Part shown: positions 1-64,000 of the stretch, piece by piece
Layout: each line of letters starts with the position of its first letter
Numbering within the stretch: position 1 is the stretch's first letter
Origin: Ranitomeya imitator
Taxonomy: Eukaryota
DNA: 64,000 nt
NCBI RefSeq assembly: GCF_032444005.1
Contig: NC_091291.1
Location: 80,538,001-80,602,000, forward strand
Direction: 5' to 3'
The notes under the pieces: model-generated
Told to the model about the DNA's origin: nothing
Databases searched by the model: none
The model's input: the letters and a program-made list of their open reading frames with translations, nothing else
Translations under genes and position numbers: made by a program

Positions 1-171
1 TCCACTCACTGCCGACTATGCTCCCCCATTGACTTGCATTGGGTTTCGTGTTTCGGTCGATCCCCAACTTTTCGCGATAATCGGCCGATTCCACTCGACT
101 CGACTTTTGAGATAGTCGGGTTTTCGCGAAACCCGACTCGACTCTAAAAAAGTCAAGGTCGCTCAACCCTA
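1..171. mobile_element. Right end of a hAT-type MITE (TAGGGTTGAGCGA TIR family), cut by the window edge
   Basis: Ends in GTCGCTCAACCCTA at 171. Closely similar to 32720-32865, the right end of the TSD-flanked copy 12380-32865. Confidence 0.8.
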
Positions 172-869
172 GTGGTGACGTGTTTCTATTCTTCTGATGT
201 TGATCTCCTGATTTTGGCTTACAATAATGAGGTAAAATACTATCTGTGTGAACGTGGCCTTCCATGGATTATGGCTCTTGTGGGTGAGCAGTTTGAGGCC
301 AGGCTTTCATGTAGCATAAATGCTACGCTGATTTAATGAAAATTTCTGCCCACTCTGCGTTTAAAGAAACTGTAGAACTGTGCACTTTTTGGTAATTGTT
401 TTTTTGTACATCTCTAGGTGGAACCTTAAAAAAAGCATATTAAATACACAGTTGTGTGTATTTACAGCATTTCTGCACTAAAAAAAGCTTTAAGGCCATG
501 TCACATGTAAGGCTTGTCCTGCTTTATTGTCTGCAGATATTTATTCACATGTCCTGCAGGTGTCTGCGCAAAAAAACCGAACATGACCTTCTCTGATTAT
601 TGAGTTTTTGTCTTTATTTGATGCTTTTTCTGTACAGGTGTGAAGCAGTGGGGTTATTTTAGTGATTCTGCACTTAAACCATAACTGTTTAATTTTTTAC
701 TTTTCCAGTCTTCCACTAAAAACCTATATAGAAAAAATAAAAAATGCATAAAAAACACACAGCATCTTAAAGAGAACCTGTCATCAGGAAGGATTATGTT
801 AAGCTATAGTAGAACTCAAAAAGACCGTCACTTGGACCTACAAGTCTAGAAAGTACATACAATACAGAA

Positions 870-1255
870 TCTATATATATAATTGCCTAAGGGTTTTTCT
901 GTCTGTCTGTCTGTCTTTCTGTCTGTCTGTCCTGGAAATCCCACGTCCCTGATTGGTCGATGCCGCCAGGCCTCGACCAATCAGCGACGGGCACAGCGAC
1001 GATGATGTCATAAAGGATGTAGACATCCCGCGTCTCTGATTGGTCGATGCCGCCAGGCCTCGACCAATCAGCAACGGGCACAGCGACGATGATGTCATAA
1101 TGGTTGCCATGGCGACGATGATGTCATAAAGGTTGCCTCGATCAATCAGCGACGGACACAGTCTGCCGCGAATTCTGGAATCAGCATTGTCCATATACTA
1201 CGGGGACATGCATATTCTAGAATACCTGATGCGTTAGAATCGGGCCACAATCTAG
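870..1255 (+). mobile_element. Non-autonomous Helitron-like element, copy 1 of 3 in direct tandem
   Basis: A|TC start (870) and CTAG|T end (1252-1255), no TSD. Subterminal hairpin related to CCCGAT-N8-ATCGGG lies just before CTAG. Internal CTGATTGGTCGA..TCGACCAATCAG hairpins. Confidence 0.75.
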
Positions 1256-1283
1256 TATAAATATATATATCTATATATATATA

Positions 1284-1570
1284 TCTATATATATAATTGT
1301 CTAAGGGTTTTTCTGTCTGTCTGTCTGTCTGTCCTGGAAATCCCGTGTCTCTGATTGGTCGAGGCAGCCAGGCCTCAACCAATCAGCGACGGGCACAGTA
1401 TCGACGTAGATGTCATAATGGTTGCCATGGCGACGATGTCATAAAGGTTGCCTCGACCAATCAGCGACGGGCACAGTCTGCCGTGAATTCTTGAATCATC
1501 ATTGTCCATATACTACTGGGACATGCATATCCTAGAATACCCAATGCGTTAGAATCGGGCCACAATCTAG
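1284..1570 (+). mobile_element. Non-autonomous Helitron-like element, copy 2
   Basis: Same TCTATATATATAATTG 5' end and GGGCCACAATCTAG|T 3' end as copy 1. Confidence 0.75.
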
Positions 1571-1612
1571 TATACTATATAAAAGCCACAAAAAACAAAA
1601 AGATAATGCTGA

Positions 1613-1996
1613 TCTATATATATAATTGTCTAAGGGTTTTTCCGTCTGTCTGTCTGTCTGTCCTGTAAATCCCGCGTCTCTGATTGGTCGAGGCCGCCAG
1701 GCCTCGACCAATCAGCGACGGGCACAGCATGGCGACGATGATGTCATAAAGTTGCCTCGACCAATCAGCGACGGGCACAGTCTGCCGCGAATTCGCCTCG
1801 ACCAATCAGCGACGGGCACAGTATCGACGTAGATGTCATAATGGTTGCCATGGCGACGATGATGTCATAAAGGTTGCCTCAACCAATCAGCGACGGGCAC
1901 AGTCTGCCGCGAATTCTGGAATCATCATTGTCCATATACTACGGGGACATGCATATTCTAGAATACCCGATGCGTTAGAATCGGGCCACAATCTAG
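1613..1996 (+). mobile_element. Non-autonomous Helitron-like element, copy 3
   Basis: A|TC at 1613 and CTAG|T at 1993-1996. Perfect CCCGATgcgttagaATCGGG hairpin. 16-bp internal stem CTGATTGGTCGAGGCC/GGCCTCGACCAATCAG. Confidence 0.75.
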
Positions 1997-2559
1997 TATA
2001 AAATAAGCCTTTATTATATAAGTATGGCAGCAGCGGTACAGCAGTGCGCGTACCTGGGATACATCAAACAGAATTTAACCCCTTTACCCCCAAGGGTGGT
2101 TTGCACGTTAATGACCGGGCCAATTTTTACAATTCTGACCACTGTCCCTTTATGAGGTTATAACTCTGGAACGTTTCAACGGATCCCAGTGATTCTGACA
2201 CTGTTTTCTCAAGACATATGGTACTTCACGACAGTGGTAAAAATTCTTTGAAAGTACCTGTGTTTATTTGTGAAAAAAACGGAAATTTGGCGAAAATTAT
2301 GAAAATTTCGCAATTTTCCAACTTTGAATTTTTATGCAATTAAATCACAGAGATATGTCACACAAAATACTTAATAAGTAACATTTCCCACATGTCTACT
2401 TTACATCAGCACAATTTTGGAACCCAAATTTTTTTTTGTTAGGGAGTTATAAGGGTTAAAATTTGACCAGCAATTTCTCGTTTTTACAACACCATTTTTT
2501 TTTTAGGGACCACATCTCATTTGAAGTCATTTTGAGGGGTCTATATGATAGAAAATACC

Positions 2560-5400
2560 CAAGTGTGACACCATTCTAAAAACTGCACCCCTCAAGGTGC
2601 TCAAAACCATATTCAAGAAGTTTATTAACCCTTCTGGTGCTTCACAGGAATTTTTGGAATGTTTAAATAAAAATGAACATTTAACTTTTTTTCACAAAAA
2701 ATTTACTTCAGCTCCAATTTGTTTTATTTTACCAAGGGTAACAGGAGAAAATGGACACGAAAAGTTATTGTACAATTTGTCCTGAGTACGCTGATAACCC
2801 ATATGTGGGGGTAAACCACTGTTTGGACACATGACAGAGCTCGGAAGCGAAGGAGCGCCATTTGACTTTTCAATGCAAAATTGACTGGAGTCGAGATGGG
2901 ACACCATGTTGCGTTTGGAGAGCCCCTGATGTGCCTAAACATTGAAACCCCCCACAAGTGACACCATTTTGGAAAGTAAACCCCCTAAGGAACTTATCTA
3001 GAGGTGTGGTGAGCAGTTTGACCAACCAAGTGCTTCACAGAAGTTTATAATGTAGAACCGTAAAAATAAAAAATCATATTTTTTCACAAAAATTATCTTT
3101 TCGCCCCCAATTTTTTATTTTCCCAAGGGTAAGAGTAGAAATTGGACCCCAAAAGTTGTTGTACAATTTGTCCTGAGCACGCTGATACCCCATATGTGAG
3201 GGTAAACCACTGTTTTGGCGCGTGGGAGAGCTCGGAAGGGAAGGAGCGCCGTTTGACTTTTCAATGCAAAATTGACTGGAATTGAGATGGGACGCCATGT
3301 TGCGTTTGGAGAGCCACTGATGTGCCTAAACATTGAAACCCCCCACAAGTGACACCATTTTGGAAAGTAGACCCCCTAAGGAACTTATCTAGAGGTGTGG
3401 TGAGCACTTTGACCCACCAAGTGCTTCACAGAAGTTTATAATGCAGAACCGTAAAAATAAAAAATCATATTTTTTCACAAAAATTATATTTTTGCCCCCA
3501 ATTTTTTATTTTCCCAAGGGTAAGAGAAGAAATTGGACCCCAACAGTTGTTGTACAATTTGTCCTGAGTACGCTGTTACCCCAAATTTGGGGGTAAACCA
3601 CTGTTTGGGCGCATGGGAGAGCTCGGAAGGGAAGGAGCGCCGTTTGACTTTTCAATGAAAATTGACAGGAATTGAGATGAGACGCCATGTTGCGTTTGGA
3701 GAGCCACTGATGTGCCTAAACATTCAAACCCCCCACAATTGACACCATTTTGGAAAGTAGACCCCCTAAGGAACTTATCTAGATGTGTTTTGAGTGCTTT
3801 GACCCACCAAGGGCTTCACAGAAGTTTATAATGCAGAGCCATAAAAATAAAACAAAAATTTTTTCCCACAAAAATTATTTTTTAGCCCCCAGTTTTGCAT
3901 TTTCCCGAGGGTAACAGGAGAAATTGGACCCCAAAATTTGTTGCCCAATTTGTCCTGAGTGCGATGATACACCATATGTGGAGGGAACCACTGTTTGGGC
4001 GCATGGGGGGGCTCGGAAGGGAAGGAGCGCCATTTGGAATGCAGACTTAGATGGAATGGTCTGCAGGTGTCACATTGCGTTTGCAGAGCCCCTAATGTAC
4101 CTAAACAGTAGAAACCCCCAAGTGACACCATTTTGGAAAGTAGACCCCCTAAGGAACTTATCTAGATGTGTGGTGAGCGCTTTGACCCACCAAGGGCTTC
4201 ACAGAAGTTTATAATGCAGAGACGTAAAAATAAAACAAAAATTTTTTCCCACAAAAAATATTTATTTAGCCCCCAGTTTTGCATTTTCCCGAGGGTAACA
4301 GGAGAAATTGGACCCCAAAATTTGTTGTCCAATTTGTCCTGAGTGCGCTGATACCCCATATGTGGGGGGGAACCACCGTTTGGGCGCATGGGAGGGCTCG
4401 GAAGGGAAGGAGCTCAATTTGGAATGCAGACTTAGATGGAATGGTCTGCAGGTGTCACATTGCGTTTGCCCTATTTAACAGTATTTATATCTCAATCTGA
4501 AAAAACGGGGTGACAGGTTCCCTTTAAGATGAAGTCACAAACACAGAAATGAAACAGGTTTCAGCAAAGGGAGGCCAGACTTACTAAACAGACTGAGGAT
4601 AGGAAAGGTATCTTTGCGGTCAGCACAAAAAACTACAAAAGACCATGCAGAGTGTGCAAAAAGACCTCCGCACCGACTCATCATGATAGCCAACTGGACA
4701 AGGAAACAATGAACAAATAAATAACTAGCAGGGACTTAGCTTCTGCTGGAGTAGACAGGTCACCAGAAAGATCCAGGAGCAAACTGAACCAGTACAAGAA
4801 CATTGACAGCTGGCATGGAGTAACGATCTGAGTGGAGTTAAATAGAACAGCCAGCCAACGAATAAACTACGTCACCTGTGGAAGGAACCTCAGAAGCAGC
4901 AGCTCCACTCACAGCCACCAGAGGGAGTCCATGGACAGAACTCGCCGAAGTACCATTCGAAAACAGAATTCACAACACTAATGTACCTAAATAGTAGAAA
5001 CCCCCACAAGTGACACCATTTTGGAAACTAGACCCCCTAAGGAACTTATCTAGATGTGTTGTGAGAGCTTTGAACCCTCAAGTGTTTCACTACAGTTTGT
5101 AACGCAGAGCCGTGAAAATAAAAAAAAAAACTTTCCCCCAAAAATTATTTTTTAGCCCCCAGTTTTGTATTTTCCCGGGGGTAAGAGGAGAAATTCGACC
5201 CCAAAAGTTGTTGTCCTATTTGTCCTGAGTACGCTGATACTGCATATGTTAGGGTAAACCCCTGCTTGGGCGCACGGGAGAGCTCGGAAGGGAAGGAGCA
5301 CTGTTTTACTTTTTCAACGCAGAATTGGCTGGAATTGAGATCGGACGCCATATCGCGTTTGGAGAGCCCCTGATGTGTCTAAACAGTGGAAACCCCCCCA
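2560..5400. repeat. ~385-390 bp tandem repeat inside the piggyBac-like element, interrupted at 4469-4977
   Basis: The motif (G/T)TGACACCATTTTGGAAAGTA..CCCCTAAGGAACTTATCTAGA recurs at about 2958, 3349, 3739 and 4122, and again near 5010. Confidence 0.85.
4528..4977 (-). mobile_element. Partial LTR (probably Gypsy-type), truncated at a TTAA that carries a T2/Kolobok-type MITE end
   Basis: The minus strand starts TGTTGTGAATTCTG and has a TATTTAA box. It stops at TTAA 4524-4527, next to TGACAGGTTCCCT. Confidence 0.5.
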
Positions 5401-5413
5401 AATTATAACTGAA

Positions 5414-5635
5414 ACCCTAATCCAAACACACCCCTAACCCTAATCCCAACAGTAACCCTAACCACACACCTAACCCTAATCCCAACCCTATTCCCAACTG
5501 TAAATGTAATCTAAACCCTAACCCTAACTTTAGCCCCAACCCTAACCCTAACTTTAGCCCCAACCCTAACCCTAACCCTAGCCCTAACCCTAGCCCTAAC
5601 CCTAGCCCTAACCCTAGCCCGAACCCTAGCCCTAA
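5414..5635. repeat. Interstitial telomere-like (CCCTAA/CCCTAG)n tract
   Basis: Twelve consecutive CCCNAR hexamers at 5564-5635, with degenerate CCCTAA copies upstream. Confidence 0.85.
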
Positions 5636-7762
5636 TGGAAGAATGGAAATAAATACATTTTTTAATTTTTCCCTACCTAAGGGGGTGATGAAGGGGGGTT
5701 TGATTTACTTTTATAGCAGGTTTTTTAGTGGATTTTTATGATTGGCAGCCGTCACACACTGAAAGACGCTTTTTATTGCAAAAAATATTTTTTGTGTTAC
5801 CACATTTTGAGAGCTATAATTTTTCCAAATTTTGGTCCACAGAGTCATGTGAGGTCTTGTTTTTTGCGGGACGAGTTGACGTTTTTATTGGTAATATTTT
5901 TGGCACGTGACATTTTTTGATCGCTTTTTATTCCGATTTTTGTGAGGCAGAATGACCAAAAACCAGCTATTCATGAATTTCTTTTGGGGGAGGCGTTTAT
6001 ACCGTTCCGCATTTGGTAAAATTGATAAAGCAGTTTTATTCTTCGGGTCAGTACGATTACAGTGATACTTCATTTATATCATTTTTTTTATGTTTTGGCG
6101 CTTTTATACGATAAAAACTATTTTATAGAAAAAATAATTATTTTTGCATCGCTTGATTCTGAGGACTATAACTTTTTTATTTTTTTGCTGATGTTGCTGT
6201 ATGGCGACTCGTTTTTTGCGGGACAAGATGTCGTTTTCAGCGGTACCATGGTTATTTATATCTGTCTTTTTGATCGCGTGTTATTCCACTTTTTGTTTGG
6301 CAGTATGATAATAAAGCGTTGTTTTTTGCCTCGTTTTTTTTTTCTTTTCTTACAGTGTTTACTGAAGGGGTTAACTAGTGGGCCAGTTTTATAGGTCGGG
6401 CCGTTACGGAGGCGGCGATACTAAATATGTGTACTTTTATTGTTTTGTTTTTTTTTATTTAGATAAAGAAATGTATTTATGGGAATATTTTTTTTTTTTC
6501 ATTATTAAGGAATATTTTTTTTAATTTTTTTTTACACATTTGGAAATTTTTTAAAAAACTTTTTTACTTTGTCCCAGGTGGGAACATCACAGATCGGTGA
6601 TCTGACAGTTTGCACAGCACTCTGTCAGATCACCGATCTGACATTCAGCACTGCAGGCTTCACAGTGCCTGCTCTGAGCAGGCTCTGTGAAGCCACCTCC
6701 CTCCCTGCAGGACCTGGATGCCGCGGCCATCTTGGATCCGGGCCTGGAGCAGGGAGGGAGGTACGGAGACTATCGCAGCAACGCGATCACATCGCGTTGC
6801 TGCGGGGGTCTCAGGGAAGCCCGCAGGGAGCCCCCTCCCTGCGCGACGATTCCCTGTACCGCCGGCACCTCAAACATGATCGCGGTGTGCCGGGGGTTAA
6901 TGTGCCGGGAGCGGTCCGTGACCGCTCCTGGCACATAGTGCCGGATGTCAGCTGTGATAGGCTCCCCCCGTGAGCGCGGCCGATCGCGTATGACGTACTA
7001 TCCCGTTGGTGGTCATAGGGACCCACTCCACCTCGACAGGATAGTATGTCTGATGTCAGAAAGGGGTTAAAATATATGGCGGATAGACAGGATAAAATTC
7101 AATATAGACAGAATATAATAAACAGTCAGTCCCAAAATCTATATAGTGGTATGCATTTTATGAATACTTGTGTGCATAAAAATGTGGTATAAAAGTTGTA
7201 AAAAATTGAAAAGGTGCTGTAACAAATTGAAACTAAGGTGCATGTGCTAGTTGCAATATAATCATATGCAGTACAAAAAGTGCCAAGCAATATGTGTAAA
7301 AATAAACAAGAGAAAGGAAGGAGGAGCTACTCCATGCACAAATGTGTCCTCACATGTAGTGCAAAATCGCATTTGCATACCACTATTTAAGGGATATGGG
7401 AGATATACGAATAAGCAATATATACCTGTCAGTCCGGTCTAGCCCAAGTACAGAGGACATCCAGCAGAGGGCGCATCACCGCGACTCGAGGTAACTACAG
7501 GTCATTGACCTACATTCCATTCATTCCCCGGGGTTTTACAGACAGGAGTACAGCTGCATTAGCAGAGCTTCTGCTTGTAAAATTAGTTAACCCCTTCAGA
7601 TGGATTTACAGCGTGGGACGTTACAGATCATCGGAAGGTATGGGATATTGTTGTTTTTTTATTTTACCTTTTTTACAGAGTGAGGGTCTTCAGGTGGATT
7701 ACCAGTCTAATAAAATATTACAACAACCTGTGTATTTATTTCATTAAAATACTTTGTAATAA

Positions 7763-7790
<28 letters not shown>
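7763..7790. repeat. (GT)n microsatellite
   Basis: Direct reading, about 14 repeats. Confidence 0.95.
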
Positions 7791-7794
<4 letters not shown>

Positions 7795-9073
7795 TTAACC
7801 ATTTCATACAATTGGATTAATAATGGATAGGTGTCATAATTGATGCCTCTCCATTATTAATCTGGCTTAATGTCAGCTTACAATAGCAAGGTGACATTAA
7901 CCCTTCATTACCCCATATCCCACCGCTACACGGGAATGGAAAGAGAGTGGCCAAGTGCCAGAATAGGTGCATCTTCCAGATGTGCCTTTTCTGGGGTGGC
8001 TGGGGGCAGGTGTTTTTAGCCAGGGGGGGCCAATAACCATGGACCTTCTCCAGGCTATTAATATCTGCCTTCAGTCACTGGCTTTACCACTCTGGCGGAG
8101 AAAATTGCACGGGAGCCCACGCCAATTTTTTCCGCGGTTTAACCCTTTAATAGCTAGAGCGCCCAAATTTTGCGCATACACACTACTAACATTAGTAGTG
8201 TGGAATATGCAAAAAAAGGGTGATATGACATGGTTTACTGTATGTAAACCATGTCTCATATCATGTCGGGTTTGAGAAGGAGATAGGAAAAGCCGGCAAT
8301 TGAATTACCGGCTTTTCTGCTATCTAGCGCTGTATGAAATATTAATATATATATATGTGTGTCTCGGTGACATATATATATATACATGCCTATACTATGT
8401 GTAGACATTTATTCTATCTATTCTATTCTGTCAGTGTGATTTTACTGTACACTGCGCTGAATTGCCGGCTTTTCTATAAAACACCGCTGCGTATTTCTCG
8501 CAAGTCACACTGCTGGTCCGTGTGTAATCCGTATTTTTCTCGCCCCATAGACTTTCATTGGCGTATTTTTTGCGCAATACGGTGACGAACGCAGCATGCT
8601 GCGATTTTCTACGGCTGTATAATACGGATCAGTAAAATACGGCAGATAGGAGCTGGGGCATAGAGAAGCATTGTACCGTATGCAATCCGTACTTTCTGCA
8701 TCTTTCATACGTCCGTAAAACATGCTAGTGTGAGGTCAGTGGCCCAGTCATTTAACCCTTTCATTATCGCCCTTCAGTGACCACTTTGATGCTCATTTTT
8801 GTGCCAGTTTTATAGTTTTTGTAGCTGCATTTTATGTTATTATTGTGATGTTTATCTTTCGTTGTTAAACCTATAAAAAACAGAAAAGAAAAAATAGTCG
8901 AATAAGAAACCAACTTTAATAATAAATAAATAATAATAACTTCAGCCTGGTCCAGACCCGGGGATATGAGAGGATGGTGACAACTAAAACCAACGACCAT
9001 GAGCCAGCTGATTTATAGGACACAGATGACAAAAGTTCACCTCAGGTATCGCTGGGGCGGGAATTAGCCAGTA

Positions 9074-9482
9074 GGCTACTTTCACACTAGCGTCGTACTC
9101 GGCCCGTCGCAGTGCGTCGGGCCGATGTACCGACGCATACTGTGGAAGTGCCACACAACGGGGGCAGCGGATGCAGTTTTCCGGCGCATCCGCTGCCCCA
9201 TTCTGAGCTGCGGGAGGGGGGGGGGGCGGAGTTCCGGCGGCGCAATGGCGGACACAACGCACCAAAAAACGTTACATGTAACGTTTTTTGGTGCCGACGG
9301 TCCGCCACAACGCGACGCAACCGTCGCACGATGGTTGCGACGTGTGGCAAAGCGTTGCAATGCGTCGCTAATACACGCCTATGGAGAAAAAACGCATCCT
9401 GCAAGCAATTTTGCAGGATGCGTTTTTTCTCCAAAACGACGCATTGCGACGTGCGTCGTACGACCCTAGTGTGAAAGTAGCC
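9074..9482. mobile_element. PIF/Harbinger-like MITE
   Basis: ~25-bp TIR GGCTACTTTCACACTAG(C/G)GTCGTAC at both ends. The 3-bp flanks are GTA and TTA (imperfect TWA TSD). The interior is broadly palindromic. Confidence 0.7.
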
Positions 9483-9659
9483 TTATCGGGGCTTTACCAT
9501 GTTGAACAGCTCAAACACCACATGCAGCTACGAGGAAAGAAAAAAGCAAAAATAAGTGATGTTTAGAAGATAAAAATGAAAACGCAAAGCAAACACCCCA
9601 GAATGAACTGCTGTCAGTGGCCTGCGGTACCGCACAGTAATGTGAGGGCATTTCTACAG

Positions 9660-10209
9660 ACGGCGAGAACACACCACGTGACGTGAGGACCTCGCTCAGG
9701 TGAGGCCTGCTCTGCGCATGCCCCCAAATAGCAGCCGTTTGAGCTGCCGCCGTGGCCACGCCCCCTCCCGCATTATTTAAATCCCGGACACTCGCAGTGT
9801 GCAGTACAAACTTTAACTCGCTCAAAAGAACTTCATTGGCCGCGGCTCCACCAATCAACAGCGTCCCAGCATTAACCCTATCCACAACGGCTCCAGAGGC
9901 TGGCGACGCGTACACATCACTGAGTGACTCGGTGCGATCTGCGCTCCTTTACTCATGCCTGGAGACTAGTACTCGTACTTCCTGAAGCAAACTGCTGGAG
10001 GACCAATATGGCGGCGCCCTGAGTTGTGTGTTTACTCGCTGGAGCCGTGTGAGCAGCGACTTGTCCGGTCCTTCCAGGAGGTGAAGAGCCGCAAATGGGC
10101 CCCAGGCGCTGCCTGTGCGGCTCCGACAGCTGGTGACACTGTGAGGCCGGAGGTCAGCCCGATCCCCCCGCTGTGTGCCCTCGGTAGATGCCGGCCCTGC
10201 TCCCCGGCC
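9660..10209 (+). promoter_or_regulatory. CpG-rich promoter/5' UTR of RNF26
   Basis: High CpG density. CACGTG at 9675, GC box GGCCACGCCCCC at 9754, ATTGG at 9835, CCAAT at 9851, ETS-like ACTTCCTG at 9977, YY1-like AATATGGCGGC at 10005. The TSS cannot be read from the sequence. Confidence 0.65.
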
Positions 10210-11586
10210 ATGCAGGGCCTCCTGCTGCTGCTCAGTGGCCTGGGCTGGGGCCTGGACCTGCTGCTCTTCGTGCTGGACCTGAATTACTGGCTCGTCTCCT
10301 CGGTTGTGTCCCTCCTGTTTTGGACCCTCCACTTCCTCCTCAATCTGCCCGGCACCATCGCCCTGGGCTTGCTGCGCTGCTGGGAGAATGCCCTGGTGTC
10401 GGCGGCCCTGCTGGGTGAGGCGTGTGGCAGCGTGGCGCTGGGCTCGGTGCACGCGGTGCTGGACGGCCTGCGTGGGCTTCTGTCAGGCCTGGACAGTTTA
10501 CAGCTCGTCTGGAACCTGCTGTGCCACGTGTTGCTGCGGAGCAAGGAGATGATGCAGCGTGGCCTTCTCAACGTGGCGCTGTCCGGGCAGAACGTTCACC
10601 GCCAGGTGTGGGAGGCGCTGGGGATAGCCGGCAGCCTGGTAGCGTACATTGCGAACAGCATGGTGAACGTGTGCCTTATCGGTGTGCAGAACGTGTTCTC
10701 GGCCGCCCTGGGCGCGTGGCTCACTGTGGTGAACGTCGTCCTGGTGGGGAAGGACATGATCGCAGCGCTGCTCTCCCAGATCTCCAGCACCGCCGTGGCC
10801 GTGGTCATTCTCTTCTGGACGCCATTTCAGTTGGCGGTGGATTTGCTGGTGTCCTGCAGTGCGGGCATCGGGGTCATCCTCTTCAGGCACCTGTATGAAG
10901 TCCTCCTGCTGCTCTTCTTAATTTGGGCTTCCCGTCTGATTCTCAGACCCTCGCCTGCATTGCGTTCATTCCAGGAAATACTTATCCGGCTCGGCCATGT
11001 TGTCCAGATAATCATCCATAATTTACTGAATGCCGAGGTCTGGAGGAGGGCGGCCGCCGGGTGTCTGCAGCTTGTCAGGATGTACAGAGCCGCGTGGGAC
11101 AGAGACCGGAACCGGGTGAGGACTAGAGCGCAAAACACACCGGTGAGGGTGCCGAATCCAGCTGGACCTACCTGGGCGCACAATCCGCCACCTGCACGGG
11201 TGCACCAGAACGCCACACCTGAGCGGCGCCAGGCCCCGCAGAGACCACCCACACCTGAGCGGCGCCAGGCCCCGCAGAGACCACCCACACCTGAGCGGCG
11301 CCAAGCCCCGCAGAGACAACCCCCACCTGCACCTCCACCCCACGCATCATCCTCTCATGGGACGGAGAAAGCTGCAGAAGACCCCTGGAAGCTGCTGAAG
11401 CAGCAGGAGGAGAGCAAGAAGTGTGTGATCTGCCAGGACGAAAACAAGACTATCCTCCTGCTTCCATGCCGCCACCTGTGTCTGTGCTCCGAGTGCGCCG
11501 AGATCCTCCTGCAGCAGCCGATACTGCAGCGTAACTGTCCGCTGTGCCGGAAGATGATCCTGCAGACGCTCACCGTGTACATGTGA
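10210..11586 (+). CDS. RNF26: E3 ubiquitin ligase RING finger protein 26 (ER-membrane; hydrophobic N-terminus, C-terminal RING), 458 aa, single coding exon
   Basis: The N-terminus MQGLLLLLSGLGWGLDLLLFVLDLNYWLVSS matches the RNF26 start as I recall it (human MEAVYLVVNGLGLVLDVLTLVLDLNFLLVSS). The C-terminus DPWKLLKQQEESKKCVICQD..LLLPCRHLCLC..NCPLCRKMILQTLTVYM is the RNF26 RING. First in-frame ATG is 10210 (G at -3). Confidence 0.95.
   Translation: MQGLLLLLSGLGWGLDLLLFVLDLNYWLVSSVVSLLFWTLHFLLNLPGTIALGLLRCWENALVSAALLGEACGSVALGSVHAVLDGLRGLLSGLDSLQLVWNLLCHVLLRSKEMMQRGLLNVALSGQNVHRQVWEALGIAGSLVAYIANSMVNVCLIGVQNVFSAALGAWLTVVNVVLVGKDMIAALLSQISSTAVAVVILFWTPFQLAVDLLVSCSAGIGVILFRHLYEVLLLLFLIWASRLILRPSPALRSFQEILIRLGHVVQIIIHNLLNAEVWRRAAAGCLQLVRMYRAAWDRDRNRVRTRAQNTPVRVPNPAGPTWAHNPPPARVHQNATPERRQAPQRPPTPERRQAPQRPPTPERRQAPQRQPPPAPPPHASSSHGTEKAAEDPWKLLKQQEESKKCVICQDENKTILLLPCRHLCLCSECAEILLQQPILQRNCPLCRKMILQTLTVYM
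11215..11322 (+). repeat. In-frame 36-bp coding minisatellite (3 x TPERRQAPQR[P/Q]P) in RNF26
   Basis: ACACCTGAGCGGCGCCA(G/A)GCCCCGCAGAGAC starts at 11215, 11251 and 11287. Confidence 0.95.
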
Positions 11587-13098
11587 TGACCTGTGTAACT
11601 GCAGGACATGGCGATTGTGGAGAATTACCGTAAATGGCGCCCAATATTTTTTTCTTCCTTTTTTAAAGCCTTGTTTTAATTGTTGGACACTGGATCATCA
11701 TTTTTAAGAATATGAAGAGCAAGGAGAATATTTTTCTACTCATTGAGAAGGTCCATGGGCCTGTGAAGCTGTGAAAGGACATTGGTGTGTGACGACCCGC
11801 GATGTTGTCACCTGATCATTCCACCTGTTTTGTAACAAATGTTGGATGTGACGACTTTCACGTTTAGTTTTGTAGTTTTCCGTGCGTTGTCCGGTCATTT
11901 CACACAGTACGACGTTCAGCAATGTTGCTGTATTACGTGCCATTATTTCTCTAGGATTAAACCTGCTGTTAAGGACCAGTTTCTTACCATGTTTGTTTAA
12001 CCCTTGAAACAGATATTTCATTCCTTAAAGATGTTGTCCCATGCGCAGGATCCTTACTGTCTCATTACTGGGTCACAGCGGCTGGGATCTCTACTGATCA
12101 TGTGAACAAAGTCTCCTGTGTGATCTTGTAATGGAGCAGTGGTCACACACTCTGGATTGCTCGTTCTTAGAGGGGTGGTTGGAAGGCAATATAATTTCCT
12201 CCTAACTGCTTATCTATTTGATGCTATACTCTATTTTCTAATATGTTTGCTTTAAAAATTCCCTACTGCTCCCTGACTACACGGTAACAGCTGGTGTATT
12301 TCTTCTTCCTATTTCATGTGTGATGATATTGTTTGAGAATCACCAGTGCATGCTGGGATACTCAGGGAAGTGTCATCAGTAGGGTTGAGCAAAACGGATC
12401 GTTCATTTTCAAAAGTCCCCGACTTTTGGCAAAGTCGGGTTTCATGAAACCCGGACCCAATCCCTGTGTGGGGTCGGCCATGCGGTACGCGACTTTCGCG
12501 CCAAAGTCGCGTTTCGTATGACGTGCTTGGCGCCATTTTTTCAGCCAATGAAGGAGCGTGGGCAGAGTGATGACATAGGTCTTAGGGGCGTGGACGCCTA
12601 TCGTCATCTTGTCGCTTATGCACTGTAGCGATTTGAAATGTGTAACACCAGCTTTTCTGTTCGGGGACGGAGAGAGAGAGAGAGACACACAGAGCGCCCA
12701 CAGCCTACTCATCGAATCCGGGCGGCACCGACAGAACTACAAGCCCCGAGAGACCTGTGCAGAACACAGCAATATATGGTTAAAAGACACAGTGCCCCTA
12801 TTATAATCACAATTTGAACTCATACAATAGTATAATAATTTAAAAAATACTCTGTAAAAAGGGTGCGCTGTGCAGATTTCAGTGAATGAACCACTGATGT
12901 AAAGGGGTCAGAACACCTAACCACCACGAGATAGGAAATCACCAGGAAGTCATACAGCATATAGGATTAATAGTATGCCTTTATTTAAATGAAGTGGCAA
13001 TTTATACAAATAATAAAATGGATATTTTCATAAAAAGATTTTTGATAAAAACAAACAAAACGCAGGAACAATGCTATATGGTGCCCAAGACTACCTCA

Positions 13099-13135
<37 letters not shown>

Positions 13136-13194
13136 CACTTTATATGGGCATATAAACAACTCCTCCAGGATATATAATACCACTACTCACTGTG

Positions 13195-13252
<58 letters not shown>

Positions 13253-13888
13253 GTAAAAAAATATATATATGTGAAAAAATAAAAAATTTTTAAACTAAAA
13301 AGTCACATATGACCTATAAAAATGTGAATTGTTATGTGTGTGAAAACTCTAAAATGTTGAAATTTATGAAAAAACGACAGATTAGATACAATAAAAAAAT
13401 TGTGCATATAGAAATCTTTTATATAAAAGTAAAAAATAAAATAAGGTGCCAATAGTGATGTAAATACAATGACACAGCGAGGTATATTATCAGAATGGGA
13501 GAGTTGAAATAGCACCCTATATTCGAACGTGCCCTTATACAAATGACCATAAACAAGTACTCTCTATCAAAACATGCCCCAGTACATATAATTAAAAAGT
13601 AATACGCCCACAGCGAGATATAACCTTACATGAGGATTACTGCAACCACTCACTGTGAGATATGTGTACCACATATAGAGATTATAGCAGCATGCTTATA
13701 AAAGTGCCCAGGTGCTAATATAGCGTGCTCACACAGCAGAGTAGGATACTAAATGTCTGCTTACTGCATAAAGGAGTGCCCCACTATAGCCAGTTATTAT
13801 AGATAGATATCCATATGGGCAAATAATTGTAGCAGAGTGACATGTGGCAATACCTGAGAGATGAGGCTGGGTCCGGGACCTGCGTGCG

Positions 13889-13926
13889 CCCGACGCGCGT
13901 TTCGGAAATATTACCTTCGTCAGGGG
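13889..13926 (-). ncRNA. Minimal type-I hammerhead ribozyme, inverted copy
   Basis: Exact reverse complement of 24977-25014. Confidence 0.8.
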
Positions 13927-14988
13927 GTAGTGAGTGGAGATCCCAGAGGGGTATTTATAGGACTTTCACCGAGCGCTGCGTCCCGGGTACGTGCGGCGCA
14001 TGCGCAGTCTGGAGGTCGGCAACTTCCGGTCCCCGCATCACATGGTCTGTCAGCACAGGAGCGGAGTACCTGGCATGACATAGCAACCATGGATGCAGAG
14101 CGCCGGGACTCACCGACACGGGCCGGGCATGCGCACTACCAGGAGCGCAGTGTGGGAGAAGCGGTCCCAGACTGTAAGAGACAGGATAATACAAAATTGG
14201 GGAAATAAATATATAAATCTAACATAATACTTGGGGCTATCTTCTCCTTATGCCGGATAAGAGGGACATAGTTATATGGTGCTGCAGCAGTTTATATATA
14301 ATTCACTGCACCGTATAAATCCCAACAAATGTCATGTGCAATGTACGCCTTTGCTGGATGGATATGTGTAGTATAATAGCAATAATATATTACTCTGCTG
14401 TACCATATGTCCATGCATTACTACATCAAATCCGGTGTATTGCATGTACCTGTTCCAGCGTATAAAAACGTCATGTGTGCCATAATTGTAAGCACATGAT
14501 GACAAAAACACTGTGCCAAGCATATATGCGATTATACAAGATTATGTGAACCATAAAGGTAACAATATTATACTAAAATCATGTATAAATAGATCACCCA
14601 TAGCCATATGCCCAGTGATATAACACGGATATATACATAGCAATATAGAATACAGTTGTGCACCAGAGCAATACACCTTCTACAGATATTATGTGTTCTT
14701 ATTTTCTTCCTTCTTTGACTGTCATACAGATGATTGTAGGTTCCACCAGTGCATCAAGCCCTGCAGTCAAATCGTCCGACACACAAGCAAGAAAGCTCCA
14801 CATAGAATCCCAATCCATCAGTGGTAAGTGTATAGAAGCTACAAATATAAACGTAAAAATTAGGGATCGTAACATCACAGTTAAAAGAATAAAAATATAT
14901 TTTTTTAAAAGAATTTATTGAGGAAAAAATTTTTTTGTATCCATTAAAACACTTAAGAAAATAAAGTCTAAAAAGGTTTACAGGTAGG

Positions 14989-17900
14989 TTATAAAAAAGA
15001 AGCGAAACTGAGATTTTCGTTCAATCCTTTCGGTGACACCGTCCCTAAGGTCCATATCCATTTTGTTTCTTTTCTGGCTAAAGCTGTACTTATTTCACCC
15101 CCTCTCTCATTTATTTGAATCATGTCTATGCCGGTTACTCTCAACAAGGAGGCATCACAACCATGGTGCAATTTAAAATGTTTGGGAATCGTTTTTAAGG
15201 ACGAAATCTCCTCCACTTCTTTGGCAGCTAAAATTCCCAAAACATGCTCCCTGGTGCGTACTTTGAGTTGTCTAGTTGTCATCCCTATATACACCAGGGA
15301 GCATGGGCACGTGGCATGATAAATGACGGCTTTTGAGGTACAGGTGATGGTCTGTTTGATTTTATACAAAATAGTGCCATTATGATTACAAAAACTACTA
15401 GTTCTATTAATGTTGGTGCAAGCTACACATTGTCCACATGGCTTGCATCCCGGTATGGTTTTCGTATTTGTAAGAAAGGATTGTATTTCTGATTTGTAGG
15501 GATAATGACTTCTGACAAGTTGGTCCTTTAGATTTTTGGATCTGCGATATGTAATATTACATGTTTCCCCGATATATTGTGTTAAAAATCGGGTCAGTTT
15601 TTAAAATGGCCCAAGATTTGTTAATATATGTCCTCATTAACTCGGTTTGGCCATGGTATTGGGTGATATATCTCACTACCTTGTTGTTTTTCTGGGGTCT
15701 TGTCCCGTACAAAGCTTGATGTCTAGTTGTATGTTTAGCACGGTTATACCCCTTTTTCACTGACCGCTTGCTATATCCTCTTTCCAAGAACCTTTCTTTA
15801 AGGTCCATAGCCTGATTCTCAAAGTCTACTTCATTTGTACAGATTCTCCTTAGACGTAAAAATTGTCCTATTGGTATTGAATTAACCCCTTAGTGACCGA
15901 GCCAAATTTTTGAAATCTGACCAGTGTCACTTTATGTGGTAATAACTCTGCAACGCTTCAACAAATCCCAGTGATTTTGAGATTGTTTTTTCGTGACACA
16001 TTCTACTTTATGATAATGGTAAATTTAGTTCAACATTTTTTGTGTTTATTTATAAAAAAAATCAAAAATTTGAGAAAAATGTTAAAAAATTAGCAATTTT
16101 CTAAATTTGAATGATTATCCCTTTAATCCATATAGTCATACAACAGCAAACCATTAATAAATAACATTTCCCACATGTCTGCTTTACATCAGGACCATTT
16201 GTAAAATGTTATTTTATTTTGTTAGCATTTTAGGAGGTTTAAAAACGTAGCAGCAATTTTTCATTTTTTCAAAGAAATTTACAAAATTTATTTTTTTAGG
16301 GACTTATCCATGTTTGAAGTGACTTTAGGGGTCCCATATATTGGGAAACCCCCAAACGTGATACCATTTTAAAAACAGCACCCCTAAACATATTGAAAAC
16401 TGCTGTCAGGTAGTTTATTAACCCTTCAGGTGCTTTACAGGAATTAATGCAAAGTGGTATGACAGAAATTAAAATGTGTATTTTTACCACCTAAATATTG
16501 CTAACTTCTAAACAGATTACTACAGCCGTCAGACTCTAAGGCCGCTATATGGTCATGAATTGCCATGGCAAACATCAGGACCGCAAAATCATGATCTGAG
16601 GGCACCAATTGGGATAAAGAGGAAGCCCCCACGCTCTGTTAACCATTTATAATGATGTAGTCACTATTGACAGCAGCATCTAAGGGGTTAAACAGATTTA
16701 GAAGGTGCAAATACTGATCGTGGCTGGTGCAGCAAGTTGTCAGCTATAGTGTACAGCCGACAGATGATGGATTGGCATCTGTATGGGGATACTATTCTCT
16801 TATATCTAAGGTCAGTTAAAAGACGTATTGGCGGTCATTAAGGGGTTAATCATGGTTGGAGGGTGCGATGAAGAAGCATGTAGTAGTGCGTTCACCGCCG
16901 TAGATTTGCGAAAGATATTGGTATATAGGCAACCACTCTCATCCCTATATACACCCACATCCAAAAATTCCATAAAATCCGTGTCACATTTGTATGTTAA
17001 CCGGATATTTAGCTGATTCTGGTTCAGATGTTCCATAAAGTTATGTAGTGAGTCCTTAGTACCCTGCCAGACAAAAAATATGTCATCAATGAACCGCACC
17101 CATATCGGGATGCGGTCCATTGACGACTCAAGTCCGGCATGAAATAAGTCCCTCTCCCACAGCCCCAGGAACAGATTAGCATAAGATGGCGCAAAAGATG
17201 CGCCCATTGCTGTTCCCTGGAGCTGTAGGTAGAGGGACCCCTTAAAAAGAAAAAAATTTTTTGAAAGTGAAAATTCAAGTATTTGGACTATAAATTGTCT
17301 CATGGATGTGGGTATAACTGAGGAGTTTAAAAAATATTCCGTCGCCCGAACCCCATCGCTGTGGCGGATGTTCGTGTACAGACTCTCAACATCACAAGAC
17401 ACTAAAAGTGTGTCCTCTCCAATAAACAGGCCATCAATTTTTTTCAAAAATTCATTTGTCTTTTATAAAGGATGGTAAGCTCTCGACTAGGGGTTGTAAT
17501 TTTGAGTCAATGAATTTGTTAATTTTCTCCAAGTAATTCCCACATCCCGATATGATGGGTCTGCCAGGCGGTGTTTCTTGATTTTTATGGACCTTTGGTA
17601 ATAAATAAAAGGTCGGTACGGTTGGTTCAGGTACTTGAAGGGCTGTATATAGCTCCTTTGAAATGACCCCTATTTCCATGGCATCTTTTAATATCATCAA
17701 GAGTTCTGTTTTAAATTTCCCCAGGGGGTTGAATGTCAGTTTTTTATAGTAAATATCATCCCTCAACTGGCGAAATACCTCGGATTCATACATCTGCCTA
17801 GGCCAGATCACGATGTTACCCCCCTTGTCAGCCGGTTTTATTACCACATCATTTAATTGATCCAAATTTTTTAGAGCTAATTTCTCTTTTTTATTTAAAT

Positions 17901-19016
17901 TTTCAGCACAAGGAAAGCGTGGAATTTTATCAAATTCTCTGCTGACAGTTTTAACAAAGGTGTCAATGATGGGACAGGCTGACAAAGGGGGAACCTACGA
18001 GATCTCGGCCTAATGGATGAAGGGATCTTACCTCCCAATGGCTCGTTGTGCTCTTGGGCCAATTCCTCCAGGGTCTCTAGTGCCTCTTGCTCCGCCTCTG
18101 TGGGGAACAATTTGAATAGTTCTTCATTATGAAAGTGTTTTTTAAACATTAGTTTCCTGGCAAACAAATGTAGATCTTTGATAGCTATAAACTTATCAAA
18201 CTGTGCCGTGGGACAAAACGTAAGACCTTTTTTAAGAACATTAATTTCAGATTCAGTTAAAACATGATTACTCAAGTTAATCACCTTTAAATTATTATCA
18301 GCATTTGGTCGATAATTCCGTTTAGCCGGTGTATATCGAGGTTCACGTTTACGTTTTGGTGTAGACGCCATTGAGGCCAGAGTAGAGACAGAGGCGGATG
18401 AGGAGGCACCAGAGACATTCACCGGGGCAAGATTGGATGTTGTGGAATCAAAGCGGTCGCGTGTATTACCATCTTGTTGCTGCTTCCGCCACCTGTAAAT
18501 TTTTCCACTAGAGAAATCTCTTTGATCCCTTATTAATTTACTTTTCTGGGTGGTTTGGATATCTTTAATCCATTGGTCCATCTGTTTTTCAAGTAAACCA
18601 TCCATAGATGATAATTGTTCAGCTGATAAACAGTTCTTTGCTTTCACATATACTTCATCCAATAATTTATCAATATTGCTTATATTTTGGGAGTTATATT
18701 GAACCAACAATTCCATCAACTGCTTAGACGCAGTATTGCACACTCCTTCCCAGCTTTTTATAAAGCCCTCATCAGTAACAGGAAAAGCAGGCGTGACATG
18801 TATCCTTAATCCCCTAGGGATGAGTTGGTGTTGAATATAATTCTCTAGAAAAGCCTTACTCCACCAGGCCCTAGTTCTCTTGTACGTCAGATTTTTAATA
18901 TTTTTAAAAAGATCATCAAATTGCAAACCGTCTGTAACCACGATGTTCGTATTGCCATTTGAAAATACGGCATTGATCTGTCCCTGCCATGACAACTCTC
19001 TGGCTTTGAAATCCAT
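14989..19016 (-). pseudogene. Penelope/Neptune RT-GIY-YIG ORF, inverted copy, disrupted
   Basis: Same protein as the + copies. Private frameshifts: -1 at ~17992 and -2 at ~17459. Shared lesions: the MITE at 15886-16845 and the extra A at 15584-15588. Confidence 0.9.
15886..16845. mobile_element. 960-bp piggyBac-like MITE in the inverted Penelope copy
   Basis: TTAA at 15882-15885 and 16846-16849. TIR CCCCTTA(G/A)TGACC. Confidence 0.9.
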
Positions 19017-19472
19017 ATCCAGATGAAAAGGAAAAAGACCTGTGCAGAACACAGCAATATATGGTTAAAAGACACAGTGCCCCTATTATAATCACAATTT
19101 GAACTCATACAATAGTATAATAATTTAAAAAATACTCTATAAAAAGGGTGCGCTGTGCAGATTTCAGTGAATGAACCACTGATGTAAAGGGGTCAGAACA
19201 CCTAACCACCACGAGATAGGAAATCACCAGGAAGTCATACAGCATATAGGATTAATAGTATGCCTTTATTTAAATGAAGTGGCAATTTATACAAATAATA
19301 AAATGGATATTTTCATAAAAAGATTTTTGATAAAAACAAACAAAACGCAGGAACAATGCTATATGGTGCCCAAGACTACCTCAAAAATATATATATATAT
19401 ATATGTATCACTTTATATGGGCATATAAACAACTCCTCCAGGATATATAATACCACTACTCACTGTGTCATG

Positions 19473-19474
<2 letters not shown>

Positions 19475-19552
<78 letters not shown>
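19475..19552. repeat. (TA)n microsatellite in the Penelope non-coding region (also 13197-13247, 25666-25730, 31964-31988)
   Basis: About 39 repeats here, and about 25, 32 and 12 in the other copies. Confidence 0.95.
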
Positions 19553-19558
<6 letters not shown>

Positions 19559-19883
19559 GTAAAAAAATATATATATGTGAAAAAATAAAAAATCCATTTT
19601 ATTATTTGTATAAATTGCCACTTCATTTAAATAAAGGCATACTATTAATCCTATATGCTGTATGACTTCCTGGTGATTTCCTATCTCGTGGTGGTTAGGT
19701 GTTCTGACCCCTTTACATCAGTGGTTCATTCACTGAAATCTGCACAGCGCACCCTTTTTATAGAGTATTTTTTAAATTATTATACTATTGTATGAGTTCA
19801 AATTGTGATTATAATAGGGGCACTGTGTCTTTTAACCATATATTGCTGTGTTCTGCACAGGTCTTTTTCCTTTTCATCTGGAT

Positions 19884-22800
19884 ATGGATTTCAAAGCCAG
19901 AGAGTTGTCATGGCAGGGACAGATCAATGCCGTATTTTCAAATGGCAATACGAACATCGTGGTTACAGACGGTTTGCAATTTGATGATCTTTTTAAAAAT
20001 ATTAAAAATCTGACGTACAAGAGAACTAGGGCCTGGTGGAGTAAGGCTTTTCTAGAGAATTATATTCAACACCAACTCATCCCTAGGGGATTAAGGATAC
20101 ATGTCACGCCTGCTTTTCCTGTTACTGATGAGGGCTTTATAAAAAGCTGGGAAGGAGTGTGCAATACTGCGTCTAAGCAGTTGATGGAATTGTTGGTTCA
20201 ATATAACTCCCAAAATATAAGCAATATTGATAAATTATTGGATGAAGTATATGTGAAAGCAAAGAACTGTTTATCAGCTGAACAATTATCATCTATGGAT
20301 GGTTTACTTGAAAAACAGATGGACCAATGGATTAAAGATATCCAAACCACCCAGAAAAGTAAATTAATAAGGGATCAAAGAGATTTCTCTAGTGGAAAAA
20401 TTTACAGGTGGCGGAAGCAGCAACAAGATGGTAATACACGCGACCGCTTTGATTCCACAACATCCGATCTTGCCCCGGTGAATGTCTCTGGTGCCTCCTC
20501 ATCCGCCTCTGTCTCTACTCTGGCCTCAATGGCGTCTACACCAAAACGTAAACGTGAACCTCGATATACACCGGCTAAACGGAATTATCGACCAAATGCT
20601 GATAATAATTTAAAGGTGATTAACTTGAGTAATCATGTTTTAACTGAATCTGAAATTAATGTTCTTAAAAAAGGTCTTACGTTTTGTCCCACGGCACAGT
20701 TTGATAAGTTTATAGCTATCAAAGATCTACATTTGTTTGCCAGGAAACTAATGTTTAAAAAACACTTTCATAATGAAGAACTATTCAAATTGTTCCCCAC
20801 AGAGGCGGAGCAAGAGGCACTAGAGACCCTGGAGGAATTGGCCCAAGAGCACAACGAGCCATTGGGAGGTAAGATCCCTTCATCCATTAGGCCGAGATCT
20901 CGTAGGTTTCCCCCTTTGTCAGCCTGTCCCATCATTGACACCTTTGTTAAAACTGTCAGCAGAGAATTTGATAAAATTCCACGCTTTCCTTGTGCTGAAA
21001 ATTTAAATAAAAAAGAGAAATTAGCTCTAAAAAATTTGGATCAATTAAATGATGTGGTAATAAAACCGGCTGACAAGGGGGGTAACATCGTGATCTGGCC
21101 TAGGCAGATGTATGAATCCGAGGTATTTCGCCAGTTGAGGGATGATATTTACTATAAAAAACTGACATTCAACCCCCTGGGGAAATTTAAAACAGAACTC
21201 TTGATGATATTAAAAGATGCCATGGAAATAGGGGTCATTTCAAAGGAGCTATATACAGCCCTTCAAGTACCTGAACCAACCGTACCGACCTTTTATTTAT
21301 TACCAAAGGTCCATAAAAATCAAGAAACACCGCCTGGCAGACCCATCATATCGGGATGTGGGAATTACTTGGAGAAAATTAACAAATTCATTGACTCAAA
21401 ATTACAACCCCTAGTCGAGAGCTTACCATCCTTTATAAAAGACACAAATGAATTTTTGAAAAAAATTGATGGCCTGTTTATTGGAGAGGACACACTTTTA
21501 GTGTCTTGTGATGTTGAGAGTCTGTACACGAACATCCGCCACAGCGATGGGGTTCGGGCGACGGAATATTTTTTAAACTCCTCAGTTATACCCACATCCA
21601 TGAGACAATTTATAGTCCAAATACTTGAATTTTCACTTTCAAAAAATTTTTTTCTTTTTAAGGGGTCCCTCTACCTACAGCTCCAGGGAACAGCAATGGG
21701 CGCATCTTTTGCGCCATCTTATGCTAATCTGTTCCTGGGGCTGTGGGAGAGGGACTTATTTCATGCCGGACTTGAGTCGTCAATGGACCGCATCCCGATA
21801 TGGGTGCGGTTCATTGATGACATATTTTTTGTCTGGCAGGGTACTAAGGACTCACTACATAACTTTATGGAACATCTGAACCAGAATCAGCTAAATATCC
21901 GGTTAACATACAAATGTGACACGGATTTTATGGAATTTTTGGATGTGGGTGTATATAGGGATGAGAGTGGTTGCCTATATACCAATATCTTTCGCAAATC
22001 TACGGCGGTGAACGCACTACTACATGCTTCTTCATCGCACCCTCCAACCATGATTAACCCCTTAATGACCGCCAATACGTCTTTTAACTGACCTTAGATA
22101 TAAGAGAATAGTATCCCCATACAGATGCCAATCCATCATCTGTCGGCTGTACACTATAGCTGACAACTTGCTGCACCAGCCACGATCAGTATTTGCACCT
22201 TCTAAATCTGTTTAACCCCTTAGATGCTGCTGTCAATAGTGACTACATCATTATAAATGGTTAACAGAGCGTGGGGGCTTCCTCTTTATCCCAATTGGTG
22301 CCCTCAGATCATGATTTTGCGGTCCTGATGTTTGCCATGGCAATTCATGACCATATAGCGGCCTTAGAGTCTGACGGCTGTAGTAATCTGTTTAGAAGTT
22401 AGCAATATTTAGGTGGTAAAAATACACATTTTAATTTCTGTCATACCACTTTGCATTAATTCCTGTAAAGCACCTGAAGGGTTAATAAACTACCTGACAG
22501 CAGTTTTCAATATGTTTAGGGGTGCTGTTTTTAAAATGGTATCACGTTTGGGGGTTTCCCAATATATGGGACCCCTAAAGTCACTTCAAACATGGATAAG
22601 TCCCTAAAAAAATAAATTTTGTAAATTTCTTTGAAAAAATGAAAAATTGCTGCTACGTTTTTAAACCTCCTAAAATGCTAACAAAATAAAATAACATTTT
22701 ACAAATGGTCCTGATGTAAAGCAGACATGTGGGAAATGTTATTTATTAATGGTTTGCTGTTGTATGACTATATGGATTAAAGGGATAATCATTCAAATTT

Positions 22801-23914
22801 AGAAAATTGCTAATTTTTTAACATTTTTCTCAAATTTTTGATTTTTTTTATAAATAAACACAAAAAATGTTGAACTAAATTTACCATTATCATAAAGTAG
22901 AATGTGTCACGAAAAAACAATCTCAAAATCACTGGGATTTGTTGAAGCGTTGCAGAGTTATTACCACATAAAGTGACACTGGTCAGATTTCAAAAATTTG
23001 GCTCGGTCACTAAGGGGTTAATTCAATACCAATAGGACAATTTTTACGTCTAAGGAGAATCTGTACAAATGAAGTAGACTTTGAGAATCAGGCTATGGAC
23101 CTTAAAGAAAGGTTCTTGGAAAGAGGATATAGCAAGCGGTCAGTGAAAAAGGGGTATAACCGTGCTAAACATACAACTAGACATCAAGCTTTGTACGGGA
23201 CAAGACCCCAGAAAAACAACAAGGTAGTGAGATATATCACCCAATACCATGGCCAAACCGAGTTAATGAGGACATATATTAACAAATCTTGGGCCATTTT
23301 AAAAACTGACCCGATTTTTAACACAATATATCGGGGAAACATGTAATATTACATATCGCAGATCCAAAAATCTAAAGGACCAACTTGTCAGAAGTCATTA
23401 TCCCTACAAATCAGAAATACAATCCTTTCTTACAAATACGAAAACCATACCGGGATGCAAGCCATGTGGACAATGTGTAGCTTGCACCAACATTAATAGA
23501 ACTAGTAGTTTTTGTAATCATAATGGCACTATTTTGTATAAAATCAAACAGACCATCACCTGTACCTCAAAAGCCGTCATTTATCATGCCACGTGCCCAT
23601 GCTCCCTGGTGTATATAGGGATGACAACTAGACAACTCAAAGTACGCACCAGGGAGCATGTTTTGGGAATTTTAGCTGCCAAAGAAGTGGAGGAGATTTC
23701 GTCCTTAAAAACGATTCCCAAACATTTTAAATTGCACCATGGTTGTGATGCCTCCTTGTTGAGAGTAACCGGCATAGACATGATTCAAATAAATGAGAGA
23801 GGGGGTGAAATAAGTACAGCTTTAGCCAGAAAAGAAACAAAATGGATATGGACCTTAGGGACGGTGTCACCGAAAGGATTGAACGAAAATCTCAGTTTCG
23901 CTTCTTTTTTATAA
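19884..23914 (+). pseudogene. Penelope/Neptune-type RT + Cys linker + GIY-YIG endonuclease ORF, copy 1 (reconstructs to 1021 aa)
   Basis: Starts MDFKARE. RT motifs LLPKVHK..PGRPIISG, CDVESLYTNI, QGTAMGASFAP, RFIDDIF, FLDV. Then SIPIGQFLRLRRIC, CKPCGQCVAC, VIY..YIGMT..RTREH, KETKWI and PKGLNE. Broken by a MITE at 22058-23017 and an extra T at 23315-23319. The RT-side ORF 19884-22091 is open. Confidence 0.93.
22058..23017. mobile_element. 960-bp piggyBac-like MITE in Penelope copy 1
   Basis: TTAA at 22054-22057 and 23018-23021. Ends CCCCTTAATGACC...GGTCACTAAGGGG. Removing it restores ATG ATT AAT TCA ATA CCA (M-I-N-S-I-P) in frame. Confidence 0.92.
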
Positions 23915-24767
23915 CCTACCTGTAAACCTTTTTAGACTTTATTTTCTTAAGTGTTTTAATGGATACAAAAAAATTTTTTCCTCAATAAATTCTTTTAAAA
24001 AAATATATTTTTATTCTTTTAACTGTGATGTTACGATCCCTAATTTTTACGTTTATATTTGTAGCTTCTATACACTTACCACTGATGGATTGGGATTCTA
24101 TGTGGAGCTTTCTTGCTTGTGTGTCGGACGATTTGACTGCAGGGCTTGATGCACTGGTGGAACCTACAATCATCTGTATGACAGTCAAAGAAGGAAGAAA
24201 ATAAGAACACATAATATCTGTAGAAGGTGTATTGCTCTGGTGCACAACTGTATTCTATATTGCTATGTATATATCCGTGTTATATCACTGGGCATATGGC
24301 TATGGGTGATCTATTTATACATGATTTTAGTATAATATTGTTACCTTTATGGTTCACATAATCTTGTATAATCGCATATATGCTTGGCACAGTGTTTTTG
24401 TCATCATGTGCTTACAATTATGGCACACATGACGTTTTTATACGCTGGAACAGGTACATGCAATACACCGGATTTGATGTAGTAATGCATGGACATATGG
24501 TACAGCAGAGTAATATATTATTGCTATTATACTACACATATCCATCCAGCAAAGGCGTACATTGCACATGACATTTGTTGGGATTTATACGGTGCAGTGA
24601 ATTATATATAAACTGCTGCAGCACCATATAACTATGTCCCTCTTATCCGGCATAAGGAGAAGATAGCCCCAAGTATTATGTTAGATTTATATATTTATTT
24701 CCCCAATTTTGTATTATCCTGTCTCTTACAGTCTGGGACCGCTTCTCCCACACTGCGCTCCTGGTAG

Positions 24768-24976
24768 TGCGCATGCCCGGCCCGTGTCGGTGAGTCCCGG
24801 CGCTCTGCATCCATGGTTGCTATGTCACGCCAGGTACTCCGCTCCTGTGCTGACAGACCATGTGATGCGGGGACCGGAAGTTGCCGACCTCCAGACTGCG
24901 CATGCGCCGCACGTACCCGGGACGCAGCGCTCGGTGAAAGTCCTATAAATACCCCTCTGGGATCTCCACTCACTAC
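24768..24976 (+). promoter_or_regulatory. Putative Penelope pLTR Pol II promoter (other copies at 31068-31276 + and 13927-14135 -)
   Basis: ACCGGAAGT (ETS) at 24873-24881, TGCGCATGCGC (NRF1) at 24897-24907, TATAAATA at 24944-24951. Inr-like TCACT has its A at 24972, 28 nt after the first T of the TATA box. Confidence 0.65.
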
Positions 24977-25014
24977 CCCCTGACGAAGGTAATATTTCCG
25001 AAACGCGCGTCGGG
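24977..25014 (+). ncRNA. Minimal type-I hammerhead ribozyme
   Basis: Helix I CCC/GGG; CUGACGA at 24980-24986; extra A; short helix II GG..CC; GAAAC at 25000-25004; palindromic helix III (ACGCGCGU); GUC cleavage triplet at 25009-25011. Hammerheads are known in Penelope pLTRs. Confidence 0.8.
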
Positions 25015-25650
25015 CGCACGCAGGTCCCGGACCCAGCCTCATCTCTCAGGTATTGCCACATGTCACTCTGCTACAATTATTTGCCCATATGGATATCTAT
25101 CTATAATAACTGGCTATAGTGGGGCACTCCTTTATGCAGTAAGCAGACATTTAGTATCCTACTCTGCTGTGTGAGCACGCTATATTAGCACCTGGGCACT
25201 TTTATAAGCATGCTGCTATAATCTCTATATGTGGTACACATATCTCACAGTGAGTGGTTGCAGTAATCCTCATGTAAGGTTATATCTCGCTGTGGGCGTA
25301 TTACTTTTTAATTATATGTACTGGGGCATGTTTTGATAGAGAGTACTTGTTTATGGTCATTTGTATAAGGGCACGTTCGAATATAGGGTGCTATTTCAAC
25401 TCTCCCATTCTGATAATATACCTCGCTGTGTCATTGTATTTACATCACTATTGGCACCTTATTTTATTTTTTACTTTTATATAAAAGATTTCTATATGCA
25501 CAATTTTTTTATTGTATCTAATCTGTCGTTTTTTCATAAATTTCAACATTTTAGAGTTTTCACACACATAACAATTCACATTTTTATAGGTCATATGTGA
25601 CTTTTTAGTTTAAAAATTTTTTATTTTTTCACATATATATATTTTTTTAC

Positions 25651-25732
<82 letters not shown>

Positions 25733-26183
25733 CACAGTGAGTAGTGGTATTATATATCCTGGAGGAGTTGTTTATATGCCCATATAAAGTGATACATATA
25801 TATATATATATATTTTTGAGGTAGTCTTGGGCACCATATAGCATTGTTCCTGCGTTTTGTTTGTTTTTATCAAAAATCTTTTTATGAAAATATCCATTTT
25901 ATTATTTGTATAAATTGCCACTTCATTTAAATAAAGGCATACTATTAATCCTATATGCTGTATGACTTCCTGGTGATTTCCTATCTCGTGGTGGTTAGGT
26001 GTTCTGACCCCTTTACATCAGTGGTTCATTCACTGAAATCTGCACAGCGCACCCTTTTTATAGAGTATTTTTTAAATTATTATACTATTGTATGAGTTCA
26101 AATTGTGATTATAATAGGGGCACTGTGTCTTTTAACCATATATTGCTGTGTTCTGCACAGGTCTTTTTCCTTTTCATCTGGAT

Positions 26184-29100
26184 ATGGATTTCAAAGCCAG
26201 AGAGTTGTCATGGCAGGGACAGATCAATGCCGTATTTTCAAATGGCAATACGAACATCGTGGTTACAGACGGTTTGCAATTTGATGATCTTTTTAAAAAT
26301 ATTAAAAATCTGACGTACAAGAGAACTAGGGCCTGGTGGAGTAAGGCTTTTCTAGAGAATTATATTCAACACCAACTCATCCCTAGGGGATTAAGGATAC
26401 ATGTCACGCCTGCTTTTCCTGTTACTGATGAGGGCTTTATAAAAAGCTGGGAAGGAGTGTGCAATACTGCGTCTAAGCAGTTGATGGAATTGTTGGTTCA
26501 ATATAACTCCCAAAATATAAGCAATATTGATAAATTATTGGATGAAGTATATGTGAAAGCAAAGAACTGTTTATCAGCTGAACAATTATCATCTATGGAT
26601 GGTTTACTTGAAAAACAGATGGACCAATGGATTAAAGATATCCAAACCACCCAGAAAAGTAAATTAATAAGGGATCAAAGAGATTTCTCTAGTGGAAAAA
26701 TTTACAGGTGGCGGAAGCAGCAACAAGATGGTAATACACGCGACCGCTTTGATTCCACAACATCCGATCTTGCCCCGGTGAATGTCTCTGGTGCCTCCTC
26801 ATCCGCCTCTGTCTCTACTCTGGCCTCAATGGCGTCTACACCAAAACGTAAACGTGAACCTCGATATACACCGGCTAAACGGAATTATCGACCAAATGCT
26901 GATAATAATTTAAAGGTGATTAACTTGAGTAATCATGTTTTAACTGAATCTGAAATTAATGTTCTTAAAAAAGGTCTTACGTTTTGTCCCACGGCACAGT
27001 TTGATAAGTTTATAGCTATCAAAGATCTACATTTGTTTGCCAGGAAACTAATGTTTAAAAAACACTTTCATAATGAAGAACTATTCAAATTGTTCCCCAC
27101 AGAGGCGGAGCAAGAGGCACTAGAGACCCTGGAGGAATTGGCCCAAGAGCACAACGAGCCATTGGGAGGTAAGATCCCTTCATCCATTAGGCCGAGATCT
27201 CGTAGGTTTCCCCCTTTGTCAGCCTGTCCCATCATTGACACCTTTGTTAAAACTGTCAGCAGAGAATTTGATAAAATTCCACGCTTTCCTTGTGCTGAAA
27301 ATTTAAATAAAAAAGAGAAATTAGCTCTAAAAAATTTGGATCAATTAAATGATGTGGTAATAAAACCGGCTGACAAGGGGGGTAACATCGTGATCTGGCC
27401 TAGGCAGATGTATGAATCCGAGGTATTTCGCCAGTTGAGGGATGATATTTACTATAAAAAACTGACATTCAACCCCCTGGGGAAATTTAAAACAGAACTC
27501 TTGATGATATTAAAAGATGCCATGGAAATAGGGGTCATTTCAAAGGAGCTATATACAGCCCTTCAAGTACCTGAACCAACCGTACCGACCTTTTATTTAT
27601 TACCAAAGGTCCATAAAAATCAAGAAACACCGCCTGGCAGACCCATCATATCGGGATGTGGGAATTACTTGGAGAAAATTAACAAATTCATTGACTCAAA
27701 ATTACAACCCCTAGTCGAGAGCTTACCATCCTTTATAAAAGACACAAATGAATTTTTGAAAAAAATTGATGGCCTGTTTATTGGAGAGGACACACTTTTA
27801 GTGTCTTGTGATGTTGAGAGTCTGTACACGAACATCCGCCACAGCGATGGGGTTCGGGCGACGGAATATTTTTTAAACTCCTCAGTTATACCCACATCCA
27901 TGAGACAATTTATAGTCCAAATACTTGAATTTTCACTTTCAAAAAATTTTTTTCTTTTTAAGGGGTCCCTCTACCTACAGCTCCAGGGAACAGCAATGGG
28001 CGCATCTTTTGCGCCATCTTATGCTAATCTGTTCCTGGGGCTGTGGGAGAGGGACTTATTTCATGCCGGACTTGAGTCGTCAATGGACCGCATCCCGATA
28101 TGGGTGCGGTTCATTGATGACATATTTTTTGTCTGGCAGGGTACTAAGGACTCACTACATAACTTTATGGAACATCTGAACCAGAATCAGCTAAATATCC
28201 GGTTAACATACAAATGTGACACGGATTTTATGGAATTTTTGGATGTGGGTGTATATAGGGATGAGAGTGGTTGCCTATATACCAATATCTTTCGCAAATC
28301 TACGGCGGTGAACGCACTACTACATGCTTCTTCATCGCACCCTCCAACCATGATTAACCCCTTAATGACCGCCAATACGTCTTTTAACTGACCTTAGATA
28401 TAAGAGAATAGTATCCCCATACAGATGCCAATCCATCATCTGTCGGCTGTACACTATAGCTGACAACTTGCTGCACCAGCCACGATCAGTATTTGCACCT
28501 TCTAAATCTGTTTAACCCCTTAGATGCTGCTGTCAATAGTGACTACATCATTATAAATGGTTAACAGAGCGTGGGGGCTTCCTCTTTATCCCAATTGGTG
28601 CCCTCAGATCATGATTTTGCGGTCCTGATGTTTGCCATGGCAATTCATGACCATATAGCGGCCTTAGAGTCTGACGGCTGTAGTAATCTGTTTAGAAGTT
28701 AGCAATATTTAGGTGGTAAAAATACACATTTTAATTTCTGTCATACCACTTTGCATTAATTCCTGTAAAGCACCTGAAGGGTTAATAAACTACCTGACAG
28801 CAGTTTTCAATATGTTTAGGGGTGCTGTTTTTAAAATGGTATCACGTTTGGGGGTTTCCCAATATATGGGACCCCTAAAGTCACTTCAAACATGGATAAG
28901 TCCCTAAAAAAATAAATTTTGTAAATTTCTTTGAAAAAATGAAAAATTGCTGCTACGTTTTTAAACCTCCTAAAATGCTAACAAAATAAAATAACATTTT
29001 ACAAATGGTCCTGATGTAAAGCAGACATGTGGGAAATGTTATTTATTAATGGTTTGCTGTTGTATGACTATATGGATTAAAGGGATAATCATTCAAATTT

Positions 29101-30214
29101 AGAAAATTGCTAATTTTTTAACATTTTTCTCAAATTTTTGATTTTTTTTATAAATAAACACAAAAAATGTTGAACTAAATTTACCATTATCATAAAGTAG
29201 AATGTGTCACGAAAAAACAATCTCAAAATCACTGGGATTTGTTGAAGCGTTGCAGAGTTATTACCACATAAAGTGACACTGGTCAGATTTCAAAAATTTG
29301 GCTCGGTCACTAAGGGGTTAATTCAATACCAATAGGACAATTTTTACGTCTAAGGAGAATCTGTACAAATGAAGTAGACTTTGAGAATCAGGCTATGGAC
29401 CTTAAAGAAAGGTTCTTGGAAAGAGGATATAGCAAGCGGTCAGTGAAAAAGGGGTATAACCGTGCTAAACATACAACTAGACATCAAGCTTTGTACGGGA
29501 CAAGACCCCAGAAAAACAACAAGGTAGTGAGATATATCACCCAATACCATGGCCAAACCGAGTTAATGAGGACATATATTAACAAATCTTGGGCCATTTT
29601 AAAAACTGACCCGATTTTTAACACAATATATCGGGGAAACATGTAATATTACATATCGCAGATCCAAAAATCTAAAGGACCAACTTGTCAGAAGTCATTA
29701 TCCCTACAAATCAGAAATACAATCCTTTCTTACAAATACGAAAACCATACCGGGATGCAAGCCATGTGGACAATGTGTAGCTTGCACCAACATTAATAGA
29801 ACTAGTAGTTTTTGTAATCATAATGGCACTATTTTGTATAAAATCAAACAGACCATCACCTGTACCTCAAAAGCCGTCATTTATCATGCCACGTGCCCAT
29901 GCTCCCTGGTGTATATAGGGATGACAACTAGACAACTCAAAGTACGCACCAGGGAGCATGTTTTGGGAATTTTAGCTGCCAAAGAAGTGGAGGAGATTTC
30001 GTCCTTAAAAACGATTCCCAAACATTTTAAATTGCACCATGGTTGTGATGCCTCCTTGTTGAGAGTAACCGGCATAGACATGATTCAAATAAATGAGAGA
30101 GGGGGTGAAATAAGTACAGCTTTAGCCAGAAAAGAAACAAAATGGATATGGACCTTAGGGACGGTGTCACCGAAAGGATTGAACGAAAATCTCAGTTTCG
30201 CTTCTTTTTTATAA
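26184..30214 (+). pseudogene. Penelope/Neptune-type RT-GIY-YIG ORF, copy 2
   Basis: Translations identical to copy 1, offset by 6300. MITE at 28358-29317; extra T at 29615-29619. Confidence 0.93.
28358..29317. mobile_element. 960-bp piggyBac-like MITE in Penelope copy 2
   Basis: Same sequence and site as 22058-23017, offset by 6300. Confidence 0.92.
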
Positions 30215-31276
30215 CCTACCTGTAAACCTTTTTAGACTTTATTTTCTTAAGTGTTTTAATGGATACAAAAAAATTTTTTCCTCAATAAATTCTTTTAAAA
30301 AAATATATTTTTATTCTTTTAACTGTGATGTTACGATCCCTAATTTTTACGTTTATATTTGTAGCTTCTATACACTTACCACTGATGGATTGGGATTCTA
30401 TGTGGAGCTTTCTTGCTTGTGTGTCGGACGATTTGACTGCAGGGCTTGATGCACTGGTGGAACCTACAATCATCTGTATGACAGTCAAAGAAGGAAGAAA
30501 ATAAGAACACATAATATCTGTAGAAGGTGTATTGCTCTGGTGCACAACTGTATTCTATATTGCTATGTATATATCCGTGTTATATCACTGGGCATATGGC
30601 TATGGGTGATCTATTTATACATGATTTTAGTATAATATTGTTACCTTTATGGTTCACATAATCTTGTATAATCGCATATATGCTTGGCACAGTGTTTTTG
30701 TCATCATGTGCTTACAATTATGGCACACATGACGTTTTTATACGCTGGAACAGGTACATGCAATACACCGGATTTGATGTAGTAATGCATGGACATATGG
30801 TACAGCAGAGTAATATATTATTGCTATTATACTACACATATCCATCCAGCAAAGGCGTACATTGCACATGACATTTGTTGGGATTTATACGGTGCAGTGA
30901 ATTATATATAAACTGCTGCAGCACCATATAACTATGTCCCTCTTATCCGGCATAAGGAGAAGATAGCCCCAAGTATTATGTTAGATTTATATATTTATTT
31001 CCCCAATTTTGTATTATCCTGTCTCTTACAGTCTGGGACCGCTTCTCCCACACTGCGCTCCTGGTAGTGCGCATGCCCGGCCCGTGTCGGTGAGTCCCGG
31101 CGCTCTGCATCCATGGTTGCTATGTCATGCCAGGTACTCCGCTCCTGTGCTGACAGACCATGTGATGCGGGGACCGGAAGTTGCCGACCTCCAGACTGCG
31201 CATGCGCCGCACGTACCCGGGACGCAGCGCTCGGTGAAAGTCCTATAAATACCCCTCTGGGATCTCCACTCACTAC

Positions 31277-31314
31277 CCCCTGACGAAGGTAATATTTCCG
31301 AAACGCGCGTCGGG
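31277..31314 (+). ncRNA. Minimal type-I hammerhead ribozyme, copy 2
   Basis: Identical to 24977-25014. Confidence 0.8.
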
Positions 31315-31958
31315 CGCACGCAGGTCCCGGACCCAGCCTCATCTCTCAGGTATTGCCACATGTCACTCTGCTACAATTATTTGCCCATATGGATATCTAT
31401 CTATAATAACTGGCTATAGTGGGGCACTCCTTTATGCAGTAAGCAGACATTTAGTATCCTACTCTGCTGTGTGAGCACGCTATATTAGCACCTGGGCACT
31501 TTTATAAGCATGCTGCTATAATCTCTATATGTGGTACACATATCTCACAGTGAGTGGTTGCAGTAATCCTCATGTAAGGTTATATCTCGCTGTGGGCGTA
31601 TTACTTTTTAATTATATGTACTGGGGCATGTTTTGATAGAGAGTACTTGTTTATGGTCATTTGTATAATGGCACGTTCGAATATAGGGTGCTATTTCAAC
31701 TCTCCCATTCTGATAATATACCTCGCTGTGTCATTGTATTTACATCACTATTGGCACCTTATTTTATTTTTTACTTTTATATAAAAGATTTCTATATGCA
31801 CAATTTTTTTTATTGTATCTAATCTGTCGTTTTTTCATAAATTTCACCATTTTAGAGTTTTCACACACATAACAATTCACATTTTTATAGGTCATATGTG
31901 ACTTTTTAGTTTAAAAATTTTTTATTTTTTCACATACGGTATATATATTTTTTTACAT

Positions 31959-31989
<31 letters not shown>

Positions 31990-33769
31990 ACACAGTGAGT
32001 AGTGGTATTATATATCCTGGAGGAGTTGTTTATATGCCCATATAAAGTGATACATATATATATATATATATTTGAGGTAGTCTTGGGCACCATATAGCAT
32101 TGTTCCTGCGTTTTGTTTGTTTTTATCAAAAATCTTTTTATGAAAATATCCATTTTATTATTTGTATAAATTGCCACTTCATTTAAATAAAGGCATACTA
32201 TTAATCCTATATGCTGTATGACTTCCTGGTGATTTCCTATCTCGTGGTGGTTAGGTGTTCCAAGCCCCGAGAGAACAGACTCTGCCAGCAGTGCCCCCAG
32301 GAGGCCGTGGAGGATGAGGCTCACTTCCTGCTGAGGTGCCCCAAATACTCCGCAGTGAGGGACACTCACTTCAAGAGGCTGTCTGATCTCCTCCCTGACT
32401 TCACCTCCAAGGAGGAGGAAGAGAAACTGCCAATAATACTGGGGGAAGAGGAAAGTGCAGCAACCGTAGCAGCGGAATATGTCAGTGCCTGCCACAGACT
32501 AAGAGGAGCCTGATATGTCATGGACTCCTATACCCCACCCTGGAAACATCCCCTATCCTCTAAAAGGAATTTGATATTCCCTGGACCTCTATATGCCCCC
32601 TCCCCCACCCCCGTATTTTTACCATATGCTTTGGCAATGCTAACATGTACTTAGTCCTGCCAATAAAGCTCATTTGAATTGAATTGAGAGAGAGAAGAAA
32701 AAAAATAAAATAAATAATCCCATTGACTTTGCATTGGGTTTCGTGTTTCGGTCGATCCCCGACTTTACGCCATAATCGGCCGATTTCACTCGACTCGACT
32801 TTAGAGATAGTCGGGTTTCGCGAAACCTGACTCGACCCTAAAAAAGTAAAAGTCGCTCAACCCTAGTCATCAGAGCTGGAGGCAGAGGCTGCGGTCACTG
32901 TCACAGCCTCTGCCCCCTCTTTGAAATGAAGTGTCATCAGTAACGCTCACTTCAGGGGTGGCGCTGTCCCTGCTGTGTTCCCTGTGCCTTGTCCTCACCC
33001 ATGCAATGTGTACGCCGCCTTGCCCTCCCCATGCGATGTGGGTGGTGCCTTCCCCCCCACCCCCCCGTGCGATGTGGGCGGTGCCTTGTCCCCCCCCTGT
33101 GCGATGTGCACGGCCTCCTCTGTGTGCTTTGTTGACTGCTTAGATGAATAGTAATATGCCGGGAGTGGTGTCACTATACCGGCGGTGCAGGAGGGCAGCT
33201 CATCCCCCACAAGTGACGTCACTGGTTTCTTCTGGGTATAGGGACCCCGCTCTGCTCCTGGCTTATTACTAGTCAGCTGACAACAGAGCGCACATCCCAG
33301 AGGGAGAAAAAGTACATGGGTACACGAGGAACAGCACCACCCCTGAAATGAACATCATTGATGACGCTCAGGTTCAGGCAGGGGCTGTGACAGTGACCGT
33401 AGCTGCTGCTCCCTGCTTAGCCGACGCTTAGTTCGAGAATCTAAGTATGCACTGGGACACTCACACAGGAAATGGGGAAAAATACACCAGCTGTTACCAT
33501 GTAGTCAGGGAGCGGTAGGGCATTTTTAAAGCAAATATATTAGAAAATAGCTTAGATTATAGCATCAGGTAGATAACGAGTTAGGAGGAAAATCGCCTTC
33601 GGATCACCCCTTTAAGATCAGTGGGGGTCCCAGTTGTTGGACCCTTAGCAGTCATATCCCCTGAATGTTTATTGGACACTCCCTCTCATTTCTGCTTTGA
33701 GTTGTTTTCCAAAATCAAATTTGCAAGTGTTGTATGTGGATTTTGCTTCGGATCCAGACACAGATTTAA

Positions 33770-34349
33770 AGGGAATCTGTCACTTTTTGTATATAAGCTG
33801 CAGCCACCGGCATCAGGGGCTTTTCTGCAGCATTCTGGAATGCATTCTGTAATGCTGTAGATAAGCCCCCGATGTATCCTGAAAGATAAGAAAAAGAAGT
33901 TATATTATACTTACCTGGGGGGGCGGTTTGGTCCGATGGGCGTTGCGGTCCGGGTCCGGCGCCTCCTATCTTCATGTAATGACATCCTCTTCCTTGCTTC
34001 TGTCGCAACTCCGGCGCAGGCGTACTGATTTGCCCTGTTGAGGGCAGAGCAAAGTACTGCAGTGCGCAGGCGTCGGGAAAAGTCAGAGAAGCCCAGCGCC
34101 TGCGCAGGAGCCACGACAGAAAGCCAGGAAGAGGACGTCATCGCATGAAGATAGGAGGCGCCGCACTGCGACCCACATTGGACCCAGGCCGCGTCGGACC
34201 GCCACCCCCCCCCCCCCCCCAGGTGAGTATAATCTAACCCGTTTTTCTTACCTTTCAGGTTACATTGGGGGCTTATCTACAGCATTACAGAATTCTGTAG
34301 ATAAGCCCCTAAAGGCCCTATATATGAAAAAGTAGGTTACAGATTCCCT
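33770..34349. mobile_element. T2/Kolobok-type MITE (unit A)
   Basis: TTAA|AGGGAATCTGT...ACAGATTCCCT|TTAA. Confidence 0.85.
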
Positions 34350-36189
34350 TTAACTCTTTGCATCCCAATGACTTGTTAATAACATGTTAGGTTACAGGTT
34401 GAACTCTACGGATTTGTCTATAATTACCGTATATACTAGAGTATAAGCCGAGATTTTCAGCCCATTTTTTTGGTTGAAAGTCCCCCTCTCGGATTATACT
34501 CGAGTCATACCCAGGGGTCGGCAGGGGAGGGGGAGCGGGGACTGCCTAATTGTACTCACCTGCTCCTGGCGTGGTCCCTGTAGGTCCCTGGCTCCCCAGC
34601 GCCGCAGCTTCTTCCTGTACTGAGCGGTCACATGGTACTGCTCATTACAGTAATGAATATGCGGCTCCACCTCCCATAGCGGTGGAGCCACATATTCATT
34701 ACTGTAATGAGTGGTAGCGGTGACCGCTCAGTACAGGAAGAAGCTGCGGCGCCGGTGAAGCAGGGACTGCACCGCGCCATGAGCAGGTGAGTATAACGGG
34801 GAGGGGAGCGCTGCGCGATATTCACCTGCTCTCCATTCCGGCCCCGCTCCATCTTCAGCGCCTTCTGCAGTGACGCTCAGGTCAGAGGGCGCGATGGCGT
34901 GGTTAGTGCGCGCCCTCTGCCTGAACGTCCGTGCAGAAGACGCTGAAGATGGAGCGGGGCCGGAACGAAGTCAGGTGAATATTGAAAGTGCCGGGGGCCT
35001 GAGCGACGGAGAGGTGAGTATGTGATTTTTTTTTTTTTTTTTTTTTTTATCGCAGCAACAGAAAATGGGGCAAGTGTCTGTATGGAGCCATAATCAACGT
35101 TTGTGCAGCACTATATGGCGCAAATATCTTTACGGAGCATCTTATGGGGCCATAATCAACGTGTTTGGAGCATTATATGGGGCAAGTGTCTGTATGGAGC
35201 ATCTTATGGGGCCATAATCAACATTTGTGCAGTATTATATTGGGCAAATGTGTCTATGGAGCATCTTATGGGGCTACTAGATGGTGTCCCGATTCTAACG
35301 CATCGGGTATTCTAGAATATGCATGTCCACATAGTATATTGCCCAGCCACGTAGTATATTGCCCAGACACGTATGTCACAGGTTAAAAAAATAAATAAAT
35401 ATATACTCACCTTCCGAAGGCCAGTTGTAGTTCAGTCACATGACCGTGACGTCATGGCAGGTCGTTCTCGCGCAGGGCCTGTGATGACGTCACGGTCACG
35501 ACAGTGACGTCATGGCAGGTCGTTCTCGCGCTGGGCCTGTGATGACGTCACGGTCACGACAGTGACGTCATGGCAGGTCCTTCTCGCGCAGGCGCGCTGG
35601 GCCTGTGATGACGTCGTGGTCACATGACCGTGACGTCATGGCAGGTCCTTCTCCCATACCACCGGGACCTGCCGGTTGCATGTTGCGGTCACCGGAGCGT
35701 AGCCAGGAGCGGGAAAGGCGGCGGAAGGTGAGTATATAATGATTTTTTATTTTTTTTATTATTTTTAACGTTAGATGTTTTTACCATTGACGCTGCATAG
35801 GCAGCATCAATAGTAAAAACTTGGTCACACAGAGTTAATAGCGGCGGTAACGGAGTGAGTTACCCGCGGCATAACGCGGTCCGTTACTGCCGGCATTAAC
35901 CCTGTGTGAGCGGTGACCGGAGGGGAGTATGCGGGCACTGGCCACTGACTGCGGGGAGTAAGGAGCGGCCATTTTCTTCCGGACTGTGCCCGTCGCTGAT
36001 TGCATACCTCCCAACTTTTGAGGAAGGGAAAGAGGGACAAAGTTAGCTGCACGCCGCGGCAAATTTTAAGCCACACCTCTGACAGCACCCATTTCACAAC
36101 TAGTCACGGCCCAACCACACCCATTTAGCACTTCTGATCTCAATGTTTCGTAAACAATAATTATAAACAAAAAAAATATGGTCACACAG

Positions 36190-37056
36190 TGTTCCATACT
36201 GTATAATGGCCACACATGATGCTCCATACTGTATAATGGCCACACATGATGCTCAATACTGTATAATGACCATACATGATGCTCCATACTGTATAATAGC
36301 CCCAAATGATGCTGCTTACAGTGTACTGGCCCCACGTGATGCTCCATACTGTATAATGGCCCCACGTGATGCTCCATACTGTATAATGGCCACACATGAC
36401 GCTCCATACTGTATAATGGCCCAATGTGATGCTCCATACTGTCTAATGGCCCCAAATGATGCTGCTTACAGTGTACTGGCCCCACGTGATGCTCCATACT
36501 GTATAATGGCCACACATGATGCTCCATACTGTATAATGGCCCAATGTGATGCTCCATACTGTCTAATGGCCCCAAATGACGCTGCGTACAGTGTACTGGC
36601 CCTATGTGATGCTCCATATTGTATAATGGCCCCAAATGATGCTGCATACAGTGTACTGGCCCCACATGATGCTCCATACTGTATAATAGCCCCACATGAT
36701 GCTGCGTACTGTATAATGGCCACACATGATGCTGCGTACTGTATAATGGCCACACATGATGCTGCGTACTGTATAATGGCCACACATGATGCTCCGTACT
36801 GTATAATGGCCACACATGATGCTCCGTACTGTATAATGGCCAGACATAATGCTCCATACTGTATAATGGCCACACATGATGCTGCGTACAGTATACTTGC
36901 CCCACATGTTGGTCCATACAGTATAATGGCCCCACATGATGCTGGGTACAGTATAATGGCCCCACACGATGCTGGGTACATTATAATGGCCCCACATGAT
37001 GCTCCGTACAGTATAATGGCCCCACACGATGCTGGATACAGTATAATGGCCACACA
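36190..37056. repeat. 30-bp minisatellite TGATGCTCCATACTGTATAATGGCC(A/C)CACA (second array 46510-47040)
   Basis: About 29 units in A and about 18 in B; 10-aa period in the ORF track. Confidence 0.92.
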
Positions 37057-37289
37057 TAGTTACTCCCATCATTGCCTTCTCCATCACTACACGCACCTTT
37101 CACCGCGCACCCTCGTAGCAGCCGGCAGCTTCCACTCCCATGGCGCTGAATGGTGTCATCCAGCTGAGCCGCTGACTGCTCACGTCGCTGCAGCTGTGAT
37201 ACGCCACTAATTAAGACCTCTCCGTGTCTCCTGTGCCAGTCAGTGTCAGAGCGAGGAGCAATATCTGCTCCGATCCGACCCAGTCAGCG

Positions 37290-38475
37290 TCTGCTCCGTA
37301 CACCACGTACACATGCAACTCTGCTCCATACACCTCGTACAGACACGACTCCGCTCCATACACCTTGCACATGCGGCTCCGCTCCATACACCTCGTACAC
37401 ACACGGCTCCTCCCCATACACCTCATACACACACGGCACCACTCCGTACATGTTGTACACACACGGCTCTGCTTCGTACACCTCGTACACACGGCTCCGC
37501 TCCGTACACCTCGTACACACGGCTCTGCACACCTCGTACACACACGGCTCCGCTCCGTTCACCTCATACATACACGGCTTTTTCCCATACACCTCGTACA
37601 CACACGGCTCTGCTCCGTACACCTCGTACACACACGGCTCCGCTCCGTTCACCTCATACATACACAGCTTTTCCCCATACACCTCGTACACACGGCTCCG
37701 CTCCGTACACCTCGTACACACACGGCTCTGCTCCGTTCACCTCATACACTGCTTTTCCCCATACACCTCGTACACGCACGGCTCTTCTCCGTACACCTCG
37801 CACATGCACGGCTCCGCTCCGTACACCTCGCACACGCACGGCTCCGCTCCGTACACCTCGTACACGCACAGCTCCGCTCCGTTCACCTCATACATACACA
37901 GCTTTTCCCCATACACCCCGTGCACACACGGCTCCGTACACCTCGTACACACACGGCTCCTCTCCGTCCACCTCGTACACACGGCTCTGCACACCTCGTA
38001 CACACACGGCTCCGCTCCGTTCACCTCATACATACACGGCTTTTTCCCATACACCTTGTACACACACGGCTCTGCTCCGTACACCTCGTACACACACGGC
38101 TCCGCTCCGTACACCTCATACACTGCTTTTCCCCATACACCTCGTACACGCACGGCTCTTCTCCGTACACCTTGCACACGCACGGCTCCGCTCCGTACAC
38201 CTCGTACACGCACGGCTCTGCTCCGTACACCTCGTACACGCACGGCTCCGCTCCGTTCACCTCATACATACACAGCTTTTCCCCATACACCTCGTACACG
38301 CACGGCTCTGCTCCGTCCACCTCGTACACACACGGCTCCACTCCGTTCACCTCATACATACACGGCTTTTTCCCATACACGTCGTCCACGCACGGCTCTG
38401 CTCCGTACACGTCGTCCACGCACGGCTCTGCTCCGTACACCTCGTACACGCACGGCTCTGCTCCGTACACCTCCT
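37290..38475. repeat. ~30-bp minisatellite CACGGCTCCGCTCCGTACACCTCGTACACG (unit A)
   Basis: THGSAPYTSY period in the ORF track. Confidence 0.92.
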
Positions 38476-40296
38476 GACCTCACACATACACTTACCCTTG
38501 TCTGGCGCCATGGCAACCAGCAGAGTCCTGTACACGGAGGTCCTCACGATCATGTGACCCCTGACTCCTCCCATCCTGTGACCTCATCACAGGTCCTGTG
38601 CGCACTGAGCAGCCAATTTGTGGTGTGCTGCTCTGCGGGTGCAGGGACTCAGGGAGCGGATTGGGTGTTTTACACACCTCCCAACCAGTGCGGGACAAGT
38701 AATGTCCCGCCCAGGATCGCGGGGCTGACTGTCAAAATCAGGACAGTCCCGCTGGATCCGGGACGGTTGGGAGGTATGGCTGATTGGTCGCGGCAAAACA
38801 GCCACGACCAATCAGCAACTTGGATTTCCATGATAGACAGAGGCCGCAACCAATGAATATTTGTGACAGACAGAAGGACAGAAAGACGGAAGTGACCCTT
38901 AGACAATTATATAGTAGATTATTAACCTTTATGCAGGATTATATGGGGCATATTTTAATATGGAGCATCTAATGGGGCCCATCATGAACTGTATGGAGCA
39001 TTATATGGGGCTCCTGATTCAATATGGATATTCAAAAACACTTTACCTACTGATGTCTCAATTTTACTTTTATTGGTATCAATTTTTACTTTTGACATTT
39101 ACCGATAGCTGCTGCACTGCCCACCCTAGGCTTATACTCGAGTCATTAAGTTTTCTCAGTTTTTTTTTGTGGCAAAAGTAGGGGGTCGGCTTATACTCGA
39201 GTATAGACGGTAACCTTAAAAACTATGAAATCCACTGTGAAAATCTGCGGCTTTTCCTGCAGCAAGTAACAAACCCGCACGTGAAAGCTGTCTGTTAAAA
39301 GCCAATTTCCGTACTTTACTGTTCTCTGCGGCCGAACTGCTGTGTGAATTGTGTCAAGTTCAACATGAAAACTATAGCCGTGTGATTTCTCTAATTCCGC
39401 AGCGTTTGAGTCCAACACAGCTGACTAACTTCATACAGCCCTGCCTGACACACGCTCCCTGGGATCGGACATCGTGTATCCCCTCCATTGCTGACACTTT
39501 GCTCCTCCTGTGCAGCTTGGTCATAGGAGACGGTAATTTTTACTATATAGTGTAATGCTGTAGAATTGCAGGACATATTCCAAGCAGTCAGATCACGATC
39601 GCAGGTCCAAGTCCTATCAGGGGATTAAAGAAGGAAAAAAGTTTTATAAAATATATATATTTATATATAACCTTCCCCCACTCATAAAAAATATATATTT
39701 AAATATTTTTATAATATTTGCAGCATCTGAAAAGATTTGATGTCTCGAAATATACATTTACGGTACAGTAAATCCCATAAAGAGAATGGGAAGGCCTGGA
39801 GTGCTGTTCTGCAGTCACCGCTTTCACTAAAACAGCGCAATAAACGATTAAAACCTTGTCTGTTCCTCCAAACCCTCATCTCGGCAGGAAAAAAACAATC
39901 TCTCGACAGAAAATGCTCCTTATGGTTATTGGAAAATGATGACACAAACTAACATTTTTTTTCCACAAACTTAATGTTTTTTTTCACTTGAATATAAAAG
40001 ATGTGTTCAAGTTTGGTAACACTGGAATCACGCTGCCCGGTGAAATCGCTCTGTTGTACATTATTTTTGGCAGTATGCGCCTATTGGAGGCGGGCGGCAA
40101 GACATAGTAGAGTCCGTCTCTGTGCCGCATCAGCTTGCATACCTGAAAATGATTCACGGCAGAGCGCACGTTCACTGTCGGCACATACGCCTGAATCCCA
40201 TTTTATTGGGGCTTAGGATTTGAGCCCTGACAGAATCAAAGAACGTGTGACAAAACACAATGTGAAGGCACACTAATGCTTCAGACACAGATTTAA

Positions 40297-40857
40297 AGGG
40301 AATCTGTCACTTTTTGTATATACGCTGCAGCCACCGGCATCAGGGGCTTATCTGCAGCATTCTGTAATGCTGTAGATAAGCCCCCGATGTATCCTGAAAG
40401 ATAAGAAAAAGAGGTTGTATTATACTTACCTGGGGGGGGGAAACGGTTCGGTCCGATGGGCGTTGCAGTCCGGGTCCGGCGCCTCCTATCTTCATGTAAT
40501 GACATCCTCTTCCTTGCTTCTGTCGCAGCTCCGGCGCAGGCGTACTGATTTGCCCTGTTGAGGGCAGAGCAAAGTACTGCAGTGCGCAGGCGCTGGGAAA
40601 GGTCAGAGAAGCCTAGCGCCTGCGCAGGAGCCACGACAGAAAGCCAGGAAGAGGACGTCATCACATGAAGATAGGAGGTGCCGGACTGCGACCCCCATTG
40701 GACCCAGACCGCGTCGGACCGCCCCCCCAGGTGAGTATAATCTAACCCATTTTTCTTACCTTTCAGGTTACATTGGCGGCTTATCTACAGCATTACAGAA
40801 TTCTGTAGATAAGCCCCTAAAGGCCCTATATATGAAAAAGTAGGTTACAGATTCCCT
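40297..40857. mobile_element. T2/Kolobok-type MITE (unit B)
   Basis: Same TIR and TTAA flanks as 33770-34349. Confidence 0.85.
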
Positions 40858-41881
40858 TTAACTCTTTGCATCCCGATGACTTGTTAATAACATGTTAGGT
40901 TACAGGTTGAACTCTACAGATTTGTCTATAATTACCGTGTATATACTCGAGTATAAGCCGAGATTTTCAGCCCATTTTTTTGGTTAAAAGTCCCCCTCTC
41001 GTCTTACACTCGAGTCATACCCAGGGGTCGGCGGGGGCTGTCTAATTATACTTACCTGCTCCTGGCGCGGTCCCTGTAGGTCCCTGGCTCCCCACCGCCG
41101 CAGCTTCTTCCTGTACTGAGCGGTCACATGGTACGGCTCATTATAGTAATGAATATGCGGCTCCACCTCCCATAGCGGTGGAGCCGCATATTCATTACTG
41201 TAATGAGTGGTAACGGTGACCGCTCAATACAGGAAGAAGCTGCGGCGCCGGTGAAGCAGGGACTGCACCGCACCAGGAGCAGGTGAGTATAACGGGGAGG
41301 GGAGCCATAATCAACATTTGTGCAGCATTATATTGGGCAAATGTGTCTATGGAGCATCTTATGGGGCCACTAGATGGTGGCCCGATTCTAACGCATCAGG
41401 TATTCTAGAATATGCATGTCCACGTAGTATATTGCCCAGCCACGTAGTACATTGCCCAATCACGTATGTCACAGGTTAAAATAAAAATAAATATATACTC
41501 ACCTTCCGAGGGTCAGTTGTAGTTCGATCACATGACCGTGACGTCATGGCAGGTCGTTCTCGTGCAGGGCCTGTGATGACGTCGCGGTCACATGACAGTG
41601 GCGTCATGGCAGGTCCTTCTCTCATACCACCGGGACCTGCCGGTTGCATGTTGCGGTCACCAGAGCGTAGCCAGGAGCGGGAAAGGCGGCGGAAGGGGAG
41701 TATATAATGATTTTTTATTTTTTTTATTATTTTTAACATTAGATGTTTTTACCATTGACGCTGCATAGGCAGCATCAATAGTAAAAACTTGGTCACACAG
41801 AGTTAATAGCGGCGGTAACGGAGTGAGTTACCCGCGGCATAATGTGGTCCGTTACCGCCGGCATTAACCCTGTGTGAGCGG

Positions 41882-44800
41882 CAGGGGCGGGCTGGGCTGG
41901 GTGGCAGAAATGCATATGCCCCCCGGGCCGGTGTCTAAGCAGCTGCACAGGGCCGCTGGAGGACTGGCAGTGACTAATACATAGCGCACTTGTAGTGCGC
42001 GGTGGTGCCATCCCGCCAGCAGCCCTGACATGCAGGCTGCAGGGGTATGTGATGAGCAAGCTCCTATGCGCCACTGCCACTCTGAGGGAGAGAGCCAGCA
42101 GCCAAGATGAAAGGTCAGCATACCGGCCTGTGTGTGCACGGAGCTCTGGCTTCTCCTGCTCTTATCTGCTATCCCGGCAGAGAAGGAGAGACGGGGGAGG
42201 TGCCGGGGCCCGGGACAGTGCAGAGCTGTGAGCAGGAGAAACTGAAGAGCTGCACATGGACATCAGCTGAGCCACCCCTGCACCACAGAGGAGAGTGTAT
42301 GATGTGTGTATGAGGTAACTGGTGTGTGTGATGTGTGTATGAGGTAACTGGCGTGTGTGATGTGTGTGTGAGCTGCGTGCGTGTGTGTTTGAGGTAACTG
42401 GTGTGTGTATGAGGTAACTGGTGTGTCTGTGAGCTGCATGCATGTGTGTGTGAGCTGCGTGCTTGTGTGTGTGAGCTGTGTGCATGCGTGCGTGTGTGAG
42501 AGCTGCGTGCGTGTGTGTGTGAGAGCTGCGTGCGTGTGTGTGTGAGAGCTGCGTGTGTGTGTGTGAGAGCTGCGTGCGTGTGTGTGTGAGCTGCATGTGT
42601 GTCATTATACAGTGGGCTTGTGCGTGTGCCTGTCATTATACAGTGGGGCTGTGTGGGTATGTCATTATACAGTGGGGTTGTGCGTGTGCCTGTCATTATA
42701 CAGTGGGGCTGTGCGTGTGTGTGTGCTGCGTGCGTGTGTGTGTGAGCTGCGTGCGTGTGTGTGAGAGCTGCGTGCGTGTGTGTGTGAGCTGCATGTGTGT
42801 GTCATTATACAGTGGGGCTGTGTGGGTATGTCATTATACAGTGGGGCTGTGTGGGTATGTCATTATACAGTGGGGCTGTGCATGTGTGTGTGTGTGTGGG
42901 CTGTGCATGTGTGTGTGAGCTGTGTGCATGTGTGTGAGCTGCGTGCATGTGTGTGCGTGTGTGTGAGCTGCGTGCGTGTGTGTGCGAGCTGCGTGTGTGT
43001 GTGTGTGAGCTGTGTGCATGTGTGTGTGAGGTGCGTGTGTGAGCTGCGTGCATGTGTGTGTGAGCTGCATGTGTGTGTCATTATACAGTGGGGTTGTGCG
43101 TGTGCCTGTCATTATACAGTGGGGCTGTGCGTGTGTGTGTGTGTGAGCTGCGTGCGTTTGTGTCTGAGAGCTGCGTGTGTGTGAGAGCTGCGTGCGTGTG
43201 TGTGAGAGCTGCGTGCGTGTGTGTGAGAGCTGTGTGCATGTGTGTGTGAGAGCTGTGTGCATGTGTGTGTGAGAGCTGCGTGCGTGTGTGTGTGAGAGCT
43301 GCGTGCGTGTGTGTGAGAGCTGCGTGCGTGTGTGTGTGAGAGCTGCGTGCGTGTGTGTGTGAGAGCTGCGTGCGTGTGTGTGTGAGAGCTGCGTGCGTGT
43401 GTCATTATACAGTGAGCTTGGGCGTGTGCCTGTCATACAGTGGGGCTGTGTGGGTATGTCATTATACAGTGGGGCTGTGCATGTGTGTGTGTGAGCTGCG
43501 TGCGTGTGAGCTGCGTGTGTGTGTGAGCTGCGTGCGTGTGAGCTGCGTGTGTGAGCTGCGTGCATGTGTGTGTGAGCTGCGTGCGTGTGTGTGTGAGCTG
43601 CGTGCGTGTGTGTGTGAGCTGCGTGCGTGTGTGTGTGAGCTGCGTGCGTGTGTGAGAGCTGCATGTGTGTGTCATTATACAGTGGGGTTGTGCGTGTGCC
43701 TGTCATTATACAGTGGGGCTGTGCGTGTGTGTGTGTGCTGCGTGCGTGTGAGCTGCGTGCGTGTGTGTGAGCTGCGTGCGTGCGTGTGTGAGAGCTGCGT
43801 GCGTGTGTGTGAGAGCTGCGTGCGTGTGAGCTGCGTGCGTGTGTGTGTGTGAGAGCTGCATGCGTGTGTGTGAGAGCTGCGTGCGTGTGTGTGTGTGAGA
43901 GCTGCGTGCGTGTGTGTGTGAGCTGCGTGCGTGTGTCATTATACAGTGGGCTTGTGCGTGTGCCTGTCATTATACAGTGGGGCTGTGTGGGTATGTCATT
44001 ATACAGTGGGGCTGTGCATGTGTGTGTGTGAGCTGCGTGCGTGTGTGTGTGAGGTGCGTGCGTGAGCTGCGTGCGTGTGTGTGTGAGAGCTGCGTGCGTG
44101 TGTGTGTGAGAGCTGCGTGCGTGTGTGTGAGCAGCGTGCGTGTGTGAGAGCTGCGTGCGTGTGTGTGTGAGAGCTGCGTGCGTGTGTGTGTGAGAGCTGC
44201 GTGCGTGTGTCATTATACAGTGGTATTGTGCGTGTGCCTGTCATTATACATTGGGGCTGTGTGGGTATGTCATTATACAGTGGGGCTGTGCATGTGTGTG
44301 TGTGTGTGAGCTGCGTGCGTGTGTGAGCTGCGTGCGTGTGTGTGTGTGAGCTGTGTGCGTGTGAGGTGTGCTGCGTGTGTGTGTGTGAGCTGTGTGCGTG
44401 TGTGTGGGAGCTGCGTGCGTGTGTGTGAGCTGTGTGCGTGTGTGAGCTGCATGTGTGTGTCATTATACAGTGGGGCTGTGCGTGTGTGTGAGCTGCGTGC
44501 GTGCGTGTGTGTGAGCTGCGTGCGTGTATTGTGTGTGTGAGCTGCGTGCGTGTCGTGTGTGTGGGAGCTGCGTGCGTGTGTGTGAGCTGCGTGCGTGTGT
44601 GAGCTGCATGTGTGTGTCATTATACAGTGGGGTTGTGTGTGTGAGCTGCGTGCGTGTGTGAGCTGCGTGCGTGTGTGTGTGTGTGAGCTGCGTGCGTGTG
44701 TGTGTGAGGTGCGTGCGTGAGCTGCGTGCGTGTGTGTGTGAGCTGCGTGCGTGTGTGTGTGAGCTGCGTGCGTGTGAGCTGCATGTGTGTGTCATTATAC

Positions 44801-46222
44801 AGTGGGGCTGTGCGTGTGTGAGCTGCGTGCGTGTGTGTGAGCTGCGTGCGTGTGTGTGTGAGAGCTGCGTGCGTGTGTGTGAGAGCTGCGTGCGTGTGTG
44901 TGAGAGAGCTGCGTGCGTGTGTGTGAGAGAGCTGCGTGCGTGTGTGTGAGAGAGCTGCGTGCGCGTGTGTGTGTGTGTGAGAGTTGTGTACATGTGTGAG
45001 CTGCATGTGTGTGTCATACAGTGGGTTTGTGCGTTTGCCTGTCATTATACAGTGGGGATGTGTGGGTATGTCATTATACAGTGGGGCTGTGCATGTGTGT
45101 GTGTGTGAGCTGCGTGCGTGTGTGTGTGAGGTGCGTGTGTGTGTGAGCTGCATGCATGTGTGTGAGCTGCATGTGTGTGTCATTATACAGTGGGGCTGTG
45201 TGGGTATGTCATTATACAGTGGGGCTGTGTGTGTGTGTGAGCTGCGTGCGTGTGTGAGCTGCGTGCGTGTGTGAGCTGCGTGCGTGTGTGAGCTGCGTGC
45301 GTGTGAGCTGCGTGCGTGTGTGTGAGCTGCGTGCGTGTGTGTGAGCTGCGTGCGTGTCTGTGAGCTGTGTGCGTGTGTGAGCTGCGTGCGTGTGTGAGCT
45401 GCGTGCGTGTGTGTGAGCTGCATGCATGTGTGTGTGAGCTGCATGCATGTGTGTGTGAGCTGCGTGTGTGTGTGAGATGCGTGCGTGTGTGAGCTGCGTG
45501 TGTGTGTGTGTGAGCTGCATGTGTGTCATTATACAGTGGGCTTGTGCGTGTGCCTGTCATTATACAGTGGGGCTGTGCGTGCGCGTGTCATTATACAGTG
45601 GGGCTGTGTGTGTCATTATACAGTGGTGCTGTGTGTGTTATTATACAGTGGGGCTGTGCATGTCTGTCATTATACAGTGGGGCTGTGCGTGTGTCTCATT
45701 ATACAGTGGGGCTGTGCATGTGTGTGTGTCATACAGTGGGGCTGTGCGTGTGTCTGTCATTATACAGTGGGGCTGTGTGTGTGTCATTATACAGTGGGGC
45801 TGTGCGTGTGTGTGTGTCATTGGTGCATTCACTCTGTCATTCTTTTGACTGCAGACTTGTGCTTCTCACATTGCTGGCAGTGCTGTGGTCATTTGGCAGG
45901 TGTGTGGCTGTAAGTTTGTGATTTGCATACATGCGGTCACATGCCGACTAGACTTGCATGGCCTAATGCAACTGTATTGAACAAGGCCCAAAACAGTCTA
46001 GTTGAAATGTGGCTGGGAATATATATATATCGCATGCTTGCAGTCACAAGACCACCTGTTGCCGGCACCAGAGAATCTTCACAGCGCACGATATGAGGAT
46101 TCCCACATAGTGTCTGTAGACATGTAGCATAAGATCCGACAACCCCTTTAAGGATGAGCCGCTACTCATGGGCCACTGCTGTGTGCTTGTCCCCCAGGCC
46201 AAAATTTGCCAGTCAGCCCCTG
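41882..46222. mobile_element. hAT MITE (TIR CAGGGGC.G.CTGG), present only in unit B
   Basis: 8-bp TSD GTGAGCGG at 41874-41881 and 46223-46230. Unit A has the empty site, a single GTGAGCGG at ~35906-35913. Confidence 0.88.
42300..45820. repeat. Complex GT-rich array: GAGCTGCGTGC(GT)n blocks punctuated by GTCATTATACAGTGGGGCTGTG
   Basis: Direct reading; lies inside the hAT MITE 41882-46222. Confidence 0.92.
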
Positions 46223-46324
46223 GTGAGCGGTGACTGCGGGGAGTATGCGGGCGCTGGGCACTGGCCACTGACTGCGGGGAGTAAGGAGCTGCCATTTTCT
46301 TCCGGACTGTGCCGTCGCTGATTG

Positions 46325-49300
46325 CATACCTCCCAACTTTTGAGGAAGGGAAAGAGGGACAAAGTTAGCTGCGCGCGCCACGGCAAATTTTAAGCCACAC
46401 CTCTGACCACACCCATTTCACAACTAGTCACGCCCATTTAGCACTTCTGATCTCAATGTTTCGTAAACAATAATTATAAACAAAAAAAAAAATATGGTCA
46501 CACAGTGTTCCATACTGTATAATGGCCCCAAATGATGCTTCATACAGTTTACTGGCCCCACGTGATGCTCCATACTGTATAATGGCCCCAAATGACGCTG
46601 CGTACAGTGTACTGGCCCCATGTTATGCTCCATATTGTATAATAGCCCCACATGATGCTCCGTACTGTATAATGGCCACACATTATGCTGCGTACTGTAT
46701 AATGGCCACACATGATGCTGCGTACTGTATAATGGCCACACATGATGCTCCGTACTGTATAATGGCCACACATGATGCTCCGTACTTTATAATGGCCACA
46801 CATGATGCTCCGTACTTTATAATGGCCAGACATAATGCTCCATACTGTATAAAGGTCACATTATGTTCCATACTGTATAATGGCTACACATGATGCTGGG
46901 TACAGTATAATGGCCCCACACGATGCTGGGTACAGTATAATGGCCCCACATGATGCTCCATACTGTAAAATGGCCCCACACGATGCTGGGTACAGTATAA
47001 TGGCCCCACACGATGCTGGGTACAGTATAATGGCCACACATAGTTACTCCCATCATTGCCTTCTCCATCACTACACACACGCACCTTTCACCGCGCACCC
47101 TCCTAGCAGCCGGCAGCTTCCACTCCCACTGCGCTGAATGGTGTCATCCAGCTGAGCCGCTGACTGCTCACGTCGCTGCAGCTGTGATACGCCACTTATA
47201 AAGAGCTCTCCGTGTCTCCTGTGCCACTCAGTTTCAGAGCGAGGAGCAATATCTGCTCCGATCCGACTCAGCCAGCGTCTGCTCCGTACATCTCATACAC
47301 ATGCGACTCTGCTCCATACACCTCGTACACACACGACTCCGCTCCATACACCTTGCACATGCGGCTCCGCTCCATACACCTCGTACACACGGCTCCTCCC
47401 CATACACCTCATACACACACGGCACCACTCCGTACATGTTGTACACACACGACTCCGCTCCATACACCTTGCACATGCGGCTCTGCTCCATACACCTCAT
47501 ACACACACGGCTCCTCCTCATACACACACGGCACCACTCCGTTCACCTTGTACACACACGGCTCCGTTCACCTTGTACACACACGGCTCCGCTCCGTACA
47601 CCTCGTACACACGGCTCCGCTCCGTACACCTCGCACACACGGCTCTGCACACCTCGTACACACACGGCTCCACTCCGTTCACCTCATACATACACGGCTT
47701 TTCCCCATACACCTCCTACACACACGACTCCGCTCCATACACCTTGCACATGCGGCTCCGCCCCATACACCTCGTACACACACGGCTCCTCCCCATACAC
47801 CTCATACACACACGGCTCCGCTCCGTTCACCTTGTACACACACGGCTCCGCTCCGTACACCTCGTACACACGACTCCGCTCCGTACACCTCGTACACTCG
47901 GCTCTGCACACCTCGTACACACACGGCTCCACTCCGTTCACCTCATACATACATGGCTTTTCCCCATACACCTTGTACACATACAGCTCTGCTCCCTACA
48001 CTTCGTACACACACGGCTCTGCTCCGTACACCTCGTACACACGGCTCTGCTCCGTACACCTCGTACACACACGGCTCCGCTCCGTACACCTCGTACACAC
48101 ACGGCTCTGCTCCGTACACCTCGTACACACACGGCTCTGCTCCGTACACCTCGTACACACACGGCTCCGCACACCTCGTGCACACACGGCTCTGCTCCGT
48201 TCACCTCATACATACACAGCTTTTCCCCATACACCTCGTACACACGGCTCCGCTCCGTTCACCTCATACACTGCTTTTCCCCATACACCTCGTACACGCA
48301 CGGCTCTTCTCCGTACACCTCGTACACGCACGGCTCCGCTCCATACACCTCGCACACGCACGGCTCCGCACACCTCGTACACACACGGCTTTGCTCCGTT
48401 CACCTCATACATACACAGCTTTTCCCCATACACCTCGTGCACACACGGCTCCGCTCCATACACCTCGTGCACACACGGCTCGGCTCCGCACACCTCGTAC
48501 ACACACGGCTCCGCTCCGTTCACCTCATACACTGCTTTTCCCCATACACCTAGTACACGCACGGCTCCGTTAACCTCGTACACACACGGCTCCGCTCTAT
48601 TTACCTCATACATACACGGCTTTTCCCCATAAACCTCGTACTCACACGGCTCCGCTCCGTACACCTCGTACACACACGGCTCCGCACCGTACACCTCATA
48701 CACGGCTTTTCCCCATACACCTCATACACACACGGCTCTGCTCCGTACACCTTGTACACACACGGCTCCGCTCCGTTCACCTCATACACGCACGGCTCCG
48801 CTCCATTCACCTCATACACACACGGCTCTGCTCCGTACACCTCGTACACGCACGGCTCCGCTCCGTTCACCTCATACATACACAGCTGTTCCCCATACAC
48901 CTCATACACACACGGCTCTGCTCCGTACACCTCGTACACGCACGGCTCCGCTCCATTCACCTCATACACGCACGGCTCCGCACACCTCGTACACACGGCT
49001 CTGCTCCGTTCACCTCATACATACACAGCTTTTCCCCATACACCTCGTACACACACGGCTCCGCTCCGTACACCTCGTACACATACGGCTCCGCACACTT
49101 CGTACACACACGGCTCCGCTCCGTTCACCTCATAAATACACGGCTTTTCCCCATACACCTCGTACACACGGCTCCGCTTTGTACACCTCGTACACACACG
49201 GCTCCGCTCCGTTCACCTCATACACGGCTTTTCCCCATACACGTCGTACACGCACGGCTCCGCTCTGTACACCTCGTACACGCACGGCTCCGCTCCGTAC

Positions 49301-51681
49301 ACGCACGGCTCCGCTCCGTTCACCTCATACATGGCTTTTCCCCATACACCTCGTACACGCACGGCTCCACTCCGAACACCTCGTACACGCACGACTCCGC
49401 TCCATTTACCTCATACATGGCTTTTCCCCATACACCTCGTACACGCACGGCTCTCCTCCGTACACCTTGTACACGCACGGCTCCGCTCCGTACACCTTGT
49501 ACACGCACGACTCCGCTCCGTACACCTTGTACACGCACGACTCCGCTCCGTACACTTCGTACATGCACGGCTCTCCTCTGCACACCTCGTACACACACGG
49601 CTCCGCTCCGTACACCTCGTACACATACGGCTCCGCACACCTCGTACACACACGGCTCCGTTCCGTTCACCTCATAAATACACGGCTTTTCCCCATACAC
49701 CTCGTACACACGGCTCCGCTCCGTACACCTCGTGCACACACGGCTCCGCTCCGTACACCTCGTACACATACGGCTCCGCACACATCGTACACACACGGCT
49801 CCGTTCACCTCATAAATACACGGCTTTTCCCCATACACCTCGTACACACGGCTCTGCTCCGTACACCTCGTACACACACGGCTCTGCTCCGTTCACCTCA
49901 TACACTGCTTTTCCCCATACACCTCGTACACGCACGGCTCCGTTCACCTCGTACACACACTGCTCCGCTCCATTCACCTCATACATGCACGGCTTTTCCC
50001 CATAAACCTCGCACACACGGCTCCGCTCCGTACACCTCGTATACACACGGCTCCGCTCCGTACACCTCATACATACACGGCTTTTCCCCATATACCTCGT
50101 ACACACGGCTCCGCTCCGTACACCTCATAAACGCACGGCTCCGCTCCATACACCTCGTACACGCACGGCTCCGCACACCTCGTACACACGGCTCCACTCC
50201 GTTCACCTCATACATACACAGCTTTTCCCCATACACCTCGTACACACACGGCTCCGCACACCTCGTACACACGGCTCCGCTCCGTTCACCTCATACATAC
50301 ACAGCTTTTCCCCATACACCTCGTACACACACGGCTCCGCACACCTCGTACACACGGCTCCGCTCCGTACACCTCGTACACATACGGCTCCGCACACCTC
50401 GTACACACACGGCTCCGCTCCGTTCACCTCATAAATACACGGCTTTTCCCCATACACCTCGTACACACGGCTCCGCTCCGTACACCTCGTACACACACGG
50501 CTCCGCTCCGTTCACCTCATACACGGCTTTTCCCCATATACCTCGTACACGCACGGCTCCGCTCCGTACACCTCGTACACGCACGGCTCCACTCCATACA
50601 CCTCGTACACGCACGGCTCTGCTCCGTACACCTCTTACACGCACGTCTCCGCTCCGTACACCTCGTACACGCACGGCTCTCCTCTGTACACCTCGTACAC
50701 GCACGGCTCTCCTCTGTACACCTCGTACACACACGGCTCCGCTCCGTTCACCTCATACATACACAGCTTTTCCCCATACACCTCGTACACACGGCTCTGC
50801 TCCGTACACCTCGTACACATACGGCTCCGCACACCTCGTACACACCACACACGGCTCCGTTCCGTTCACCTCATAAATGCACGGCTTTTCCCCATACACC
50901 TCGTACACACGGCTCCGCTCCGTACACCTCGTACACACACGGCTCCGCTCCGTTCACCTCATACACGGCTTTTCCCCATACACCTCGTACACGCACGGCT
51001 CCGCTCCGTACTCCTCGTACACGCACGGCTCCGCTCCGTACACCTCGTACACGCACGGCTCCGCTCCGTACACCTCGTACACGCACGGCTCCGCTCCGTA
51101 CACCTCGTACACGCACGGCTCCGCTCCGTACACCTCGTACACGCACGGCTCCGCCCCGTACACCTCGTACACGCACGGCTCCGCTCCGTACACCTCGTAC
51201 ACGCACGGCTCCGCTCCGTACACCTCGTACACGCACGGCTCCGCTCCGTACACCTCGTACACGCACGGCTCCGCTCCGTACACCTCGTACACGCACGGCT
51301 CCGCTCCGTACACCTTGTACACGCACGGCTCCGCTCCGTACACCTTGTACACGCACGGCTCCGCTCCGTACACCTCCTGACCTCACACATACACTTACCC
51401 TTGTCCGGCGCCATGGCAACCAGCAGAGTCCTGTACACGGAGGTCCTCCTGATGATGTGACCCCTGACTCCTCCCATCCTGTGACCTCATTCCAGGTCCT
51501 GTGCGCACTGAGCAGCCAATTTGTGGTGTGCTGCTCTGCGGGTGCAGGGACTCAGGGAGCGGATTGGGTGTTTTACACACCTCCCAACCAGTGCGGGACA
51601 ACTAATGTCCCGCCCAGGATCGCGGGGCTGACTCTCAAAATCGGGACAGTCCCGCTGGATCCGGGACGGTTGGGAGGTATG
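46325..51681. mobile_element. hAT MITE (TIR CATACCTCCCAAC), unit B, with expanded minisatellite
   Basis: TSD GCTGATTG at 46317-46324 and 51682-51689. Confidence 0.9.
47280..51376. repeat. Same ~30-bp minisatellite expanded to ~4.1 kb (unit B)
   Basis: Variant units with length changes; near-perfect 30-mers at ~50990-51375. Confidence 0.92.
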
Positions 51682-53290
51682 GCTGATTGGTGGTGGCTGT
51701 TTTGCCGCGACCAATCAGCAACTTGGATTTCCATGATAGACAGAGGCCGCAACCAATGAATATTCGTGACAGACAGAAGGACAGAAAGACGGAAGTGACC
51801 CTTAGACAATTATATAGTAGATTATTAACCTTTATGCAGGATTATATGGGGCATATTTTAATATGGAGCATCTAATGGGGCCCATCATGAACTGTATGGA
51901 GCATTATATGGGGCTCCTGATTCAATATCGATATCAAAAACACTTTACCTACTGATGTCTCAATTAATTTTACTTTTATTGGTATCTATTTTTATTTTTG
52001 ACATTTACTGGTAGCTGCTGCATTTCCCACCCTAGGCTTATACTCGAGTCATTAAGTTTTCTCAGTTTTTTTTGTGGCAAAAGTAGGGGGCCGGCTTATA
52101 CTCGAGTATATACGGTAACCTTAAAAACTATGAAATCCACTGTGAAAATCTGCGGCGTTCCTGCAGCAAGTAACAAACCCGCACGTGAAAGCTGTCTGTT
52201 AAAAGCCAATTTCCGTACTTTACTGTTCTCTGCGGCCGAACTGCTGTGTGAATTGTGTCAAGTTCAACATGAAAACTATAGCCGTGTGGTTTCTCTAATT
52301 CCGCAGCGTTTGAGTCCAACACAGCTGACTAACTTCATACAGCCCTGCCTGACACACGCTCCCTGGGATCGGACATCGTGTATCCCCTCCATTGCTGACA
52401 CTTTGCTCCTCCTGTGCAGCTTGGTCATAGGAGACGGTAATTTTTACTATATAGTGTAATGCTGTAGAATTGCAGGACATATTCCAAGCAGTCAGATCAC
52501 GATCGCAGGTCCAAGTCCTATCAGGGGATTAAAGAAGGAAAAAAGTTTTATAAAATATATATATTTATATATAACCTTCCCCCACTCATAAAAAATATAT
52601 ATTTAAATATTTTTATAATATTTGCAGCATCTGAAAAGATTTGATGTCTCGAAATATACATTTACGGTACAGTAAATCCCATAAAGAGAATGGGAAGGCC
52701 TGGAGTGCTGTTCTGCAGTCACCGCTTTCACTAAAACAGCGCAATAAACGATTAAAACCTTGTCTGTTCCTCCAAACCCTCATCTCGGCAGGAAAAAAAC
52801 AATCTCTCGACAGAAAATGCTCCTTATGGTTATTGGAAAATGATGACACAAACTAACATTTTTTTTCCACAAACTTAATGTTTTTTTTCACTTGAATATA
52901 AAAGATGTGTTCAAGTTTGGTAACACTGGAATCACGCTGCCCGGTGAAATCGCTCTGTTGTACATTATTTTTGGCAGTATGCGCCTATTGGAGGCGGGCG
53001 GCAAGACATAGTAGAGTCCGTCTCTGTGCCGCATCAGCTTGCATACCTGAAAATGATTCACGGCAGAGCGCACGTTCACTGTCGGCACATACGCCTGAAT
53101 CCCATTTTATTGGGGCTTAGGATTTGAGCCCTGACAGAATCAAAGAACGTGTGACAAAACACAATGTGAAGGCACACTAATGCTTCAGGCCCGGGCTACA
53201 CTGCGACTGTTTGTAGTGCTACTGATTGTCACTATTTAGCTGCAGTCCAGAGCAGAGTCTTGTGCAATTATGTGGACTGCAACTGCTGCT

Positions 53291-56200
53291 TCCTAATTAA
53301 TGTTAGGATAGAGCGGAGCCCAGAGCGTCACTGCAGCACGCACGTTAGGGTAGAGCAGGGCCCAGAGCGTCACTGCAGCACGCACGTTAGGATAGAGCGG
53401 GGCCCAGAGCGTCACTGCAGCACGCACGTTAGGATAGAGCGGGGCCCAGAGCGTCATTGCAGCACGCACGTTAGTATAGAGTGGGGCCCACAGCTTCACT
53501 GCAGCATGCACATTAGGATAGAGCGGGGCCCAGAGCGTCACTGCAGCACGCATGTTACGGTAGAGCGGGACCAAGAGCATCACTGTAGAACGCACTTTAG
53601 GATAGAGCGGGGCCCAGAGCGTCACTGTAAAACGCACGTTATGGTAGAGCGGGGGCCAGAGCGTCACTGCAGTAGGCACATTAGGATGAAACGGGGCCTG
53701 GAGCGTCATCGCGGCACACGCTAGGATAGAGTGGGGTACGGAGCATCATTGCAGCACGTATGTTAGGATAGAGTGGGGCCCGGAGCGTCGTCGTGGCACA
53801 TGTTAGGATTAAACAGACCGGAGCGTCATTGCGGCACGCACGTCAGGATGGAAAGGGGCTGGAGCGTCCCTGCCGCACACACTTAGGATGGAGCAGTTCT
53901 AGACTATTACTGCAGCACACACATTAGGATGGAGCGGTACTCAGAGTGTCACTGCATCACACGTGTTAGGATTGAGTGGGGCCCAGAGTGTTACTGCAGC
54001 ATACACGTTAGGGCCAAAAGCATCATTGTGGCAGGCACATTAGGATGGAAAGGAGTCCAGGACCTTCATTGCAGCACACACGCTAGGATAGAGCGGGGCC
54101 CGGATCATCACTGCAGCACGCACATTAGGATAGAACGGGGCCCGGAGCGTCAATGCAGCATGCACGATAGGATAGAGCGGGGCCAAGGGCGTCACTGCAG
54201 CCAGGGGCGGATTATCAGAGGGTCAATATGGGCGGTAGCCCAGGGCCCAGTTGTGTGGGGGGGCCCTGGGCTACCGCACAGATTGACCCTCTGATAATCC
54301 GCCCCTGAGTGTGACTGGGCCCTCGAACCCAGTGGGCAGAGAGAGGGGGCCCGCATCGGGCCCCGTCTCATCTGCTCACCAGGCCCCTTCCGGCGCTGCG
54401 GCGGTTTCCTATTGACGTGCGAGCGCGCGCCCGCATGTCAATAGTTAACAACAGCCGCCAGCCAATTGGAGGCTGGCAGCTGAAGTCGGCCGCAGCGCAC
54501 ATGTCGCCGACGTCTGACGTCATTGTCAGTCGCCGGCGAGTGTGCGCTGCTGGAGGGAGCTCGCCGCCTGGAGCGCTGGTTAGGTGAGGAGAACTCGGTT
54601 TGTTTTCTTTTGTTTTGTTTTTTGATAACCTAACGGTGGACACACTGGGAGCAATGCTGGAGGACACACTGGGGCAGATGATTGCTGGAGACACTGGGGC
54701 AGATTGCTGGACACACTGGGGCAATGCTGGAGGACACACTGGGGTAATGCTGGAGGACACACTGGGGCAGATTGCTGGACACACTGGGGCAATGCTGGAG
54801 GACACACTGGGGCAATGCTGTAGGACACACTGGGAAGATTGCTGGACACACTGGGGCAGATGATTGCTGGAGACACTGAGGCAATGCTGGAGACACAGGG
54901 GCAATGCTGGAGACACTGGGGCAGATTGCTGGACACACTGACGGCAATGCTGGACATACTGGGGCAGATTGTTGGACACACTGGGGGCAATATGCTGGAC
55001 ACACTGGGACAATGCTGGAGACACTGGGGCAGATTGCTGGACACACTGGGGGCAATGGTGGATACTCTGGGGCAATATGCTGGACATACTGGGGAAGATT
55101 GTTGAACACACTGTCTGGGGGCAATGCTGGACACAATGGGGCAATTCTGGATACACTGGGGCAATGCTGGACACACTGGGGCAGATTGCTGGACACACTG
55201 TGGGCAATGCTGGACAATTGGACATACTGGGGCAGATTGCTGGACACACTGGGGGCAATGCTGGACATACTGGGGCAGATTGCTGGACACACTGTGGACA
55301 ATGCTGGACAATTGGACATACTGGGGCAGATTGCTGGACACACTGGGGGCAATGCTGGACATACTGGGGCAGATTGCTGGACACACTGGTGGTAATATGC
55401 TGGACACACTGGGGCAGATTGCTGGACACACTGTCTGGGGGAAATGCTGGACACACTGGGGCAATATGCTGGACATACTGGGGCAGATTGCTGGACACAC
55501 TGGGGGTAATATGCTGGACACACTAGGGCAGATTGCTGGACACACGGGCAGATTGCTGGACACACTGTCTGGGGGCAATGCTGGACACACTGGGGCAGAT
55601 TGCTGGACACACTGGGGGCAATATGCTGGAGTCAGACACTGGGGCAGATTGCTGGAGACACTGTCTGGGGGCAATGCTGGACACACTGGGGCAGATTGCT
55701 GGACACTGGGGCAATATGCTGGACATACTGGGGCAGATTGCTGGACACACTGGGGGTAATATGCTGGACACACTGGGGCAGATTGCTGTACACACTGGGG
55801 GCAGGACTGGAGGCATGGGCAGAATGTAGACACGGGGCATGATTGGAGACACGGGGCAGAATGAAAGACATGGGGCAGGATTGGATCATGGGGCAGGATG
55901 GATACGATGGAGACAGATGGGGCAGGATGGGGAGATCATATGGGGTAGAATGGAAACTCATGAGTGCAGGATGCGAGAACATATGGCTGGAGCCAGGAAT
56001 GAGATAAACGGGGCCAGGGTGGGGAATATTATTACCATGGGGGCTAATTAAGGGATATTATTACTGCAGTGATGTATTTATTTTATTTTTTGAGTATACT
56101 GTTTTAAATGGGGGGGCGGTACTGTTACTGTGCAGAGTGACACTATATCGCCTTTTTTTCTTCATGTGGTGTAATGTAGAAGTTGTGAAAAATTAAGTAA

Positions 56201-57720
56201 TGTGTTCTGCAAGCGGAGCCCGAGATAACTGTGTTATTTCCTGCAGAAACGAGTCCTGGCTGGAAGAAATGATGGCGGTCTGTGCTGGATGAAAGATGAA
56301 GGACTTCACCTAGAGACGTCACTGGTGAGTCAGTGTTACCTATACACTGACAATATACACTGTATACTATACAGAGGTCCTGTGTACAATGTCACCAGTG
56401 ATCACTGTATTACCTATACATTATATACAGAGCTCCCGTGTATAATACCATCAGTGATCTCTGTATTACCTCTACACAGACACTGCATACTAAGTACAGA
56501 TCTCCTGTGAATACTGGCACTTATGGTGATAGTATTGTGTTTTTGTTTTTTTTAATTACTGATCAGTACTGTAGTATTCAGTCACTATGTGGTGGTAATA
56601 TGTGGTCTGGAAATGGTGTTGTGGTATTTGTCCCTTGTATGTGCTATTTGGTCACCATGTGGTGGTAATATGTGGTCTTGACATGGTGCGGTGGTATTTG
56701 TTCCTTGTATGTGATATTATTGGTCAAAATATACCTAAATTGTATTGCAGATTTTAACAAATATTTAATAGGTTACAGTAGAGTAGGGCCCGGCCATTTT
56801 TCTGGAATAATCTGGTTCGGGTATATCATGACCCCCGTCACATGACCCCGTCACATGACCCCCATCACATGAACCCACGTCACATGACTGGGAGGGCCCA
56901 CAGTGTCTGAACAGCCCGGGGCCCTGGCTACCCTTAATCCACCCCTGACTGCAGCACACACATTAGGATGAATCAGGGCCCGGAGTGTCATTGTGTCACG
57001 CACGTTAGGATGGAAAAGGGTCCGGAGTGTCATTGCGGCACGTACGTTAGGATGGAGTGAGGCCTGGAGTGTCAGTGCAGCACACGTTAGGATGAAACAG
57101 GGACCGGAGCATCATTGTGGAACGCACGTTAGGATGGAAAGAGACCCGGAGCGTCACTGACACACACACATAAGATGGAGCGGTGCCCAGTGCGTCACTG
57201 CAGCACACACGTTAGGATGAAATGGGGCCCGCAGCATCATTGCTGCACGCACGTTAGTATGGAGCGGGGCCCGGATTGTCACTGCGGCACACACGTTAGG
57301 ATGAAACAGAGACCGGAGCGTCATTATGGCATGCACGTAAGGATGGAAAGAACCCGGAGCATCAGTGCCGCACACACTTAGGATGGAATGGTACCCAGAG
57401 CGTCACTGCAGCACACACATTAGGACAGACCGGGGCCCGGAGTGTCACTGCAGCACACACGTTAGGATGGAAAGGGGTCCAGACAGTCATTGCACATACG
57501 TTAGGATGACACAGAGACAGGAGTGTCATTGCGGCACGTATGTTAGGATGGAGCGGTGCCCAGAGCGTCACTGCAGCACGCATGTTAAGACAGCTGGGCC
57601 CAGAGAGTCACTGTAACACAAGTTAGGATTGAGCGGGGCCCGGAGAGTCACTACAGCACACACGATAGGATTGAGCGGGGCCTGTAGAGTCACTGCAGCA
57701 CACAAGTTAGGATGGAGCCG
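53291..57720. repeat. 42-bp minisatellite GTTAGGATAGAGCGGGGCCCAGAGCGTCACTGCAGCACGCAC, split by a hAT element
   Basis: Arrays at 53291-54201 and 56948-57720; 14-aa period (HVRIERGPERHCST). Confidence 0.9.
54202..56947. mobile_element. Non-autonomous hAT element (TIR CAGGGG(C/T)GGATTA) with an internal ~20-bp minisatellite (54640-55800)
   Basis: 8-bp TSD ACTGCAGC at 54194-54201 and 56948-56955. Confidence 0.85.
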
Positions 57721-58256
57721 GCTACTCTACATACAGTAGTAAGAATTCATGAACACTTGTTCTGTTGACAATGCGGAAACAAGAGCCTTCATTTGTGTGA
57801 GGAGATAATATATAGATGAACCTGTACACAGCCTACCACCTTCTACATATGAGAATCTGTTGGCAGGAAATTACCTTTTGTTACTTTATCTTTTTAAAGT
57901 AAAATCTTATCTGCTGTTGTTGATTTCCATGTTACTAACTTCACAAAATCCGGACCCGTTGGCTGCAAAATTGTGATATTGATCGCAGCATTTAGAAGGC
58001 AGGGAGAGGTAGGTGGTGCCGGTAGATATTTTCTCTATAAAATAGTTATTTTTTAAAAACGCCAAAACATTAAAAAAGATATAAATGTGGTATCACTGTA
58101 ATCGTACTGATCCGAAGAATAAAGCTGCCTTATCAATTTTACCACACGCAGAATGGTATAAAAATAATGCCCACAACAATTTCTGAATTGCTGGTTTTTG
58201 TTCATTCTTCCTCCCAAAAATTGGAATGGAAAGAGATCAAAAAATGTCATGCGTCC

Positions 58257-61200
58257 GAAAGACTGTGTAACTGCGACAGATAAGATCCACGATTTCTTGG
58301 CTCCTCTCGCCCTACCAAAGGTTCAATCCAAAGACCATGCAGCCCTCTTGTCCCAAGTTACCAGTCAAGAAATTAGCGACACTTTACAAAATATGGCAAC
58401 CAATAAAACTCCAGGCCCAGATGGCTTCCCACTATCATACTATAAAAATTTTTCGGACCTACTCCTACCACATTTGACTTCCCTGTTTAACTCCTTTCTA
58501 GCAGGAATCCCCCCAACCAGACAGACGTTAGAAGCACACATATCTATTATCCCCAAAGAGGGGAGAGATGGCGGTCAATGCAGCAACTATCGCCCAATAT
58601 CCCTATTGAACTGTGATCTAAAACTTTGGGCTAAAATTCTTGCGTCTAGGATCAACAGTGTCCTTGAGTCCCTGATACACCCTGACCAAGTGGGTTTTGT
58701 CAGAGGTCGTGAAGGGAAGGACAACACATTAAAAATTCTTTTAGCCATTTCACACTCCAGACGCTCCGGTATCCCGTTGGCTCTATTATCAACTGACGCC
58801 GAGAAGGCTTTTGACAGAGTCAGTTGGCATTACATGGTATGCACTCTAAAGAAGTTTGACTTCCCACAACCTTTTATTGATGCCATCATGACTCTGTACT
58901 CTACTCCAACCGCTAGAGTTAGTCAACGGGCTGCTCTCGGATCCTTTTGGGATAGGAAATGGGACCAGGCAGGGCTGCCCTCTCTCCCCAACGCTTTTTG
59001 TGTTGGTCATGGAGACGCTAATACAGAAAATAAGACAGGAAGAGTCAATAAGGGGCCTAACCGTGGACCACACAGAATTCAAAACAGCTGCTTTCGCAGA
59101 CGACCTTATGATTTTGATCTCAAATCCTAAGTCTGCATTTCCCTCTATTTTGAAACTTCTCGAGGAGTTTGGGGTTATCTCCAACTTCAAAGTAAACATG
59201 CACAAGTCAGAAGTCATGAACGTCTCACTACCAGACGAGGTTGCCATAAATCTTAAAAAGTCTACCCCCTTCAATTGGCTTACAGATAAGTTGAAATATC
59301 TAGGTGTCTTCCTTACTGCAAACCCCTCCACTCTCTACAAGCACAATTTTGAACCCCTCCTGGACAATCTCCAAACACTCCTTAAAACATATGACTTACC
59401 GTACATTTCGTGGATTGGGAGGATAAACATAATCAAATCGTACATCCTCCCGAGGATATTCTATTATATGAATATGATTCCTATACCTCTCCCCAAGACA
59501 TTCTTCACAGCAGTCAATAAGTTAGTCAGAGGATATGTTTGGAGGGATAAAAGACCTAGACTCCCATTCAAAATCCTATCACTCCCGAGAAAGAAGGGGG
59601 GTCTTGGACTACCGCATGCATTTTGAGACTTACTACCGGGCAATTCATTTGGCCAGGTGGATGTCTCTGATTAAACCTAGACTTTCCCAAAAAACACCTA
59701 TCCTTGAACTTTTACTACTGGGAAGGGGGGCTGAAAAATACCTCTGGGCCTCAGCCGTCCCCCCGCAAAATTCCCTTGAAGAAATAACTAGCAACACACT
59801 GTCCATTAGGAGGAAACTGTTCCCAAACAACTGGCCATATTGTCTCTTTTTGGACAACATGCCTCTGGGGGTCGTGCCCTGGCTTATCGATCCAAATTAC
59901 ATAGACGCATTTGACCTCTGGGACTCGTTACCGAATCTCCCAGTTTCTCATTTGCTTTCTAATCAAATCAACTGTATAAATAGTTGGCCATGTGAGGCCA
60001 GGAAGCGTCCCCGAGACTTCATACAAGTACACCATGTTCAACACATCATGTCCAAACTAAGGTTAAACACCCAAAACAACCCAGATTGGTTGTGGTTTGA
60101 TCTTATGCTAAAACTTAATCCCACACCCCCCAAATTAATATCCAAACTATACCATAACTTAATTTCCCCAAACACTAACTTTAAACCCTTATACCTATCC
60201 TCTTGGGAGTCCGAGCTGAATATATCTCTCTCCAATAGGGAATCAGATCAAGTATTAGGACACTCACATGGGTTCTCAAGATGTGTCCTGTTACAGGAGA
60301 ATGCTTTTAAAGTCCTTTCCAGATGGTATAGAACCCCTGAGTCACTCTATCACCTGGGCCTATCAGACTCTCCTCTTTGTTGGAGATGTATGAAGTCAAA
60401 GGGCTCGTTATTACACATATTCTGGTCATGCCCAGCTATCACAAAATTCTGGAAAGACGTCTTCGACCGACTCCGCCAACTGGGATTAATAACTCACAAC
60501 CTAACACCCCAAGAAGCTCTACTGTCACTGCCCACAAAGTCATACAAGCCGAAAAAACATGACCTTCTCCCTCTCCTAATAGCCGCAGCCAAACACTTGA
60601 TCTCATTGCACTGGAGACAAAAGAACCCCCCTCGTATCGATGAATGGACCAAAAAAGTCCAGGACATCTGTAGGATGGAGGAATTGTCCAGCTGGGATTC
60701 TCACTCACACGATAAATTCTTTCGGACATGGTTGCCATGGCAAATGTTAAATAGCCCTACCTCACTGCCTTCCATTAGCTATTCTTCTTAACTATACAAA
60801 TTTGATCCCCTGTGAACTCATCAAGTTTATTGACAGTGCACTGTGATGGGCCCGGGCACTACTCACTCACCTGGTTGCACTAGTATTACTTAATAACCTC
60901 TATAGCACTCTTTTCAGTTGGTCGAAATTACCTGACTAGTCCCTGCTGGTTCAAGGTCTTAGTGTTCCCGTCCTCTTCAGATGAAGGATCTCTATTCAGA
61001 AACTTTTAAGTGGACCTATATCTCCCCGCCGGTACTTTCCCCCCCCCTTTTTTTTTTTTCTTTTACAGTTTTTTGCAATGTTTGAGTGTTTTCCATTTCT
61101 TTTGAGCGTTTAGGGTTGTACAACCCGTACTTTCTGACCTAATTTACCATCAGCATTTTTTACAAGTAACCATAGCTACGGTCTACTCCGATGATTAATA

Positions 61201-61322
61201 TGCATCTGTATGGTACAATTGCAGAAGTTTGTAACACTATGTCTCAGATTCATGTGTACCACTTGTTGTTCATGTATTTTGAAAATTTGAAAATAAAAAA
61301 TTAAAATAAAAAAAAAAAAAAA
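58257..61322 (+). mobile_element. 5'-truncated L1-clade LINE with poly(A) tail
   Basis: TSD GTCATGCGTCC at 58246-58256 and 61323-61333. AATAAA and poly(A) at ~61290-61322. Confidence 0.9.
58261..60791 (+). pseudogene. L1 ORF2 fragment (RT plus C-terminal CCHC), two frameshifts
   Basis: KTPGPDG, NYRPISLLN, STDAEKAFDRV, GTRQGCPLSP, FADD, CWRC..LLHIFWSC. A -2 deletion at ~58921 and a GCAT 4-bp duplication at 59614-59621. Confidence 0.9.
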
Positions 61323-61560
61323 GTCATGCGTCCAAAAATGGTACCAATTAAAACGTCAACTCATCCTGCAAAAAACAGGCCTTCACATGACAGAAAAATA
61401 GAAAAATTTTAGCTCTCCAAATATGACAATGCAAAAACTTGTTTTTGCAAAAAAATAAGTGTCTTTTAGTGTGCAATAGCAGCCAAACACAAACATCCGA
61501 TATAAGTCAGGTATTGCTGTAATTGCACCTACCCGAAGAATAAAGCTAATTCTTACTTAT

Positions 61561-62048
61561 CAACAGCAGAGAAGAAGAAAATATGCGGCACTCACCCCGG
61601 GATAACTGTGAAGATTGTGGTCTTTATTGGAGAAAAATGCAAGTTACATCCATCAGGACATCAGGTATATACGAGGGTGCGGTATAGGAGCTCGGACGAC
61701 GGCCGTTTCGCACACACAGGTGCTTCAACGGGTCCGGACCCGTCGAAGCACCTGTGTGTGCGAAACGGCCGTCGTCCGAGCTCCTATACCGCACCCTCGT
61801 ATATACCTGATGTCCTCATGGATGTAACTTGCATTTTTCTCCAATAAAGACCACAATCTTCACAGTTATCCCGGGGTGAGTGCCGCATATTTTCTTCTTC
61901 TCTGCTGTTGATGGATTTCTTGTTGGACATTTATGCAGAGCACCGGTTCCCATACTGATTGTGGCGCCTGTATACACAGCTGTCCGCTAATAGTCCTGAC
62001 TGCTTGGAGACGTTCTACTCTAGTGCCGTTCTACTCTCTGTATTTTCA
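61561..62048 (+). mobile_element. Short Penelope-type pLTR insertion with a 5' fold-back (175-bp inverted arm plus 313-bp forward segment)
   Basis: 14-bp TSD TAATTCTTACTTAT at 61547-61560 and 62049-62062. Hairpin centre at 61735/61736. Hammerhead fold, then AATAAA (61843) and GTGAGT (61876). No ORF, so the family call rests on architecture. Confidence 0.75.
61736..61777 (+). ncRNA. Type-I hammerhead-like fold with variant core CCGUCGA (mirror copy 61694-61735, -, has CCGUUGA)
   Basis: Helix I GGAC/GUCC, extra A, helix II GCAC/GUGC with a 6-nt loop, GAAAC, palindromic helix III ACGGCCGU, GUC at 61771-61773. The core differs from CUGANGA at 2 positions. Confidence 0.65.
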
Positions 62049-64000
62049 TAATTCTTACTTATACCGCATGAGGAACAGTGTAAACTATAAATAAAATAAA
62101 TTCTTCACCTGCTGTTGATTTGATCATTCTACCTCCCAAAGATCGCAGAAAGGCTCGGCGCACATTTATCCTGCGCTTTATTCTGAGCGCTGTTTGTCCT
62201 ATGCTCCGGCGGTCTCTGTCTTTAGGATTGCATAAAAGTGCCGTTAGCCACAGTTTTGGGCACCTCTGAGAAGGACAACGCTGAACAGAAGCCAGACGGA
62301 GTCCAGAGTCACTCTGCTACCTCATTATAGTGAAAGGATCTCTTGGGGGTTCCATCTGAATCACATCACTCGGAGATTTAGATCGGAACCCTGAAATAAA
62401 TACTCCGCATAAAGCACCGGATAAATGTGATCCTAATCCACAAAAAAAGCAAGTCCCCATTCAGATCCGTCATCTGTTCACGAATATATAGGGGGCTTCC
62501 ACATTACTGGTAGCACAAAGGTTCTGGAAAAGCGCTATAGCTCCTCGCCCCCCAAAAGAATTTCAGCAAATTTTCCACTCCGAAATTCAAATGCGTCCCT
62601 CCCTTCTGAACCCCAGTGTGCCTAAACCACATTTAGCTTCCACATTGTTGGCATTTCTGTATTGATGAGAGCCCGCCTAATTTACTGGATGTGTGTCTCC
62701 AGAAGCATGAGCTGGCCACAGTGTATGGGCACTACAACGTACTGGTCACTACAATGCAGCCGCACTACTATAGCAGATTTGCAATTTTAACTATGCAACA
62801 TCCACTGCTACTTGTTTCTGGAAAACAATGGAGTCAATATTGTCACTACACCTGTAGATAAATTCCCAAAGGGGTGTAATTTCCATAATGGGGTCACTTG
62901 AGGCTCCGTGTATGGAATTTGCAAACTATTCTACAATAATTTGTTTTCAAGGAGGCAAGTAGCGCTCCGTCCCTCGCGAGTCTTCCTTGTGGCTAAGCAG
63001 TACTGTACAGCCACATATGGGGTATTTTCTTGTTTAGCAGAAATTGTGGGACAAACTGGAGAAATTTTTACCCATTTTCCCTTGTGAAAATATAATATTT
63101 GGGGCTAGAACAAAGTTTTAGGGGTAAATAATAATGTTTTTCTTCACTGCCCAATGGTATAAAATTCTGTGACACACCTGTGGTGTCGATATGATCATTG
63201 CACCCTTAGATGAATTCATGGAGAGGTGTAGTTTGTAAAATGGCATCACTTATGGGGGCTTCACCAGTGAGTCATCGCAACCGCAAACCATAACAGTAAA
63301 ATCTGCACTATAATATGGCACTCCTTGCTTTGTGAAGCTTGCACTGTCCCTGAACAGTAGATCTCAATTCCATGTAGGGTATTGCAGTACTCTGGAGAAA
63401 TTGCACAACAAACCGAGGCCAATTTTTTCCTATAAGTCCTTACAAAAATTAAAAATTTGGTGCTAAAACAACATTTTAGCGGTAAAAATGTAATTATTCT
63501 TTCTTCACCACCCAATGGTATACATTTCTGTTAGGCACATGTGGTGTCAAGAAGCTGACTGCACCAACAGATGAATTCATTGACAGGTGTAGTTTGTGAA
63601 ATGACTTCACTCATAGGGGTTTATGCTGTTCTGGCACCTCAGGGGCTCTGCCAACCTGACATGGCACCTGCAAACCATTCCAGCAAAATCTGAACTCTAA
63701 TATGGTGCTTCTTCCCTTCTGAGCTATGCTCTGTGCCTTAGAAAGTAGTTTTTAACTATATATGGGGTATCTGCGTACTCCGGAGAAATTGCACAACAAA
63801 CTGTATAGTTCATTTTGCATCTGTTACCCTTGTGAAAATGGTTCTATGATATAAACTTCTTTGAAACACTTGGGTGTTCAAGGTGCTCATCACACGTCTA
63901 GCTACAGTCCTTCAGGAGTAAAGTTTCCAAAATGGTGTCACTTGTGGGTAATTTCCACTGTTTAGGCTCATCAGGGTCTCTCCAAACACGATGTGGCATC

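What the first reader, a model, noticed from the sequence alone, without database searches (positions are those of the whole stretch)
12754..32260. One 19.5-kb Penelope insertion event containing more than three genome lengths: 1.09 units inverted plus 2.02 units forward
A single 14-bp TSD encloses everything. Both segments exceed one 6.3-kb unit and start and end at arbitrary phases. The inversion joint has 2-bp microhomology (AT, 19592-19593), and the left end has 3-bp microhomology (AGA) with the target. Partial tandems and short inverted pLTRs are known for Penelope elements, but a complete inverted unit plus a dimer is much larger. Inference: double-ended (twin) priming on a multimeric transcript, or rolling-circle reverse transcription of a hammerhead-processed circular RNA.
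Basis: partly seen in the sequence, partly recalled or inferred. Interest (0 to 1): 0.8.

Follow-up and report, generated by a model that had tools for sequence, protein, structure and literature searches.

The report
Large two-armed Penelope retrotransposon insertion
This is a real, very young 19.5-kb insertion of a frog Penelope-like retrotransposon laid down as two head-to-head arms (1.09 and 2.02 element lengths) inside one 14-bp target duplication; it is an unusually large but otherwise typical example of how this element class inserts, not a new mechanism.

Summary
The coordinates hold. A 14-bp TSD (12740-12753, 32261-32274) encloses an inverted arm (12754-19593, 1.09 units) and a forward arm (19594-32260, 2.02 units), with 2-nt and 3-nt microhomologies as stated.

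The outer ends are not arbitrary. They sit at unit phases 111 and 268-271, the family's two canonical start sites. Ten of ten insertions examined in this genome have one "short" end (phase 108-119) and one "long" end (235-271), head-to-head, and seven others show a 13-16-bp TSD.

Another locus (C8:469) has 0.88 inverted plus 2.13 forward units inside one 14-bp TSD. Published work already describes this architecture and shows that a PLE protein cleaves and extends both strands.

New details:
- All three units carry the same piggyBac-type MITE and a frameshift, so a defective copy was mobilised in trans. No source copy is in the assembly.
- Three polarised sites each group a different pair of units, so sequence was exchanged between units or templates.
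- Two independent family events break exactly at the predicted hammerhead cleavage site.

Multimeric transcript, RNA circle and later unequal crossing-over cannot be separated here. The scan found similar Penelope structures before on other DNA of this genome.

The parts
12740..12753 (.). Left copy of the 14-bp target-site duplication CAAGCCCCGAGAGA. Its last 3 nt (AGA) also match the element.
12754..19593 (-). Inverted arm, 6840 bp = 1.09 units. Its 3' (outer) end is at unit phase 268-271, the 'long' RT start site extended about 22 nt beyond the siblings' end. Its 5' (inner) end is at phase 6023.
19592..19593 (.). Inversion joint. The 2 nt AT can be assigned to either arm.
19594..32260 (+). 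Forward arm, 12667 bp = unit F1 (19594-25893) + unit F2 (25894-32149) + 111 bp. Its 3' (outer) end is at phase 111, the 'short' RT start site.
32261..32274 (.). Right copy of the 14-bp TSD.
19848..22091 (+). Truncated PLE ORF (747 codons, N-terminal domain plus RT) in F1. The same ORF is at 26148-28391 in F2. In the inverted arm it is further broken, at 16812-19052 (-).
22054..23021 (+). Nested piggyBac-type MITE (TTAA duplication, CCCCTTA.TGACCG inverted termini) interrupting the ORF at unit phase 2464|3425. Identical copies lie at 28354-29321 (F2) and 15882-16849 (inverted arm).
23018..23911 (+). Remnant of the C-terminal part of the ORF (thumb/linker and GIY-YIG region), split by a 1-bp insertion at phase 3722 (window 23315). 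All three units share this insertion.
24974..25017 (+). Minimal type-I hammerhead motif: CUGACGA, short helix II, GAAACGCGCGUC. Predicted cleavage is after 25011 (phase 5418|5419). It also occurs at 31274-31317 (F2) and 13886-13929 (-).
25656..25704 (.). (TA)n tract of variable length between units (F1 longest, inverted unit -24 bp, F2 -48 bp). A second short (TA)n tract is near phase 6203-6221.

Best explanation
This is a single retrotransposition of a defective Penelope-like element (PLE) in a frog genome, most likely Ranitomeya imitator.

- Cut: a PLE ribonucleoprotein supplied in trans by an intact sibling made a staggered cut that left two 14-nt 3' overhangs.
- Priming: both 3' ends then primed reverse transcription on element RNA. 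Synthesis started at the family's two canonical internal start sites, the 'short' site (phase 111) for the forward arm and the 'long' site (phase 268-271) for the inverted arm.
- Templates: the templates were longer than one unit, most simply read-through transcripts of a tandem source. The two cDNAs therefore ran 2.02 and 1.09 units.
- Joining: their 3' ends were then joined through 2 nt of microhomology.

Shown: the anatomy, the canonical end positions, the family-wide two-arm rule with one TSD, and the shared MITE and frameshift.

Inferred: the order of events, that the template was a linear multimer, and trans-complementation.
For: - Structure, TSD and microhomologies are confirmed.
- PLE identity rests on RT homologs with GIY-YIG relatives and a sibling with a 1037-codon open frame bearing GIY/YIG/R/H/E/N motifs. 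A hammerhead core is conserved across subfamilies, with compensatory helix II changes.
- Outer ends are canonical. About 25 genomic copies end at phase ~240 and about 10 at 111-119.
- 10 of 10 insertions with both ends mapped are head-to-head, with one long and one short end. Seven other loci have single 13-16-bp TSDs.
- Arms of one unit or more recur. C8:469 has 0.88 + 2.13 units in one 14-bp TSD, and C1:839 has 0.96 + 1.15 units.
- All three units share the MITE and the +T frameshift, so the template already carried them.
- Inter-unit divergence is equal and tiny: 2-4 substitutions per pair.
- Literature: both strands are cleaved and extended, RT starts at two adjacent internal sites, and a multi-copy mRNA is proposed as template (PMC11167929). 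The tandem + inverted + one-sided tail architecture is described (PMC8557442, PMC3846280), as is trans-mobilisation through pLTRs alone (PMC3846280).
Against: - No source copy carrying the MITE junction exists elsewhere in the assembly. A linear template for the forward arm would need a transcript of at least 12.7 kb from a tandem MITE-bearing source.
- The hammerhead would have had to stay uncleaved at all three passages.
- Three polarised sites (873, 5235, 5953) each unite a different pair of units. Identical-at-birth units with only private mutations cannot give this pattern. It needs mosaic or switched templates, or later gene conversion, and the latter also makes later unequal crossing-over conceivable.
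- F2-specific changes cluster in phase 5776-6221.
- The assembly could not be checked with reads.
- The target is GC-rich, unlike the AT-rich preference reported for other PLEs.
Confidence: 0.58

Rival explanations
1. The same double-ended target-primed insertion took place, but the extra unit lengths arose on hammerhead-processed monomer RNA. Either the RT went round a ligated 6.3-kb RNA circle more than once, or it jumped seamlessly from the cleaved 5' end of one monomer to the 3' end of another.
For: - The hammerhead core is strongly conserved, with compensatory helix II changes, and gives an Rfam Hammerhead_1 hit.
- Two independent family events break exactly at the predicted cleavage site. 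One is the sibling deletion 4395|5419. The other is the inner end of the C3:402 arm, which starts GGGCGCACGC. Cleaved RNA is therefore used as template, and the RT can jump from that end.
- A circle or a monomer needs only a source of about 1 unit.
- All F2-distinct changes lie in the 882-nt segment between the cleavage site and the unit end (P about 6e-5). That would fit if this segment came from a separate template molecule.
- Circular RNAs and rolling-circle ideas exist for PLE-derived retrozymes (bioRxiv 10.64898/2026.07.22.740005).
Against: - There is no direct evidence for a circle.
- Neither arm end lies at the cleavage site. All three passages across it are seamless, and serial end-to-end jumps rarely achieve that.
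- In vitro, hammerhead cleavage is dispensable, and no RNA-seq ends were seen at the site in Anolis (PMC11167929).
- A single circular template predicts units identical at birth, which the three doubleton sites contradict unless gene conversion followed.
- The helix II cluster could equally reflect instability next to (TA)n.
Confidence: 0.18
2. The original insertion was a simpler two-armed PLE, about 1.09 inverted plus 1.02 forward units. The second forward unit was added later by unequal sister-chromatid or homologue exchange between the direct repeats, with gene conversion keeping the units alike.
For: - Doubleton sites grouping all three possible pairs show that sequence has moved between units.
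- At C8:469 the two forward units are five times more alike (99.88%) than either is to the inverted arm (99.49%). That is as expected for a later duplication or for frequent conversion between direct repeats.
Against: - A 1.02-unit arm would offer only 111 bp of direct terminal homology.
- F1-F2 divergence (4 substitutions plus 2 indels) is not lower than I-F divergence (2-4 substitutions).
- Multi-unit arms made at insertion are documented for PLEs (PMC8557442). Earlier scan notes also report them in this genome (s1-288107, not re-tested here).
Confidence: 0.16
3. This is an assembly artefact. One forward unit was falsely duplicated, or the inverted arm was mis-joined, in a near-identical repeat.
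For: - The units are more than 99.8% identical, and such repeats are hard to assemble.
- The public runs available are short contigs. None bridges the joint or a whole unit.
Against: - There are no Ns in the window.
- F1, F2 and I carry distinct substitutions, a 5-bp insertion and different (TA)n lengths.
- The ends are canonical and enclosed by a perfect TSD.
- The same architecture recurs at independent loci.
Confidence: 0.06

Closest known systems
Canonical EN+ Penelope-like element insertion architecture (Penelope/Poseidon/Neptune; Craig et al. 2021, PMC8557442; Arkhipova et al. 2013, PMC3846280)
   Same: - RT plus C-terminal GIY-YIG ORF.
- Hammerhead in the non-coding repeat.
- Partial tandems forming pseudo-LTRs.
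- An inverted 5'-truncated copy upstream.
- An extra 'tail' at one end only.
- One TSD around the whole structure.
   Different: - Scale: the inverted arm exceeds a full unit and the forward arm is a full dimer (3.1 units, 19.5 kb).
- The tail is about 125-157 nt, against the 30-40 nt reported.
- The TSD is 13-16 bp, against 8-10 bp in the rotifer.
- The target here is GC-rich.
- The mobilised copy is defective and carries a nested DNA transposon.
PAc (Anolis Poseidon) in vitro system (Frangieh et al. 2024, PMC11167929)
   Same: - Both DNA strands serve as primers.
- RT starts at two adjacent internal RNA sites close to the ORF start.
- Multi-copy transcripts are proposed as template.
   Different: - The start sites here lie 20-180 nt upstream of the first ATG, not 111-118 nt inside the ORF.
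- In every genomic insertion examined, the two arms use different sites. In vitro, no strand difference was seen.
- Genomic breakpoints at the hammerhead cleavage site exist here. In Anolis, no RNA ends were seen at that site.
L1 twin priming
   Same: The second target 3' end primes on RNA and gives an inverted 5' segment joined by microhomology inside one TSD.
   Different: - In L1 the inverted piece is the part of the same RNA immediately upstream of the forward piece, and it starts at a random internal site.
- Here both arms start at fixed sites and copy overlapping content.
- Here two-armed products are the rule, not the exception.
Non-LTR retrozymes and hammerhead circRNAs (Cervera and de la Pena 2020, as cited in bioRxiv 10.64898/2026.07.22.740005)
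   Same: Tandem units that each carry a type-I hammerhead, mobilised by PLE machinery. Circular or rolling-circle intermediates are hypothesised for them.
   Different: Retrozyme units are a few hundred nt long and non-coding. This unit is 6.3 kb and is a disrupted autonomous element. No circle evidence exists for it.

Membership tests
EN+ Penelope-like elements (C-terminal GIY-YIG) | PLE-type reverse transcriptase | tested here: met
   The 747-aa ORF matches frog PLE proteins at E down to 6e-239 (about 50% identity). These carry PF00078/PF28514/PF26215, and several carry PF01541. The direct RVT_1 hit is weak: 25.9 bits, below the cut-off.
EN+ Penelope-like elements (C-terminal GIY-YIG) | GIY-YIG endonuclease domain fused C-terminally | tested here: met
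   The sibling copy L041:3071-6178(-) reads through in one frame. It aligns with PF01541-annotated relatives and shows VIY...YIG, R/H and E...N motifs. Pfam itself gave no hit on this protein. In the window the region is present but frameshifted and separated from the RT by the MITE.
EN+ Penelope-like elements (C-terminal GIY-YIG) | Hammerhead ribozyme motif in the repeat (pLTR) region | tested here: met
   Rfam Hammerhead_1 gives 23.2 bits, below the gathering score of 34 (E = 9e-4 in a 141-nt search). It was missed in the 21-kb scan. The core is invariant across subfamilies, helix II shows compensatory changes, and two genomic breaks lie exactly at the cleavage site. Catalysis was not tested.
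EN+ Penelope-like elements (C-terminal GIY-YIG) | Partial-tandem (pLTR) plus inverted 5'-truncated copy inside one TSD, with a tail at one end | tested here: met
   Seen in the window and in 9 other loci. The tail is 124-157 nt.
EN+ Penelope-like elements (C-terminal GIY-YIG) | Preference for AT-rich or microsatellite targets (a tendency, not a strict criterion) | tested here: not met
   The target here is CAAGCCCCGAGAGA. Other family TSDs are mixed, for example TTACTATAATGAG and AGACGCCCTAGTGT.
L1-type twin priming on one RNA | The inverted segment is the RNA part contiguous with, and upstream of, the forward segment, and is primed at a non-specific internal site | tested here: not met
   Both arms start at canonical sites and copy the same unit content. 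A single-RNA reading would need a transcript of about 19 kb spanning four units.
Non-LTR retrozyme | Short non-coding unit with a hammerhead in every repeat | tested here: not met
   The unit is 6.3 kb and contains RT/EN coding remnants.
Rolling-circle reverse transcription of circular RNA | A circular template exists, and the units are identical at birth | not testable with these tools
   No RNA reads could be laid. The doubleton sites argue against strict identity at birth unless gene conversion followed.

The most novel reading that the evidence does not exclude
The 2.02- and 1.09-unit arms were not copied from a long read-through transcript. They were made by the PLE RT running repeatedly over hammerhead-processed unit-length RNA, either a ligated circle or serial end-to-end template jumps.

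If so, the two breakpoints lying exactly at the cleavage site in sibling copies would be the first genomic footprints showing that the hammerhead takes part in the replication cycle of autonomous-size PLEs.
Probability: 0.18. Interest if true: 0.7.

Novelty: new member of a known kind. Interest (0 to 1): 0.3.

Why it matters
As a structure it is a clean, large and very young specimen of the known PLE insertion style. It does not change the picture. Its value lies in what the family comparison adds to an open mechanistic problem:

- In vivo, the two arms of an insertion always use different RT start sites (10 of 10).
- A copy disrupted by a DNA transposon can still be mobilised as a product of more than 3 units.
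- Some cDNAs end or jump exactly at the hammerhead cleavage site. That bears on the unsettled role of the ribozyme in PLE replication.

These points are testable in the published in vitro system and with long-read RNA data.

Tried and rejected
- **Read support.** The only runs holding the sequence are short Logan contigs. None bridges the joint or a unit, and the unit-specific variants were not reported. Nothing can be concluded about unit number. The contigs do contain the sibling 1023-bp deletion form.
- **Paralogous empty site.** The left flank is a high-copy repeat that ends about 60 bp before the target, so no empty-site paralogue exists.
- **Rfam on the whole region** found no hammerhead. 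Only a short-stretch search did.
- **Pfam** found no GIY-YIG in the window fragments or in the sibling ORF. The domain was recognised only by alignment to annotated relatives.
- **MFE folding** of the hammerhead region as a monomer is not better than shuffles. This is expected for minimal PLE hammerheads and was not used as evidence.
- **Source copy.** Searches for the left and right MITE junctions and for the F2-specific variant set found only the window itself.
- **'Trailing RT on one RNA' model.** The idea was that the long-site arm can never outrun the short-site arm. C1:411 (5261 bp against 985 bp) rejects it.
- **Star phylogeny or a simple duplication tree for the three units.** The three conflicting doubleton sites reject both.
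- **Common transcription start for the inner ends.** Inner ends of other arms of one unit or more (5086, 5578, 6023, 1) do not coincide. This is unresolved.
Full report
**Observation.** A self-comparison of the window shows three near-identical copies of a unit of about 6.3 kb. Two are direct (period 6300) and one is inverted.

- The TSD CAAGCCCCGAGAGA lies at 12740-12753 and 32261-32274.
- In phase coordinates (phase 1 = 19594), the forward arm is 6300 + 6256 + 111 bp.
- The inverted arm is 287 + 6285 + 268 bp. That gives 2.02 and 1.09 units, 3.11 in total.
- The joint has 2 nt (AT) of microhomology, the left end has 3 nt (AGA), and the right end has none.
- The window contains no Ns.

**What the unit is.**
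- The 747-codon ORF (19848-22091) matches frog proteins with PLE-type RT domains. Some of these carry GIY-YIG.
- Contig lengths of the genome equal those listed for Ranitomeya imitator proteins, so the host is most likely that frog.
- The ORF is cut short by a 968-bp element with TTAA duplications and CCC...GGG inverted termini. This is a piggyBac-type MITE, present at about 99% identity at many loci.
- Downstream, the C-terminal part is present but frameshifted by a 1-bp insertion.
- A near-identical sibling on C1 (L041) lacks the MITE and the frameshift. It reads through 1037 codons and has GIY-YIG motifs aligned to PF01541-annotated relatives.
- A minimal type-I hammerhead lies at 24974-25017, with predicted cleavage after 25011. 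Its core is invariant across subfamilies whose flanks are only 70-90% identical, and helix II changes are compensatory.

**The ends are not arbitrary.**
- Genome-wide, about 25 copies end at phase ~240 and about 10 at phase 111-119.
- Mapping 13 loci onto the unit shows one recurring anatomy: two head-to-head arms with their 3' ends outward.
- In all ten insertions with both ends mapped, one arm ends at the 'long' site (235-271) and the other at the 'short' site (108-119). The chance probability is about 0.001.
- Seven other loci have single TSDs of 13-16 bp around both arms.
- The window follows the rule: 268-271 on the inverted arm, 111 on the forward arm, and a 14-bp TSD.
- This matches the published 'tail at one end' (PMC8557442, PMC3846280). 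It also matches the in vitro finding that a PLE protein cleaves and extends both strands and starts RT at two adjacent internal sites (PMC11167929). The tail here is longer, at 124-157 nt.

**Is the size exceptional?** It is not qualitatively exceptional.
- C8:469 has a 0.88-unit inverted arm plus a 2.13-unit forward arm (unit 5077 bp) inside one 14-bp TSD, about 3.0 units in total.
- C1:839 has 0.96 + 1.15 units.
- In one hit list, at least seven loci show (-,+) pairs in which both arms exceed about 2.8 kb.
- Earlier notes of this scan describe an 11.5-kb head-to-head dimer and a ten-copy fold-back multimer elsewhere in this genome (I did not re-test them).
- The literature states that two or more ORFs in tandem plus an inverted copy is the typical arrangement.

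**What is specific to this copy.**
- All three units share the MITE and the frameshift with no differences. The template was therefore already defective and must have been mobilised in trans. This fits pLTR-only trans-mobilisation in rotifers (PMC3846280).
- Neither MITE junction occurs anywhere else in the assembly. The source is missing, whether lost, unassembled or on the other haplotype.

**History of the units.** Only 5 substitutions and 4 small indels distinguish the units, apart from (TA)n length. I polarised the variable sites against individual outgroup copies.

| Site (phase) | Units with the derived base | Unit with the ancestral base |
|---|---|---|
| 873 | F1 and F2 | I |
| 5235 | F2 and I | F1 |
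| 5953 | F1 and I | F2 |

- Each pair of units shares one derived state. This rejects both a star (identical at birth, private mutations only) and a simple duplication tree.
- Either the templates were mosaic or switched, or gene conversion has acted at the locus.
- F2's own changes (T5776, +T5910, +TACGG at 6040, T6112, shortest TA tract) all lie in phase 5776-6221, next to the (TA)n tracts. They fall within the segment between the hammerhead site and the unit end.

**Hammerhead footprints.**
- The two C1:828 siblings share a 1023-bp deletion whose right edge is exactly the predicted cleavage site (AATAA|GGGCGCACGC).
- Independently, the inner end of one arm at C3:402 begins with the same first nucleotide.
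- The deletion form is also present in public contigs.
- This indicates that cleaved RNA serves as template, and that the RT can jump from that 5' end.

**Verdict.** The finding is real. It is a large, young and typical two-armed PLE insertion of a trans-mobilised defective copy.
- Double-ended priming is well supported and already published.
- Linear multimer (favoured), circle or jumps, and later unequal crossing-over cannot be separated with the data at hand.
- The assembly could not be verified with reads.

Noticed in passing
L041:2990|2991 (also L042, L001, L019, L020) and L052 about 2654: Two independent events break exactly at the predicted hammerhead cleavage site (GUC|GGGCGCACGC). One is a 1023-bp deletion (phase 4396-5418) shared by the two youngest siblings, which removes the ribozyme core. 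The other is the inner end of an arm at C3:402. They look like footprints of cleaved template RNA and of template jumping.
   Followed up: partly
window 12754 and 32260; loci L043-L054: In 10 of 10 insertions the two arms use different RT start sites, one 'long' (phase 235-271) and one 'short' (108-119). The resulting one-sided tail is 124-157 nt, much longer than the 30-40 nt reported for other PLEs.
   Followed up: partly
window 22054-23021 (also 28354-29321 and 15882-16849): A 968-bp piggyBac-type MITE (TTAA, CCCCTTA.TGACCG termini) has over 1000 candidate loci at about 99% identity in this genome, so the family has been active very recently.
   Followed up: partly
window phases 873, 5235, 5953 (for example 20466, 24828, 25546 in F1): Three sites where two of the three units share a derived base, each site grouping a different pair. 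This is a signature of gene conversion between the arms or of mosaic templates.
   Followed up: yes
window 31669-32071: All changes private to forward unit 2 (2 substitutions, +T, +TACGG, the shortest TA tracts, plus a retained ancestral base) cluster in about 450 bp next to the (TA)n tracts. The cause is unknown.
   Followed up: partly
L041:3071-6178 (-): The closest sibling keeps one uninterrupted 1036-1037-codon RT-EN frame but lacks the hammerhead core entirely. A second insertion (L042) carries the same deletion, so this lineage appears to have transposed without the ribozyme.
   Followed up: partly
window 12404-12694: The left flank belongs to another high-copy repeat (about 2700 candidate loci, 95-98% identity) that ends about 60 bp before the insertion site.
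   Followed up: no
window 36193-38473, 42361-45526, 46509-51376, 53302-54000: Long minisatellite arrays: 30-bp units in two related blocks (37293-40284 is 91% identical to 50168-53188), a GT-rich 17-23-bp array with strong GC skew, and a 42-bp array.
   Followed up: no
L044+L045 (C1:1077683500-1077702000), joined positions 5300-11406: A 16-bp-TSD two-armed PLE insertion has a segment of about 6.1 kb, bounded by 973-bp direct repeats (LTR-like), sitting at its inversion joint.
   Followed up: no
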